Made by a program: the position numbers and the translations under genes
Shown here: positions 1 through 64,000 of the stretch, piece by piece
Layout of the letters: every line of letters starts with the position of its first letter
Position numbering within the stretch: the first letter of the stretch is position 1
NCBI GenBank assembly: GCA_014905635.1
Contig: JABVCE010000035.1
Span: forward strand, 248,001 to 312,000
Source: Scenedesmus sp. PABB004
Lineage: Eukaryota
Direction of reading: 5' to 3'
DNA length: 64,000 bases
The notes under the pieces: generated by a model
The model's input: the letters and a program-made list of their open reading frames with translations, nothing else
Database searches by the model: none
What the model was told of the DNA's origin: nothing

Positions 1-1304
1 TTGTTGAAGAAGCAAAACCCCATCGCGGTGTTGCTCTCGGCGTGGTGCCCCGGCGGGCGGATGATCGCGGCGCCGCTCGCCGCCTCGCCGCGCGCGACGC
101 GCACGGCCGCCTCGGCGGCGCTGCCCGCCGCGAGCGCGGCGCAGTGCAGCGTGTGCTGGTTGACGTAGGTGTCGCTCGGGATGCTCAGCGCGGGCGCCTC
201 GCCCGAGCTGAAGAGCGCGAGGCGCTCGAGGTGGTCCGGCGTGTGCACGCGCAGCAGCTCCGCGCGCGTCGCGGGCCGCGCGCCCACGCGCGTGCACGCG
301 CCCGCGAGGCCGCCGCCCTCGAGGCGCGCCATGATCGCGCGCAGCCGGTCGGGGCGCTCCGGGTGCGGCACCGCCTTGCCCTCCTCGTGCAGCAGCATCT
401 CGTCGTCCCAGATCAGCAGCGGCGGCGCGCCCGGCGCGCCCGGCGCCGCCGCGCCGCCGCCGCCGTCCTGCTGCGCCGCGTCGCCGGGCGCGAGCGCCGC
501 CGCGCCCGCGGCGGGCGCGGGGTCGAACAGCGCGGCGTCGCAGTCCGCGCTGTGCCCGCAGTCGCCGCACTCCGCCGCGGCGTACAGGCGCGCGGTGCAG
601 TTGGTGCAGTAGCGCGGCGGCGGGCCGGCCGGGTCCCACGCCTCGCCGTCGCCGTCGTCGTCGTCCCAGCCGCCCCACGCGTCGGCGGCGTCGCCGGCGT
701 CGTCGTCAGCGTCGACGGCGTCGCCCGAGGCGGCGCCCGCGCCCGCGCCCGCCGCGCCGCCGCCGCCGCCGAGCGCGGCGCCGCCCGCCGCGTCCGCCTC
801 GGGCTCGCCGCTGCTCGCCGGCTGCCCCGGCGTCCACGAGTCGTCCTCCGAGTTGGTCTGCTGCTGCTTCTCCTGCTCCTGCTGCTCCTGCTGCTCCTGC
901 TGCTCGTCCGCCGCCGGCGCGCCCCCGCGCTGCGCCTGCAGCGCAGGGGCCGGCGCGCCGGCGGGGCCGGCGGGCTGCGCCGCTGCGCCTGCAGCGGCGC
1001 CGCCCCCGCCGGCCAGCGCGCCGGCCAGCGGCTGCGGCGGCTTGGCGCGCGGCGCCGGGGGCGGCTGCTGCCCGCCCGCCGGCGCGCCGCCGGAGCCCTG
1101 CGCGTCGCCGTCGCCGCCCAGCACGTGCGCCGCCGCGCGCTGCTGGGTGAGGTCCGAGGGCGCCATGCCGCCGGGCGCGGGCGGCGTGCTGCGCGGCGTG
1201 CTGTCGCCGCTGCTGGCCTGCTGGGCGGGCGCGCGGCACGCCGCCTCCGCCTCCTCCTGCTCCTGCTGCTGCTGCAGCTGCTCAGGGGCGCACGGGGCAA
1301 TCAT
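1..1304 (-). CDS. Class II histone deacetylase (HDA15-like), 5' part; runs off the left edge
   Basis: Open frame from ATG at 1304 to the window edge: LLIWDDEMLLHEEG..PHPERPDRLRAIMARL..ELLRVHT..DTYVNQHT..AAIIRPPGHHAESNTAMGFCFFN, the RPD3/HDA1 catalytic motifs. An upstream CxxC-x9-CxxC (YCTNC..ECGDC) resembles the zinc finger of plant HDA15. Confidence 0.93.
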   Translation of the reverse strand, partial: MIAPCAPEQLQQQQEQEEAEAACRAPAQQASSGDSTPRSTPPAPGGMAPSDLTQQRAAAHVLGGDGDAQGSGGAPAGGQQPPPAPRAKPPQPLAGALAGGGGAAAGAAAQPAGPAGAPAPALQAQRGGAPAADEQQEQQEQQEQEKQQQTNSEDDSWTPGQPASSGEPEADAAGGAALGGGGGAAGAGAGAASGDAVDADDDAGDAADAWGGWDDDDGDGEAWDPAGPPPRYCTNCTARLYAAAECGDCGHSADCDAALFDPAPAAGAAALAPGDAAQQDGGGGAAAPGAPGAPPLLIWDDEMLLHEEGKAVPHPERPDRLRAIMARLEGGGLAGACTRVGARPATRAELLRVHTPDHLERLALFSSGEAPALSIPSDTYVNQHTLHCAALAAGSAAEAAVRVARGEAASGAAIIRPPGHHAESNTAMGFCFFN

Positions 1305-2226
1305 GCGCCGCTGCGGGTGCGCGCCGCCGGCGTCGGCGCGCCTGCGGTGCGGCGTGGGCGGCGGGTGTGTGGGGCGGTCGTGAAAAGGCGGGGGCGGGAG
1401 GGCCGGCCGCATGCATGCACAGCGGGAGGGGCCCGAGAAGCATCTAGTCGCGAGGACAGCGAGGCGCTGCTGTGATGATGACGCCCGGTTTTCCCGCGCG
1501 GCGCGCGCCGAGCCCGCGGCGCCGCAGGGGCCCGGTTTTTCCGCGCGCGAGGCCCGAAGGACGACGCGAGGCGGGCCGCAGGGCCCTGGCGAGGGCGCCT
1601 TGTGGAGGCGCGTGCGCGGGCCCTCCGACCCGCGCTGGCGCCTCGCGGGCGCCGCGCGGCCTGCCGAGAACGCTTGTTTCGATCCCCCGCGACGCCTGGC
1701 GCGGCCCGGTGCGCGCCGGCGCTGCAGGCCACAAGTCGGCCCGCGAGGCGCGCGCGCGGGCCCGGCTCACCTCGCATGCCCAGGCGGTCGCCTTGCCTGG
1801 GTGCCGTGCGTCCGTGCGTGCGGCGCGGGGCCCGCGGGAGCCTCAGCGGCGGCGAAAATCTCTGGCGCTACGATGGCGAGGCGTCGGGCCGGGCCGCCGC
1901 GGCGCAGCGAGGCCGCGCGCCGCCGCCGCTGGGAGGCGCCTGGGTGGCTCCGGATCGTTGGGCGCGGTCGGGCCTGCAAGCGGGGGGCCCCCGCGCGCCG
2001 CCGGGCCTTGGGCGGGGCTGCGCGGGCTGCCCGGGGCTCAGGTCACAGCCCGAATTTTCGCGCAGCGCCTCCCGGGTGCGCGCAGGCCGCTCACAGCCGC
2101 GGCTGTGCGCCCCAAGGCCGTCCCTGCTGCCGCGCAGCGCTGCGTGCGTCCGCGGCGGATGCGCGCGCGTCCAGTGTTGCGCCTGGGCCCACGCGCCCGT
2201 CTTGGGCCTTCGTCCCCCCGCCGCCC

Positions 2227-5200
2227 TCACTCCCAGGACGGCAGCAGCTGCAGCCGGCACAGCACCGCGTCCGCGAGCGCGTCGTCGTCGCCGCCGGCCG
2301 GGCCCGCACTGAGCGCGCGTGCGAGGCCCGCGTCGCGCAGCACGAGCAGCTGCAGCTCGCGCGGCAGCGCCAGCAGCAGGCGCAGCACGGCGCCGTCCAC
2401 CGCGCCGACGCGCGCCGCTGCGGCGCGGGCCGTGGGCGCCCCGGGCGCCTCGCCGCCGCCGGCGCCGCCGACGCACAGCCCGCGCGTGAGCGGGTGCGCG
2501 AGCACCGCGCGCTGCAGCGCCGCCAGCAGCGCGCCCTCGCGCGGCGGCAGGCGCTGCAGGTGCGCGACCGCGCCGCCGACGGTCGCGGCGACGCACGACG
2601 GCAGGCGCGCCGCGCCCGCGGGCGCGAGCGCGCCGAGCGGGCTCTGCCAGTGGTGCGGGAGGTCGTCGCCGTCGTGCAGCGCGTACAGGCAGCTGCCGGG
2701 GCCGCCCGGCGGCGCCGGTGGCGGCGGCGCCGCCGACACCGCCGCGGCCTGCAGCGCCGCGGCGCGGCCGCCGAGCGGCACGCACGCGCTCGTCGCGAGG
2801 CACCGCCCCGGCACCGCGCGCCGCAGCGCCCAGCCGACCTCGAGCACGGCGCCGTCGGCGTCGAGCGCGAGGGCGCGCGTGCGCAGCAGCGCGTCGCGCC
2901 GCGCCGCCTCGCCCTCGTCCTCGTCCTCACCGCCGCCGCAGGCGCCGCGGCGGGGGCGCGCCGGCGGCAGCGCCGCGACCGCGGCGAGGCTGCGCACCTC
3001 GACGTGCGCGCCGACGGGCTGGATGCTCGCCGCGCCGCCCGCGCCCGCCTCGACGGCGTACGCGACCAACCCGGCCGCGGCGTCCGCCGCGGCGACGAGC
3101 CCCGCGGCCGCGTCGAGCACGGCGAGCGAGACGACCGGGGCGCGCACGAAGCAGCGCGCCGCCTGCGCGAGCCGGTCGCCGCGCAGGACGTACACGGCCA
3201 GCACGTGGCCCACGCCGACGAGCAGCAGCACGGCGCCGAGCGCGCACACCGCGGTCACGCGCTCCGGCATGCGCAGCCGCGCGACGCGCTGCAGCACGAG
3301 CGCGCGGTGCGGCGGCTCGCCGCCGCCCAGTGCGGCGGCGCTGGCGGCGGCGCCGTCCAGGGGCGAGCCGGCGCCCGGCCACGACCGCGCCGCCGCGCCA
3401 GCAGCGGCGGCCGCCGCCTGCCCGGGGGGCGCGAGCGGGCGGCCGCGCTGCTGCGCCGGCGGCGCGGCGGCCGCCGCCAGGCGCAGCACGATGACCTGCC
3501 CCCGGCAGCCGGCCTCGTCCGCGGCGGCGGCGGCCGTGCCGAGCACGACGAGGGGCCCGACGCGGCGCCAGGGCCCGCCCGCGCGCGGCGCGCCGCCGGG
3601 GCGGCCCGCGCCGCCGCCGCCCGGCGAGTCCAGGCCGCGCAGGAGCTCGGCAAAGCGAAACGAAAACATCTGCTCCGGGCCGTGCCCGGCGGCCGGGTCG
3701 CCGCCGCCGCCGCCGCCGGGGTCGAGCTCGGCCGCCTGGGGCGGCGCGTCGCGGCGGCCGGCGCCGAAAAACGCGTGCCACGGCCGCCGGCGCGGCGCGG
3801 CGGGCCGCGCCCCGCCGCCCGCCGCGGTCGGCGGCGACTGCTGCTGCTGCTGCTGCTCGGGGCTGCTGCTGGCGTCGCTGCTGCGCAGCCAGCCGGGCGA
3901 GCTGAACGCGTCGGGCGGCGCGGCCCAGAGCGCGGCCTGCTGGATGGCCTGGCCACCACTGGGCTGGTACGCAGCGAGGCGCGCGCCGGAGCTCGGGTCC
4001 AGCGCCTGCAGCCACGAGGCGCCGCCGGGCGAGTCGGACGCGCCGCCGCCGCCACCGCCACCCTCGCAGCACACCGCGAGCAGCGCCGCCGAGGCGGGGT
4101 GGGGGAGCAGCTGCGTGACGCGCACGCCCGGCAGCCACGCCTGCGTGCGCGGCCGGGCGCCCTGCAGCGGCGGCAGACCCAGCACCTGCAGCTGCCCGCC
4201 GGGCAGCACACAGGCGATGTGCTGCTGCTGGTGCAGCGCGCCCGGCGCCAGCGCGCCCGGCAGCCGCAGCCCCGCCGCCAGCACCGCGGGCGGCGCCGCG
4301 ACGTGCCGCAGGCGCAGCTGCTGCGACTGGCGGCCGACCTGCAGCAGCCAGAGGCCCTCGCCCGCCGTCAGCGCGACCTGCTGCTCGCCGCCGCTGGCGC
4401 CGGCGGGCGCCGCGCCGAGCAGCTGCAGCTTGGCCGGGGCGCCGGGGAGCCGCAGCTCCGACAGCACGCGCAGCGCGGCCGCCGGCGCCAGCTGCTGCTG
4501 CAGCAGCGCCGAGGCGTCCAGGCCGTACAGTGCCACGTCGCCGTTGCGGAAGCTCACCAGCAGCAGCAGCGGCGGCGGGAGGTCGCCGCCGCCGGCGTGG
4601 TGCTGCCGCGGCCGCCGGGCGGCGCCGGCGGCGGCCGGGTGGCCCGGCCCCGCCGGCAGCACCAGGCAGCTGTCCGGCACCGCCGGCGACGCCACGTCCG
4701 CCAGCGCAAGCGCGGCGGGCGCGGCGCCGCCGCCGGCGAGGGCCGACAGCAGGCGCAGCGGGTGCAGGCGCTCGCTGCCAAACGCCGCGAGCGGCCGCAC
4801 GACGCCGTCGCTCAGGCGCGCGCCGAGGACCTGCAGGCTGCCGTCGAACGCGCCCGCCACGACCAAGTGGCTCCAGCCGCCACTTGGCGCGCCGCCGCCG
4901 GCGCCGCCGTGCTCGTGCGGGCCGGCGGGCGCGGCGGCCAGCTGCAGGCACGACACCTGCGCGTCGAGACCGGCGCGGCAGGCGACCTCGAGGCGCCAGC
5001 AGCTGCGGCCGCGCTTCTTGCTGGCACCGCACGCGTGCGACGCGCCGCCGCCCCCCGCCTGCTGCGGGGCGCAGCTGAGCAGGCGCAGCAGCACGAGCTC
5101 GCCGGAGCTCAGGTGCACCGCGACGACGCCCGGCGCCGCTGCGCCGAGCACCACTGACGCAGGCGGCGCGGCGTGCGCTGCGACCGCCCAGTGCGTGGCG

Positions 5201-8200
5201 TCGGGCGCCACGTCGCGCTCGGCGTCCATCTGCGCCTGCGCCTGCTGCGCCTGCGGCACCTCGTGCTGCGCCTGCCGCTGCTGCTCCTGCTTAGACGCGC
5301 CGCTCCTCGGCAGCGGCCCGCTGCTCACTGCCAGCCGGCACGCGCCCGCGCCGCCGCCGCCCGGGCCGAATGGCCCCGCGTCCGGCCCCGCGAGCGAGAA
5401 GGGCGTGGCGCCGGGGCCCTGCTCCTCCAGCAGCTGCGGCTGCTGCTCCCAGCCGCACCGGCTGGTCTTGGGGCTGCTGCGCCAGGGCCGGCCGCTGCCG
5501 CCGCCCGCGTCGCCGCCGCCCGCGTCGCCGCAGGGCAGGCGCTCGAGCGGGCACAGCCGCACGCCGCTGGGCGTGACCTGCGCGACCAGGCCGTCGGCCA
5601 CGCACGCCGCCAGCAGCGTGGGCTCGCCCTGGGCCAGGCCGACCAGGTCAGAGGCGTCCCAGAACGCGCCGGGCCCCAGGGCCAGCGCGCGCGAGGCGGC
5701 GACAAAGCCAATGACCAGCAGGCGGTGGGCGTCGTCGGTGGGCGACGCCGGCAGCGGCCACAGCCCTGTCGCGCCGAGCAACTGGCCCTCCGGGCCGGCC
5801 AGCAGCGGCTCCGCGGGCGCGCCCGGCGCGAGCACCGTCAGGCCGCGCCGCCTGCGCAGGCTGGCAGCGACCAGCAGCGGCCGCGGAGCGGCGCCGTCGC
5901 CGCCGGTGCCCGCGCCGGCGCCGCCCGCGGGCAGCTCCAGCACCGCGCAGGTCGCCAGCGGGCCGAGCAGCTGCAGCTCGTCCCGCACGGTGAACAGCGG
6001 CGGGCTGCGGCCGCGCCTGGTCACGCCGGCCGCCGCAGCGCGCCGCAGCGTGTGCGAGCGCGGGCCAGGCGCTGCGTCGAGCCCGCCGCCGGCCGCCGCG
6101 CCCCGGGCGCGTCCGCCCGCGCGCACGGCACCTCGGCGGCGTCCGCTGAGCCTGTGGCCGTGGCTGACGACTCGAGGCGCAGCTGGTCCAGCTGCACGGC
6201 CGGCGAGGCCGGCCCGCCGCTGCACGCCGGCGCCGCCGCCGGCGCGGGCGAGCCGCGGGCGCGCGCGTCGTCACCGGCAGCCGCCGGCGCCGGCTGCGCC
6301 GCCGCCGTGCCGCGCCGCGCCAGCAGCAGCGCGCGCGAGCGGCTGTCTGTCACGACCAGCAGCTGCTGGCCGGGCAGGCCCAGCAGCAGGTCTGCGGGCC
6401 CGTCGTCGCCCAGGTGCGCCAGCTGCTGCAGGGCCCCCACCTGCAGGCCGCAGCTGCCCCCGCCGGCGCTCTGCTGCGACCGAATCTCCAGCCCCCACAG
6501 CTCGCCCCCGGCCGAGGCGAGCAGCAGGACGTCCCGCTGGGCTGCGCCGCCTGGCGCCTGCGTCCCCGCGCCCGGGCCCGGCCCCTCGGGCGGCCCGCCG
6601 TCCTCGGGGGGCGGGAGCGCCGCCCGCGGCAGCGCCTGCTGCCGAGGCGGCGCCCGGGCGCTCCCAGGCCCACGCCGTGACCGCCCGCTCGCAAGGCTGC
6701 GCGCAGGCAGACGGCGGCCGCGCGGCGGCAGCAGGGTGAGTCGGGGCCGCGGGCCGCCGGGGAGCGCCGTGCCCCCCCCCCCCGTCCCACGCCGCGCGCC
6801 ACGCGCCTGGCTGCACGACACCGGCGTGGGCGGCTCCTCCGAGCCGCTGCGCCCCGCCCCGGCGCCCGCCGCGCCGCCGCCGCCGCCGCCGCCGCCCTCG
6901 CCGTCGTCGCTGCTGCTGCTGCCCGGCGCGCGCAGGCGGCCGGCGAGGCGCGCGCGCGCGCGCGCGGCGGCGCGCACGGCCACCGCGCCGTCAAATGCGT
7001 CGTCCTCGGCGTCTGCGTCGGTGTCAACGTCGGTGTCCAGGTACGGCTCGTCGTCGGTGCTGCCGCCGAGCACGCCGCCCCAGCCCTCCTCCTCCGACGC
7101 AGGCGGCATCGCCTCGTCGCCGTCGCCGTCCGGCGCGGCGGCCGCCGGCCCGCGCCGCCGGCAGGGCGCCGCCGCCGCCGCCGCCGCGCGAGCCGCGAGC
7201 TGCGCCGCGGCGGCCTGCGGGCCGCGCGGCGCGGCGGGCGCGCAGCGCCCGAGCAGGCAGGGCAGCGGCGGCAGCGCGCCGCCGCCCGGCGCTGCGGCCT
7301 GGCCGAGCAGCTCGACAGTGGCGGCCACGTCCGGCGCGCCGGCCCGCTGTTGCAGCAGCTCAGCGCAGTCCAGCACCAGCAGCGCGCGCGAGCCGAGCAC
7401 CGCCAGCCCAGTCGGGCAGCTGGGCAGCGTCGCGAGCGCGAGCGGCGTGCCCGCGGGGCCGTCACACCCGCTGTGGGGCAGCGCGACGGTGCCGAGCTTG
7501 GAGAGGTGCTGCTCGCGCCCGCCGTCGGCGGGCGCCCAGGCAAACAGCACCAGCTCGCTGCCGTTCTCGCCGGGCCTGCGCGCGCGGCGGCGGCGGCGCG
7601 GTGAGGCGGCAGGCGCCGCGGGCGCGGGGCACCTCTCCCCAGCCCCCGCGAGCGCGCGCGCCTGTGCGACAGGGCCGCCAGGTGCAGCGCGCGCCGCGCC
7701 GCGTCGCCGCGCGTCGCCGGGCCGCCGCGCCCGGTGCAGAGAAAGGCCATGTCGACGATGCGCCCCAGCTCCATGCGCTGCGCCTGCTGCTGCGGCTCGC
7801 CGGGCGGCCCCGCGGCGGCGTCCACCGCGCCCGCCACGCCCGGCGCGGGCGCCGCGTACGCGGCCGGCTCCGCGAGCGCCACGCCGTCGCCGCTCGCCGC
7901 GACGGCGCACACGGCGAGCCGGCCGCGCGCGGCGGCGAGCGCGAGCGCCGCGCCGTCGTCCGACGCGGCGAGCCGGGCGCCCAGGCGGTCGTCGTCGAGG
8001 GCGGCGCCTGCGGGCGCGGCGCCGCAGCGTCGGCGCCCCGCCGGCCGCCGCCCTCGCGGCGCCCGCCTTCGCGCGCGAGGCGCGCGGATGCACCCCCACG
8101 CGCGCTCACCGGCGGCGGCCAGCGGGAGCTCAGTGATGACCATGAGCCTGTCCAGCAGCGCCTGGTGGCGCAGCACGACGAGCGTGCCGCTCTCCAGCAG

Positions 8201-8571
8201 GCACGCGAGGTGGTCGACCTGCGCGCCGCGGCGCCGGGGGGCGGCGGAGGCGTGGGCCGTGCGTGTGCACGCGCCCCGGCGCACTGCGCCGGCCGCGGCG
8301 CGGCGCGCGCCTCGCAGTCGTCCACGCCCGCGGTCGGCAGCACCGCCAGCGCGCGCACGCCCGCCAGCAGGGGCTGACAGAAGCGCGGCGCCAGGGCGGC
8401 GCCGCCTGCCGTGGAGACCACGCGCAGCTCGGCGCCCGTCTGCAGCACCACCTCGGCGCTCCGCCGCGCCGTGAGCCGCCCCGCCGCCACGCCCGCCACC
8501 GCGCCGCCGCCCAGCAGCGGCGTGGCCAGCCAGTGCGCGGACGGCGGGGCGGCGACGGCGGAGCCCGCCAT
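2227..8571 (-). CDS. DDB1/RSE1(SF3B3)/CPSF160-family beta-propeller protein (MMS1-N plus CPSF-A-like C terminus), multi-exon
   Basis: N terminus MAGSAVAAPPSAHWLATPLL..EVVL..ELRVV..FCQPLLAGVRALAVL and VDHLACLLESGTLVVL. C terminus LQRVARLRMPERVTAVCALG..LLVGVGHVLAVY..VAAADAAAGLVAY..LLAALQRAVLAHP..AVDGAVLRLLLALPRELQ, typical of the CPSF_A region. Internal exon structure only partly resolved. Confidence 0.7.
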
Positions 8572-8979
8572 CGGGCTGCGGCCAGAGGGCGCCGTGCGCG
8601 CGCGCGGCAGCGGCGGCGCGCGCCGGCCTGCGCGGCGCCCCCGCGCGGGCGCTGCGGACGCGGGGCGGTGAGCGGTGCCTGCTCTTGACCGAGACCAGCG
8701 GCGGGCGGGCCCGGCGCGCGGCCGGCCCACTCGCTGGGAGAGCAGCAGCCGGGGCACATGGCGGAGCAGGCCACCGGAGTTGCCGGCTCCGATCGCCCCC
8801 GCGCTCCGCCGGCGACGAGGCCTCTCCCCGGCACCTCCCACCCGCCCGCCAGCGCAGCGCTCACCGCCTCTCGCGTTCGGTTGGCCATCAACTTCGCTGC
8901 CTGCTGCGCCCTGCCCGCGCAGCCCCGCGGCTCTCGCAGCATCGGGGAGCGCCTCCCAGCGTCGCAGCGCCCGGACAGC

Positions 8980-11828
8980 ATGGCGGAGGTGGCGGAGAGC
9001 AACGGCACGCTGCCCCTGGCCGGCGATGGCCCCGCCGCGGGCGAGCTGGAGGCCGGCGCGCCCGAGGGCGCGCCCGAGGCGGTGCAGCAGCAGCAGCCGG
9101 AGCCGCCGCGGGGCCTGTACATCCTGCGCATCCCGCGCCCCACCTTCGACGACAGCGCCATCAAGAAGCTCGAGACGGACCTCTCCGCCTGCTTCACCAA
9201 GCTCAAGGCCATCAACGGCAAGGCCCAGATCAAGCGGGTGAGCCGGGGCGGCCCCCGATAACCGCTGCGGGGGTTGGGCCGCCCCCCGCCATCGCCCCGT
9301 CGCCGCGCCGCCCTGCGCGCCGGTGGGGGCCGCCCGCCGCGGCCCTCCAGCGCGGGGCGCGCCCGCGCCGCGCCCAGGCGCGCCGCCGCCGCCGGGCGGC
9401 GGCCGCGCCGCGCGCGGGCGGGCGCGCGCCGGGCGCCGCTGCTCGCGCGCACCGCCGGGCGGGGGCCCCACGCGCGCCGGCGCCGCCGCCGCGCCGCAGG
9501 GCGAGGCCAACGAGCTGCGCAAGCAGCTCGGCGTCGCGCGCAGCCTGCGCAACGGGTCGAGCCCCGAGTTTGACGAGAAGATGGGCCGCCTGAAGGGCCT
9601 GCGCGAGATGCGCAAGGGCATCCTCGACCGCCTCGGCGACATGCGCGCGGGGCGGCAGGGCCTCGAGGTCCGCACCGAGGAGGAGCTCGACGAGCGCGTC
9701 GCGGAGATGGAGCACGCGATCCAGCACGACGCGCTGCCGCTCACGACGGAGAAGCAGTACGTGCGCAACATCGCAAAGCTCAAGGCCCAGCGCGAGAAGA
9801 TCCGCGAGGTGCAGGGCCAGCAGGAGAGCGTGGGCCAGCTTGAGGCGGAGGCCAAGAAGATCAAGGCGGTCATCGACGAGGTGCGGCACCGGCGCGGCAG
9901 CGGCGGCGAGCGCGCGTGCGCGAGCGCGCCCCTGCGAGGCCCGCCGCGCCGCGCCGCGCCGCGCGCGGCGGCGTCCTGCGAGCGCCGCGCGGCGGCGTCC
10001 TGCGAGCGTCTGCCGCGCCGCGCCGCGCCACGCCGCAGGTCGACAGCGAGCTCAACATCCTGCGCGGCGAGCGCGACCAGGCCAAGGACATCATCAACGA
10101 CCTGCAGGGCAAGCTGCAGGCCGTCATGGCCGTCCTCGCTGACTACGACGCGGAGCGCACGGTGCGGCGCGCGCGCGGGCGCCGCCGGGCGCGCAGGCGC
10201 CGCCGGGCGCGCAAGGGACACGCGGCCGCGGCGCGGGCGCCGCACGGCTGGGCCGCCGCGGCCCGCGGCGGTCGCGCGCCCGTGCGACGACGCCCGCGGC
10301 GCGCCGGCCGCTCGCAGGAGATCGAGGCGACCAAGCGCGAGCTGCAGGACCGCATCAAGGGCATGCGGGAGGAGATCGACGCGCACATGTTTGAGTGGCG
10401 CGCCAACCGCAAGCTCAGCCTGCAGCTGCGCGACCTCGTCGCAGAGGGCAAGACCGAGGAGGCGACCGCAATCGCGGAGCAGCAGGTGCGGCGGCGGCGG
10501 CCGCGGCGCGCGCGTGCGGGCCGGCCGCTTGCAGGGCCGCCCGCGGCGCGGCGCGGCGCAACGGCGCCGCCCGGCCGGGCGGCGCCCCCTGAGCGCCGCT
10601 GCACCGCCCCGCGTCGCCGCGCCGCCGCGCCGCGCGGCATGTGCGCTCGCGCGCAGATTGAGAGCTACCTCGCCAAGCTGAGCGAGCCTGGGTACCGCAA
10701 GGAGTACACCAAGGCCTGGGCGGAGCAGCGGCGCTACCTGGTCAGCGAGCTGCTGCCGGAGAGCGGCGCGGCGGAGCTGCGCGCCGCGGCGGGCGCCAAG
10801 CCCGGCGGCGCCAAGGGCGGGCCGGGCGGGCGGCCCGCCGCGCCGCTGGTGCCCCAGGGCGCGGCCAAGGCGCAGGCGATCATCGCAGCGGCGCTGCTGG
10901 AGGCGGACGTCGCGATCGCGGCCAAGCGCGCGGCCGAGCCGGCGGCCGCGCCCGCGCCGGAGGAGGAGAGCGAGAGCGGGGAGGCCGACGAGGCGGCGGG
11001 CGAGGACGGCGCGCCGGCCGCGCCGGCGCAGCCAGCAGGTGGGGCCCGACGCGAGGGGCGGCGCGCGCGCACGCGCGATCATGGCCTGGCCGCGGCGGGC
11101 GCGAGGCATCAGCACCGGCGCCGCCCAGCAGCCCACGCCACGCGCGCCGCCCGCCGCCGCGCCGCGCCGCAGTGCGCATCGTGCCAGGCGCGACCGACGA
11201 GCTCGCGGCGCCGCCCAAGGCGCGGTCGCACGCCAAGCCGGCGTTCCACCACGCCAAGGCCATGGCGGAGGTGCCGGAGGTGCCCGACTACGAGTACATC
11301 ATGCCCCCGCCCAAGGCCAAGGAGGGCGAGGAGCTGTCCGCGGCCGAGGTCAAGGCGCGCGTGCGCGAGGAGCAGCGCGCCAAGGCGGCGGAGGCCGAGG
11401 CACGCAAGAAGCGCCGCGCGGAGCAGCTCGCGCGCAAGGCGGCCGCCGCGGCGGCCAAGGCCCAGGCGGAGCGGCAGCAGGCGGCGGCGGCGCCCGCGCC
11501 GGCGGCCGCGAGCCGCGTCGCCGCGCTGGCCGCGGAGGACGCCGAGCTCGCCGGCGCGTCGGGCACCGACGGCGAGGCCGACGACGCGGCGGCCGCCGCC
11601 GCGCAGCAGCACGCGGCCACGAGCGCCGCGGCGCGCCCGCAGCAGCGCGGCAAGGGCAAGCAGCAGCACGGCGGCGGCGGCGGCGGCGCGGTGAAGAAGC
11701 CGCTGCTGAAGAAGCCGGCCAAGGTGGCCAAGAAGTGGCACCAGCAGTACGCGGTGGAGCTCGCGTCGGGCGGCTTTGTGCTGCTGCTGCTGCTCCTCAT
11801 CATCGTCTGGCTCACCGGCCCCAAGTGA
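8980..11828 (+). CDS. Proton pump interactor (PPI1)/BFR1-like coiled-coil tail-anchored protein, about 6 exons
   Basis: Exons YILRIPRP..; RTEEELDERVAEMEHAIQHDALPLTTEKQYVRNIAKLKAQREKI, matching the PPI core; long coiled coils; single C-terminal TM segment (GGFVLLLLLLIIVWL) before the stop at 11828. GT-AG junctions join the frames. Confidence 0.8.
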
Positions 11829-12497
11829 CGCGCCGCGGCGCTGGGCGCCGCGCCGCGCCGGTCGGGGCGGGCGGCGGCGGGGCGCGCGCAGCGGGGCGCC
11901 CTGTGGGCGGCGGGGGGCGGCAGCTGCGTGCTGGGGCTGGTGGGTCGGGCTGCCGGCGTTTTGCGCGCGCAGCCGCGCGCGCTAGCCGGGGTCGCGTGCA
12001 GGCAGGCCGTGCTGAGTAGGAGCCTGGGGGCTGCTTCCTGGCAGCGGCCGTGGTCCGCGCGCCCCAGGGGCGGCGGCGAACAGAACTGCTGTGGGCGTGA
12101 CACACGCGAGCGACGGAGGCGGTCTGGCGGCGCAGGAACCGCCGCCACGCTCGACCGCGCCGTCGCTGCCTCTCCCAATACCCGTCGCAGCACCCACACC
12201 CGTGTTGCCACACCCGCGCAGCAGGCCGCGGGTGCACCAGAGCAGCGGCGGCGGCAGCGCCGGCTGTGCGCAGCAGCAGCGGCTGTGCCGGCTGCCGCGC
12301 GATCACGGTGCTGGCAGCGCTCTCGTTCATCGAGGCGGCCTCGCCGGCGCCCTGGGCGGCCGGACGGCAGCAGCGACCCCGAGATGCCCGGGTGCGCGCT
12401 CGCGCAGGGGCCCCCTGCTGCCGCTGCAGCCCGCCCAACTCCCCAGTGCTGAAGGTCCCGTTCCCCGCCCGCGTGCGGCCCGCAGGCCTCACCCGGC

Positions 12498-15020
12498 ATG
12501 CTGCTGAGGGCGGCGGCCGGCAGCAGTGCCGCGCCGGCGGGCGCCCGCCGCGCGGCGCCGCTGCCGCCACGGGCGGCCGGCGGCGGCCCCGGGACGGCCC
12601 GCCCGCCGCCGGTGCTGCACGCGCTGACGAGCCGCATCAAGCACGCCGGCAGCGTCGCGGAGCTCGCATGCCTGCACGCGGCGCACCGGGGCGAGTGGGA
12701 CGATGTCGCGCTGTCGGCCTTCCTGGGCCGCCTCGCGCACATCGCCGGCGACGCCGGGCGGCGGCGCTGGGGCCGCGCCGCCGAGCAGCAGGAGCTGCAG
12801 CAGGAGCAGGAGCAGGAGCAGGAGCAGCAGCAGCAGGAGCAGAGCTGGGGCCCGGCCGCGGCCGCGCGGCAGCGGCTGAGCGACCAGCTGGCGGGCTCGC
12901 CCGGGGGGCAGCAGCAGCTCGTGGCGGCGCTGCGGGAGGACCTGCAGGCCCTCGCGCCGCGCATGCGCCCGCGCGCGCTGTCAGCGACGCTGTGGGCGCT
13001 CGCGCGGCTGGCGCCGGCGGCGCCGCCGCCGCGGCGCCTCGTGGCCGCGCTGCTGGCGCGCGCGCGGCACGGCCTGGGCTTTGCCGCGTTTGAGCCCCGC
13101 CAGCTCTGCCTCATTGCCTTCGCGCTCACGCAGCTGCAGCCGCCCGGCGACGGCGATGGCGGCGATGGCGGCGGCGGCGGCGGCGACGCGTGGGAGGCGC
13201 AGCACGGCGACGTCGCCGGCGAGGCGCAGGGCGCCGCGCCGCCGCAGCAGCGGCGGGCGCGCCCGCGCTGGGACGGCGCCCTGCTGGATGAGCTGTTCTG
13301 CGCGCTCGGCGAGGGCCTGCCGGCCTGCGGCGCGCAGGACGCGGCGCAGGCGGTCCTGTGCCTCGCGCGGCTGCGCCACGCGCCGCCGCGCGGCTGGCTG
13401 GCCGCCTGGCTCGCGCGCGCCACGGCGCTGCTGCCGCGCTTCAGCGGCCAGGGCCTGGCCAATGCGGCGTACGGGCTCGCGCGGGCGGTGGAGCTGTCGG
13501 GCACGCCGCCGCAGCAGCAGGGCGGCGGCGGCGGCGGCGGCGCGACGGAGGCCGGCGCGGCACGCGCGTGGCTGCAGGGCGCGGTGCGCGTGGCGGCGCT
13601 GCACCTGCCGGCCCTGCAGCCGCGCGAGCTGCTGGGCCAGCTGCTGCTGGCGTGCGGGCGGCTGGGCGCGGAGCTGCCGCAGCCCGCGGCGGCGCACGTG
13701 CTGGCGCGCGCGCGCGGCATGCTCCGCGAGTGCGACGCGCAGCACCTGGCGCTGGCGCTGTACGTGTTCGCGCTCCTGCGCGCGGCCCCGCCGCCGGACT
13801 GGGTCTCGGCCTACTGGCGCGCGCTGTGGGCCGCCGCGGGCGGCCTGCAGCCGCTGGACCTCTGCCAGCTGCTCTGGGCGGCGCGGCGGCTCGCGCTGCC
13901 GCTGCCGCGCCCGCTCGCGCGCCGCCTGCAGCGCCGCCTGCTGGCGACGGCGGGCGGCGCGCGCGCGGGGCAGCTCGTCAGCGCGCTGCACAGCTGCGCG
14001 GGCCTCGGGCTGCGCCTGCCGCCGCGCTTCCTGGCGCGGATGCAGGGCGCGCTGCTCGCGCGCCTGCCCGAGTTTGGCCCCCGCGACCACGCGGGCCTGC
14101 TCGTCGCGCTCGCGGCGGCGCGCGCCGCGCCCGACGCGGCGTGGCTCGACCGCGTGCTCGCGGCGGCGGCGCCGCAGCTGGCCGCGTTCTCGCCCGCACA
14201 GCTCGGCGCCGCGGCGGGCGCGGTCGCGGCGCTCGCGCACGCGCCCGCGCGGCCGTGGCTGGCGCAGCTGCTGCGCGCGAGCCTGCCGCGCCTCGCGGCG
14301 ATGGACGCGTGCCAGCTCACGCGGCTCGCGTGGGCGCTGTCGCGCTGGCAGTGCGTGCCCAGCCCGCTGTGGCGCGCGAGCTTCTGGGAGGCGTCGCGCG
14401 CGCGCCTCGGCGCCGCGACGCCGCCGCAGCTCGCGGCGCTCGCCGCCGCGCTCGCCGCGCTGCGCCTCGCGCCGCCGCCCGCGTGGCTGGCCGCGCTGGC
14501 GGCGGTGGAGGGCGCGATCGGCGGCTTCTCCTCGGGCCAGCTCCTGGGCACGCTGCGCGCGCTCGCGGCGCTGCAGGCGCGCGGCGCCGCGCAGGCGGCG
14601 CTCGCCGCCGCGGCGCCGAGCGGCGGCGCGCGGCGGGCGCTGCCGCTGCCAGGCGCGGTGCTCATTGCTGGCGGCAGCAGCGGCGGCGGCCGCGCGCTGC
14701 GCGCGCCCGGGGCGCACCTCACGCCGGGCCAGCAGGTCGAGGCGATGTTCGCTGCCGGCGGTCCGCACGCGCGGTGCTCGCTGCCGGCGGGCGCGGTGCG
14801 CGCGCTGCGGCTGCAGCGCCAGCAGGCGCCGTCGCTCACGCTGCCCGGCGCGCTGGGAGTGCCGGGAGCGGCGGCGGCGACGCAGCCGCCGGGCGCCGTG
14901 GCGGCGGAGGCCTACGGCATAGCCTGCCTCGTCGTGCTCATGCCCGACTGGCTGCAGCACCGCGTCGCGCACTGGCCGCGCGAGCTGGCAGCGGAGCGCG
15001 CCGCGCTGCCGGCGCGCTGA
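12498..15020 (+). CDS. Octotricopeptide-repeat (OPR)-like helical repeat protein, probably an organellar RNA-binding factor; intronless
   Basis: 840 aa ORF with a transit-peptide-like N terminus and degenerate ~38-aa repeats (FEPRQLCLIAFALTQL, FSGQGLANAAYGLAR, CDAQHLALALYVFALLRAAPPPDW, MDACQLTRLAWALSRW..PSPLW) carrying PPPxW motifs. Confidence 0.8.
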   Translation: MLLRAAAGSSAAPAGARRAAPLPPRAAGGGPGTARPPPVLHALTSRIKHAGSVAELACLHAAHRGEWDDVALSAFLGRLAHIAGDAGRRRWGRAAEQQELQQEQEQEQEQQQQEQSWGPAAAARQRLSDQLAGSPGGQQQLVAALREDLQALAPRMRPRALSATLWALARLAPAAPPPRRLVAALLARARHGLGFAAFEPRQLCLIAFALTQLQPPGDGDGGDGGGGGGDAWEAQHGDVAGEAQGAAPPQQRRARPRWDGALLDELFCALGEGLPACGAQDAAQAVLCLARLRHAPPRGWLAAWLARATALLPRFSGQGLANAAYGLARAVELSGTPPQQQGGGGGGGATEAGAARAWLQGAVRVAALHLPALQPRELLGQLLLACGRLGAELPQPAAAHVLARARGMLRECDAQHLALALYVFALLRAAPPPDWVSAYWRALWAAAGGLQPLDLCQLLWAARRLALPLPRPLARRLQRRLLATAGGARAGQLVSALHSCAGLGLRLPPRFLARMQGALLARLPEFGPRDHAGLLVALAAARAAPDAAWLDRVLAAAAPQLAAFSPAQLGAAAGAVAALAHAPARPWLAQLLRASLPRLAAMDACQLTRLAWALSRWQCVPSPLWRASFWEASRARLGAATPPQLAALAAALAALRLAPPPAWLAALAAVEGAIGGFSSGQLLGTLRALAALQARGAAQAALAAAAPSGGARRALPLPGAVLIAGGSSGGGRALRAPGAHLTPGQQVEAMFAAGGPHARCSLPAGAVRALRLQRQQAPSLTLPGALGVPGAAAATQPPGAVAAEAYGIACLVVLMPDWLQHRVAHWPRELAAERAALPAR

Positions 15021-15352
15021 CGCGCGTGCGGGCGGCCGCGAGGCGGGCTGCTGCTGCCGGCGGCGTTGCTGCCGCTGGCGCTGTGCATGCTGCACGCGCG
15101 TGTGTGCGCCGCGCTGCGAGACGCGCGGGCGCCGTGCTTTGAAACTGGTGGGCTTTGCCGCCAACCCCTCCCGCGCCTCGCGCGGGGCGCCCTCCTCGGC
15201 CTGCCAACTGGCCTAGCACGCACGCGGCAAGCAGGAAGGAAAGCGGTCCGCCGACTGCCCACCGCGCGCCGCCGCCCGCCGCCACTCCTGCGGCTCGCTG
15301 CGCGGGCGTCCGCGCGCCGCGGCTCGCCGCTCGTGCCCGGCGCCTGGCTCGC

Positions 15353-18022
15353 TCACTGCCGTCCGTCCTTCATCCAGCGCGTCGCGATGTACTTGGCGCC
15401 CCGCAGCACCGTGTCGGCCGCGTGGATGCTGTTGGGGTCCTCGCTGCCGTCGGGGCGCTTCGACCTGCGCACGGGCGGCGCGCGCTCGCGAGCGCGGCGC
15501 GGCGCGGCGCGGCGCGGCGCGGCGCGGCGCGCGGCGTGGCCGCCGCACCAGAACACCACGGCGCGGCCCTGCACGGGAAAGACCTTGACGCCGCGCCCGC
15601 CGGGGCCGAGGCTCACGCACGGCGGCAGCGCGCCGCGGCCGGCCGGCTCGCCGCACGGCTCGTCGCCGGGCTCGGGCTCGTCGCCGCGCCGCGCGGGGCC
15701 GGTGATGGCGCGGCTGAAGCTCGTCGCGCCGCCCGCGGGGTGTCGCAGAGATACACAATGATGGTCGCCGCGCGGCTCAGCGGCGCGTCTGCGCGCGGCG
15801 GCGCCGCGGCGGCGGCCACGGCTCACCGGCGGCGCCGAGCCAGCGGGGCGTGCGCTGAGCGCGCGCCGCGCTGCGCTGCGCTGCGCTGCGCTGCGCTGTC
15901 TGGCGCCTGCCGCCGCCGCGCCGGGCGCGCACCGGCGCGGTTGTCGTAGTGCTCGTGGTAGAACTCGCCCTCGTGGTACTTGACGACTGCGGCGGGGCGG
16001 CGGCGGCAGCGGGGCGGCGGGGGACCGAGCTTGGAGTGCCGGCGCGGGCGGCGCGGGGCCGGGCGCGGGCGCGCGTGCGCGGTGGGCGCGGGCAGTCCCG
16101 GGATCGCCGCCGCGCCGCGCGGCGCGCGGCAGGCGCCGCACCCTGCATCGCCTCGACCTTGGCGAGCGGCGGGTGCGGGCCGCGCAGCGCGGCGCAGCCG
16201 AAGAGCGCCTCGACGCGCGCCTCGGCCGCGGCGACGAGCTCGTGCCGCGCCGCCTCTTTGACGAAGAAGTGGGACCAGCTGGTGCGGCTGGGCGTCTCCG
16301 AGCCTGCGTGCACAGGTACAGGCGGCGGCGCGCGGGCGGGCGTGCGCGCTCGGCTGCGTGGGCGCCGGGCGCCCGGCGCAGCCGCGCGCCCTGGAAGAGC
16401 GGCGGCGCTCGCGAGTGCCGCGCGTGCGAGCGAGGCCTGCAGGCCACTGCGCCCGCGCGGCGCGCACCCGACGCGACGCGGCTGCGCACGAGGCGGCCCT
16501 CCGCCAGGGCCATGAGGCCGCGGCAGAGCCCCGGCTCAAAGAAGCCGTCGACGACCAGCAGCCGCGGCGAGTGCGAGAGCAGCACCGCCTCCAGCTGCCG
16601 CGGCGGCGGCGCGCCGAGCGCGCCGAGCGCGCGCGCGGGCAGCGCCGCCGCCGCGGCGGGCGCGCCGCCGCGCTCGCCGGCGGGCGCCAGGCCCGCCGCG
16701 CCAGGCGCGCCGGCGGCGGCTGCGGGCCCGGCCGCGGCCGGCAGCAGCCGCACCTCCGCCGCGCTCACCACGACGCTCACGCCCGCCGCGACGGCAGCCG
16801 GAGGCAGCGCGAGCGGCAGCTCTGTGCGCGCGGGCGGCAGGCAACGCGCGCGCGCGTGAGCGTCGGCCCGAGACCAGCGCAGCGCGACACTTCCCGCCCC
16901 CGCACACCTGCGGCATCGCCGCTGCCCTGCAGCACTGCCACAAAGTCTGTGCCGCTGCCGTCGCTGGCCGTGGCGACGGCGTCGCCGGCCAGCATCGCGT
17001 GCGCGGCGCCGCTGACGACCGCCGCGCAGCCAGTGAGCAGGCCCCGCGCCGCGGCGGCCGCGCTGCCGGGCCCGCCGGCGCGGCGTCGCCGAGCGCCGCC
17101 GGGAGCGCCTGCGGCGGGCACAGCATGCGCAGCGCGAGGCGCCGCCCGGCGCCGCCAGGCGCGGCGGGGCGCAGCAGCAGGCACCACTCGGTCGACGCGC
17201 GCAGCGCCGCGGCGCCGCCGCGCGCGTCGACCTCGCCGCCCCGGGGCAGCACGGCGGGCAGCACAAAGGCGGGGCTGGCCAGCTCGGTGCCGGTCGGCTG
17301 CTGCGGGGGCAGCACCCACGCCACGCGCTCTGCGGCCGGCGCGGGCGCGGGCGCAGGCGCGGCGCGTCAGCGGCGGCGGGCCTGCCGGCGCATGCAGGCG
17401 GTGGCGCGGCGCGCGGCGCCGCCCCTCGCCGCGCACCCGCGGGGCCGCCGCCGCCGCCGCCGGGCTGCAGCAGCAGCCGCCCGGCCTGCGCGCCCGGCGG
17501 CGCCCCGGCCGCGGCGCCCGCCGTGTCGACAGGGAAGGTCAGGGGCAGCCCGGCGGCCGCTGCGGGCGCGCGCGCGCGCGCGGGGCGTGCGGATCGGGGC
17601 GGCGCCGGGGTCGCGCCGGCGCGGCGTGCTGCAGCGCTCAGCGGCGGCGCGCGCGCCGCCCGGCCCGCCCCCCTCACACCGTGCGCGGCCGCCTCGTCCG
17701 CCTCGTCGTCGTCGGCGCCGGCGAGCAGCGCCGGCACGTCGTCGCCGGCGCCGGCGTCACCGAGGTCGGGCGGCGCGCCGCTGCCGGCGCCGGCGGCGGC
17801 GAGCGGGCCGGCCACGTACGCGGCTGCGCCCGCGCTTGGGCCCACGCGGCGGCCGCCCTGGTCGCGGTGCGCGGCGCCGTCGCTCCAGCCGGGCAGCGGC
17901 GGGGGCGGCGCGGCGCCGCCGCCGGCGCCGGCCTTGCTGCCGGGCGCGCCGCGCTGCGCCGCGCCGCCGCCGTCGCCCGGCAGGGCGTCCTGGCCGTCCA
18001 GCGTGCTCAGCGTGTTGCCCAT
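15353..18022 (-). CDS. Prolyl 4-hydroxylase-like 2OG-Fe(II) dioxygenase with long N-terminal extension; multi-exon, one apparent frameshift
   Basis: LSHSPRLLVVDGFF..C..L..LVRSRV; SRTSWSHF; VVKYHEGEFYHEHYD (HxD); RAATIIVYLCD..GGATSF; GRAVVFW; DPNSIHAADTVLRGAKYIATRW (distal His and Lys). Starts MGNTLS. Confidence 0.85.
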   Translation of the reverse strand: MGNTLSTLDGQDALPGDGGGAAQRGAPGSKAGAGGGAAPPPPLPGWSDGAAHRDQGGRRVGPSAGAAAYVAGPLAAAGAGSGAPPDLGDAGAGDDVPALLAGADDDEADEAAAHGVRGAGRAARAPPLSAAARRAGATPAPPRSARPARARAPAAAAGLPLTFPVDTAGAAAGAPPGAQAGRLLLQPGGGGGGPAGARRGAAPRAAPPPACAGRPAAADAPRLRPRPRRPQSAWRGCCPRSSRPAPSWPAPPLCCPPCCPGAARSTRAAAPRRCARRPSGACCCAPPRLAAPGGASRCACCARRRRSRRRSATPRRRARQRGRRGAGPAHWLRGGRQRRRARDAGRRRRRHGQRRQRHRLCGSAAGQRRCRRCAGAGSVALRWSRADAHARARCLPPARTELPLALPPAAVAAGVSVVVSAAEVRLLPAAAGPAAAAGAPGAAGLAPAGERGGAPAAAAALPARALGALGAPPPRQLEAVLLSHSPRLLVVDGFFEPGLCRGLMALAEGRLVRSRVASGARRAGAVACRPRSHARHSRAPPLFQGARLRRAPGAHAAERARPPARRRLYLCTQARRRPAAPAGPTSSSKRRRGTSSSPRPRRASRRSSAAPRCAARTRRSPRSRRCRVRRLPRAARRGGDPGTARAHRARAPAPGPAPPAPALQARSPAAPLPPPPRRSRQVPRGRVLPRALRQPRRCAPGAAAAGARQRSAAQRSAARRALSARPAGSAPPVSRGRRRGAAARRRAAEPRGDHHCVSLRHPAGGATSFSRAITGPARRGDEPEPGDEPCGEPAGRGALPPCVSLGPGGRGVKVFPVQGRAVVFWCGGHAARRAAPRRAAPRRARERAPPVRRSKRPDGSEDPNSIHAADTVLRGAKYIATRWMKDGRQ

Positions 18023-18663
18023 GTCGCGCGCGCGCGCGCGCGGGCGGCGAGGCGCACGCGCGTGGTGCGGCGTGCGGCGGCGTGCAGCGGCGTCCGGCGT
18101 GCGGCTGGCAAGGTGGGGGCGGCGGCGGGGCGGCTGTGCCTGCAGCGCCCGCGGCGGCGGCGACGCGCGATCGGGTCGGTTGAGAACCGCCGCTGCCGCG
18201 CGTCATCGGCGCGTGCGCACAAAAGGCGCGCTCCGCCCAACTCCGCACGGATTCCGGCTGGTTTCCAGCTCCACGCACCGACCGTGGCAGCGCCCCCGAC
18301 ACACCGCGCCCGCACCTCGCGGGCGCGCGCCCGTCCCGCGCGAGGCGCGCACGCTGGCCTGCGGCTGGGGCGCGTGAACGGGGACACGAGAGACCCCCGA
18401 ACGCGACGCGACAGGTACGGCGGGCGCGCGGCGCGGCGCCGAGGCGGGCTGGGCGCTCGCGCTCCCGCGCGGGCGCCCCCGCGCCTGCGCGGCGCGGCGG
18501 GGCGCGGGGCGACCGGGACGGGACGCGGTGATCGCGTGGTGGTCTGTGGGCGCGCTGGGAGGTGGGGCGCGGCGCGAGCGCGTCACAGCTCGTGTGGGAG
18601 CAGTCGCATGCTGCGGGGCCGCGATCTCCGCGCCGCCCGCGCGCCGCGTGCCCCGCGGGTGCC

Positions 18664-21600
18664 ATGGCGACGCGGCTGTGGGGAAGCCTGGAGTTCCTGA
18701 GCCGGCGCGGCAGCGGCGCGACGGCCGACGAGGACGCGGGCGAGGCCGGCGCGCGCAAGTCGCGCGTGCCGACGCTGTGCGCCATGCGCCCGCGCTCCCA
18801 CAACGGTGCCACGCCGCCCACGGCGCCGTGGGCGCCCGCCGACGCCGGCAACGAGGGCGGCGACGACGGCGGCGCCGCGCAGCGCGGCGCGGCGAACGGC
18901 AGCACGCCCAGCGCCCCGGCGGCCGGCGGCGCGGGCGCCGCGCCGGCGGCCTGGCCCACGACGCCGCAGGAGGCGGCCGACCGGCGCGCCGCCGGCAGCG
19001 CCGTCGGTGCGGCTGCCGCGGCGGAGCCGCCCACGGGCGCGTCGCCGCCCCTGCGCCGCCCGCGGGCGCGCCGCCGCCGGCGCCGCAGCAGGCCTCGGCG
19101 CCCGCGGGCGCCGACGCCCCCGACGACGGCGGCGGCGGCGCGGGCGGCGGCCAGCCGCCCGCGCTGCAGCAGCCGCCCTCGCTGCAGTATCAGCAGGGCG
19201 CTTTCGGCCCCGGCACGCCGCCGCACGGCGTCGCGGGCAGCCCCTTCCCGCCGCCGGCCTACCCGCCCGCCGCCGACGCGGCGGAGGCGATGGCGGCCGC
19301 GGCAGCCGCGCGCCTGCCGGGCGGCCTCGGCGGCGGCGGCTTTGGCGGCGCCGCCGACGGCGCGGGTCTGCTGCTCGGCGGCGTGCCCGACCTCGGCCTC
19401 CTGCTGCCCGCGGCGGCGGGGGCGCGCTGCCGCCCGGCGCCGAGCTGCAGCTGCTGCTGGGCGAGCTGCAGCGCGCGGCCGGGCTCAACGAGCAGCAGGC
19501 GCGAGGCCGCGGCCGCGCCGCGCGCTGCTCGCCGCGCACCGCGCGCGCGCGCGCTGCGCCCGCCCGCCCGCCCGCCCGTCCGCCCGCCCGCCCGCCCGCC
19601 CGCCCGCCCCAGGGCCCGGCGGCGCGCCCCGCCCTGACTGCGCCGCGCCACGCCGCGCCGCTGCGCCACCCGCCGCAGGCCGCCGCCGCGGCGTCGCTGC
19701 TGCAGCGCTTTGCGCCGGGTGCGTCGCCGGGCGCGTACGACCCCGGCACGCCGTCGCGCGCCGCCTGCGGCGCCTGGCCCCCGACCGCGGCGGCGGCGCC
19801 CAATCCCTTCCTCGCCCCCGGCGGCCCCACGCCCTCCGCCTTCGCCGCCGCCGCGGGCGGCTTTGGCGCCGCGAGCGCCGCGCTCGCCGCGTTTGACGCC
19901 GCCGGCGGCGGCCTCGCCGGCGGCGCCGCGCTTCTGAGCGCGGGCGGCGGCTTCGCGGGCCCCGCGCTGCCGCCGTTTGCCATGGGGCTCGGCCCCGGCT
20001 TTGACAGCGCGAACAGCAGCGCCGCCGCCAACGCGGTGCCCGGGCTGCCGCCCGGCGGCGACGCCGGCAGCGGCAGCGCGGGCGCGAGCGGCAGCGGCTT
20101 TGCCGCCATGGGCGGCGCCGCCGGCTTCGCGACCCTCGCCGCGTTTGCCCTCGACGGCCTCGATGTGCCCGGCACCGCTCAGGCGGGGGAGCGCGGGGGA
20201 CGCGCGTGGCGCGCGCGCGCGCGCGCGGCGCGCCCAGCGCCGAGCCCACCCTGCCGCCGCCGCCGCCGCTGCTGCGCGGCAGGTCGCGGTGCACAACGTG
20301 CCGTTCAAGTGGTGCAACGCCGACCTCGAGTCCCTCTTCCGCTGCCTGCCCGGCTACCTCGACGCGCAGCTGCTCTTCCACGAGAACGGGCGCTCCAAGG
20401 TGCGGCGGCGGCGGCTGCACGTTGGACGGCCCGCGGCGTTGCCCGCGCGCTGCCGGCTGTCGCCGCCGCCGCGCTGGCGCTGCGCTCACGCGCGCGCCCG
20501 CGCCCGCGCGCCGCGCCGCGCCGCGCGCCAGGGCGTGGGCGTCGCGCTGTTCGCGGACACCGCCGCCGCGGGCGAGGCGTGCGCGCGGCTCGGCGGCGCG
20601 CAGGCTGACGGCCGCAAGCTGGAGCTCGTCCTGATGAGCCCCGACAACCACATCAGCTTCTCCTGCAAGCAGGCGCGCTTGCAGGGCTGCCCGCTGTGCG
20701 CCGCGCGCCGCGCCGCCGCTCACGGCCCATACGCCACGCCGCCGCGCCGCCGCGCCGCGCGCGCGCGCGCGCCAGGTCGCGGTGCTGGGGCTGCCGTGGG
20801 AGTACACCAAGGACGACGTGCGCGCGCTGATCGAGGCCGCGGCCGAGGCGGAGGGCCAGCCGCCGGCCGAGGCGGGCGTGGAGGCGGTGGAGGTCGCGTA
20901 CCGCGACGACGGCAAGAGCGAGGTGCGCGCTGGGGCGAGCTGCGCCAGGCGCGGCGCCGCACCGGGCCGCCGCGCCCGCGCCCGCGCCTGCGCCTGCGCC
21001 CAACGCGCCGCGCTCACGCGCCGCGCCCACGCGCTGCGCCTGCGCCGCGCCAGGGCCGTGCGATCGCGACGTTCCGCTCGCGCCGCCAGGCGCACGACGC
21101 CATCACGCGCCTGCACGGCCGCGAGACGCTCGCGGGGCTACGCATGCGCCTGTTTTATCTGCACGAGCAGCAGCAGCGCCAGCACCTGCTCGCGCAGCCC
21201 CCGCCGCCGCCCCGCCGCCGGGCGCGGGCCTCGGCCTGCCCGGCGCGCTGGCGGGGCTCGGCCTGGGCCTGGGCGGGCTGGGGCTGGGGCTCGTCCCCGA
21301 CACCAGCGGCGCGCCGGGCGCCGCGGTGGCGGCGGCGGCCGTCGGCGGCGCGCGGCCCGACCCCGGCCGCGCGCCCGCCGCGCCGGCTGGCACGCCGCCC
21401 GCCGGCGGCGGCTCCGGCGCCGCCGCGGGCGGCAACGCCGACGGCAGCGACGCCTCCGCCGGCCCGCGCGCGAGCGACACCGGCGGCGGCGCGACGCCCG
21501 GCGGCGACGAGGCCTCAAGCGCGCGCAGCAGCTTCGACAAGGACCAGGGCCCCGTGGTGCGGCCGCGCTGCCGCCGCCGGCCGCGGCGCCTGCTGCCGCT

Positions 21601-24147
21601 GCTGCGCGCGCGCGCGCAAGCTTATCGCCCGCCCGCGCGCGCGCCGCCCCCGGCCCACACCGCCCCTTTCCTGCCCCCCAGATCCTGCACGTCAGCGGGC
21701 TCATGGAGAGCACCACGCGCGAGCAGCTGCGCGAGCTCTTCAGCCAGGCGGGCGAGGTCACAAAGGTCGACATCCCCGACGGCGGCCGCAGCATGGTGCG
21801 GCCGCGCCGCGCCGCGCCTCGCCGCCCCCGCGCCGCTGCCCCCACCCACCTGCCCGCTCGCCCGCCCGCCGGCCAGCCGCTCTCTCACCCGCCCACCCGC
21901 CCGCCCGCCGCCCACGTGCACCTCGCAGGGCTACGGCTTCATCACCTTTGCCAACGCCCAGGTAGGTGGGGCGCGGGGCGCGCTGCGCCGCGCCCCGCCG
22001 CCGCAGACTGGCTGGACCCCTGGCCCGCTGCGCGCGCCACGCGCACCGACGCGCGCCCGCGCGCGCCGACGCGCACCGACGCGTGCCGATACCACGCCGC
22101 GCCTCGCCGCCGCCGCCGCCGCCTCGTCCGCCGCCGCGCAGGCCGCTGAGCAGGCGATGCTGCTGTTCAACAACTATCCCCTCAGCGGCGGCGCCATCCA
22201 CGTGGCCTACAGCACCAGCGCGACCGCCAAGGCGCGCCAGCAGGCGCTGCGCCAGGCGCGCCGCGCGACGCTCGGCGCGGCCGCGGCCGGCGGCGGGGCC
22301 GGCCGCCCGAGCCGGGCCAGCTCAGCGCGCCCGGCGACGGCGGCTGGGGCGGCCCGCGCGGCGGCGGCTTTGGCGGCCTCCCCGGGCTCGGCCTGCTCGG
22401 CATGGCCGGCGGCCTCGGCGGCCTCGGCGCGTTTGGGGGCGGCTTCGGCGGCCCCGCACGCCCGCCCGGCTTTGGCGCCGCCCGGCGCGGTGCGAGCCCC
22501 GGCGGCGCGCTGCTGCCCGGCCTGGGCCTCGGCCTGGACGACCCGCTCGGGCCTGGCGGCGCCCTCGGCGGCGGCCTGGGCAGCGGCGTCAGCGGCCTGC
22601 AGGGGCTGGGGCCGGCGCGGCACTCGTTCGACCACCCCGGGTACGCCTCGCCGAGGCTCGGCCCGCCGCGCGGCCGCGCGCCGGGCGCGGGCGGCGCCGG
22701 CCTCGCCCCCGGCGGGCGCGGCGGGCGCGGCGCGGGGTTTGGCCCGCCCGGCGGCGCCATCGGCGGCCTGCCGGGGCAGCTGGGCGGCGGCGGTGGTATG
22801 ATGATGGGCGGCCCGGGCATGCCTGGCCCCGGCGGGCCGGGCGGCTTTGACACGGCGAGCCTGGAGCAGCTGCTGCTGCAGGTCGGCGACGGCGGCTACG
22901 CCGGCTGCCCGCCCGGCGCGTTCGGCCCGCACGCCGGCGCCGCGAGCCCCTTTGCCGGCGGCCGCGCGCCCGGCACGCCGCAGCACGGCGGCGGCGGCTT
23001 TGGCCCGCCCGGGGGCGGCCTGTTCGGCACGCCGGGCCACGCCGGCATGGGCGGCTTTGGCGCGCCCGGCTCCGCTGGGCCTGCCTTTGCGTCGCCCGGC
23101 CTGGGCGGCCTGTTCGGCTTCAGCCCGCACCCGCCGCTGGGCGGCCTCGGGCTGGGCTTTGGCGGCGCCCCGGCTCCGCGCCCGCGGGCTTTGGCCCCGG
23201 CGCGGGCGGCGGCGGCGCGCTCGCGGCGCCGCCGCCCGAGCGCGGGCGGCAGCGGCGGGCAGCCGGGCCGGCAGGTGGTCGCGACGGGGCTGCCGCCGGG
23301 CCTGGGCGAGGCGCAGGTGCAGCAGCTGTTCCAGATCTGCGGCGCCGTGTCGGCGATCAGCAAGCCTGACCAGGACATCGCGCTCGTGACGTTTGACGCG
23401 CCCGAGTCGGCGCGCAAGGCCGTGCAGCTGCTCGACGGCACCACCATGCCCAGCGGCGGCTGCCTCAGCGTCGCGTTCGCGCCGAGCAGCATGCACGGCG
23501 GCAGTGCCGGCGGTGCCTCGGGCGACGGCGGCGGCGGCGGCGACGCCGGCGGCCGCGCCGGCGGCGACGACGCCGGCGGCCGCGGCCGCGGGCTCAACCC
23601 CGCCGCGAGCGCGTACGTGCCCGCCGCCTCTGCTGTCGCCGGCTGGGAGGCCGCCGCCGGCGGCGGCTCCGCGCCGTCGGCGCCCTGGGACGCCGCGCCC
23701 GAGCGGCCGCCCGCGCCCGCGTTTGCCGGCGCGCCTGGCGGCCCTGTCTATGGCCGCCCCGCCAGCAGGGGCTCCCAGGCGGCGCCCAGCCCGCTGCGCG
23801 CCGCGTCGCCCGTGGGCGGTCTGCCGCCGGCCTACAACACGGCAGCCGCCCCGCCCTTCGCTGGCGGCGGCGGCCTGTTTGGCCGCGCGTCGCGCGGCTT
23901 TGCCGCGCCCGGCGGCAACGGCGGCGACGGCCTGGCGCGCAGCCCCGGCGGCGGCGACGGCGGCGACGGCGGGCTGCCGCCGCGCGGCGCGGGCAGCTTC
24001 GGCCGCGACCTCGCCAGCGCGGGTGGCGGCGCGTTCAGCGCGTTTGCCGCGCCCGCCTGGGCGGGGCACAACGGGCGGGCGTCGCCCGCCAGCTCGGCCC
24101 ACAGCTACGCTGGCAGCCCGCGCGCCGCGGGCGCGGGCCAGGCGTGA
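18664..24147 (+). CDS. RNA-binding protein with four RRM domains, Gly/Pro-rich low-complexity regions and a PAM2-like motif; multi-exon
   Basis: RRM1 VAVHNVPF..GVGVALF; RRM2 VAVLGLPWEYT..GRAIATF; RRM3 ILHVSGL..GYGFITF; RRM4 VVATGLPPG..IALVTF; then LNPAASAYVP at 23593-23622. Start codon is tentative. Confidence 0.82.
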
Positions 24148-24634
24148 GCGCTGCAGAGAGGCGGGGGGCGGGGGTGCATCATCGCCTGCGGCACGCGCGG
24201 GCACGTACGTGCGCGCGCGCCTGGCCTGCTGGGGCCACGCGCCGCGCGCCGCCGGCGGCGCGGCGGCTGGGCGGCGATCGGCGCCGCCCCGCGTCGCCCG
24301 CGCGGCGGCGGGGCCTGGTGGTGGTTTGGGCTCTGGCTGGTGCTGTCGGCGCTGGCGGGCCTGCTTCCCTCTCTGTGGCGGCCCCTGGCGGCCGCGAACG
24401 GCCGGCGCGGCGACCTCACCCCGCGCGGCCCGCTGGCTCTGCGTTGCCTGCGCGCTGCTGCGGCTCGGGGGCGGGGCACGGGGTTGCGGCTGTGGCTGGG
24501 CGGGGCTGGCTGGGCGGGTGTTGGCTGCGCGGGCATTTGAGTAGATTGGGGGTTGGCGGCGGCGGCGCGCGGCGCGCGGTGTGCGGCGCGCGGCGTGCGG
24601 CTCGGCACGCGCGCGGGGCGAGGCAGCACTGGAC

Positions 24635-24661
24635 CTGTCTGTCTGTCTGTCTGTCTGTCTG
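24635..24661 (+). repeat. (TCTG)n microsatellite
   Basis: tgtctgtctgtctg... about 6-7 units downstream of the RRM gene. Confidence 0.9.
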
Positions 24662-25297
24662 AGCCACACTTCTAGAGGCAGGGCGATCCGCTCCCTCCCC
24701 GAGGGCCCGCGGCGTCGCCTCCCCGCGGACGTGTGCCGGCGGGTTTTGGCGCGGCTGACCGCGCTCGGCGGCGCCGCGGGCCCTTCGGCGCGCTGGCGGC
24801 GCTGCGCGGCGTGGGTGGGTGGGCGGCGCGTGGGCGCGTGGTGGTGGTGAGTGAGTTCCGACGACGGGGTGCGTCGCGTGAATGCGTGCCAGGGGGCCCC
24901 GTCTTCGTGCGTGCGTGCGTGTCGTGAAGAGATGACCGCGCCGCGCTGAGCCGGCATGCGCGGCGGCGTGATGCGTGGGGCGAGGCCGGCGATCGGCGGC
25001 GGCGGGTTGCTAGGATAGCACAGTCAGGCTCGATCTGCTGTGTGCGGGCCAGGCCAGGGCAGGCGTGCGCGGTGCGGCAACGACCCGAGTTGCGGCGCGC
25101 CCCGGCTCAGGCTTCAGCCCCGCGCCGCCTGAGCGAGTCAGCCCAGCCGCCGCCGCCTGCAGCAGCAGCGTCCGGCAGCGCACGACCCACCGCCGCATCG
25201 CCACGCACAGCCTGCTCGCGCCCCGCAGCCGACGCGGCGGTGCGGCGGTTGCACCGCCGCACCGCGCGCCGTGGCCGCGCATGGCCGTGCGGCGACG

Positions 25298-26894
25298 ATG
25301 GTAGGCAGCGCAGCGGGATGCTTGAACCACCCCCGCCACAGCCGGGCCGCGCGGCGAGCCGCGCGCGCGGCGCGCGCCGCGCACCTGCTGCTGCTCCTGG
25401 CAGCGGCGGCCGCGCTCGGCAGCGACGGCACCCAGGCGCCGGAGCTGCCCCTGCAGGTCGAGCAGGAGCTGGAGCAGCTGCCGGAGCAGCGGCAGGCGCA
25501 GCAGGCGCCCGAGCAGCAGCTTCCGCCCCTGCAGCCAGCGGAGCTGTGGGGCCTGGACGTGTCGGCGCTGGTCGACCCCGAGGAGCCCTTCGCGAGCGCC
25601 CACGCCGTCGGCGCGCCAGCCGGCCTGGCCGGCCTGTTCCGCTCGGGGCTGGGCGGCGCGTGGCGGGGCGCGTTCGCGCGCGCGCCGCCGCCCCGGCGGG
25701 GCAACGCGACGCACCGCTTCTCGCACACGCTGCAGCTGGACGTCCCGCAGCCCTGGGACGCCATCAACATGTCCCAGATCGTCAGGCGCGTGCGCGTGTG
25801 CGCGCGCGTGCGGCGCGGGACCTGCGCCGCGCGCCGCCCGCAGCGGGGCCGCGCCGGCGGCGCAGCCCGGGCCTGCGCCTGCGCGCGCCGCCCACGCCCG
25901 CGCCGCCGTCGCCCGTCTTCCGCCGCCGCCCTTGTGCCGCCGCGGGACTCCAGGGACAACCTGGAGCCGGACATGCTCTTCTGGCAGCAGCTGGAGTACG
26001 TGCCGACCGTGGCGGACCTCTTTGAGCTGGCGACGCGCAACGCGCTCTTCGCGCGCCTGCCCAACACGCGGCGGCTGGTCGAGATTGCCGGCGGCGCGCT
26101 GCGATTCCCGCTCATGCCTCCAGGGCGCGCCCAGACCGAGTGCGACGAGTCGTGAGTGCCCGACGCGCGGCTGCGGCCTCAGCCCTGAGCCCTGAGCCCT
26201 GAGCCCTGAGCCCTGAGCCCTGAGCCCTGAGCCCTGAGCCTTGAGCCCTGAGCCCCCGGCCGGCCCGCACGCTGCCGCGTCGCGCCGCGCGCGCAGGTGC
26301 GACCCGCAGCTGCACGACTTTGTGGAGGCGATGCGGGACGCGGGGCCCCGCTATAACGTGACGCTGCCGGACGTGCTCTTCCTGCTCAACACCGACGACG
26401 CGCCGATGTGCAACCAGGAGCAGGTCATGCGACGTGAGCCCCGCGCTTGCGGCGCAGCAGCAGCAGCGGCGGGCGCGGCCTGATGGGTCGCACGCGCGCC
26501 GCGGCGAGGGGCGGCCGCCGGCGTGCTGGGGCCAGGGCGGCGGGGGCGGCCGAGCGCGCGGCGCGACTCGCCGCGCCGTGCCGCAGGCGAGTGCACCGCG
26601 CCGGTGATCAGCCTGGCCAAGGAGGTGCGCATGGCCGACCTGGTGGCCCCCGTGATGAAGCGCAGCGACGCAGAGGTGCGCAACGGGGTTTAGGAGGGGT
26701 CGGGGCGGCGGCCAGCGCGCGCGGGGCGGCGCGCGCCGACGCGGCCCCCGACGGCTGCTGCGTCAGGTGCGCTACCGCTCGCTGCCGTGGCACGAGAAGG
26801 AGTCCAAGGCCTTCTTCCGGTGCGCCGCGGTCCCAGGCGCTGCAGGCGTCCGCACGCCGTTGCTGGTGCCTGACCTGACCGCGCCGCCGCCGCC

Positions 26895-26952
<58 letters not shown>

Positions 26953-28011
26953 GGCGCGCCAGGGGCGTGCCGAGCTGCGGCGACATGCCGTTCCCGCCGC
27001 TGTGCGCGCGCAGCCTGGTCGCGCGCCTGGCGCAGGTCAACTTCACCGGCATCCTCGACGCGGGTGAGCCGCAGCGCCGAGGCGGCGCTGAGCCGCTGCG
27101 CCGCGCCGCGCTGACCACCGCGCCGCGCGCTCTGCTGCGCCCGCGTTGACCGCTGACGGCTGGCCGCGTGCGCCGCCTGCCGGCCGGCAGGCCTGGTGGA
27201 GGCATACGACCGGCCCGACCAGGTCGCCGGCGACCCCGTGCTGCGCGACGGCAACGGCAGCCTGCCGGTGCTGCCGCGCGTGAGCATGGACGACCTGCCC
27301 AAGTACAAGTGAGCGGCAGCGCCGGGGCACGAGGCGGACCAGGGCCGGACACTGACGCTGCGGCCTCGTGGGCAGCCGCCGGGCGCCCCGCGCTGACGGC
27401 CCCGCCGCGCCGCCGCCGCGGCGGGGGTGCAGGTGGCTGCTGAACCTCGACGGCCACGTCGCGGCGTACCGCCTCGCGCAGCTGCTCGCGACCAACAGCC
27501 TCGTGTTCAAGCAGCAGAGCAGCCAGGTGGAGTTCTACTACCGGTGAGACGCGCGCCGCCGCCGCCGCCGCCGCCGCCGCCACTCTCGCCGCGGCCGCCG
27601 CCGCGCCCGCTCCTGCGCCCGCGCGCGCGCGCCTTGACCTGCCCTGACCCCGCCCGCGCCTCGCGCGTCCGCGCATCCACGCCCCGCAGCTCGCTGCGCC
27701 CGTTCCACCACTTCGTGCCCATCTTCAAGACCAGCGAGCACGACCTGCTGCCACGGCTCGCGTGGGCGGCGCAGCACGAGGCGCTCGCGCGGCGCATCGT
27801 CGCCAACGCCAACGCGTTTGCGCTCACCTTCACCACGCGCCGCGCGCGCGTGACGTACTGGGCCTACGTCCTGCACGCGTACCGCCGCCTGGTGGAGGGA
27901 CAGGGCGCCTACTTCGCCGCGCGCTTCGCGGCGGCGGCGGCCGAGCGCGGGGGCGGGCCGTCGCACATGGAGGTGCTGCTGCGCCAGCAGCTCGCGGGGA
28001 TGCAGCTGTGA
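25298..28011 (+). CDS. Glycosyltransferase family 90 (CAP10/KDELC/POGLUT-like), secretory pathway; about 8 exons
   Basis: Hydrophobic N-terminal segment; LPDVLFLLNTDDAP; LPWHEKESKAFFRG; VSMDDLPKYKWLLNLDGHVAAYRLAQLLATNSLVFKQ..EFYYRSLRPFHHFVPI..ARRIVANANAFA, the GT90 signature. Confidence 0.9.
26183..26252 (+). repeat. (CCCTGAG)10 heptamer tandem repeat, telomere-like, intronic
   Basis: Ten 7-bp units (one CCTTGAG variant) in the first GT90 intron. The reverse complement CTCAGGG resembles TTTAGGG. Confidence 0.9.
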
Positions 28012-28572
28012 GCGCGGGCGCGTGCGGGGGGCACCGTTGGTTGGTTGGTTACCGCCGCCGGGCCCTCGGGCGCCGCGGATCGCGATCGAGCGCCGCCGCC
28101 GCCGCCGACAGATCGCGAGCCGGTTGGTCGTCTGAACAGCAATGTCAATCTCGCGCCGCGGCCCTGCAGGCCACACGGCCCTGCAGGGCTGCGCCTGGGC
28201 AGGCCTCGCCCCCAACACACCCAGCCCGTCTGCCTGTGCACAGTGGTGCCCCCGCCGCCAACGCCTCCCCGCCTGCTAGTGCTGAGATGGTGATACAACC
28301 GCAACCGCAGAATGCGCCGGCCCCGCCGTGCGCGGGCACGGCGGCGGCGCGCGCCCCCTGGCAGCGTGGCGGAGCTTGCAGGGCCGCTCCCAGGCCCGTC
28401 GCGCCACGGGGCCGCAATCAGCGGCCCAGCCCAGAGCCGCGCCGCGCGCGCATGTGGGCGTGGGGCGCGCGGACGCGCGCTCGGGCGCCTGTGTGTGGGC
28501 GCGCGCGCCGCCGCCGCGCGCGCGGAAGTCGGGCGGGCGCCCAGGCCGTCATCATCGCCAAGGGGGCGTGCG

Positions 28573-29982
28573 TCAGATGACAAAGTCGAGCACCGCCTCC
28601 TCGTCTTCCACGCCGCGCCGCCCCGCCGCGAGCACGGGGCTGCTCCAGAGGTCGAGCGCGGCGTGGCGCACAAACTCGAGCCGCACCGCGCCGCCGGGCT
28701 CCATCGCATACTCCCACGCCCACGTCGGGCGGTCGCCGGCGAGCGGCAGCAGCTGCACCGCGAGCCCGCCGCCGGGCGCCGAGGTCACGACCATGCGGAA
28801 GCCGTCGGGCACCTCAAACGTCTGCGCGGCGCGGCACGCACGGCGGCGGGGCGGCGGCACGGTGTGGGCGAGCGCCCCGGCCAAGGGCTGCTGGCGGCCG
28901 GGCGGCGCACAGCGCACAGCGCGGGCACCCAGAGAGGCGCGCGCGCGCGCAGGTGCGGCAGCGGCGGCGGCGGCCGACGACGTGCCTGGTCACCGCGGAT
29001 GGTGCAGTCGTAGGCCTCAAACTCGCTGCGCCCGCGCAGCAGCACGCGGCAGGCCTCGTGGCGGCAGAGGCGGTGCTGCCAGTAGACGTTGCCGGGGTGG
29101 TGCCAGTCGACGCCGACGTTGGAGACCGTGACGTTCATCATGTGCACGCGCCCGTTGGCCGCGCTGTACGCGAGCCGCCGCGCCGCGCCGGCGCCGGCGC
29201 CGCCGCCGTTGTGCCCGCTGCCGCCGGCGCCCGCGGGCGACCCCTCCCAGTGCCCGAGCGGCGCGTCGGCGGTGACGAGCAGGCTGCCGTCGACGCGCGC
29301 GTCGACGAGCCGCGCCTCGGCGACCTCCAGCACGAGCTCGCTGCCCGGCTGCAGCGCGCCGCCACGGATCTTCTGGGAGATGACGTCCCACGTGGGGCCG
29401 AGCGCGGGGTGGTACAGAAAGATAAACCCCGGGCCGCGCTCGAGGTACTCGGCCACGCCGCCGACCTCGGGCACGTGCCGCATGCCGCAGCGCTGCAGCA
29501 CCTGCGCCGGCGCGGGCGCGGAGTGCGGCGGCGCGGCGCACGAGCGCGTGGGTGCGTGGGCGCGGCAGCGCGCCGGCGGCGCCGACCCGCGCGGCCGGGG
29601 CGCAGCGGCCGGGCCAGGGCTGGCCCCCCGCGCGCGCGGCCGCACCTGCCAGGCGTTGCGCTGGAGGTCGTAGAAGGCCCCCTCGGGCGTCTGGTGGATG
29701 TGCGGCGAGCGCGGGTCGCGCTTCTTCTTGGCAGACGACGTCACCTGGCGGCGCGCGGCGGCGGCGCGGCGGGTTGAGGTTCCTCAACCCTAGCGCCCAC
29801 GCGCAGCGCGGGGCGGCACGCGCAGCGCGGGGCGGCAAGCACGCGCTGCGCGCCGCCGCGGCGCGGGCCAGGACAGACACACACACACACACGCCTCGCA
29901 CCCACCCACCCACCCACCCACCCACCCACACACCCACCCACCCACCCACCCACCCACCCACCCACCCACCCACCCACCCACC

Positions 29983-30041
<59 letters not shown>

Positions 30042-33000
30042 GCCTCGCACCCACGCCCACACGCACCTTGCGGCGCATGTTGTAGACCATGAACGTGCTC
30101 AGCTCCGCGTCGGCCGCCGTGGCGGCGCCGCCGGCCGCAGCCGGCAGCGGCGCGGGCAGGCGCGTGGTGAGGCCGTCGGCGAGGTTCTGCATCGTGCACT
30201 CCATGCGCCCCGCGCGGACCTCGCGCTCCTCCTGCAGGAAGGGGTCGAAGAACTTCACCTGGCGGTGGCCGCCCAGGCGGCAGAGAGAGGCAGAGACGCA
30301 GCGGGCGGCGGCGGCGGCGGCGGTCAGCGCGGCGGTCGTCGGCACTCGGTGCGCCCCGGCGCCGGGCCTCTGCCGCACCGGCCCCTCCGCGCGCCGGGCC
30401 TCCTCCGCCCGCCGCCCCTCGCCCCTGGCTGCACCGCCGCCGCCCCTGGCCCCTGGCCCTGTCACAGCGCCGCACCTTCTTTTTGAGGTTGAAGATGAGC
30501 CCCGGCAGCACCGAGTCGCCGCCCGCCGCGATCGCGTCGGCCACCGCGCCGCGCACGGCGGAGAGGCCGGCGTAGAGGATGTTGGTGTTGGCCGGGAACG
30601 CGCTGTGCTGCGAGCCCTCGTGCAGCGGCTGGTCTGCGCGGACCGGCGGCGGCGGCGCGGGGCGGGGTGTGGGCCCGCCGCGGCGGGTGCGCGGGCGCGG
30701 GCGCGGGCGGCGGTCCCGCGAGGCCGCGCGCGTGCGCTCAAAACTCGGCGGCGGCGCACCGGTGATGCCGAGGCGCTCAAACTCTGTGTACTCGACGTTT
30801 GTGACGGCATAGTCGTAGGCCCAGCGCCCGCCGCCCGGCGCGGCAGCGTCGGGCACCCAGACCTTGCGCTCCTGCAGGACGTTCATGCCCTCCGCCGCGC
30901 CGACGACGCGCTCGCAGGACATGAAGCCAAACGCGCGGCGCCCCGCAAAGCCCGTCCCCGCGAGCGCGAGCAGCGTCGTGTCGACGCCGGCCATGGGGTT
31001 GCTGATCTGGCGCACGAGCGCCGCAAGCCGGCCCGCGGCCTGCAGCCAGTCGAACACGCCTGCGTCGGCGGTGCGGCGGGCGGCGCGGCGCGTCGGCAAC
31101 GCTGTTGGGTGGGACCGGAGCCGCCCTCGCGCGCGCCAGGGCGCCGCAGCCCTCTCGCCGCCGCGGCGCTCAGACCCTAAACCCTGAACCCACCCTCGTC
31201 GTGCATGAGCTTCCAGATCGCGCCGTGCCCGCCCGGCTTCATCATGACCTTCAGCGGCGCCGTCACGAGCCAGCGCCCGTCGCCCGCGCCCACCACCGGC
31301 ACGAGCGGCTGCCTGCGCGGCGGCGCGCGGCGGGCGGCGCGGGCTCGGCGGCGGGGCCCCGGCCAGCGACGGCGCGTCGCGTGCGCCCAGCCCTGAACCC
31401 TGCAATCCCCAGGGCGCCCTTAAACCCAACCCCCAGGGCGCGCCTGAAGAGCCTGAAGCTCTCGGCGGGGCGGCCGAACCAGTCGCGGCCGGCCATGAGG
31501 CCCTGCACGCGCGCGTGGTTGCCCTTGGCGTCACTGGTCATGATCGCGACGGGCGTCGTCACCTGCGCGCCCCGGGCCCGGAGGCGGCGGCGGGCGCGTC
31601 AGCCACAGCGCCCCGCCGCAAGGGGCGCGGACGGCCACGTGCGAGTGCAGGGGAGCCCCACCGCCCGCCGCTGCCGCCGCCTCTGCTGCTGCCGCCGCGC
31701 CGCTGCCGCAGCGCCCGCGCGGGCTGCAACGTTACAACGCGCCTGCGTGCCGGTGAGCTGCCAGTAGAGGTACTCGCGCGCCTGCAGGTCGCGCAGGAGG
31801 CCCTCCAGCATGCTGCGCCCGCAGTACGGCAGCATCGCCGCGGGCAGGCCCTCGCCCGTGACCTCGCAGCGCAGCCCGAGCCGGTCGCCCGCGCCGCCGA
31901 CGGGCAGCACCTCGCAGAGGTACGGCAGCGCGAGCAGGCCCTGCGCCGCGGCGCGCGCGCCGAGCGCGGCGCCGTCCTCGCCGGCGAGGTCGAGCCCCGG
32001 CGGCACGTGGTAGCGAACGGGGCTCGCGGCGTCGCTGCTGCTCGCGGCGCCGCTGCCCACGGCGTCGCTGCCCGCGGCGTCGCTGCTCGCGCCGTTGGCG
32101 CCGCCGTCGGCGGCGCTGGCGCTGCCCCCGAGGATGAGCTGCAGCGACTTGAGCTGATACCCGGCCAGGCCGCCCATGCTGTCGTAAAACTGCTCAACGC
32201 GGCACAGCTTCTCCGCCAGCGCCTCCAGCGGGCGCGCCCAGCCGCCGTCTGCGCGGGCGCGGCGCGGCGCGGGTGAGGGGCCGGCGCCGGCGGCCGGCGC
32301 CGGCGGCGGCGCCGCTGCTGCTGCCGGCCGCGCGCCGGCCGGCCCGCCGCGGCCGCGGCCGCGGGCGGCGGCGGCGCACCCGCGGGCGGCAGCATGAGCA
32401 CGTGGCGCTGCCCGATGACCGGCAGCGCCAGCAGGACGAAGCGCTGCTCCAGCGGCAGCGCCGCCAGCGCCTCCCACAGCCCCGTGCCCCTGCGGGCGCG
32501 GCGCGCGGGGCGGCGTTGGACGGCCGCCGCGCCGCGGCGCCGCGCCCGCGTTTGAACCGACCCGGCGCGCTGCCCGCGCCCGCTGCGCCGCGCGCGCACT
32601 CGGTGTTGGCCCTGAACTGCTGCACGAACAGGTGGCCCTCCATCAGCGCCACCTGGCGGGCGCGCGCGGCGCGGCGGCAGTTGGCGGCCGCGCGGCGCTG
32701 CTGCGGCGCTGCTGCGGCGCTGCGGCGCGCTGTCGGCGCCGCGCCTCGGCCCGCGTCGGAGCGCACCTTGTCAGCCAGGGTGCGACAGGCGCGCAGCTTG
32801 GCGACCACGCCCTCCAGGCGCGCGGCCTCGTGCTGCAGCGACACCTCCTGCTCCAGCACGAGCGACCGGTACTCGTCCTCAAACGACGCGTAGGAGAGCG
32901 AGCCAGGCGGCGGCGTGGGCCGCAGATCCACCTCCTCCCGCGCCGCCACGCGCAGGGCTGCGCCGCGGCCCCGGGCGGGCGCCCCGGGCGCCGCGGCCGG

Positions 33001-33099
33001 CGCGCGCGCGCGGAGGGCGCATCGCCGGGGCACCCTGCAGCCTGGCGGCGCGCTGGCGGCCTGGGCGCCCGCCCGGGCGCTACAGGCCGCGCCCCGCAT
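28573..33099 (-). CDS. UGP3: UTP--glucose-1-phosphate uridylyltransferase 3, chloroplastic (sulfolipid pathway); multi-exon
   Basis: Transit peptide; VEQFYDSMGGLAGYQ; EVLPVGGAGDRLGL..LPAAMLPYCGRSMLEGLLRDLQAREYLY; TPVAIMTSDAKGNH; KPGGHGAIWKL; VRQISNP; TNVEYTEF; FPANTNILY; GRMECTMQNLAD; HQTPEGAFYDL. Confidence 0.93.
29874..30039 (+). repeat. Compound (CA)n/(CCCA)n microsatellite in a UGP3 intron
   Basis: acacacac..cccacccaccca..cacacaca tract. The opposite strand is (TGGG)n and could form G-quadruplexes. Confidence 0.95.
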
Positions 33100-33810
33100 G
33101 GTGGTGAGCGCCTCCGTGGGGCGAGGCGCGCGCTGGGGGCTGCTAGGGTGGGGCGCTGCGAGGGCTGGCGCTGCTCACAGGCCGCGACAGCCGCTACAAC
33201 AGCACGCAAACATGCGATCCCGGGCTGGCGACGGCTGCGGCGGGCGGGCGACCGCGCTGCAGGGCATCACCGCGCTGCGCTGCGCTGCTTCGGCGTGCTC
33301 GCGTGCACGTGTGTGTGCTTCGCGGTGTGGAAAGCACGGGGCACGGTGTGGCGGCGGCGCGCGGCGGGCGCGCGGCGGCCGCTGGCGCTGTAACAATGCT
33401 GCGCGCGGGGTGCGCTCGCTGATGCCGCCGGATGCTCGCCAACGCCCCCGGCTGTTTGGGGGCGGTCAGCTCCCCGCCCAGGGACGACCGCCGCCGCGCG
33501 CCGCGCCGGCGGGAAGCTGGGATCCTGTTCCGCCGCCCGCGCGCGCGGCGATCACGCGGCGCCGCTGCCCGGCGTCATGCGGCGCCGCCGCCGCAGCTCG
33601 CTGCAGCCCCGCCGCCGCCCTCGAGCGACGGCCCCGGCGGTCCTGACCAGCTCTGAGCAGCTCTGAGCAGCTCTCGCACGCGCCGCCGCAGTCGGACGGC
33701 CGGTCAGCGATCGGCCAGCGCTCGAGGCAGCGTGCGCGCCGCGTGTTGCAAGGGGCGTCCAACTGCGCCGCCGCCGCCAACTCACAACTCGCTCGCCAGC
33801 CGGCTCCCTC

Positions 33811-36800
33811 TCACTTGCGCGAGCGCAGCTTGGTCATGTCGATGGTGGCGGGCCTGCCAGGCGCGCGCCGCGCGGGGGCCGGGGCGGGCGTCGGCGCCGG
33901 CGGCGGCGCGCCCGCGAGCCCGCCGGCCGGCGGCGCCGCGGCGCCGCGCGCCCGCGCGGGCGCGCGCGCACCCGCCGATGTTCTCGCCGCGGCTTGTGAA
34001 GCAGCTGCCGTGGCAGGGGCAGTCCCACCCGCGCTCCTGCGGGTTCCACTCCAGCAGGCAGCCGAGGTGGGGGCACAGCCCCGAGAAGCGGTGCACCTCG
34101 CCGGCCTCGTCCTTGAACACCGCGACCTGCGGCGGGCCCGGCGACGCGCGCGCGGTCAAACGTTGGAGCACGCAGCAGCTGACCAGCCGCCACAGCGCAG
34201 GCACGTCGCGGGCGCGGCGCGGCGGCGCCCGACACGCCCCGCGCCCTGCGTCCGTGCGCGCGCGGCCGCGCCTTGCGCAGCGCGAGCGGGCCGGTGCCGA
34301 CGATGGTGCCTTGCCCGGGGGCGAGGGACTCGATGTCGCGCGCCGCGGCGGCAAAGCGCGGCAGCGGCAGCAGCATGTCCAGCGCCGCCTGCACGGTCGT
34401 CTTGAAGTAGCGCAGGCTCCAGGCGGGCGCGAGCGGCAGCCCCGCGCGCAGCTTGCGGCTGCGGAGCGGCGGCGGCGCGCGTTGGTGGCGGCGGCCGGAC
34501 GCGCGCGTCTGCAACCGGCCGCGCGTGCCCGCTGCGCGTGCGGCGCTCGCACCTGGGGTTGTAGATGTCGCCATACAGGCGCGCCGCCGGCCAGCCGAGC
34601 AGCTGGCTGGCGATGACGTTGCCGGCGAGCGTGCCGCCGGTCATCACGCGCCCGCAGTCGCCTGCGCGGCGGCGCGGGCGTCGCGCGCGTCGCGCGCGCC
34701 GTGCGCGCGGGGCGCGGCGGCAGGGCTCAGTCGCGGGCGCCGCTCGAGCTAACAGCTCACCCGTGGCCACGAAAACGTTGCCCCTGGCCGCGGTGAGCGT
34801 GGGGTCTTGGCCGTACAGGCCGAGGTCCTCGGCGGTCTGGAACACCTGGCGCACGCGGTCGCGGCGGCGGCAGCGGCCGCGGCAGCGTGAGGGGCAGGCG
34901 GCGAGCGAGCGCGGCTGCAGCGCGGCGACGGCGTGCCCAGCGGACCGAGCGCGCGGCGGCGCGCGCGCACGCGCGCCTGGTAGGACCAGCCGTGCACGCG
35001 CTCGCCAGCCATCGGCCAGCGCGCACGCGCCCACGCCTCGAGCGCATCCAGCGGGCGGCCAAACTGCTCGGGACGCTTGCCCTGGTCGTGCGCCTCGCCT
35101 GCGCGTTTTGCCGCATGCGCAGCGGGCGGCGGCGGAGCGGCGGTGGCGCGGCGGTGGCGCGGCGGCGGCGCGCGGAGCCGTGGGCGGCGGCCGCGGCGGC
35201 TGCGTCGTGCGCGACGCGTCGGGCGGGGAGAGGGACCCTGCACCTGGCGCCCCCAAGGCCCGCTGTGCCCCACTGCTGAACTAAACCCTGCGCGGCGCAC
35301 CGGCGACGAGCAGCAGGTCGTGGTAGCCGTTGCCGCTGCCGGGGCGGCCGGGCGCGAGCAGCGCGGTGTGCTGCGGCTCGGAGGTGTCGTAGAAGACGCC
35401 GGCGGGGAGCTTGCTGAACTTTGGGATCTTCAGCGCGACGACGTACCTGGGCCACGGGCGGGCGGCGAGCACAGCGTGGGCGGCAGTGTGTGAGGCGTGT
35501 TCGCCGCGCGCGCGCGGTGGCCGGGGGACAGGCGGCGCGCGCGGAGGAGGGCGGCAGCGGGGACGGCCGCGGGCGGCCGCAGTGCGGCAGGTGCGGCCGC
35601 CGCACCTGCGGCGCACGTGCTGCTTCGCGTGCAGCGCGAGCACGTGCGCGGCGGAGTCCACCAGGTCGCTCGTCACCGGCGCCGCGGTCGCCAGCACGTA
35701 GGCCTGGCGCGCGGCGCGCGGCGCAGGCGGGAGGGCTCAGCGCTCAGTCCAGCGGCGGCCGGGCATGCGCGCCCGCGGTGGCGGACCAGGCGCGCCGCTG
35801 CAGTGCGCGGCGCCGGCGGCGCCGCGCCGGTGGCGGCGTGCGCGCACCTGGCGCGCGGTGACGCGGTGGCCCTCCATCGTGGTCAGCACCTTGGCGGTCG
35901 CGTCCGCCTTGCGCAGGCGCGTGCCCTCGTAGATGCGGCCGCCGTACTTCTCTGTGCGGCGTGGGCGGGCGAGGGCGGCCGCGCGTGCGCGGGGCGCGGG
36001 GCGCGGGGCGCGGGGCGCGGCACGGCGAGGCGTTGAGGGAGAGCGCGCGCGCTGCTTCACGAGCGCGTGCGCGAGCGCGGCTCACCCGTGATGGCGTCGG
36101 CGAGGCCATGCACGTAGCGCACCGGGTCGAGCGTCGCGCCGCCCGGCAGGCGCAGCGCCTTGCCGCCGCCGAGCCGGCCGTCGAGGTCCACCAGCTCGGC
36201 GTCGAGCCCCGCGGCGCGCGCCGCCTCGAGCTCCTGCAGCAGCAGGCGCGCTGCGGCGGCGGCGGCGGCGGCGGGGCACCGCATCGCAGGCAGTGAGCGC
36301 GCGGGGCGCTGGCGGCGACCAGCCAGGCAGCATGCGCCGATCGGCCTCTCGCGAGAGGCCGGCGGCGGAGCGCGCGCACCGGCCTGCCCGCCGCCGCCGC
36401 CGCCGCCGCCGCCGCGCGCGCGCGCGCTCGCGCTGCGCGGGTCGCCGGCGTCGCCGGGCACGGGCGCCGCCGCCGCCGGCAGCACAAAGGTCGGGCAGCG
36501 CTCAAAGCCGCAGGCGATGCCCTCGTCCCTGCGCGGCCGCGGGCACCGCGCGCGGCGCGCACGCTCGGCGCGCGCTCGCCCACGCGGCGCGCAGGTGCGC
36601 GCGGCGCTGGCTGCAGCCAGCTGGCCATGGCTGGGCGCGCAGTTTGGCCCCGCCTCGCCGCGCACCGCACGACGGCCTCCACAAAGTCCACCGCCTCTGC
36701 GTTGCTCGCCGCCACCTGCGTGCGCCGAGGCGGGCGCGACGTCCTGAGCGCGGCGCGCGGCTGCGCGCCCAGCGCCCGCCGGCGCTCGCTCCGGCGCGCG

Positions 36801-37553
36801 CGCACGGCGGCCGCCCTCCCCCCACGCGCCTGCGCGCGCTGCGCGCGCGTGGTCCAGCGCTCGAGGCTTGAGAAGAGGCCGGTGTGCCAGGGGCCAGGCA
36901 TGTCGGCGGGGCAGCGCCCGGTCTGGCCGCCGCCGAGCACGCGCGCCTCGAGCACGACCACGCGCTTGCCTGCCAGGCGCGCGGGGGCGGGGCGGGGCGA
37001 TGGCCAGCGCGCGGGGTCGCGGCCGCGCGCGCACGAGCCGGTCGGCTCGCGCGCGGCCGTCGGCGCGCAGCACGCAGAGCACGCGCGGCGCGCGCGGCAC
37101 GCAGCTCGCACCTCCCCTGGCGAGCAGGAAGGCGGAAGTGAGGCCGGCGACGCCGCCGCCTACGACCACGACGTCCGCCGACGTGTCCTCATCTAGCGGC
37201 GGGAAGCGGCGCTTGATCGCATCCTGGCCCCACGCGTTGGCCGCCAGCCCCGGCGCCGCCGGCGCGCGGCCGCGGCGCGGCGACGCGTCGGCGCCGCGGA
37301 AGCGCAGCGGCGGTGCGTCGGCGGGCGCGGCGGGGGCGGGCGCCTCGGGCTCGCTGCGCGGCGCGTCGCCGGGCGCGTCGGCGTCGCCGGCGGGCGGCCA
37401 CGCGGCGGCGCCGCCGCTCGCGGCCTTGATCGGCGTCGTTATCTTCCTCGCGCCGCGCCGGGGGCGGAGGGCGAGCGCGCGGCGGCCGCTGGCGAGGGCG
37501 GGCGCGGTCGCGGCGCAGCGCACGGCGGGCGCGGCCGCGGCGCGGGCGAGCAT
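33811..37553 (-). CDS. FAD-dependent oxidoreductase (DAO family) fused to a C-terminal Rieske [2Fe-2S] domain (bacterial YhfW-type architecture), organelle-targeted; multi-exon
   Basis: FPPLDEDTSADVVVVGGGVAGLTSAFLLA (GxGxxG); KRVVVLEARVLGGGQTGR; GGRIYEGT; NVFVATGDCGRVMTGGTLAG; Rieske boxes CPHLGC and WDCPCHGS; ends GPATIDMTKLRSRK* at 33811. Confidence 0.9.
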
Positions 37554-38202
37554 CCGGCGAGCGGTGGGGCGCCGTCCGGCGGAGTCCAGGAGCGCGGCAG
37601 GAGTGGCGATGGGCGGGCGCGGCGCGCTGGCCGGCGCCCGTGCGGCGGCACCGCCGCGCCGCGGTCTGCAACGACGCCCGCGCGTCGTCGGCAGGCGGCG
37701 GCGCCCGCCGCGCCGTGCACAGCCGCGCCCCGCTCATCGCATCGCGACGCGCGCAGCTGCGTCCGCGCGCGGCCTCGCTCTGCGGAGCGCCGCGGTCGCG
37801 GCGCCTGCCGCGCGCGCGGCGCGCCAGCTCGCGACGTGCTGCTCGACACGCGATTTGAAGAACTACTGACCTGCCTGGCCCTCGCAGCGAGTGGAGCAGC
37901 ACATTCGTGCTGCCACGCCGCACATCTCGGACTCGCTCGAGCCTCTCCGCGCCCGTACAGCGCACGAGGACCGCCGCTGGTGCAGCCCCAGGGCTCGGCT
38001 GAATGAGGAGCGAGGACTGAGACAGCGCGAGCTCGACCGGAAGCGCCCAGGCGCCGGGCGGCGGCGCCGCAGCAGCGGCGCCGCGCGCGCGCCGCTCGCC
38101 GCCGACGCGCCGCCGCCGCGGCGCCGCGCAGCAGCGGCGCCGCGGCGCCGTCGTCGTCGTCGGGGCCCGCAGGGGCGGCGCGCCTCCCGCCCGCCCTGCG
38201 CC

Positions 38203-39406
38203 ATGCGGCAGTCCAAGTCTCTGGGCAGCCTGGCCAGCTGGCACAAGCAGCGCACCGGCAGCAAGGGCCAGCTGCTCGACGCGGACGACGGCCGGACGTG
38301 GCCGACGTCGCTCGACGCGTACGAGCTGCTGGAGGACTGCGGCCGCGGCGTGAGGTGCGCGGCCCCCCGCCGCGCGAGCGCCGCGCCCGTCCTGCGAGCG
38401 CCGCGCCGCTCGCGCGCCCACGCCGCCGCGCGCCGCGCGTCGCAGCGCCGTGGTCTACCGCGCGCGCGTGCGCGCGAGCGGCGAGGTCGTGGCGATCAAG
38501 GCGCTCAACCTGGAGGCGCTGCAGAGCCCGCTCGAGGACATCATGCACGAGGCGCAGACCATGAAGGCGCGCGCTGCTTGCGCGCGCGGCGCGGCACGGC
38601 GGCGCGGCGCGGCGGCGGCCGCGGCAGCGGGCGCGGCGGCGGGCGCCGGCACGGCCGGCGCGCGCTGGCGGCAGACGCGCCGCCCGGCGCAGGCGTACAA
38701 GCACGAGGCCATCCTGCCGCTGTACTGCAGCTTTGTCAGCGGCTCGGAGCTGTTCATGGTGATGCCGTACATGCAGGCGCGCCGGGCGCTGCGCGGGCCA
38801 GGCGGGGCGGGGCGCTGGCAGCTGGGTCGTCGTCGGGCGGGACGGCGCCCGCGCGCGCCCCCACACGCGCGCCCGGCGCGCGCGCGCCGTCCAGGGCGGC
38901 AGCGTCGCGCACATAATGCGCTACGCCCACCCCGACGGCCTGTCCGAGCCGGTCATTGCGACGATCATGCGCGAGGTGCTGCGGGCGCTTGCATACGGTG
39001 AGCGGCCCGGGCGGCGGGGCGCGCCGGCGCCGCCGCGGCGGCGAGGGGCGCCGGGGGAGGCAGGGCGCGCCCGCCGCGGGGAGGGTCGCCGGCGCGCATT
39101 CCGCCGCGCGCCGCCGCGCCTGGCGGTCGGCGCCACGCCCACGAAGCGCCGGCGCTTGCGCGCGCGCAGTGCACGCGCACGGCGGCATCCACCGAGACAT
39201 CAAGGCCGGCAACATCCTGGTCGACGGCGAGGGCCGCGTCAAGCTCGGCGACTTTGGCGTCGCGAGTGCGCGCCGGCGCCGGCGCCCGCGCCGGCGCCGC
39301 GCACGCCGCGGCGCGGCGCGGCGGCGACGCCCAGCGGCGCCCCAGCGGCGCGCCAGCGGCAGCGCGCGGCGACGCCGCAGCGGGGGGTCGGACGGAGGGC
39401 CGACGC

Positions 39407-39464
<58 letters not shown>

Positions 39465-42400
39465 GCGCAGCCACGCTGGAGCGCGAGGGCGACTGGGGCG
39501 TGAGCACCAAGAGCCGCCTCACCTTTGTCGGCACACCGTGCTGGATGGCGCCCGAAGTGCGGCGGCGCAGCCGCGGGGCCGCTCGCCGGCGCGCGCGCGC
39601 CTCCTGCCGCGCCCGCCCCCGCGCGCCCACGCGGGCCCGTCCGCGGTGCCGCGCGCCGCCGCCGCCCTCCCCCGTGCCTCCCCCGCCCCGCGCAGGTGCT
39701 GGAGCAGACGAGCGGGTACCGCAGCAGGTGCGCGCGCCGGCCGAGCGGCAGCGCGGTTGACCGGCGGCGCACGGCGTCGTGCCCAGCCCGCGCGCGGCGC
39801 GCGGCGCGCGGCGCGCGGCGCGCTGCACGCTCACCCGCCGCCGCCGCCGGCCGCACTGTGTGCGCAGCGCCGACATCTGGAGCTTTGGCATCACCATGCT
39901 TGAGGCGGCGCACGGCCACGCGCCGTTCAGCAGGCTGCCGCCGATGAAGGTCCTGCTGCTCACGCTGCAGGTGGGCCGGCTCGGCGCGCGGTGGCGTTGG
40001 GCGTGGCGTCTGTAGCGTGGCGCGCGGCGCCGCCCACGCGCCGGCGCCGCGCGTGCTTCTTCGCGCCGTCTGCAGGGCCCGCCGCCGCAGCTGGAGGCGA
40101 GCTGCGGCGGACGGCACTTCAGCCGCGGCATGCGCGAGGTTGTGGCGCGCTGCCTGAACAAGGACCCGGCCAAGCGCCCCAGCGCAAAGGACCTGCTGGA
40201 ACACAGGCGCGCGCCGGCCCTCGGACCTGCCGGCAGCGGGCGGGGCGTTGCGCGTGCTGCGCGCCCCGCCGCCGCGCGCGGCGCCGTGCCCCGCCTGCGC
40301 GTGCGCCGAACGCAGGGCGTCCAGCCCCAGGCTTGGACTGTCTCGACCTCGGCCCGCCCGCGGCTGCGCTCGCAGGTTCTTCAAGCAGGCGCGTGACGCC
40401 GAGTTTCTCAAGCGGACGCTGCTGGCGGGCCTGCCGCCGCTGCCCCAGCGCGTCGTCGACATCCGCGCCGGCAAGGCCGCAACGCTCGCCCTCGACAACG
40501 ACCGCGACGCGATGGCCTCGCACATCAGCTACATCACAGACGTCGCGCAGTGGTGTGTGCGGCCCGGCGCGGCGGCGGCGCGCGGCGGCGGGCGCGGCGG
40601 CACGGCGGCGGCGCGCGCGCCCGACGCCCGCGCGCCCGCGCGCCCGGCGCCGCGCCGCCAGGGACTTCAACTGCACAAAGGGGGCGCTGCCGGGCCTGGA
40701 CGCGCCCGCCCCGGGCGGCGGCGGCGGCGCCGCCGCCGCCGGCGGCTCGGCCGGCGACGGCCAGCCCGCCAGCGGGCGGGACCAGGCGGGCGGCGCCGGC
40801 GCCCGCGACGTGGCGCACTCGCAGGCGGCCGAGGACGCGACAGCGGCGCGACCAGGGCAGGTTCAGCAGCAGCCGGGAGTGGTCATCGCGCACGCGGGGC
40901 TGCAGCAGCAGCACGCGCCTGACGCCCAGCAGCAGGAGCAGCAGCAGCAGCAGCAGCAGGCGCCGCCGGTGCTGGCGGGGGATGCTGGCCCGGGCGCGAA
41001 GGACGCGGCGGCGGCGGGCGCTGGCGCCGGCGCAGCCGCGGCCCCGGCCGCGATCTGCTTCGCCGGCGGCAAGCAGGTCGCGGCGTTTGCGCTCGCCTCC
41101 TCCGGCCCCAGCACGCCCGACCGCTCGCCCCTCGGCAGCCGCCCCGCGACGCCCGAGGCCGCCGCGGGCGCGGGCGCCGCGCGCAGCCCCGGGCGCGGCG
41201 CGGCGCCGCCGGGCCGCCCCGGCACGGCCGGCGGCGAGCTGTCGGCGAAGCGGCACGGCAGGTTCACCATCGTTGAGGCGCCCTACCTGGAGGCGGGCTC
41301 GCCCTCTGTGGCCCGGCAGCGCAGCGTCTCCAGCCCCGACATGGGCGGACTCGCGGCGCTGCGGCTCGAGCTGGGCGGCGGCGGCGACGACGCCGGCGAC
41401 GGCGGCGGCGGCGCTGCGGGCGCGCGGCCCGCAGCGCCCCGCGTGAGCGCGCCGGGCGGCAGCGGCGCGCCCGCTGCCCCGGCGGCGGCCGCCGGGGCAG
41501 TGGCGGCACCGGCCGTGACGCAACCGCAGCAGCAGCAGCAGCAGCAGCAGCTGCAGCAGCAGCGGCACCCACCGCCGCCCAGCGCCTTTGCGCAGGAGCA
41601 CGTGCAGGCGGCGGCCTCGCGCGCTGGCTTTGGCGGTGCGTCGTCGAGCGGCTCGCTGGCGAGCGGCTCGCTGGCGCGGCCAGGGGGCTCGCTGTCGGAC
41701 ATCTACGGGGCGCCGGCCGCCGCCGGCGGCCCGCAGCGCAGCGCGAGCCCCGGCTGGGCGCGCGAGCACCACACCGCGGCGCAGGTGTGGGACCACCTCA
41801 AAGGCGTGTGCGCGGAGGCGGTGGACAAGGTGGCGCAGCCCTTCAAGCACCACCACCACCACGCGCAGCACGGCATCGTCGGCGGCGGCGGCTCGCGCGG
41901 CGCGAGCCCGCAGCCGGCCCCGCAGCCGGCGACGCCGCCCGCCGCGCCGTCGCTCGCGGCCGGGCCGGCGTCGCCGCGCGCCGACAGCGCGCTGAGCCTG
42001 GCGAGCGGCGGCAGCGCCGCCGCGGCGCTCCCGTCGTTCGGCAGCAGCGGCAGCAGCACCAGCCGGCCGCCGCGCTACCAGCCCGCGGCGCCGGGCTCGG
42101 CGCGGCGCGAGGGCCAGCCGCTCAGCCCCACGCGCGCGCCGAGCGGCAGCGGCGCCCCGCTGGCGGCGCCGCCCGCGACTGGCGGCGCGGCTGGCGACGC
42201 CGCAGCGGCGTGCCCCGGCGAGCCGGGGCGCACGCTCGCGCCCGAGCCCTCCTTCTCTTCCCAGCTGTCGGCGCAGCCGCCGCCGGCGGAGGCGAGCGGC
42301 AGCGCCGCCGCGGGCGGGCCGCCCGCCGCGGGCGACGCGCCCGCGTCGCCGCCGCGGCTGGAAGGCATCTCCGTGGTGCTGCAGAGCCCCGAGCAGAAGG

Positions 42401-42486
42401 CGGCGGCGGCGGCGGCGACGGCTGCCGAGGGCAGCCCCGTCGTGAGCCGCCGGCACCGCGGGCGCTTCACCATCACGGAAACGTGA
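38203..42486 (+). CDS. STE20-family Ser/Thr kinase (OSR1/SPAK/BLUS1-like MAP4K); about 11 exons
   Basis: [94 protein letters not shown]-terminal GRFTI motifs. Confidence 0.95.
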
Positions 42487-42608
42487 ATCTGTAGGGGAGA
42501 GACGGTGGCGGGCGGTGGGGCAGCGTGCAGGGAGGGCGGTGAGTGTGGGTGGGCGTGGGCGGGCGGCGATGCGAAGCGCCCGAGGCGGGCGCACTGCTAT
42601 CTATGCTG

Positions 42609-42613
42609 TGTAA
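42609..42613 (+). promoter_or_regulatory. TGTAA chlorophyte poly(A) signal of the kinase gene
   Basis: TGTAA about 120 nt after the stop at 42486. UGUAA is the established chlorophycean polyadenylation signal. Confidence 0.6.
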
Positions 42614-43166
42614 GTTGACGCAGCCAGGCCAGGGAATTACGATAGGTAAGACGACGATGTTGACACCGCACGGACGGCGCGCGGCAGCTTGTGCTGGTGG
42701 AGCCAGCGTGCCGCCAGGCTGCGCACGCCGCTCCCGCCGCCGCCGCCGCCGCCGGCCGAGCCAGGCGCGCGCAGCGCTGGCGCGAGCTACGCCCGACCGC
42801 ACCAAGCTCAGGCGCTCCGTGGGCGCGCCCGCGGCAGCGCGGGATTCACTCGGGGCGTGGCAACATCACCGCGAAGCCGACCTCGAGCTTGCAAGTTCTG
42901 CCTTGCCAGGCCGCTGCAGCAGCCTTTATGCCTCGGTCGCTTTGCGAGCAAGCTCCAGCGCATGCGCTTGAAGCCCGGCAAGCACCAGGCGCCTGGTACC
43001 ACGCGCTGAACCGGAGGTCGCTGCCGCCTGCTCGCGCCATACCGCGCCCCGGCGCCACCGCTCGGCACTCTGCCCGACATTCCTGACCTTCCTGCGTCCA
43101 TCGCGGCCCCACCGACATCGAGAGCTCGCTAGTTTTCCACTTACTCAGCCGCCTACGCAGCACGCC

Positions 43167-44421
<1,255 letters not shown>

Positions 44422-44941
44422 GCCGCCGCCGCGACCGCCGCCGCCGCCGCACGCGCGCTCCGGCGGACGTGTGCCGGGGGCTTGTTTTGATTCCGAATGG
44501 CTTGACGCAGGTGACGCTTGACAAGCGGTTTTCTATTACGACACGTGCACATGACATCACACACACAGCAGTGCTCCATTACGCACTAGGTTGGTTTTCA
44601 AACACACTGCTCGCCGGCGCTCGACAGGCTGAACACTCAAGCGGCGCTCAGTGAGCGCTGAGCGCCCGTTGGCCCTGCTCGGTGACTGCAGTCATTGCCA
44701 CCCACGGCACTAGCACGCTGCGATCTGCCAACGACTCTCATGCTGGCTGCAGAGTGGTCACCCCTGGCCGCAGCCAACCGCACGGCGCGCGCGTGCCTGG
44801 CGCTCGCTGCAGCGTCGCATGACCCCTGTCGTCCTGTCGTGTGTCCCGTGTGCGTGTCTGTAATATGTGCGCCTGTAACATGTGCGTGTGCTCCCAGCGC
44901 GCCCCGCGGGCACGGCTCGGCCGCCAGCGGCCGCAGCAGCA

Positions 44942-45035
44942 GCAGCAGCGCAGGCGCGGAGCGTCGGAGCCGCACCGGCTGCGCCAGGCAGGGCAGCGGT
45001 TGGGCGCGGCTCGTCATGCGCGCCCGCGCTGCTGC
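44942..45035 (-). promoter_or_regulatory. Eukaryotic SECIS element (form 2) in the 3' UTR of the DUF3253 gene
   Basis: Minus-strand RNA: helix I GCAGCAGCGCGGGCGCG / CGCGCCUGCGCUGCUGC; core AUGAC (45017-45013) opposite CGAC (44966-44963); 10-bp helix II GAGCCGCGCC / GGUGCGGCUC; unpaired AA (45001-45000) 11 nt after the core; apical mini-stem GCUGC/GCAGC. Confidence 0.88.
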
Positions 45036-45063
45036 CGCCGCGCGCCGAGACCACCCCGCGCCC

Positions 45064-45705
45064 TCACTCGCCGCTGCCGGCGTCGCTGGCCAGGCCGCCG
45101 CCGCGACCGCCGCCGCCCCTGCCGCTGGCCTCAGCGGGCGGCTCGGCTGCCTGCGGCGCACCGGGCGGCGGCGCGGGTGCCACCGCGCCGTCCGCCAGCC
45201 GCAGCCGCAGCCGGATCGGCCCCTTGACGCAGCCGCGCGGGTCCACCACCTGCGGCGGCGCCGGCGGTGGTGGGCGGCCGCGGGGCGCGGCGGGCTGCGC
45301 ACATGCGCGGGCCAGCCCGCCCCGCCCCGCCGCTGCTCGCCTGGCCCTTCTGCGTGATGTCGATGACCCCCGCCAGCGCGAGGCCTGTCGCTGCGCGCCG
45401 CGTCGCGTCCATCAGGGGCCGCCAGTCGGCGGGGCGGAGCTGCGCGCGCGGCCGTGGCGGGACGCGGCGATTTGCGGCGGCGGCGGCAGCGGGCGGCGGC
45501 TGCCGCGGCGCTGGTGCCGGCGCTGCCGCACCTGGCGCGGCACCTCGCTGGGTCAGCAGGTCGCGCCGCGGCGGCGGCCGGCGAGGAGGGCGAGAATGGC
45601 CGCGCCGAGCTGCTCCTCGTCGATCTCCGCCGCGCTGGCGGCGCGCGGCCGCTTGGCCGGCGCGCGCTGCTCGGCGGCGCCGCCGCCGCGCTTCCTGCTG
45701 GCCAT
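45064..45705 (-). CDS. DUF3253-family protein with in-frame UGA (candidate selenoprotein), 152 aa; exons 45705-45532, 45439-45341, 45249-45064
   Basis: Spliced translation MASRKRGGGAAEQRAPAKRPRAASAAEIDEEQLGAAILALLAGRRRGATC(U)PSEVPRQ|LRPADWRPLMDATRRAATGLALAGVIDITQKGQ|VVDPRGCVKGPIRLRLR.. follows the DUF3253 pattern as I recall it (IL.LL..R...TICPSE.AR....WR.LM..VR.AA..L...G.I.ITQKG..VDP....GPIRLR). TGA is at 45555-45553 (codon 51), both introns are phase 0, and a SECIS lies downstream. Confidence 0.88.
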
Positions 45706-46056
45706 GTCGCGCGGGGCCGCGTGGCAGCGGCGGGCGGTGTGGGGGCGGCAGCGGCTGCAGCGGCAGCGATTGCCCGGCCGGCGTCAGCGGCAGCGGCGGG
45801 GGTGTGTGGGCGGCAGCGGCTGCAGCGGCAGCGATTGCCCGGGCCACCTGCGTCACGGCGGCGCAGCGAAAAACCGCCGCCGCCGCTCGGCTGCGCTGCG
45901 CGCATCCCCGCCGCCTGCACAGCCCGCGACCAGACAGCGGCCAGCGCTCGACACCCGCGCCCGGCCACGCCTTCGCTGCGACACCCCGCGCCAACCGCCA
46001 GCGCCGAGCTCCGCCGCGGCGGCGCAGGCCGCGCGCCCCCGCGGCGGGCCGGCGAC

Positions 46057-46927
46057 ATGCTGGGCCACAGCCTGAGCCTGGACGGCGGCAAGGGCAGCGC
46101 CGGCGGCGCGGCGCCGGGCGTCTGGGCGGCGGCGGCGGCGCAGCAGCAGCCCGGGGCGGCGGCGCCGCCGCACCAGGCGGCGGCGGGCCCGCCGCAGGCG
46201 CCGGCGGCGGACGAGCACCTGTTCCACACGCCGCCCGACATGCTGTGCCCCATCACGCTCTGCCTGGTGCGGCGGCGGCCCGGCGGCGGCCCGGCCCGGC
46301 GCGCTGCGCTCTTGCCGCGCTTCACCCCGCTCGCCGCTCGCCGCGGCCGCGCGTGCGTCCCCCGCAGTTCCAGGACCCGGTCTGCAACGCGCTGGGGCAG
46401 GTCTACGAGCGCGGCGCGATCCAGCGGCACCTCGTGCAGGCGGCGGTCAGCGGCGCGCCGCCGACCGACCCCATCTCCAACGCGGTGCTGCCGAGCCTCG
46501 ACCTCGTCCCCGTCTGGCCGATGCGCAGCCGCGCGGCGCAGTACCGCGAGTCGACCGCGCGCGCGTGCGTCGCCGCCGCGGCGGCTCCGGGCTGCGCCGC
46601 GCCGGCGCGCTACCTGCGCCGCGCGGCGGAGCTCGTGCTGCCCGGCGGCGGCGCCGAGGGCGGCGGCGCCCCGGGCGCGCCGCTGGCGGGGCAGGCGCCC
46701 GCGGCGGCGGCGCCGAGCGTGCCCGGCATGTCGCCCGATTTTGCGCGCTACCTCGCGGCGCACACCGACCCCGCGTGCGACGCGGCGCTGGTGAAGTACT
46801 TTGGGCACGAGCTGCTGCGCGCGGGCGCGCACGACGCGGCAGCCGACGTCTTCCACCGCCTCCTGCTCGGCGCGGAGGGCCGCGCCGCGCAGGCCGAGTA
46901 CCTGCAGCTCTGCCTCGACTGCTGGGC

Positions 46928-46974
<47 letters not shown>

Positions 46975-46978
46975 CGGC

Positions 46979-47024
<46 letters not shown>

Positions 47025-47702
47025 GAGCCGGCGGCGGCGCCAGCGGGCGCCGCCAGCCCCGCGGTCGTGCGCAAGCTCGCCGACTTTGTGCAGCGGCAGC
47101 GCAGCGTCGGCGCGGCGGCGATCGTGGAGATGCTGGCGGGCATGCACCACGGCCCCCGCGCCGCGCTCGCGCTGTGCCAGGAGCTGCTCGCCCGCGCAGC
47201 AGCCGCCGCCGCCGCGAGCGCGGGCCCCGACGCCGAGGCGGCGCTCGGGCTGCCCGGCGGCCTTGGAGGCGTCCTGGAGGTGCTGCTGGCGCTCGTCGCG
47301 CTCGGCGAGCAGCAGCTGCAGGAGCAGCTGCGCGCGCTGGCGGCGCAGGTCGCGGCGCTGCAGGCGGCGAGCGCGGGGCGGCCGGCCGGCAGCGGCGGCG
47401 TCGACGCTGGCGCCGCCGCGGCGGCGGGCGCCGCGGCGGGCGCTCTCCCCGGCGCCAGCAGCAGCAGCAGCGGCGGCGGCGGCGGCGGCGCGAGCGGCGC
47501 GGCAGCCGGCCTGGCGCGGCCGGCGCGGCGGCAGGGCGCGCGCTGGCGCGGCGGCAAGGGCGCGGGGGTGCTGCTGGGCCGGCTCGCGCGCGGCGCGGCG
47601 GCGGGCACGCTGGCGGCCGCGTCGCTCGCGAGCGGCAACGCGCCCTGGCTGCGCGCTGCGCGGCTGGCGCCGCTGCTCTACCTCCTGCGCGCGGGCCTGT
47701 GA
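46057..47702 (+). CDS. U-box domain protein (putative E3 ubiquitin ligase) with a coiled coil; 2 exons
   Basis: TPPDMLCPITLCL|FQDPVCNALGQVYERGAIQRHL..PTDPISNAVLPSLDLVPVWPMRSRA is a U-box. Later LQEQLRALAAQVAALQ coiled coil. Intron about 46267-46367. Confidence 0.85.
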
Positions 47703-48172
47703 CGTGTGACGTGTTTCGTTGAACCGCGACGAGCGGCGCCCAAGTTGTCCCGTCGCCGGCTGCAGCGGATACACAGAGCCGCGCGGCACACACCGCACGC
47801 CGCCCACACGCTCGAGGTGCCTCGCCCCGCGCACGTGGCCCGCGCGGTGCGCACACGGTGCCCCGCCGCCGCGCGGCCTGCCAGCTCGCGCCAGGCGGCT
47901 GCGCGCAAGCGCTGACGCGCTAGTAACGCGCCCGGCGGAGGCGTCACGCACGCGGGTGAGGCGAGGCCCTGCCGCGGCGCGCCGGCGCGCACACAGACGG
48001 CGGTCAGCGCTGCGCGGCGGCCGGACCCTCCGCCCCCAATGCGGCCTTCCCGGGGGCCGGCAGCAGCTCGAAGAGCACCAGAATCGCACCGAGCGCTGGC
48101 AGGGCGCGCCGCGCGGTCCAGCGGCGCGCTCGCTCAGCTCACGCGCGGCGTCGCTGCTGTCGCAGGCGCGCC

Positions 48173-49853
48173 ATGTCGGACGGGCTCTCGCGCATCGAGC
48201 TCAAGGCCGCGGCCTATGGCGCCCGCTACGCCCAAGAGGATGGCGAGGAGCGTGGGCTGCTGCGCACCGCGCCCGACCCCGCGGCCGCGCAGGCGCGCCG
48301 CGCGCCGCCGCGCGCCGCCGCGCGCGCCGCCGCGCGCCGCGGCCGCCGGCACCCCGCCGGCCGCGCCGACCCGCGCGCCGCCCCGCCGCAGCTGGAGGAC
48401 GGTGACGGCGGCGCCGTGCCGTCGTCGTACGACAGCGGCGACCTGCTGCCCGTGATGATTGAGAATGGCCTCGACAAGATCGGCGTGCTGTGCGTGCCGG
48501 TGCACCGCTCGCTGCGCGCGCCGCACGCGCCGGCCGCTGCGCCCCTGCCGGGCCCGGCCGCGCGAGGGCGCTCGCCAGCGCTGCCGAGGAGCTGAGCCTG
48601 CTCCCGCCGCGCGGCGCCCTGAACCCCGCAGGCGGCACATCAACCGGGTGCTCGACAACACCGGCCAGATCCGCAGCGAGCTCTTCCGCTGCCTCGTTGC
48701 CGAGTTCATGGGCACGCTGCTCTTCCAGATCTTCGGCGGCGCCGCGCCGCCCAAGGACACGACCGCGCCCGCCGCCAATGGCTTTGCGCTCGTCTGCATC
48801 GGTGCGTGGCGCCGCGCGCCGCGCGCCGCGCGGCGGCCGCCGCTGCCGCCGCGCCGGCGCCGGCTGACCGACCCGCACGTGCCCACCGCGGGGCCGGCGG
48901 GCGCGCGCAGTGTACGCGTTTGCCAACATCAGCGGCGCGCACCTCAACCCGGCGGTGTCGTTTGCGCTCATGTGCACGGGGCACATGAAGTGGTGGAGGG
49001 GCCTGCTCTACATGACCATGCAGGCGCGTGCGGGGCGCGTGCGCACACGCGCGGCCGCCGCGGCAGACGGCCCCGCGCGCGGCCGCCGGTCAGCGTGCGG
49101 TCAGCGCCCGCGTGGCCCCACGCCGCCGCCTGCGCGCCGCGCCACACACCGCGCCGCGCGCCGCGCTGCAGGTGCTGGGGTCCATCATTGGCTCGCTCAT
49201 CTACGCCGGCCTCATCCCCGGCCTGCGCGTCGGCGCGACCTACACGACCGGCATCACCGCGCCGGGCTGCTTCGGGCCCGGCCCCGACGTGCGCGCCGCG
49301 GCGCCGCGGCGCCTCGCCGCGGACCGCCGCTGCGCACCGTCGCATGCGACGCTCGACCGCCGCGCCGCGCCTGCGCGCAGGTGACCAACGCGGAGCTGTT
49401 CTGGTGGGAGGTGCTCATGACCTTCCTGCTCGTCGTGACGGTCTACGCCGCCGCGGTGTCCAAGCCGGGGCACGGCAACACCGCGCCGCTCGCGATCGGC
49501 CTCGCCCTCTACGCCGCCGCGCTCACCGGTGCGGCGGCGCCGCGCCGGCCGTGGGCGGTGGCGGGGGCCGGGCCGCGCGGCAGGGCTGCACGGGCGAGCC
49601 GCCGCGCCGCGCACGCGCAGGCGGGCCGTACACCGGCGCGTCGCTCAACCCCGCACGCACGATCGGGCCGTCGGTCGTGTTTGCCTGCAACGTCGGCATC
49701 TCCTTCTGCTACATCTTCGCCGAGTTCTTTGGCGGCGCGCTCGCCGCGGGGCTGGCCATCTTCCTGTACGGCCGCGCGCCGGTCGGTCGCGCCGCGCCGG
49801 CCGGCCGCGGCGCCGGCGGCGCCGGCGGCGCCGCGGCGGCGGCGGCCTGCTAG
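48173..49853 (+). CDS. Aquaporin / major intrinsic protein; about 7 exons
   Basis: FRCLVAEFMGTLLF; ANISGAHLNPAVSF; WEVLMTFLLVVTV; APLAIGLAL; YTGASLNPARTIGP. Two NPA boxes and six TM helices. Confidence 0.96.
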
Positions 49854-50258
49854 GCGGCGCGAGGAGCGGTCCCAGAGGGTGTGTGGGACGCCAGCGACGA
49901 GGGGTCAGGGTGGAGGGCAGCGTGCGGGCGCGGCGAGGGCGGGTGCGCGAGCGCGGGCGGGCGGGGGCCGAGCGCGCGGCGACGGCAGAGGCGGCGGCGG
50001 CGGGCGCCCGTTGATCGGTCTCTCGGCACACCTGCGCGCTATGCGCAGCTCTGATAGATGAGCGGCGGCGGCGGCGGCAGGGGTCACCGCCGCGCGGGCT
50101 GACCGCAGCAGCAGCGGCGCGCGGCGTGACGCGAGTGACTCTGGTCGCCGCGACTCGTCGCACGGTGCCGCGCCGTCCCCGCCGGACATTCATCAGTCCG
50201 CCGGGCAGTCGCGCCCGTACGTGGCCCCTCGCGGCGATCTGCCGACGACCCTCGCGGC

Positions 50259-52259
50259 ATGGCGCCCACGCCGCGCGCGGGGCTGGGCCTGCTGGCCCTC
50301 GCCAGCGTGCTCCAGGTGCCTACAGCTGCTCCGCGCGACTGCGCCCGGCGGCGCGGCGCCTGCGCCGCCCTGCAGCGTCCACGGCAGCGACCACCGCTGC
50401 TGCCGCGCTGCTGCTCTCACGCTGCCGCCGCGGCCGCCGCAGCTGGCCGCCGCGGCTGCTCTCACGCTGCCGCCGCCGCCGCCGCAGCTGGCCGCCGCGG
50501 CGCCGCCCGTGAGCCAGGTGCTCCGTGACAACGGCTTCAGCCTGTGGCTGCGCCTGATGGAGCCGGTGGGCTTCCTGCCCGACGAGCACATCCCGGCGGG
50601 CCTGCCGGTGACGCTGCTGGCGCCGACCGACAAGGTGCGGTGTGGGCGCGGCGGCGGCTGCTCCTCAGCGGCAGCGGCGGCCGCGGGCACGTCACCCCGT
50701 GCCCACTGCGCCGCGCCGCGCCGCGCCGCGCGCGGCGCGTCGCCAGGCCGTGACCGAGTTTGCGCGTGCGATGTCGCTGAGCGTCGACGAGCTCGCGCGC
50801 ACGCCCGCGCTCGTGGACACGCTGCTGTCCTACTCGCTGCTCCCCGGCGCCGCGCTCACCGGCAGCAAGCTCGCGGCCGGCGGGCCGCCGCGCCTCGCGC
50901 GCAGCGCCAACCCCGCGTTCTCGGTCGAGCTCTTCCGCGCGCCGGGCGGCGGGCTCGCCGCGACGGACGTGCAGGGCAACGTCGCGGCGCTGAGCGGCGG
51001 CTGGGACGCCGCCGACCGCGTGCGCGTCTACGGCGCGAGCCGCGTGCTGCTCAACGGCGAGAGCCCCGCGCCGCCGCGCGCGCTGCCGCCCCGCGCCGCT
51101 GCACACGCCCGCGCCGCCCGTCACTCGCCCGCACCCGCCCCACACCCGCACCGCCGCCGCCGCGCAGGCGACGTGTTCACCAGCCCCGCCGCCTTCCTGA
51201 CCTTTTACCCCCGCTTCAGCGCCCTCGCGGCGCTCACCAAGCGCGTGGGCCTGTGGCCCACGCTGCAGCGGAGTGACCTCGACCGCACGCTCTTTGCGCC
51301 GAGCAACGCCGCGCTGCGCGCCGACGGCGGCGCGGCGGCCGCGGCCGAGGCGGGCGGCCTGAGCGCGCTGCTGCGCTACCACGTCGTGCAGGTGCGCCGC
51401 GGCGGCGGGGGCCTTCACGGCGCGCGCGCGGCGCGCCCCGGCGCGCGGAGGAGCGCTGCGCGCCGCGCGGGGGTGCCCACGAGCGCCCCCCGCCGCGCCG
51501 CGCCGCAGGGCTCCCGCCGCGTGCCGTACGGCTTCAAGGCCGGCGTGGCCGTGCCGACGCTGCTCGCGGGCAACACGCTCTCGCTGCGCTACGGCACCAA
51601 GCGCGTCGCCGTCGCGGGGACCAACGGCTCCCTCGTGCTCACGACCGCCGACGTCGTGCCGGAGGCGGGCTCGCCCGGCAAGCCGGCGCGCATCGTGATG
51701 GCCAACGTCTTCGCCGGCCGGGTGAGAGGCCTAGGGCCGCGCCGCGCCGCGCCGCGCCGCGCGCCGCACCCCGCCGCGCCGGCGCGCCGCCGACCGCCGG
51801 CCGCCCCGCCCTGCCGCCGGCCGCCGCCGTGGCCGCGCGCTGCCGCCGCAGGCGACCATCCACGGCATTGACCGCGTGCTGCTCCCGCGGCCCCAGGCCG
51901 GCCGCCGCCTGCTCTGGCGCGGCGGCTTTGCGCGCTACGGCGGCGGCGGCGGCTTCGCGGGCGGCTTTGACGGCCGCTGGCGCGGCGGTGCGGACGCGTT
52001 CCGCGCCCCCGCCTACTGGACCACGCACGACCCCAACTCGCGCTGGGGGCTGCAGTACGCGGCCGCGCGCGCGGCGGCGGCGGGCGCGGGCTACGGCGAG
52101 TCGTGGGGCGCGTGGGGGCCGCGCATCCCCGCGCCGATCGGCGTGCCCGTGCCCGCCGTGGCCGACGCCGGGGACTACAACACCTACGACACCAACTACG
52201 ACGCGCCCGGGGAGCTCAAGTCGCTCGAGACCGAGGACAACGGCTGCTACAACTGCTGA
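50259..52259 (+). CDS. Secreted protein with two fasciclin (FAS1) domains and a C-terminal extension after an RRLL motif; about 6 exons
   Basis: Signal peptide MAPTPRAGLGLLALASVLQLAAA. FAS1 motifs VTLLAPTDKA..LLSYSLLP..VYGASRVLL and RTLFAPSNAA..LLRYHVV..TIHGIDRVLLP. Then GRRLLW and a Gly/aromatic-rich tail ending GCYNC*. Confidence 0.88.
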
Positions 52260-52439
52260 CCGCCAGGGCGGTGCTCGCATCGGTGGGCGCCGCTGCGGCG
52301 GGCTCGGGAGAGCCCGCGGAACCGCCGCGGCAGCCGGTTACAACGGCTGCGGTTCCGGGTGGTTGTGATGCAACAAAATGCGCGCGCGCCGCGGCGAGGG
52401 GCTGCAGTGTTTCAGCAGCGTCGGCGGCGCCGCGCGGGC

Positions 52440-53374
52440 CTAGAACCAGGCCCACCAGATGAGCCCGATCGTCAGCAGCACGGTCGCGACCTGCGCGCCG
52501 CCGCGGCGCAGGCGTCAACAGGGTCAGCAGGGGCCGCTCTGCCGCCCTGCTGCGCCGCCCTGCCGCTGCTCTGCCGCGCCGCCGCTGCTCTGCTGCGCCG
52601 CGCCGCGCCGCCGCGCCGCCGCACCATGCCGCCGACCGCGATGTACGCGTCGGTGCGGTGCCGGCGCTCAATCATCTTGAGCACGCTCTCGCCCAGGCCG
52701 ACGCTGTTTATGACGTCCAGCACCTTGGTCTGCGCCGCCTTGATGCGCTCCCGGTTGGCCGACATGCCGGCGAGTATGCTCGTGCCCTGCTCGCGCCGCG
52801 CCGCGGGGCGCGCGGTCACCGGCGCGGCGGTCGAGTGGCGCCGCGGCCGGGCGCCTGGGCGGCCGCCGCCGCCGGCGCCGCCGCGCGAGCGCCGCGCGCC
52901 TGCTCAAACATCTCCCCGAGGTAACGGCGGCTGCGGCCGATGTGCCCCGCGACCGCGGCCTCCTCGTCCATCTCGTCCTTGACGCGCCGCCCCGCCTCGG
53001 CGCGCGCGAGCAGCTCGTCGCGGTCCGCCGCCTCGCGCTGGCGCAGCGCCTGGCGGCCGCCGAAGCGCTCGAGCGAGGTGCGCAGGAAGTCAGCCTCCTC
53101 CGACACCTGCTCCACCTTCCTGCGCGGCGGTCGTCGCGGCGGACGACGCCTCCGCAACCGGGGGCCGCGTCGCCGCCGCCGCCGCTGCCGCTAGCTGCTG
53201 CGGGGCCCCCGCGTGCGCCGCGCACGCGCCTCTTCCAGACGTCGTGCTTGGCCGTCTGCTGCCGCACCAGCGCCATGCGCCAGCTGCCGTCCAGCTCTCT
53301 GCTGGTCCGCTGCGGGCGGCGGGGAGGGGGGCGGGGGGGCGGGGGAGGCTGGGGCCAGCGCGCGCCTCGCCGCC

Positions 53375-53410
<36 letters not shown>

Positions 53411-53718
53411 GCAACCGCAGCAACCGCCGCCGCGCGGTCGCGCCGCTGCCGCGCCTGCAGCTCCGCCAGCTTCTGCTGCAGGTCCCGCGCCAGCATTGAA
53501 GGGTCCCCGGGTCGCAGGCCATGCTGCGGGCCGCCGGCGGCGCCCGGCGGGTGGGTGCAGCGGCCGGTGCTCGCCGCTCGCTGCTGCCGCGCCGCGCCGC
53601 GCCGCCACCGCGCCCACGCCGCCCGGCCCACCTCTGCCGCTTCCAGGCGCTCCAGGCCCTCCCTCAGCGAGAGTATCAGGCGCGTGGACTGCGCGTGCAG
53701 GCGCGGGAGGTCCGTCAT
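52440..53718 (-). CDS. Membrin / GOSR2 / Bos1 Qb-SNARE; 6 exons
   Basis: LREGLERLE..; VWKRKVEQVSEEADFLRTSLERF..RDELLARA; GTSILAGMSANRERIKAAQTKVLDVINSVGLGESVLKMIERRHRTD; C-terminal TM anchor VATVLLTIGLIWWAWF*. Minus-strand TGTAA at 52342-52338. Confidence 0.93.
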
Positions 53719-54024
53719 GCCGGCCCGGCCCTCTCGCGCGCGCAGGTCGAGGCAGGGGAGGGCCGGCTGCAATGCGGGGCGCGACGGGCGCAACGCCACG
53801 CATCGACAGCGGCCGCCTGCGCGCCAGGGCTTAAACTTTGACCGCTCAGCTGTCGGCGCCGCTTCCGCAGCTGCCGCCGCGCGTGCGGCCGCCCAGACCG
53901 CCCCGCCGCAGGCAGGCAGCATCGCGACGGCCGCCATGCACGCACCCGGCGGCTGAGCCGGGCGCCCTGTTGCGCGGTCGGCGCCGGCGCACGACAACGT
54001 CGCGCCGCGCGCCGCCGCCGGGCC

Positions 54025-56294
54025 ATGGAGGGCTGCTCTCCCGGCGGCCGCCGGGAGCGCGGTTTCGCGGCCGCCGCGCGCGCCGCCAAGCTGGCCGCGC
54101 TGGCCGCGCAGCAGCGCGGCGGCGCCGGCAGCGGCGGCGGCGGCGCCGGCGGCGCGAGCCCCCGCGCGCGCGGCGGCGGCGGCGGCGGCGGCGGCCGCGC
54201 GCCGCCCGGTGTCGCTGTCGGCGGCGCTCGCGGCGGCGCCGCAGCACGCCGACGGCTACAAGGTCGCGGCGGTCGAGCGCCGGCTCACCGCGCTCGATGA
54301 GCTGCCGGAGCGCCTGCGGTCAGCGGAGGTCGTGTACCTCAGCAAGAATTCCCTGGCCAGCCTCGACGGCGTGCAGCAGTTTGCGCGCCTGCGCGTGCTG
54401 TCGGCGGCCGACAACCTGCTGCGCGACTTTGACGGCGCGCTGCAGGCGCGCACGCGGGGGCGGGGACCGCCGCGCGCTGGCCGCAGCGCCCTGCCGCGGC
54501 GGCGCGGTGCACGGCGTGCGCTGCGCGCTGCACGCTGCGTGCTGAACGGGCACCCGCCAACCACCGCCCGCGGCCGACTGACCGCCACGGCCGACCACCG
54601 ACCGCCGCGGCCGCGCCGCGCAGCCGCTCGTGGAGGGCTGCCCGCGCCTGCAGGTCGTGAGCTTTGAGCGCAACCCGGTCACCGCGCTGCCCAACTATCG
54701 TGCCCGCGTCATCGCCGCGCTGCCGGGGCTGCAGATGCTCGACGGCGAGGGCGTGTCCGCGTCCGACCGGCGCGCCGCCGCGGCGGCGCTGCAGCAGGAG
54801 GGCGCCGCGATGGCGTGCATGCTGACCAACGCGTGCATGGCCCACAAGCTCGCGCGCGCCGCGGAGCTGCTGCAGCTCCACAGCGAGCTGCGCGCCGCGC
54901 TGTTCGGCGCGCGCGCCGCGGCGCGGGGCCTGCTGCCCGCGCGCATTCCGCTCGACATCATCAAGCTGCTCCGCATGTGGGACTACGAGGGCGGCCTGAG
55001 CCCGGCGGTGAGCGGCGGCTGCGACGACGTACACGCACGCGCTCGAGCGCCGCCGCGCGCGGTTTGCAGTGCCGCCACGCCGCGCCCGCCGCCCGCCGCG
55101 GCGCAGGAGCGGCGCGCGATCAGCGGCGCGCTGACGCGTGAGGTCGTGCGCGTGCACCGCCGGCTGGCGGCGGCCGCGTCGCAGCTGCGCGGCGCCGCGC
55201 AGCTGCCCGCGCTGGAGTCGTGGGGCGCCGCGTTCTCGCAGGTGGGGCACGCCGGCCGCAGCGGCGGCGGGCCAGCCGCAGCCACGCGCACGCCGCCGGG
55301 GCTGACGCACGCACGCCGCGCCGCCGCCGCGCCGGTGCGCGCGCCGCCGCGCAGGTCATGCTGGCGCAGCAGCGCACGGTGGTGCAGCTGGTGGAGCTGG
55401 TCAGTGGCCTCAACGAGGAGGCGGCGCGCGTCATCGCCACGCTCACCGGCCAGCCCCCGCAGCAGCGCGGCGCGGCGGCGGCCGCGGACGCGGCAGACGA
55501 GGCGGAGCAGCAGCTCGCGGCGGAGCGGTGAGCCGCACGCCGGCCGGCCGCGCGCTCGCGCCCCGCCACGCACGGCTGGCTGTACCAACGGCCGCCCCGC
55601 CGCCGTTGCTGCCGCCGCCGCTGCCCTCACTGCACAGTGAGGCGCTGATCATCGATCTGCGGGATGCGGCGCTGGAGCTCGCGGGCGTGCTGACCGCGCC
55701 CAGCGGCAGCGCGGCGCAGCAGCTGGCGGCCGCGGGCGGCGACGGCGCGCTGACCAGCACCTGCAGCCAGCCGTGCACGCCGCAGCGGACGGCGGCCGCG
55801 GGGGAGCAGACTGCTGCTGCTGCGCCCGAGCCTGAGCAGCAGGCGCCGTCGCCGGCAGCATCACCGGCCAGGTCGCCCGCACAGCGGCTGCCAGGGCCGG
55901 ACGGCCTGCGGCTGCGGCCGGCCCGCAGCAGGACCCCAGGCGGCGGCGCGGCAGCAGCGGCCGCGCAGCCGCGCCAGCTGCCGGCACCGCCCGCCTGGCA
56001 GCGGCAGGAGGAGCAGGCTCAGGAGCAGGGCAGACCCTGCAGCTCGGGCTCGCCCCAGCCGCGCCCGCTCAGCCCCACGGCGCGGCGGCTGCTCCGGGGC
56101 GCCGCGGCTGCGCAGCGAGAGCAGCTGGAGCGGGAGCTGGAGCTGGAGCCGGAGCCCCGGCCTCCCTACTATGCAGCAGCTGGCGCGCAGGCAGGCAGCG
56201 AGGGCGGTGCCAGCTGGGAGCTGCCCGAGGGATGCGGCTGGCCCGAGCAGCGCTGGTCGGAGACAGAGGAGGAGCAGCCGCCGCCGCCGCCGCC

Positions 56295-56378
<84 letters not shown>

Positions 56379-56750
56379 CCCGCAGCAGGCCCAGGGCACG
56401 GCGCCGCCGCCGGCGCCGCCGCAGCCGGCCTCGCCCCGTGCGCCGTCCGGCGGCGCGGCAGCGGCTGGCGCGCAGGGCTCCCGTGGTGGCGGCGCGGAGC
56501 CGGGCGCGCAGGCGGCGACCGACGCGGAGCGCGAGCTGGACGTCGCGACCATGGTGGCGGCGGCGGAGGCAGCGGTGCGGCAGCTGTTTGCGGTGGAGGG
56601 CGAGCCGCGTGCTGCCGTGCCGTCCAGCCCGAGCCCGCCGCTGCTGCAGGGCCCGCCCGAGCTGAGCTTTGCGCTCAGCGGCTCGGCGGCCTCCTCGCCC
56701 GACTGCGATCGGGCGCCGGCAGCGGCTGGGGTGCTGGGGCAGACGGCGGC

Positions 56751-56801
<51 letters not shown>

Positions 56802-59800
56802 GCACGTGCTGTGGGCGCTGCTGCAGGCGGACGGCTCGGTGGACACGCCGCTGTCGACGGCCGGCAGCAGGCGGGACGGGCCCGCCGTGGAGAGCGCAGG
56901 GCCAGGCAGCCCCAGGAGCGGGCTGCCCGGGGAGCCGTGGCCCTCGCCCGGGAGTGCGCACGTGCCGCGTGGCTCCCCCGGAGGCGGTGTGTCCGGCGCG
57001 ACGCCGGCGGCCACGCCGGCGCTGGCCACGTTTGGCGGCAGCCCCGCCGGCGCGCAGTCTAGCCGGCTTGACGGCGCCGACGTCAGCCCGGTGCGGCAGC
57101 GGCTGTTCGAGCCTGCTGCAGCTCCGCCATCGCCACTCAGCGCCGCGGCTGAGGCGGCGGCTGCGCAGCAGCAGCAGCCCCCGGCGTCACCGAGGGCAAC
57201 AGCCAGGGGCGTGACTCTGGAGGACTGGGCGCAGCCGGCGGGCGCGGCGCCGGTGCAGACGCCGAGCAGCGCCGCGTCGCGGAGGGCTGCGGCGCAGGGC
57301 GATGCCCCCGTGCGCTCTGGCAGCACCGTTGGCGCAGGGGCGGGGGGCGTGCTGGCCGCCGCTGTGGCGGCGGCGGCGGCGGCCTCGCCCAAAGGCGCGG
57401 GCGCTGCGGCGGCCGCGGCGGTGCTGGCTGCCAGCCGGGCGGGCTCGGCCCCCGCCAGCCCGCGCGGCGGCGTTCGGCCGCCCTCGCCCCTGGCGGCGCA
57501 GGCGGCCGCGGGGGGCGGCCACTTGGCGGCGGCCGCGGCGCCGAGCGAGAGGGTGCTGGCCGCGCTGCAGGGACAGCTGGTGGCGATGGCGGTTGACAAG
57601 GTGGTGCTGGAGAAGGAGCTGGAGGTTGGCCGGGTGCAGCTGGACGCGCTGCAGGTCCAGGCTGCAGCGGGCGAGGAGCTCGGCACGGCGCTGCAGCTGC
57701 TGCAGACGGAGCTGGCGGCCACGCAGGCGCGGCTGGCGGAGGCGGGCGCGTGCGCGGCTGACCACGCGGCGCGCAGCGAGCAGCTGCAGGCCCAGCTGGC
57801 CGCGCACGACGCGGAGCAGGGGCAGCTGGCGGCAGCGGCAGTGCACGCCCGCCAAGCGCTGGGCCGCCGCATGCTGCGCCTGTTCCGTGAAGCTGCGCAG
57901 CAGGCGGCGGCAGCGCAGAGTGCCGCTGCCGCAGCGCACGCGCACTGGCAGCAGCACGCACGGCGGCGCGCGCTGCACGGCTGGTCGGGGGCGGTCGCCG
58001 CGTCGCGGCGCGTTCAGGTGCTGCAGCTGCAGTGTCGGCGCCGCCAACTGCGCCGGGGGCTGCAGGCGTGGGTCGACGCCGCGCGGCTGCGCTGCGAGGC
58101 GGCCGCGCAGGCCCGCGCCGCCGACGCGCGTTGGAGGGGCCGCGGGCGCCGGCGCGTGCTCGCGCGCTGGCGCTTCTTTGCCCAGCAGTCGGCGCAGCTG
58201 GGCGTGGACCCGCCGTCGCCGCAGACTTCGGGCGGGAGCTCGGATGCCGAGCTCGGCGCGGGCACGGAGGGCGGTGGCCTCAACCTCGCTGGCGGCAGCG
58301 GCAGCGCTCGCAGCGGTGGCAGCGGCGGCGCCAGCTCTGACGTGCACCTGACTGCGCTGGCAGGCCCCTGCCTGAGCGAGCCCAGCCCTCCGCCGGCGCG
58401 GCCGGGCGCAGCTGCGCGCGCGAGCTCGCGCCGCGGTCAGGCGTCCGACAGCCTGGCGCGCGGTGCGCCGGCCGCCGAGGGGCCCCACGTGCCGCTGGCG
58501 CTGCAGCTGGGCTTCGTGGCGGCCGCCAGGGCACAGCGCCTGCGGCGGCGCTGCCTGCTGGCCAAGGCGTGGCGACGCTGGCGGCAGCTGCTGCACGTGC
58601 GCGCGGCCGACGAGCGCAGGCTGGCGAGCGCAGGCAGGCTCTGCGAGCGGCGCCGCCAGCGGCGCGCATGGGCGAGCTGGCGCGCGTTCGTCCAGCGCCG
58701 GCGCGACAAGCGCGCACACGGGGGCAGCGGCGAGCACGGCCAGGCGCGTCTGGTGGCGCAGCACCTGCGACTGCGGCGGCGCGCGCTGCTGAGCCGGTCG
58801 CTGCACGCATGGTGCCTGCTGGCGCGGCGGGCCGCCGCCGCGCGCGCCGCTGGCGAGGCCTACGCGGCGCAGCGGCGGATGCAGCTGGCGCGCCGCGCGC
58901 TACGGGCGCTGCAGCGGCACGCAAGCGCGGCAGCGTGCAAGCGGGGCGCGCTGCTGCGTGCCGCCCGCTTCTTCTCCGCCCAGCGGCTCCGGCGCTACTG
59001 GGCGGCGTGGCAGGCCAGCGTGGCGGAGACGCGCGCGGGCGCGGCGGCGTGCGTGCAGGCATCGCAGCAGCTGGCTGGACGCGCGGTGCTGCGCTGGCGA
59101 GCGGTTTCGGCCGCCGCCACGGTCGCGGCGTGCCGGGAGCGCAGGCTGCAGCGACTGGCGGCGCGCCGGGAGCTCGGCTTGGCGACTCGCGCGCTGGCCA
59201 CATGGCGCTGCGCTGCGCTGCAGGCGGCCAGGGCGGCAGCGGCGGGCGCGCCGCAGCAGCTGGCACCGCCGCAGCAGGTGCCGCAGCAGCAGCAGGCCGG
59301 CGTGCAGCCTGCGCAGGAGACCGCCGACCTGCGCGAGGCGCTCGCGGCGGCGCAGCAGCAGTCGGCGGAGGCGCTGGCCGGCAAGGCGCTGCTTGAGGAG
59401 GTGCTGTCGCAGCAGACGGAGGCGCTGCACCAGCAGGCGGCGGCGCAGCAGGTGGCAGCGGTGGCGGCGGCGGCGGCCGCCGCGCAGCAGGAGGCCGCGG
59501 CCGCGGCCGCGGCGGAGCAGCTCGCGCAGGCGACCGCCGCGGCCGACGAAGCGGCGCAGCAGCTGGCACAGCTGCAGGCGGCGCGGGCGGGGGACGTGCG
59601 GGACGCGGCGCTGGCGTGGCAGGCGGCGGACGCAGCGCTCGAGGCGGAGCGGCGGGCGCTCGCGCGCGCAGAGGAGCGCGAGCGCGAGGCCGTGGCGGCG
59701 CTGGCGGCCTGCAAGGCGCAGGCCAAGGAGCTGGCGGGCCAGCTGCGGCGCTGCAGCGAGGCGCTCACGCAGCACGTGGACGCGGGCGCGGCGCTGCGCG

Positions 59801-60557
59801 ACGAGCTCGCCGCGGCGCAGCGCGAGCTCGCCGCGGCGCGGCGCGGCGCGCTCGAGCAGCACCAGGGCGCCGCGCAGCGCGCGGCCGCGGCCGACAGCGC
59901 GCGGCTGCGCGCGCAGCAGGCGCTGCACGCGGAGCGCGCCGCGGGCCTGCAGCTGCAGTCCCGCCTGGCGGCGGCGCAGCGCGAGCTGGCGGAGCGGGCG
60001 GCGGCGGCGCGCGAGGCCGAGGACGCGCGGCGCGCCGAGGTGAGCGGCCTGGCCGAGCAGCTCGCCTGCCGCGACGCGGAGCTCGTGGCGCTGCAGGCGC
60101 AGCTGGCCAGCCAGGCGGCCAAGGTGCGGGAGGGCTGGAGCCAGGCCCGTGCGGTGATCAAGGCGCAGCGGCGGACCATCCGGCGGCTCGGCGGCGACGG
60201 CGACGCGGCGGGCGGCGGCGCAGCCGCGGCCGGGGCGAGCCGTGGGGCGATGCGCGGAGCTGCCCCATCACCAGCTGGGTGCGTGATGCCTGGGGCAGCG
60301 CCGGCGGCGTGGACGAGGCGCCAGCCGCCGCCGCCGCCACCGCGTGGCCAGCGGGCGACTGCCCCGCGGGCTGCGGCGACGAGGCCGCGCGGCGCGGCGA
60401 CCAGCGCAAGGCTGCTGCCGCGGCTGCGGCTGCGCCCGCCACGGAGCAGAAGCAGCCGGGGCGCGCGGCGGGGAGCGATATGCTGCTGACTGATGCGGCG
60501 GCGCTGCTGCGCTGCTCTGATGACGTGCTGCGTGGCGTGCTGGGCCGCGTCGACTGA
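54025..60557 (+). CDS. Large protein with N-terminal SDS22/LC1-type LRRs, Sfi1-like Trp repeats and a C-terminal coiled coil (centrosome/basal-body candidate)
   Basis: [63 protein letters not shown] (LRR plus LRRcap). Repeats [61 protein letters not shown]. Long Ala/Glu/Gln coiled coil. Start and end uncertain because of apparent frameshifts near 54205 and 60230. Confidence 0.7.
56296..56376 (+). repeat. (CAG)n coding repeat, polyglutamine
   Basis: Uninterrupted CAG run of about 27 units in the large exon of the LRR-Sfi1 gene. Confidence 0.95.
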
Positions 60558-60640
60558 GCGAGAGCTGCGGGCGCGGCTCCGCCTGTGACTCCAAACACAG
60601 CGCGCGGCCGGGCCGTCCGTCACACTGCTGGGCAGCTCGC

Positions 60641-63092
60641 TCACGCCTTGCCCGGCTTTCGCTTGCCCGGTGACTTGCCGCCGCTGCCGCCGCCCTTGGC
60701 TGCCTTCTGCGCCGCGACCTTCTTCCTCAGGCGACCGGGCAGCGCCTTGCGCCGGCCCGTCTTCGCCGCCAGCCGCGACGCAAAGCCGCGGCCGCCGCCG
60801 TCGTCGCTGTCGGTGCTGCTGCCGCCGCCCGGCGCCGCGCCGGCACCGCCGCCGCCGCCGTCGTCGTCCGACGCGTCCGACGCGTCGGCAAACGCGCCGC
60901 GCCGCCGCGCCAGCCCGGGGAGCGGCGGCAGCTTGGGCTTGGCCGCGGGCTTGGCCGCCGCCTGCGCCGTCTGCTGCTTCTTCTTCGCCGCCGCGGGCGG
61001 CACCGCGGGCGCCGCCGCGGGCGCGCGTGCTGCGTCGCGGTAGTACCCTTGGCCCCTGCTGCCGCGCGTGAACACCATGCCGGGCCGGGGCCCCGCCCAG
61101 CGCGGCGCGGGGAGGAACTCCGTCGCGGCGGCGGCTGCGCCGCCGCCGCCCCGCCGCCGCCGGCCGCCGTCGACGCGGCGTGCGGGACGAGCAGCGCGTC
61201 GCCCGGCCGCGCCTTGGACGCGCGCGCCTTCTTCTTGGCCGGGCCGCCGCCGGTGAGCGCGAGCGCGAGCTCCAGCTGCCCCTCGAGGGCGGCGCCGTGC
61301 GGCGCCGTGCGCTTGCCCGGCTTCGCCTGGCCCTCGCGCGTCCGCGCCAGCAGGCCCTCGTGCAGGTCCTCCGGCACAGCGGCGGCGCGGTCGCCGCCGT
61401 CGCCGCCGCCGGCGGCGGCCGCGGCCGCCTCCTCCTCGTCGCTGTCGGCGGCGCCGCGGGCGGCGTCCGGCAGGGCCTTGCCCGCCGCCGCGAGCGCCGC
61501 CTCGGCCTGCGCCCACGCCTGCGCGAGCGCGTGGAGGTTGGGGTCCACCGCCTGGCCGTGCGCCTCGAGCAGCGACACGAGCGGGCCCGCGAGCCGCGCC
61601 TGCGCCCAGCGGCGTCGGCGGCGGTGAGCGGCGGCGGTGAGCGTATGCGGCGCGCCGCCCCGCCGCGCCACCGCCCGCAGCGCCTGCTCTGCGGGCCGCC
61701 CGCCCGCTCCGCCGCCGCGCCGCCACCGCGTGCGCGCACCAGGGGGCGCGTGAAGAAGGAGAATGCGTGCCCCGCCGCCGCGAGGCGGCCGGTGCGGCCG
61801 ACGCGGTGCACGTAGGTCTCGAGGTTGCTGGGCAGGTCGTAGTTCACGACGTACGGCAGGCCCCGGATGTCGAGGCCGCGCCCCGCGACGTCCGACGCGA
61901 CGAGCACCTGGCGGCCGCGGGCGCGGGCCGCCGCGGGGCGCCGCGGGCGCCGCAGGGTGCGGCGTGGCGAGGTCGGCCGGTCAGTTGCGTGGGCGAGAGG
62001 GCTCGGCCGGGAGCGGCACAGAGTGAGGGAGAGAGGGAGAGAGAGGGACGGACAAAAGGGAGAATGCCCGGTGCGAAAACAACCCGCCGCACACGGGGGA
62101 GGTGCGGCGCGTCCAGGAGCGCCGGCCGCGCGCGGGTGCTGTGCGGGGGCGCCGCGCGCCCGGCGTGCCGGCTGGCAGTACGGCAGCCGGGCGGCTAGTG
62201 TGGGCGCGGCCCCGCCGGCGCGTGCGCGCGCGCGCGCCGCGCGCTGCGTGCCCCCGGCCGCCGCCGCGCCGCGCCCTGTGGCACCGCACCCGCCCGCGCA
62301 CCTGCGCCTTGCCGGCTTTGAAGTCCGCCACCGCCGCTTCGCGCTCCGCCTGGGTGCGCTTGCCGTGCAGCGCGACCGCGCGGTAGCCCTCCGCCACGAG
62401 CGTGCGGTGCACAAACGCCACGGTCTGGCGCGCGGCGCCGCGGCGGGCGGTGAGGCGGGCGGTGCGGCGGCGGTCGCGCCAGCCCGCGCGCGCGCCCGCG
62501 CCGGAGCGGCCCCCACCCTCCGCGCGCGCCGCGGGCCCTGCCACGCCGCGGCGCGGCCGGCGCGGCGCGCGGCGTCGGGCGCGCGGCGGCGTGCCGCCGC
62601 ACCTTGATACGGTTGGCAAAGACCATCACGCGAGGCGGGTTGCGCAGGCCCGCTGCCGCGGCCTTGATGGACGCGAGGTGCTTCAGCAGCTTGGCCGGCT
62701 TCTTGTGCTCCGCGCACACGTGCACCACCTGCCAACCAGCCGGCCGGGCGGCGGGGCGGCGGGGCGCGTTGGCGCCGCGCGTCGGCAATCGGCGGCGCGC
62801 AGCAGCACGGGCGCGGCGGCGCGGACGCGGCGGAGCCCGGCGGGCGGGCCGCCCACCTGCGTGACGCTGCGGCTGATGGCGTCCGCGCCGCCCGCCGCGC
62901 GCACGCGCGCCGCGCCCGGCGCGAGCCACGCCGCCGCGGTCGCCAGCACCGCGTCCGGCAGCGTCGCCGTGAACAGCAGCACCTGCGGCCGCGGCGCGCC
63001 GCCGGCGCCGCCGCCGCCGCCGCCAGCAGCCTCGTCCGTGCTGCTGCGCGGCTGCTGCTTGTTGTCCTTGGCCCCCTTCTTCTTCTTCTTGC

Positions 63093-63138
<46 letters not shown>

Positions 63139-64000
63139 GCTGCCGCCGGCGGCACGCCTGGCCGCGGCGCGGCCGTTCAGCAGCAGGCGCTTGAGGATGG
63201 CGAGCTGCGGCTCAAAGCCGACCGAGAGCATCTTGTCGGCCTCGTCGAGCACCACGCAGCGCACAGCGCCCAGGCCCACCTCGCCGCCCTGCACCAGGTC
63301 CAGCAGCCGGCCGGGCGTGGCCACGACGACGCGCGGGCGGCGCGCCGCGAGCGCCGCCGCCTGCGCGCCGCGGTCGGCGCCGCCCGTGACGGCCGCGGCG
63401 GCCGCGCCCGACACCGCCGCGAGCGCGGCGGCCTGCGCCGCGACCTGCTGCGCGAGCTCGCGCGACGGCACGAGCACCAGCACGCGCGGCGCCACCGCGC
63501 CGCCGCCGTCCGCCGCGTCGCCGCCGTCGCCGCCGTCGTCGCCGGCCGCGTGGCGCGCGAGGGCGGGCAGCAGGTAAGCGAGCGTCTTGCCGCTGCCCGG
63601 CTCCGCGACGCCCTGCAGGTCACGGCCCGCGCACGCGTGCGGCCACGCCGCGCCCTGGATCGGCGTCGGCTCGGCGTGCCCCAGCCGCGCCATGCAGCGC
63701 GCGAGCAGCGGGGGCAGGCTCGCCGCGAGCGCCGCGAGCGCCGGCGCCGCCGCGACGGTCTCATCGAGCGCCTGGTGCGCCGCGGCGCGGCGCGCCGACG
63801 ACGCCGCGCCCGCGCGCGCCGCGCTCTCCTTGGCCGCCGCCGAGGGGTCCAGCAGGCGCACGCCTGCGCCGGCACGGGCACGCGCAGACGGCAGGCGGCG
63901 GCGGCGGCGCTCGGCAGGCGGACGACGGCGGCGGACGACGGCGGCAGAAGGTGCCGCCTGTGGCGGCCGTCGTCGCGCACCTGTGGAGAGCTTGGGCTTC
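60641..64000 (-). CDS. DEAD-box RNA helicase, 5' end beyond the right edge; multi-exon
   Basis: [69 protein letters not shown]; Lys-rich C terminus ending KRKPGKA* at 60641. Confidence 0.95.

What the first reader, a model, noticed from the sequence alone, without database searches (positions are those of the whole stretch)
44942..45705. Hidden selenoprotein gene: DUF3253 protein with Cys-Sec (C-U-P-S-E) and a canonical SECIS
Seen in the sequence: a compact three-exon minus-strand gene whose frame contains TGC-TGA-CCC-AGC-GAG (UGA at 45555-45553). Family-like sequence continues seamlessly on both sides of the UGA, and a complete SECIS begins about 30 nt after the real stop. Established: green algae decode UGA as Sec through 3'-UTR SECIS elements, and Sec typically aligns with a conserved Cys in homologues. 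From my recollection of the DUF3253 consensus (T-I-C-P-S-E), the UGA falls exactly on that Cys. Inference: this is a genuine selenoprotein. I know of no DUF3253 member among described selenoprotein families, which are mostly thioredoxin-fold or Msr oxidoreductases, so it may define a new family. It would also mark that Cys as the functional redox or metal residue of an uncharacterised domain. Gene finders would truncate or mis-splice it.
Basis: partly seen in the sequence, partly recalled or inferred. Interest (0 to 1): 0.95.

Follow-up and report, generated by a model that had tools for sequence, protein, structure and literature searches.

The report
New selenocysteine winged-helix (DUF3253) gene
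A small three-exon gene in this very GC-rich, probably algal genome most likely encodes a selenoprotein of a family not so far listed among selenoproteins, which marks that family's one invariant cysteine as its working residue.

Summary
On the minus strand a three-exon gene (45705-45064) encodes a 152-residue DUF3253 protein. Its codon 51 is TGA (45555-45553), at the family's invariant Cys (the CPS[E/D] motif). The spliced, read-through protein matches a bacterial DUF3253 profile end to end (104 bits). A product stopped at the TGA scores 6.6 bits.

A form-2 SECIS (ATGA, 12 nt, AA, then GA; helix II of 10 bp) lies 46 nt after the real stop. It is the only strict-pattern hit in the 64 kb on both strands; 0.03 per window are expected by chance.

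Three independent metagenome loci carry TGA at the same codon with conserved sequence after it. One has a canonical SECIS. One has a GTGA-type candidate. One contig ends 210 nt after the stop. Two intron-bearing homologues and 14 bacterial ones have Cys.

Rfam SECIS_1 is the top hit for two of the elements, but below its threshold. No reads, transcripts or whole genome could be examined.

I found no DUF3253 selenoprotein in the algal, Ostreococcus or GOS catalogues that I could read. Verdict: a genuine Sec gene (about 0.8) and probably a new selenoprotein family. Its biochemical function is inferred only.

The parts
45532..45705 (-). Exon 1. ATG at 45705. It holds a basic N-terminal stretch (KRPR-type), helix 1 of the domain and the Cys-Sec-Pro-Ser-Glu motif.
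   Evidence: Pfam DUF3253 profile 2-28. Aligns with 2ns0 residues 4-32.
45553..45555 (-). In-frame TGA, codon 51, read as selenocysteine. It is preceded by TGC (Cys50).
   Evidence: Aligns with the invariant Cys of the family. The same codon is TGA in L001, L002 and L007.
45440..45531 (-). Intron 1, 92 nt, GT-AG, phase 0.
   Evidence: P0004 has the same exon junction (PRR|LRPSDW). P0002 and P0006 start by reading through this intron's end.
45341..45439 (-). Exon 2, holding helix 3 and the first wing strand (DWRPLM ... ITQKGQ).
   Evidence: Pfam DUF3253 profile 36-65, 30.9 bits. Aligns with 2ns0 residues 35-65, E 1.3e-6.
45250..45340 (-). Intron 2, 91 nt, GC-AG (donor CAG|GCGAGC), phase 0.
   Evidence: Splicing raises the profile score from 80.8 to 104.3 bits and restores the GPIRLRL end of the domain. 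Four homologues read a GTN codon (Val) at this position, which fits a donor site there. No transcript was seen.
45064..45249 (-). Exon 3, holding the end of the domain (VVDPRGCVKGPIRLRL) and a low-complexity tail. Stop TGA at 45066-45064.
   Evidence: profile positions 61-77.
44945..45032 (-). Form-2 SECIS in the 3' UTR. Helix I, then ATGA at 45017-45014. Helix II is 10 bp. AA at 45001-45000 lies in a 5-nt bulge. A mini-stem and apical loop follow. GA is at 44965-44964.
   Evidence: It is the only strict-pattern hit in the window, with 0.03 expected. Rfam SECIS_1 is the top hit over the full model, 18.2 bits, E 0.21 on 106 nt, below the gathering score of 35. The spliced distance from the UGA to the core is 352 nt.

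Best explanation
This is a working nuclear gene for a small (152 aa) selenoprotein of the DUF3253 winged-helix family.

The mRNA is made from three exons. The UGA at codon 51 is read as selenocysteine because a form-2 SECIS hairpin in the 3' UTR, 352 nt downstream in the spliced message, recruits the eukaryotic Sec-insertion machinery (SBP2, eEFSec, Sec-tRNA). The next in-frame TGA, at 45066-45064, ends translation.

Sec replaces the single invariant Cys of the family. In the model of the L002 orthologue this residue sits three residues before helix 2 of the winged-helix fold. In this gene it follows a Cys directly, giving a Cys-Sec pair.

The following steps are inferred, not shown.
- The Sec is the reactive (redox or nucleophilic) centre of the protein.
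- It probably cycles through a selenenylsulfide with the neighbouring Cys, as in the C-terminal Cys-Sec of thioredoxin reductase.
- The protein acts on or near nucleic acid. The leads are its winged-helix fold, the basic N-terminal stretch, bacterial fusions to a zinc ribbon and occasional DNA-repair neighbours.
For: Shown by tools.

(1) Gene model. The spliced protein with the TGA read through aligns to positions 2-77 of an 80-position profile built from 11 bacterial members, at 104.3 bits. Reading through intron 2 gives 80.8 bits, reading through intron 1 gives 31.3, and stopping at the TGA gives 6.6. Codon-position GC is 0.82/0.67/0.93.

(2) The TGA falls on the family's invariant Cys.

(3) The same codon is TGA in 3 of the 13 loci confirmed in the metagenome scan (L001, L002, L007).
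- Seven of the 13 have TGC or TGT. In three (L008, L010, L012) no CPSE-type motif was found.
- With the TGA read as a residue, L002 matches Pfam DUF3253 over profile 2-81 (95.6 bits) and L007 over 2-80 (71.5 bits).
- L001 has a GT-AG intron at a different position from the window's, so it is an independent eukaryotic lineage.

(4) SECIS.
- The strict pattern gives one hit in the window, 46 nt after the stop, against 9 hits in 300 simulated windows.
- L002 has an ATGA-type element about 100 nt after its stop.
- With the core held unpaired, the window, L002 and L007 all fold into the helix I / core / helix II / AA-bulge / mini-stem shape.
- Rfam SECIS_1 is the best family for the window element (18.2 bits) and for L002 (15.9 bits), over the full model.

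(5) Cys-containing homologues with introns exist. P0004 has Cys-Cys at the site and the same exon 1/2 junction. P0005 has Arg-Cys.

(6) Fold. The model of the L002 domain has pLDDT 92.8 and matches 2ns0 at TM 0.89. After 2ns0 only generic winged-helix proteins follow.

From established knowledge (recalled, not tested here):
- Sec/Cys pairs in homologues mark catalytic redox cysteines.
- The ATGA-to-AA spacing of 12 nt and the UGA-to-SECIS distance lie in the usual range.
- Ostreococcus SECIS elements mostly carry G before the core (read in PMC2375036, section 8), which fits the L007 candidate.
Against: - The Rfam matches lie well below the family's gathering score (18.2 and 15.9 against 35). 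In the first search of 1.5 kb no SECIS was listed at E up to 10.
- The hairpin is not more stable than shuffled sequence of this 80% GC composition (z = -1.2).
- L001 has no SECIS in the 210 nt before its contig ends.
- The L007 candidate is non-canonical. Its GTGA core overlaps the stop codon and helix II has a bulge. Rfam did not find it. The relaxed pattern that finds it gives 0.23 chance hits per 4 kb strand.
- Intron 2 needs a GC donor, and no transcript was available to confirm it.
- Only this 64-kb window could be searched, not the rest of the genome. I could not look for tRNA-Sec, SBP2, eEFSec, PSTK, SepSecS or SPS, and the window holds no tRNA gene.
- The functional part rests on weak leads. 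DNA-repair or replication genes lie within about 2 kb in 4 of 8 distinct bacterial loci, without a control. The tree does not resolve where the eukaryotic genes come from.
Confidence: 0.8

Rival explanations
1. Decaying pseudogene. The TGA is a nonsense mutation of the Cys codon, and the downstream hairpin is one of the many stable GC-rich hairpins of this genome.
For: TGC to TGA is a single change. Everything folds in 80% GC DNA (z = -1.2). The Rfam score is below threshold. No expression data exist.
Against: The same codon is TGA in three other, diverged loci whose downstream sequence still matches the family at 54-96 bits. The window has no other frame disruption, and both introns keep their splice signals. 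The strict SECIS pattern is expected 0.03 times per window, yet it sits 46 nt after this stop.
Confidence: 0.05
2. Base-calling or assembly error. The true codon is TGC or TGT, and the protein is an ordinary Cys-Cys DUF3253 like P0004.
For: P0004 has Cys-Cys at exactly this site. Reads could not be inspected.
Against: An error would not explain the SECIS after the stop. It would also not explain TGA at the same codon in three unrelated assemblies, one of them with its own SECIS.
Confidence: 0.04
3. The UGA terminates translation. The gene yields only a 50-residue peptide, or an NMD-targeted transcript. Alternatively the downstream exons are translated from another start.
For: UGA is also this gene's ordinary stop codon. 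Sec insertion is never fully efficient (general knowledge).
Against: A product ending at the UGA keeps only 18 profile positions (6.6 bits). Exon 2 has no ATG before the domain core. The DWRPLM ... GPIRLRL part is kept in frame across two introns. The SECIS is unexplained under this reading.
Confidence: 0.04
4. The gene is a real selenoprotein, but the family is already catalogued under another name. Possible places are the online algal selenoprotein database, an unreadable supplement, or a subscription paper. This would remove the novelty only.
For: I could not read the supplement of the 137-species algal survey or its database. The library lacks most subscription journals. That survey has a 'Hypo' family whose sequence I did not see.
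Against: 'DUF3253' occurs in 0 papers of the library. Ostreococcus hypothetical selenoproteins 1-3 end in GCUG or CUGR, or contain GLUN, and have no DUF3253 motifs. The GOS selenoprotein sequence files contain no DWRPLM or GPIRL, and UPSE occurs there only in a peroxiredoxin and a rhodanese. The three-term search for selenoprotein, winged helix and SECIS gave two unrelated papers (listing only).
Confidence: 0.15

Closest known systems
Pfam PF11625 (DUF3253); solved member PDB 2ns0 (hypothetical protein RHA04536, Rhodococcus sp.)
   Same: The domain is the same from end to end and the winged-helix fold is the same. The L002 orthologue model matches 2ns0 at TM 0.89, 52% identity. The motifs CPS[E/D], DWRPLM and GPIRL are shared.
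   Different: The invariant Cys is encoded by TGA (Sec). The gene is eukaryotic, with two introns, an N-terminal basic extension, a C-terminal low-complexity tail and a 3'-UTR SECIS. The Atlas's three best-scoring clusters are 100% bacterial among members with a taxon record.
Known algal selenoprotein genes: the 42 families of Jiang et al. 2020 (PMC7539508) and the Ostreococcus set of Lobanov et al. 2007 (PMC2375036)
   Same: The recoding set-up is the same: an in-frame UGA at a Cys position of homologues, and a form-2 SECIS with a mini-stem in a short 3' UTR. Cys forms occur in related species.
   Different: The protein family is not among the names listed or the sequences I could read. According to that paper about half of the algal families have a thioredoxin-like domain. 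This one is a winged helix.
Thioredoxin reductase C-terminal Gly-Cys-Sec-Gly redox centre (comparison from recalled knowledge)
   Same: Cys and Sec are adjacent. This is seen in the window, L001 and L002, and as Cys-Cys in P0004. Such a pair could form a vicinal selenenylsulfide.
   Different: The pair is internal, just before helix 2 of a small winged-helix domain, not on a flexible C-terminal tail of a flavoenzyme. L007 and all bacterial members lack the neighbouring Cys. No redox partner is known.
[quoted passage not shown]
   Same: It is a precedent for Sec replacing a reactive Cys in a protein that is not a thioredoxin-fold oxidoreductase. From recall, untested here, it is a small DNA-binding protein.
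   Different: No sequence relation was tested or seen. The Pfam scans of the DUF3253 exons and homologues returned only DUF3253, or DUF2256 in the fusions. The position of the reactive residue in the fold differs (recalled).

Membership tests
Eukaryotic selenoprotein gene (UGA-Sec plus 3'-UTR SECIS) | In-frame UGA with family-like coding sequence on both sides | tested here: met
   Profile alignment runs unbroken across codon 51, 104.3 bits against 6.6 if stopped at the TGA. Pfam hits on exons 1 and 2.
Eukaryotic selenoprotein gene (UGA-Sec plus 3'-UTR SECIS) | UGA aligns with Cys in homologues | tested here: met
   The column is Cys in 14 distinct homologues and TGA in 4. It aligns with the Cys of 2ns0.
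Eukaryotic selenoprotein gene (UGA-Sec plus 3'-UTR SECIS) | SECIS in the 3' UTR: ATGA core, AA 9-13 nt on, GA on the 3' side, helices I and II | tested here: met
   All elements are present, helix II is 10 of 10 bp and the ATGA-to-AA spacing is 12 nt. It is the single hit in the window, with 0.03 expected.
Eukaryotic selenoprotein gene (UGA-Sec plus 3'-UTR SECIS) | Match to a curated SECIS covariance model above threshold | tested here: inconclusive
   Rfam SECIS_1 is the top hit over the full model, but at 18.2 bits against a gathering score of 35. It was not listed in the 1.5-kb search. SECISearch3 was not available.
Eukaryotic selenoprotein gene (UGA-Sec plus 3'-UTR SECIS) | Orthologues keep UGA and a SECIS | tested here: met
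   TGA is kept in L001, L002 and L007. L002 has a strict-pattern SECIS. L007 has a relaxed GTGA-type candidate. L001 has none before its contig ends.
Eukaryotic selenoprotein gene (UGA-Sec plus 3'-UTR SECIS) | The genome encodes tRNA-Sec and the Sec machinery | not testable with these tools
   No whole genome is held. There is no tRNA gene in the window.
Eukaryotic selenoprotein gene (UGA-Sec plus 3'-UTR SECIS) | Transcript and selenium incorporation | not testable with these tools
   No sequencing run was listed. Labelling or mass spectrometry is needed.
Pfam DUF3253 (PF11625) | HMM match at or above the curated cut-off (22.1 bits) | tested here: met
   Exon 2 alone scores 30.9 bits and exon 1 scores 21.0. 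The spliced protein could not be sent to Pfam. A bacterial profile built here gives 104.3 bits.
Pfam DUF3253 (PF11625) | Winged-helix fold of 2ns0 | tested here: met
   Tested on the orthologue L002, not on the window protein: pLDDT 92.8, TM 0.89 to 2ns0.
Pfam DUF3253 (PF11625) | Invariant Cys in the CPS[E/D] motif | tested here: not met
   The codon is TGA, that is Sec in place of Cys. The rest of the motif (PSE) is kept. This is a substitution by the selenium analogue and does not exclude membership.
Previously catalogued algal or marine selenoprotein families | Sequence or name present in the published lists | tested here: not met
   Not among the names in PMC7539508. Not the Ostreococcus hypothetical proteins 1-3. 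Not in the GOS sequence files. 'DUF3253' is in 0 papers. The supplement of PMC7539508 was unreadable.

The most novel reading that the evidence does not exclude
DUF3253 is a so far unrecognised class of small winged-helix proteins with a reactive chalcogen centre. They would work on or beside DNA, for example as a redox-switched or nucleophile-bearing factor linked to DNA repair. Eukaryotic algae would have acquired the gene from bacteria and upgraded its single catalytic Cys to Sec, giving a new eukaryotic selenoprotein family that does not have a thioredoxin fold. The Cys-Sec pair would then form a vicinal selenenylsulfide switch inside a DNA-binding fold.
Probability: 0.3. Interest if true: 0.85.

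Novelty: new variant of a known kind. Interest (0 to 1): 0.72.

Why it matters
New eukaryotic selenoprotein families are rare. According to the algal survey about half of the algal families carry a thioredoxin-like domain.

A Sec form of a winged-helix 'domain of unknown function' would do three things.
- It would add a family to the algal selenoproteome that homology-based pipelines miss.
- It would point to one residue, the Cys of CPS[E/D], as the functional centre of the whole DUF3253 family, most of whose known members are bacterial. That gives a direct handle for experiments: Cys/Sec mutants, redox titration, DNA binding.
- It shows that gene finders mis-model such loci. Database proteins P0002 and P0006 begin inside the intron and lack exon 1. 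P0004 and P0005 run on into intron 2.

Tried and rejected
- Whole-genome search for the family and the Sec machinery: no genome is held.
- Sequencing runs for reads and RNA: none was listed.
- Earlier findings of this scan: nothing for this genome, this sequence or look-alike stretches. A word search gave two unrelated notes on known Ostreococcus and Micromonas-like genes; neither was used.
- The search for homologous proteins:
  - Exon 1 gave nothing.
  - Exon 2 alone was too short.
  - Exon 2 with 12 nt more on each side gave nothing.
  - P0005 found only itself.
- tblastn of exon 2 against plasmids: no match.
The three-row A2 worked.
- Rfam on 1.5 kb listed no SECIS. Only the 106-nt search did.
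- Rfam on the L001 and L007 downstream regions found no SECIS.
- Tree of 17 sequences: 0 of 14 inner branches are well supported. It gives no statement on eukaryotic monophyly or on a donor.
- TGTAA poly(A)-signal count as a test for a green alga: 7 on both strands against about 5 expected, so uninformative.
- ESM Atlas: only bacterial DUF3253 clusters.
- Bacterial gene neighbourhoods: heterogeneous. This is a lead, not a finding.
- Rejected readings:
  - A bacterial-type SECIS. The window gene and L001 have introns, and L002 has an intron-like acceptor just before the domain.
  - TGA reassigned genome-wide. This gene's own stop codon is TGA.
Full report
OBSERVATION

The minus strand of 44700-46000 reads TGC-TGA-CCC-AGC-GAG, with the TGA at 45555-45553. 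A three-exon model joins in frame to a 459-nt CDS of 152 codons, with the first stop at codon 51 and the final stop TGA at 45066-45064.
- Exon 1: 45705-45532.
- Intron 1: 92 nt, GT-AG.
- Exon 2: 45439-45341.
- Intron 2: 91 nt, GC-AG.
- Exon 3: 45249-45064.

The window is 80% G+C. GC at codon positions 1, 2 and 3 of the model is 0.82, 0.67 and 0.93, which is the pattern expected of coding sequence in such a genome.

FAMILY

Pfam DUF3253 (PF11625) hits two exons. Exon 1 covers profile 2-28 at 21.0 bits. Exon 2 covers profile 36-65 at 30.9 bits, against a cut-off of 22.1. Exon 3 carries only about 16 domain residues and scores nothing on its own.

Instead I built a profile in a script from 11 bacterial members taken from fetched loci, and scored four alternative products.

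| Product | Score (bits) |
|---|---|
| Spliced, TGA read through (profile 2-77 of 80) | 104.3 |
| Intron 2 read through | 80.8 |
| Intron 1 read through | 31.3 |
| Stopped at the TGA | 6.6 |

The three-exon read-through model is therefore the one the family supports.

The GC donor (CAG|GCGAGC) is unusual. Four homologous database proteins show a Val (GTN) codon exactly there, followed by unrelated sequence. That is what a read-through donor site looks like.

THE TGA SITS ON THE FAMILY'S CYS

phmmer against PDB aligns exon 1 with 2ns0 so that codon 51 faces the Cys of ICPSDVAR. Exon 2 aligns with residues 35-65 of the same chain at E 1.3e-6.

In the 16-row alignment A3 the column is filled in 13 rows. 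Nine are Cys and four are TGA. Five further genome loci are also Cys. L016 duplicates L003 and is counted once.

INDEPENDENT LOCI WITH THE SAME TGA

A phmmer search with exon 2 against 1.84 billion representatives gave six hits. Two (P0001, P0003) are repetitive proteins unrelated to the family. The other four are DUF3253 fragments.
- P0004 reads Cys-Cys at the site and has the same exon 1/2 junction as the window.
- P0005 reads Arg-Cys.
- P0002 and P0006 start inside the intron before exon 2 and lack exon 1.

A scan of JGI metagenome contigs with alignment A2 gave 13 confirmed loci. I read the frames in a script.
- Three loci have TGA at the homologous codon with conserved sequence after it: L001, L002 and L007.
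- Seven have TGC or TGT and look bacterial (uninterrupted genes).
- Three weak matches (L008, L010, L012) have no CPSE-type motif.

With the TGA read as a residue, L002 matches Pfam DUF3253 over profile 2-81 at 95.6 bits. L007 matches over 2-80 at 71.5 bits.

Notes on the three TGA loci:
- L001 is 73% GC. It has a GT-AG intron of 117 nt between PSE and VARQ, four codons upstream of the window's intron 1.
- L002 is 50% GC. An intron-like acceptor (TTTTGCAG) lies just before the domain, and there is no ATG in the open frame.
- L007 is 56% GC. Its gene is followed within about 80 nt by an 873-codon ORF with a Rubisco-activase-type AAA module and a rhodanese domain. This suggests a compact photosynthetic genome.

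Four diverged genes with a stop codon at one and the same functional codon, each otherwise intact, are not what pseudogenes or sequencing errors produce.

SECIS

The 91 nt after the stop fold into a long hairpin. With the UGA and GA of the core held unpaired, the fold shows these parts in order:
- helix I of 14 bp;
- an internal loop carrying AUGA on the 5' side and GA on the 3' side;
- helix II of 10 Watson-Crick or GU pairs;
- a 5-nt bulge with AA, 12 nt after the AUGA;
- a 5+2 bp mini-stem and an apical loop.

This is a form-2 SECIS.

I wrote a strict pattern: ATGA; AA 9-13 nt later; GA 30-75 nt later; helix II with at most two mismatches; at least 6 of 7 pairs in helix I.
- It hits once among the 104 ATGA sites of the window on both strands, at 45017-44964.
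- In 300 second-order Markov simulations of the window it hit 9 times in all, or 0.03 per window.
- The chance of a hit within a few hundred bases after one given stop codon is of the order of 1e-4.
- The same pattern finds an element in L002 at 1074-1121, about 100 nt after its TAG stop at 970.

Rfam results:
- SECIS_1 is the best-scoring family over its full length for the window element (18.2 bits, E 0.21 on 106 nt) and for L002 (15.9 bits, E 0.94).
- Both lie far below the gathering score of 35.
- The first Rfam search, on 1.5 kb, listed no SECIS at E up to 10.
- From recall, I take this as the known weakness of that model outside animals. As it stands it is a weak result.

L007:
- It has a hairpin of the same architecture whose core is GUGA and overlaps the stop codon.
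- Rfam did not find it.
- A relaxed pattern that accepts it gives 0.23 chance hits per 4-kb strand.
- Ostreococcus SECIS elements almost all carry G before the core and a long mini-stem (PMC2375036, section 8), so the candidate is plausible but unproven.

L001 shows nothing in the 210 nt before its contig ends in homopolymer.

In the spliced window mRNA the UGA lies 352 nt before the SECIS core.

STRUCTURE AND LIKELY FUNCTION

An AlphaFold2 model of the L002 domain (alignment A3) has mean pLDDT 92.8. Foldseek against PDB gives 2ns0 first (E 1e-9, TM 0.89). After it come only generic winged-helix proteins such as Fur, DsrD, MarR and linker histone, at E of 0.01 or more.

The Sec is residue 22 of the model. 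It lies three residues before helix 2 (residues 25-30) and directly after a short strand.

The residue before Sec varies:
- Cys in the window, L001 and L002;
- Cys-Cys at the site in P0004;
- Leu in L007;
- Arg in P0005;
- Ile, Leu, Phe or Ala in the bacterial members.

Other leads, all weak:
- Three bacterial loci fuse the domain to a DUF2256 zinc ribbon (L005, L011, L019).
- Among 8 distinct bacterial loci with flanks, 4 have a DNA-repair or replication gene within about 2 kb.
  - L004 has a Pol III alpha, DnaE2-like by my reading, immediately upstream.
  - L014 has an Fpg/Nei glycosylase immediately upstream and an Lhr helicase immediately downstream.
  - L006 has a UDG-superfamily gene about 1.7 kb away.
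  - L019 has LigD about 1.6 kb away.
  - The other four loci have none, and I ran no control for how often such genes lie near any gene.
- The eukaryotic proteins carry basic N-terminal stretches. This is my reading of the sequences; no predictor was run.

From this I infer that Sec is the reactive centre of a small nucleic-acid-associated protein, possibly cycling through a Cys-Sec selenenylsulfide. The inference rests on the rule, recalled from the literature, that Sec/Cys pairs mark catalytic redox cysteines. I have not shown it.

ORGANISM

No genome is held for the window and no run was listed. The window encodes intron-split eukaryotic genes:
- histone deacetylase;
- a DDB1/CPSF1-type propeller;
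- an RRM protein;
- a U-box protein;
- a MIP channel;
- a fasciclin protein;
- a UGP3-like protein. UGP3 is, from recall, a plastid sulfolipid-pathway enzyme.

This fits a photosynthetic eukaryote. 'Green alga' is likely but not demonstrated here.

NOVELTY

- 'DUF3253' occurs in none of the roughly 8.4 million full texts searched.
- Jiang et al. 2020 (PMC7539508; I read the abstract, sections 5 and 22, and passages) list 42 algal families, none of this kind. Their supplement could not be read.
- Lobanov et al. 2007 (PMC2375036; passages, section 8, and passages of supplement 2) give the sequences of the three Ostreococcus 'hypothetical' selenoproteins. These are different proteins.
- Liang et al. 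2019 (PMC6627142; passages only) name no such family.
- Zhang and Gladyshev 2008 (PMC2398784; passages and a search of four supplementary files) have no sequence with the family's motifs.
- Two further searches gave nothing relevant, judged from their listings only.

Subscription papers and on-line databases were out of reach. I put the chance that the family is already catalogued under another name at about 0.15.

VERDICT

The gene is real and almost certainly Sec-decoding (0.8). It is a Sec variant of a known but uncharacterised protein family, decoded by the ordinary eukaryotic mechanism. It is probably a new selenoprotein family. What the protein does is open.

Noticed in passing
window 45723-45861: A 65-nt unit repeated 2.2 times (87% matches) lies directly upstream of the ATG of the DUF3253 gene. 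It sits in the region shared with the divergently placed U-box gene.
   Followed up: no
window 43968-44206: A perfect (CGC)80 trinucleotide array (99% matches) lies about 740 nt beyond the SECIS. In the + frames it reads as long poly-Arg, poly-Ala or poly-Pro runs.
   Followed up: no
window 44859-44878 (+ strand): Two TGTAA motifs on the + strand lie 70-85 nt from the 3' end of the SECIS, in the only sub-60% GC patch nearby (44451-44650). This suggests that a convergent + strand gene ends here and that the two 3' ends abut. TGTAA is not enriched in the window overall: 7 found against about 5 expected.
   Followed up: partly
window 45250-45340: Intron 2 of the gene needs a GC-AG splice (donor CAG|GCGAGC). 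Homologues in other species appear to have GT at the same position.
   Followed up: partly
window 45228-47699 (+), 48459-50058 (+), 50612-51868 (+): Neighbouring genes: a U-box protein placed head to head with the DUF3253 gene, a multi-exon MIP/aquaporin gene, and a fasciclin-domain gene.
   Followed up: no
window 3-1766 (-), 2230-6270 (-), 22150-24144 (+), 28788-29783 (-): Pfam hits in open frames: histone deacetylase, an RSE1/DDB1/CPSF1 second beta-propeller, an RRM, and UGP3-like C-terminal hexapeptide repeats. Open frames of 170 codons or more in 30086-39900 and 52260-64000 were not scanned.
   Followed up: no
L007:1360-1460: The stop codon TGA of the Sec-containing DUF3253 gene is itself the UGA of a GUGA-type SECIS-like core. 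The next ORF (Rubisco-activase-like AAA plus rhodanese, 1463-4081) opens about 80 nt later. This is an extremely compact arrangement.
   Followed up: partly
L014:2890-8097: In a Botrimarina (planctomycete) genome the DUF3253 gene lies between an Fpg/Nei-type DNA glycosylase gene and an Lhr helicase gene, all on one strand. In L004 it directly follows a Pol III alpha (DnaE2-like) gene.
   Followed up: partly
L005:313-705, L011:484-939, L019:2887-3351: Three loci, two of them metagenome contigs of unknown organism and one (L019) a Thermoleophilia genome, encode a fusion of a DUF2256 zinc ribbon with DUF3253.
   Followed up: partly

What the first reader, a model, noticed from the sequence alone, without database searches (positions are those of the whole stretch)
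44942..45035. Form-2 SECIS with all conserved elements in an ~80% GC background
AUGAC...CGAC non-Watson-Crick quartet, a 10-bp helix II (one G-U pair), AA at the canonical spacing, an apical GCUGC/GCAGC mini-stem and a 17-bp helix I. A and U are scarce here, so AUGA, AA and GA all falling at the right spacings is evidence independent of the coding signal. The UGA-to-SECIS distance in the spliced mRNA is about 350 nt, which is compatible with recoding.
Basis: partly seen in the sequence, partly recalled or inferred. Interest (0 to 1): 0.8.

Follow-up and report, generated by a model that had tools for sequence, protein, structure and literature searches.

The report
SECIS marking new winged-helix selenoprotein
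This RNA hairpin is very likely a real selenocysteine-insertion signal, and the gene it serves encodes a small DNA-binding-type protein (DUF3253) whose selenium-coding codon recurs in many single-celled eukaryotes, a selenoprotein family I could not find described.

Summary
The hairpin is real, on the minus strand: AUGAC/CGAC core, 10-bp helix II, AA, apical stem, 17-bp helix I (z −5.35). The letters alone mean little (128 genome-wide matches, control 249). But only 3 of 90 distinct matches have a perfect helix II: this one, and elements behind UGA-containing GPx and Sep15/SelM genes. The genome has tRNA-Sec, SepSecS, eEFSec and SelD. Upstream lies a three-exon DUF3253 (winged-helix) gene with an in-frame UGA at the family's conserved Cys, 355 nt before the core. 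A metagenome scan gave 55 of 120 loci (about 20 sequence types) with the same UGA inside DUF3253. Thirteen of 21 tested carry a SECIS-like hairpin; controls 0–9%. Five of about 20 types are fused to O6-alkylguanine alkyltransferase, so a nuclear DNA-damage role is my best guess (about 45%). No paper searched names DUF3253. This scan earlier noted the fused form in another genome (e1-7186133). There is no RNA or selenium data. Verdict: a known kind of element marking an apparently undescribed eukaryotic selenoprotein family.

The parts
44942..45035 (-). Form-2 (type II) eukaryotic SECIS element
   Evidence: Fold z -5.35; parts mapped; only 10/10 helix II and top rank among 29 rule candidates in the window; 1 of 3 perfect among 90 distinct genome matches
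45013..45017 (-). 5' side of the core, AUGAC
   Evidence: sequence
44963..44966 (-). 3' side of the core, CGAC; departs from the published KGAW consensus but is shared with this genome's GPx and SelM elements
45000..45001 (-). Unpaired apical AA, 11 nt after UGAC
45532..45705 (-). Exon 1 of the DUF3253 gene: ATG, Lys/Arg-rich N-terminus (putative nuclear signal, inferred), helix 1 and the T-C-U-P-S-E motif
   Evidence: translation; Pfam PF11625 E 3.9e-4, just under the cut-off; alignment A1
45553..45555 (-). In-frame UGA, codon 51, predicted selenocysteine
   Evidence: aligns with the conserved Cys of DUF3253; no GT or AG|GC donor upstream in exon 1 that could splice it out
45440..45531 (-). 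Intron 1, GT-AG, 92 nt (inferred from homology; no RNA data)
45341..45439 (-). Exon 2: recognition helix and start of the wing
   Evidence: Pfam PF11625 E 3.2e-7, over cut-off; PDB 2NS0 E 1.3e-6
45250..45340 (-). Intron 2, GC-AG, 91 nt (inferred); homolog L137 has an intron at the same position and the genome's GPx gene appears to use a GC donor too (both read by eye)
45064..45249 (-). Exon 3: end of the domain, low-complexity tail, terminal UGA at 45066-45064, only 46 nt before AUGA
   Evidence: translation; no Pfam hit on its own but completes the domain in alignment A1; distance

Best explanation
The hairpin is the functional SECIS in the 3' UTR of a 152-codon, three-exon nuclear gene of a GC-rich green alga (lineage inferred). 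By established eukaryotic biology, SBP2 binds its kink-turn core and eEFSec/Sec-tRNA recodes the UGA at codon 51 as selenocysteine. The terminal UGA lies 46 nt from the core, below the published 51-111 nt minimum, so it stays a stop. The product is a stand-alone DUF3253 winged-helix domain with a Cys-Sec-Pro motif just before helix 2. SHOWN here: the hairpin, the UGA at the conserved Cys column, the same UGA plus SECIS-like hairpins in many homologs, four of six machinery components, the fold. INFERRED: splicing, expression, recoding (about 0.93 overall). Protein function is a guess (about 0.45): a nuclear DNA-binding module whose helix-capping Sec is a reactive nucleophile in DNA-damage handling, for example a sacrificial acceptor of alkyl or other adducts working beside the O6-alkylguanine alkyltransferase to which it is often fused.
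For: Element. Only 3 of 90 distinct motif matches have a 10/10 helix II, and the other two follow in-frame UGAs in GPx and Sep15/SelM genes. Machinery: SepSecS (19), 4 tRNA-Sec with UCA anticodon, eEFSec domain, SelD (107). Gene: the three exons tile DUF3253 without gaps; the UGA column is Cys in 16 of 30 unselected bacterial homologs and 149 of the 150 best library hits (100; that profile is biased to Cys). Cys-form eukaryotic homologs exist, e.g. Chlamydomonas sp. UWO 241, 47 of 76 identical to the window domain. Homologs with UGA: 52 of 120 pattern loci match a DUF3253 HMM through the UGA at E<1e-14, plus 3 partial; 21 clusters, about 20 types; flanking codons vary synonymously. SECIS-like hairpin downstream in 13 of 21 loci, against 1 of 21 reverse complements, 2 of 31 chance loci, 0 of 30 bacterial homologs and 18 of 210 shuffles. 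Features outside the search rule: A before UGA in 14 of 16, C after it in 14 of 16, helix I stems 5.47 against 3.94 for swapped arms, 0 of 2000 reaching it. Function: winged-helix fold; MGMT domain upstream in 6 of 21 clusters; SAP domain in 1; photolyase-related fusion in 5 of 120 long homologs; MGMT gene beside 1 of 30 bacterial copies.
Against: No Rfam match. The 3' core CGAC departs from the published KGAW (113). Five of 21 homolog loci gave no hairpin under the rule and 3 more lacked the apical A[AG] (65); a relaxed look rescued none convincingly (115). The loose rule also fires by chance: 29 candidates in this window, 8 with A[AG] (121). The UGA and the Cys before it were imposed by my search pattern, so neither the Sec:Cys ratio nor conservation of that Cys is measured. 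PSTK and SBP2 were not searched. For the repair role: 15 of 21 clusters, and the window gene, show no MGMT domain (124; several loci have under 300 nt upstream); 14 of 30 bacterial homologs lack the Cys (51); bacterial neighbours lean as much to sulfur handling (rhodanese 3, sulphur transporter 1 of 30 loci; 101).
Confidence: 0.9

Rival explanations
1. Same SECIS and same Sec, other function: a thiol/selenol redox or sulfane-sulfur switch. The vicinal Cys-Sec forms a reversible selenenylsulfide or persulfide that turns DNA binding of the winged helix on or off.
For: All 14 'CC' library homologs and the Sec forms share a vicinal pair; rhodanese lies beside 3 and a sulphur transporter beside 1 of 30 bacterial copies; Rrf2-type and other sensor winged helices are among the fold neighbours.
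Against: Most bacterial homologs have one Cys only (113 of 150 'IC'); the eukaryotic fusions found are to repair or chromatin domains; the sulfur neighbours may be one clade's synteny.
Confidence: 0.3
2. Same SECIS and Sec; the Cys-Sec pair binds a soft metal or metalloid (Hg, Cu, As) as a sensor or scavenger.
For: CU motifs mark metal-handling prokaryotic selenoproteins such as SaoL and MbdU (table passages).
Against: No metal-resistance genes among 91 bacterial neighbours scanned or among the fusions.
Confidence: 0.1
3. The gene is a pseudogene with a nonsense codon, and the hairpin is a chance GC-rich stem (or a leftover).
For: High GC and CAG/CUG repeats favour hairpins (plus strand z -4.50); the motif occurs 128 times; a broken copy of a homolog exists (L161).
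Against: The same UGA stands in about 20 diverged sequence types with intact downstream frames; this is the only DUF3253 match in the genome; perfect helix II in just 3 of 90 matches.
Confidence: 0.03
4. UGA is read as Cys or Trp by a changed genetic code or by leaky readthrough, without the SECIS.
For: The column is Cys in homologs; UGA = Cys codes exist in some ciliates (recalled).
Against: UGA ends ordinary genes here, including this one and its plus-strand neighbour; the UCA-anticodon tRNAs found are tRNA-Sec; hairpins follow the UGA-bearing homologs and not the bacterial ones.
Confidence: 0.03

Closest known systems
Eukaryotic type II (form 2) SECIS, as defined in Mariotti et al. 2013 (PMC3753652; passages read)
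   Same: Helix I, internal loop, UGAN/NGAN core, about 10-bp helix II, unpaired adenines, extra apical helix, 3' UTR position more than 111 nt from the UGA.
   Different: 3' core is CGAC, not KGAW; all-but-one G-C helix II; not detected by Rfam RF00031. These traits are shared with the genome's GPx and SelM elements, so they look lineage-specific.
DUF3253 (Pfam PF11625; PDB 2NS0, Rhodococcus RHA04536)
   Same: Pfam and PDB matches; model superposes at Z 13.9, rmsd 2.1, 81 residues; C-P-S-E motif.
   Different: Sec in place of Cys, a preceding Cys, introns, a Lys/Arg-rich N-terminus. None of 30 bacterial matches in 301 genomes of one phylum had a stop inside.
[quoted passage not shown]
   Same: A DNA-linked selenoprotein; it is the fusion partner of Sec-DUF3253 in 6 of 21 clusters, giving two UGAs and one SECIS.
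   Different: The window gene has no PF01035 domain; this genome's own MGMT is a separate gene with Cys. The passages read mention no second Sec or DUF3253.
Z-alpha domains (ADAR1, ZBP1) and other compact winged helices
   Same: Next fold neighbours after 2NS0: Z 8.7 and 8.4, rmsd 1.9 and 1.8, 62 residues.
   Different: Tied with Rrf2-type (8.4) and PefI (8.0) regulators; 16-18% identity; Z near 8 may reflect only a common fold.
SELENOH (recalled: nuclear selenoprotein with a DNA-binding AT-hook)
   Same: Small, probably nuclear selenoprotein.
   Different: There the Sec sits in a thioredoxin-like fold (recalled); here it sits inside the winged helix itself.

Membership tests
Eukaryotic type II SECIS | UGAN...NGAN core able to form tandem G.A pairs | tested here: met
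   UGAC 45016-45013 / CGAC 44966-44963; open core costs no energy
Eukaryotic type II SECIS | Published core consensus UGAN/KGAW | tested here: not met
   3' side is CGAC; the same departure in the genome's GPx and SelM elements
Eukaryotic type II SECIS | Helix II of about 10 bp and unpaired adenines 11-13 nt after the core (spacing recalled) | tested here: met
   10 of 10 pairs, AA after 11 nt
Eukaryotic type II SECIS | Extra apical helix and a helix I | tested here: met
Eukaryotic type II SECIS | 3' of an in-frame UGA, beyond the 51-111 nt minimum | tested here: met
   355 nt in the inferred spliced mRNA
Eukaryotic type II SECIS | Match to Rfam SECIS models | tested here: inconclusive
   No hit, but RF00031 also misses the GPx and SelM elements of this genome
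Eukaryotic type II SECIS | Present in the mature mRNA, binds SBP2, drives Se-dependent readthrough | not testable with these tools
   needs RNA data and bench work
Selenoprotein gene | UGA aligned to a conserved Cys in homologs (Sec/Cys pairs) | tested here: met
Selenoprotein gene | UGA conserved in independent homologs with their own SECIS | tested here: met
   55 of 120 loci, about 20 types; 13 of 21 with hairpin
Selenoprotein gene | tRNA-Sec, SepSecS, eEFSec, SPS in the genome | tested here: met
Selenoprotein gene | PSTK and SBP2 in the genome | not tested
DUF3253 (PF11625) | Pfam match and winged-helix fold | tested here: met
   exon 2 over cut-off, exon 1 just under; homolog model pLDDT 96, Z 13.9 to 2NS0
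MDP/MGMT selenoprotein (PF01035) | Alkyltransferase domain with the Sec in its P-C-H-R site | tested here: not met
   no MGMT match on the minus strand of window 40001-52000; separate Cys MGMT on contig C31
Z-alpha domain | Fold plus the Z-DNA-contacting Asn, Tyr and Trp (residues recalled) | tested here: inconclusive
   fold similar but tied with other winged helices; no residue-level superposition was available; alignment A2 shows no conserved Asn or Tyr in helix 3

The most novel reading that the evidence does not exclude
DUF3253 is an old, widespread and so far missed eukaryotic selenoprotein family in which selenocysteine sits inside a DNA-binding winged helix and acts directly on damaged DNA, as a second sacrificial repair activity partnered with MGMT (in the way the N-terminal domain of bacterial Ada partners its alkyltransferase; recalled). 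That would be a selenium-dependent DNA-repair chemistry in a non-thioredoxin fold, and would assign a function to a bacterial DUF with thousands of clusters.
Probability: 0.3. Interest if true: 0.9.

Novelty: new variant of a known kind. Interest (0 to 1): 0.75.

Why it matters
New eukaryotic selenoprotein families are rare, and the algal survey read here lists 42 families, about half with a thioredoxin-like domain and none named DUF3253 (PMC7539508, main text). A Sec inside a winged-helix domain, recurring across GC3 from 0.14 to 0.93, means selenoproteome counts for microbial eukaryotes are incomplete. The Sec also points at the probable active residue of an uncharacterised family with 2,889 clusters, and the MGMT fusions make a DNA-repair role directly testable. 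The genome's three UGAC/CGAC elements, all missed by Rfam, define a lineage-specific SECIS form useful for finding more such genes.

Tried and rejected
Rfam scans of the window and RF00031 on the genome: no SECIS hit; uninformative, as known-type elements are missed too. Sequencing runs: no RNA holder listed; no evidence either way. Protein searches with single exons found nothing; the genome-contig scan gave one spurious locus, L022. A model built from 14 homolog and own-genome elements got no base pairs from a poor alignment and scored the finding at 5.8 bits, E 2.4, far down the list: a failed test, not support. A broader genome pattern gave 2,867 matches and was not followed. The Rdx-family gene found (33, 40) showed no clear in-frame UGA in the matched part. 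The tree (102) is a quick one on 86 columns: Sec and Cys-Cys forms intermingle, but it cannot show one origin or the order of fusions. Ostreococcus 'hypothetical proteins 1-3' were checked in the supplement of PMC2375036 and are not DUF3253. The second SECIS-like candidate at +24932 was rejected as probable chance. Lineages of the metagenomic loci could not be named; only 1 of 10 Cys homologs carried a name. An atlas look-alike search was not obtained, so remote functional neighbours beyond the PDB are untested. Foldseek gave only 2NS0 at E<0.001.

Full report
OBSERVATION. The element lies on the minus strand, 45035 to 44942. It folds at -68.7 kcal/mol, z -5.35, with 0 of 200 shuffles as stable. 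Holding the quartet and internal loop open gives the same energy. The plus strand also folds well (z -4.50) and helix I is partly CAG/CUG repeats, so stability alone proves little. No Rfam family matches the window.

IS IT MORE THAN CHANCE? The letters alone are not. The pattern UGAC-11 nt-AA-...-CGAC occurs 128 times in the 40-Mb genome, against 249 for the reversed control. Of the 128, 100 were listed; I fetched these, taking copies of one repeat only in part, and recovered 90 distinct matches. Only 3 of the 90 have a 10/10 helix II; the next best are two with 8. One is the finding. One lies about 60 nt behind the stop of a glutathione peroxidase gene with an in-frame UGA at its active site. 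One lies behind a Sep15/SelM gene with C-S-G-UGA. The pattern was written from the finding and the GPx element, so the SelM element is the independent recovery. Rfam RF00031 finds nothing in the genome, so its silence on the finding is uninformative. The shared CGAC departs from the published KGAW consensus (PMC3753652, passages). Within the window a looser rule gives 29 candidates, 8 with apical A[AG]; the finding is the only 10/10 and ranks first.

THE GENE. Upstream on the minus strand is a 152-codon gene in three exons: 45705-45532, 45439-45341 and 45249-45064. The introns (GT-AG, 92 nt; GC-AG, 91 nt) are inferred from homology, not RNA. Exons 1 and 2 match Pfam DUF3253 (E 3.9e-4 and 3.2e-7; exon 3 has no hit alone) and exon 2 matches PDB 2NS0. 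Aligned with 30 bacterial homologs, the three exons tile the domain, and the UGA at 45555-45553 falls on the Cys of C-P-S-E, which is Cys in 16 of 30. No donor site upstream could splice it out. It is the genome's only DUF3253 match. UGA to AUGA is 355 nt after splicing; the terminal UGA is 46 nt from the core, below the 51-111 nt minimum, which fits its use as a stop. No UGUAA signal lies between stop and hairpin; a UGUUA variant follows at 44880. The genome holds SepSecS, four tandem tRNA-Sec genes, an eEFSec domain and SelD. PSTK and SBP2 were not searched. The host looks like a chlorophyte: 80% GC, short introns, and the best-scoring homolog in my set is a Cys form from Chlamydomonas sp. 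UWO 241, 47 of 76 identical. That is an inference.

A FAMILY, NOT AN ACCIDENT. An HMM of the bacterial homologs matched 52 of them through the UGA at E<1e-14; 3 more matched partly (one contig end, two introns); 65 were chance. The 55 fall into 21 clusters at 70% identity, about 20 types. Flanking codons vary synonymously and GC3 runs from 0.14 to 0.93. In 21 representative loci, a fixed rule found a SECIS-like hairpin 150-600 nt after the UGA in 13 (16 without requiring the apical A[AG]). Controls: reverse complements 1 (4) of 21, chance loci 2 (5) of 31, bacterial homologs 0 (4) of 30, shuffles 18 (36) of 210. Five loci gave none, and a relaxed look did not rescue them clearly. Three features outside the rule also hold in 16 elements (15 homologs and the window; one near-copy dropped): A before UGA in 14, C after it in 14, and helix I stems averaging 5.47 against 3.94 for swapped arms, 0 of 2000 reaching it, window excluded. 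Helix II positions 1-6 pair in 13 to 16 of 16 with several pair types, but pairing was part of the rule. The pattern imposed both the UGA and the Cys before it, so their frequency in the family is not measured. None of 30 bacterial matches among 301 genomes of one phylum had an internal stop. Cys-Cys forms make up 14 of the 150 best library hits and intermingle with Sec forms in a weak tree.

HOW IT MOST LIKELY WORKS. Recoding follows the standard eukaryotic route (established knowledge): SBP2 binds the kink-turn core and eEFSec delivers Sec-tRNA to codon 51. I put this at about 0.93; no expression or selenium data exist (one search listed no RNA run). The product is a winged helix: an intron-free homolog domain (L159) folds at pLDDT 96 with the Sec position just before helix 2, and matches 2NS0 at Z 13.9, then Z-alpha, Rrf2-type and PefI domains, tied at Z 8.0-8.7. 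A Cys or Sec followed by Pro at a helix start is a usual place for a reactive thiolate (own knowledge). The domain is basic (14 Lys/Arg, 6 Asp/Glu) with 7 Lys/Arg in the first 30 residues. An MGMT domain lies upstream in 6 of 21 clusters (5 of about 20 types); its own active-site codon is UGA in all but one, L185. One type has a SAP domain. Among 120 long homologs, 5 are fused to a photolyase-related domain, 48 to PF14328 and 19 to PF10013. One of 30 bacterial copies lies beside an MGMT gene (91 of 105 neighbouring frames scanned). I therefore favour a nuclear DNA-damage role with Sec as nucleophile (about 0.45). Against it: the window gene and 15 of 21 clusters show no MGMT, this genome's MGMT is separate and has Cys, and bacterial neighbours include rhodanese (3) and a sulphur transporter (1), which suits a redox or sulfane switch (about 0.3).

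WHAT IS KNOWN. Full-text search for DUF3253 gave 0 papers; 'DUF 3253' and the 2NS0 protein name occurred in none of the 4 listed; searches turned up no such family in their listings. PMC7539508 (parts 1-2 of 8, abbreviations, passages) lists 42 algal families and has no 'DUF'; it names MDP without a second Sec; its supplement could not be read and may bear on novelty. PMC2375036 (passages and supplement file 2): the three Ostreococcus hypothetical selenoproteins are other proteins. PMC6627142 (passages, supplement search): no hit. PMC13188914 (table passages) and PMC13326102 (main-text search; supplement not seen): no DUF3253. bioRxiv 10.1101/314781 (passages): no 'DUF'. The Aureococcus selenoproteome paper was not held, and subscription journals were not searched. 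This scan earlier noted a two-Sec MGMT-DUF3253 fusion in another genome (e1-7186133); that note led me to look for the fusion, which I then confirmed in my own loci.

VERDICT. The element is an ordinary kind of RNA, a type II SECIS with a lineage-specific core. Its worth is what it marks: a stand-alone member of a selenoprotein family, Sec-DUF3253, that is spread over many microbial eukaryotes, uses a winged-helix rather than a thioredoxin fold, and is absent from the literature I could search. Interest 0.75; new variant of a known kind.

Noticed in passing
G000:C1:4384151-4384920 (L007-L013): Four tRNA-Sec genes in tandem at about 175-nt spacing, followed by a fifth weaker, shorter match. Most eukaryotes have one copy (recalled).
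   Followed up: partly
L019 606-647 minus (G000:C7) and L053 1029-1076 minus (G000:C46): Two further SECIS elements with the same UGAC/CGAC core and C-AA spacing, behind a Sec-GPx (unusual U-P-L-Q after the UGA) and a Sep15/SelM gene; both missed by Rfam.
   Followed up: yes
L213 1300-1343 minus; L188 1241-1284 plus: The SECIS-like hairpin overlaps the end of the reading frame, i.e. lies inside the coding sequence, about 180-190 nt after the UGA.
   Followed up: no
L142 811-850 minus and its cluster of 14 loci: Two-UGA MGMT-DUF3253 fusion whose hairpin starts a few bases after the stop and has no apical AA; the MGMT site reads P-U-Q-R instead of P-C-H-R.
   Followed up: partly
L185: MGMT domain with Cys fused to DUF3253 with UGA: the DUF3253 Sec is kept where the MGMT Sec is not.
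   Followed up: partly
L161: Copy of the L136 type with in-frame stops in the domain but an intact hairpin: probably a pseudogene.
   Followed up: no
window 24932-24972 plus: Second SECIS-like candidate (AUGAC, 9 pairs, AG, UGAU) about 780 nt behind an RNA-binding-type gene; no evident helix I or in-frame UGA by eye; probably chance.
   Followed up: partly
window 43966-44206 plus: About 240 nt of nearly pure GCC repeat filling an intron of the convergent plus-strand gene; may be real or an assembly artefact.
   Followed up: no
window 44860-44880: Two UGUAA signals of the plus-strand gene and a UGUUA on the minus strand coincide, so the two convergent 3' ends probably overlap just beyond the SECIS.
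   Followed up: no
window 45735-45845 minus: A direct repeat of about 45 nt in the 5' region of the DUF3253 gene; the divergent neighbour starts only about 330 nt from its ATG.
   Followed up: no
L106-L128 (alphaproteobacterial-type loci): Bacterial DUF3253 genes recur beside rhodanese (3), DUF599 (3), DUF218 (3) and a sulphur transporter (1) of 30 loci.
   Followed up: partly
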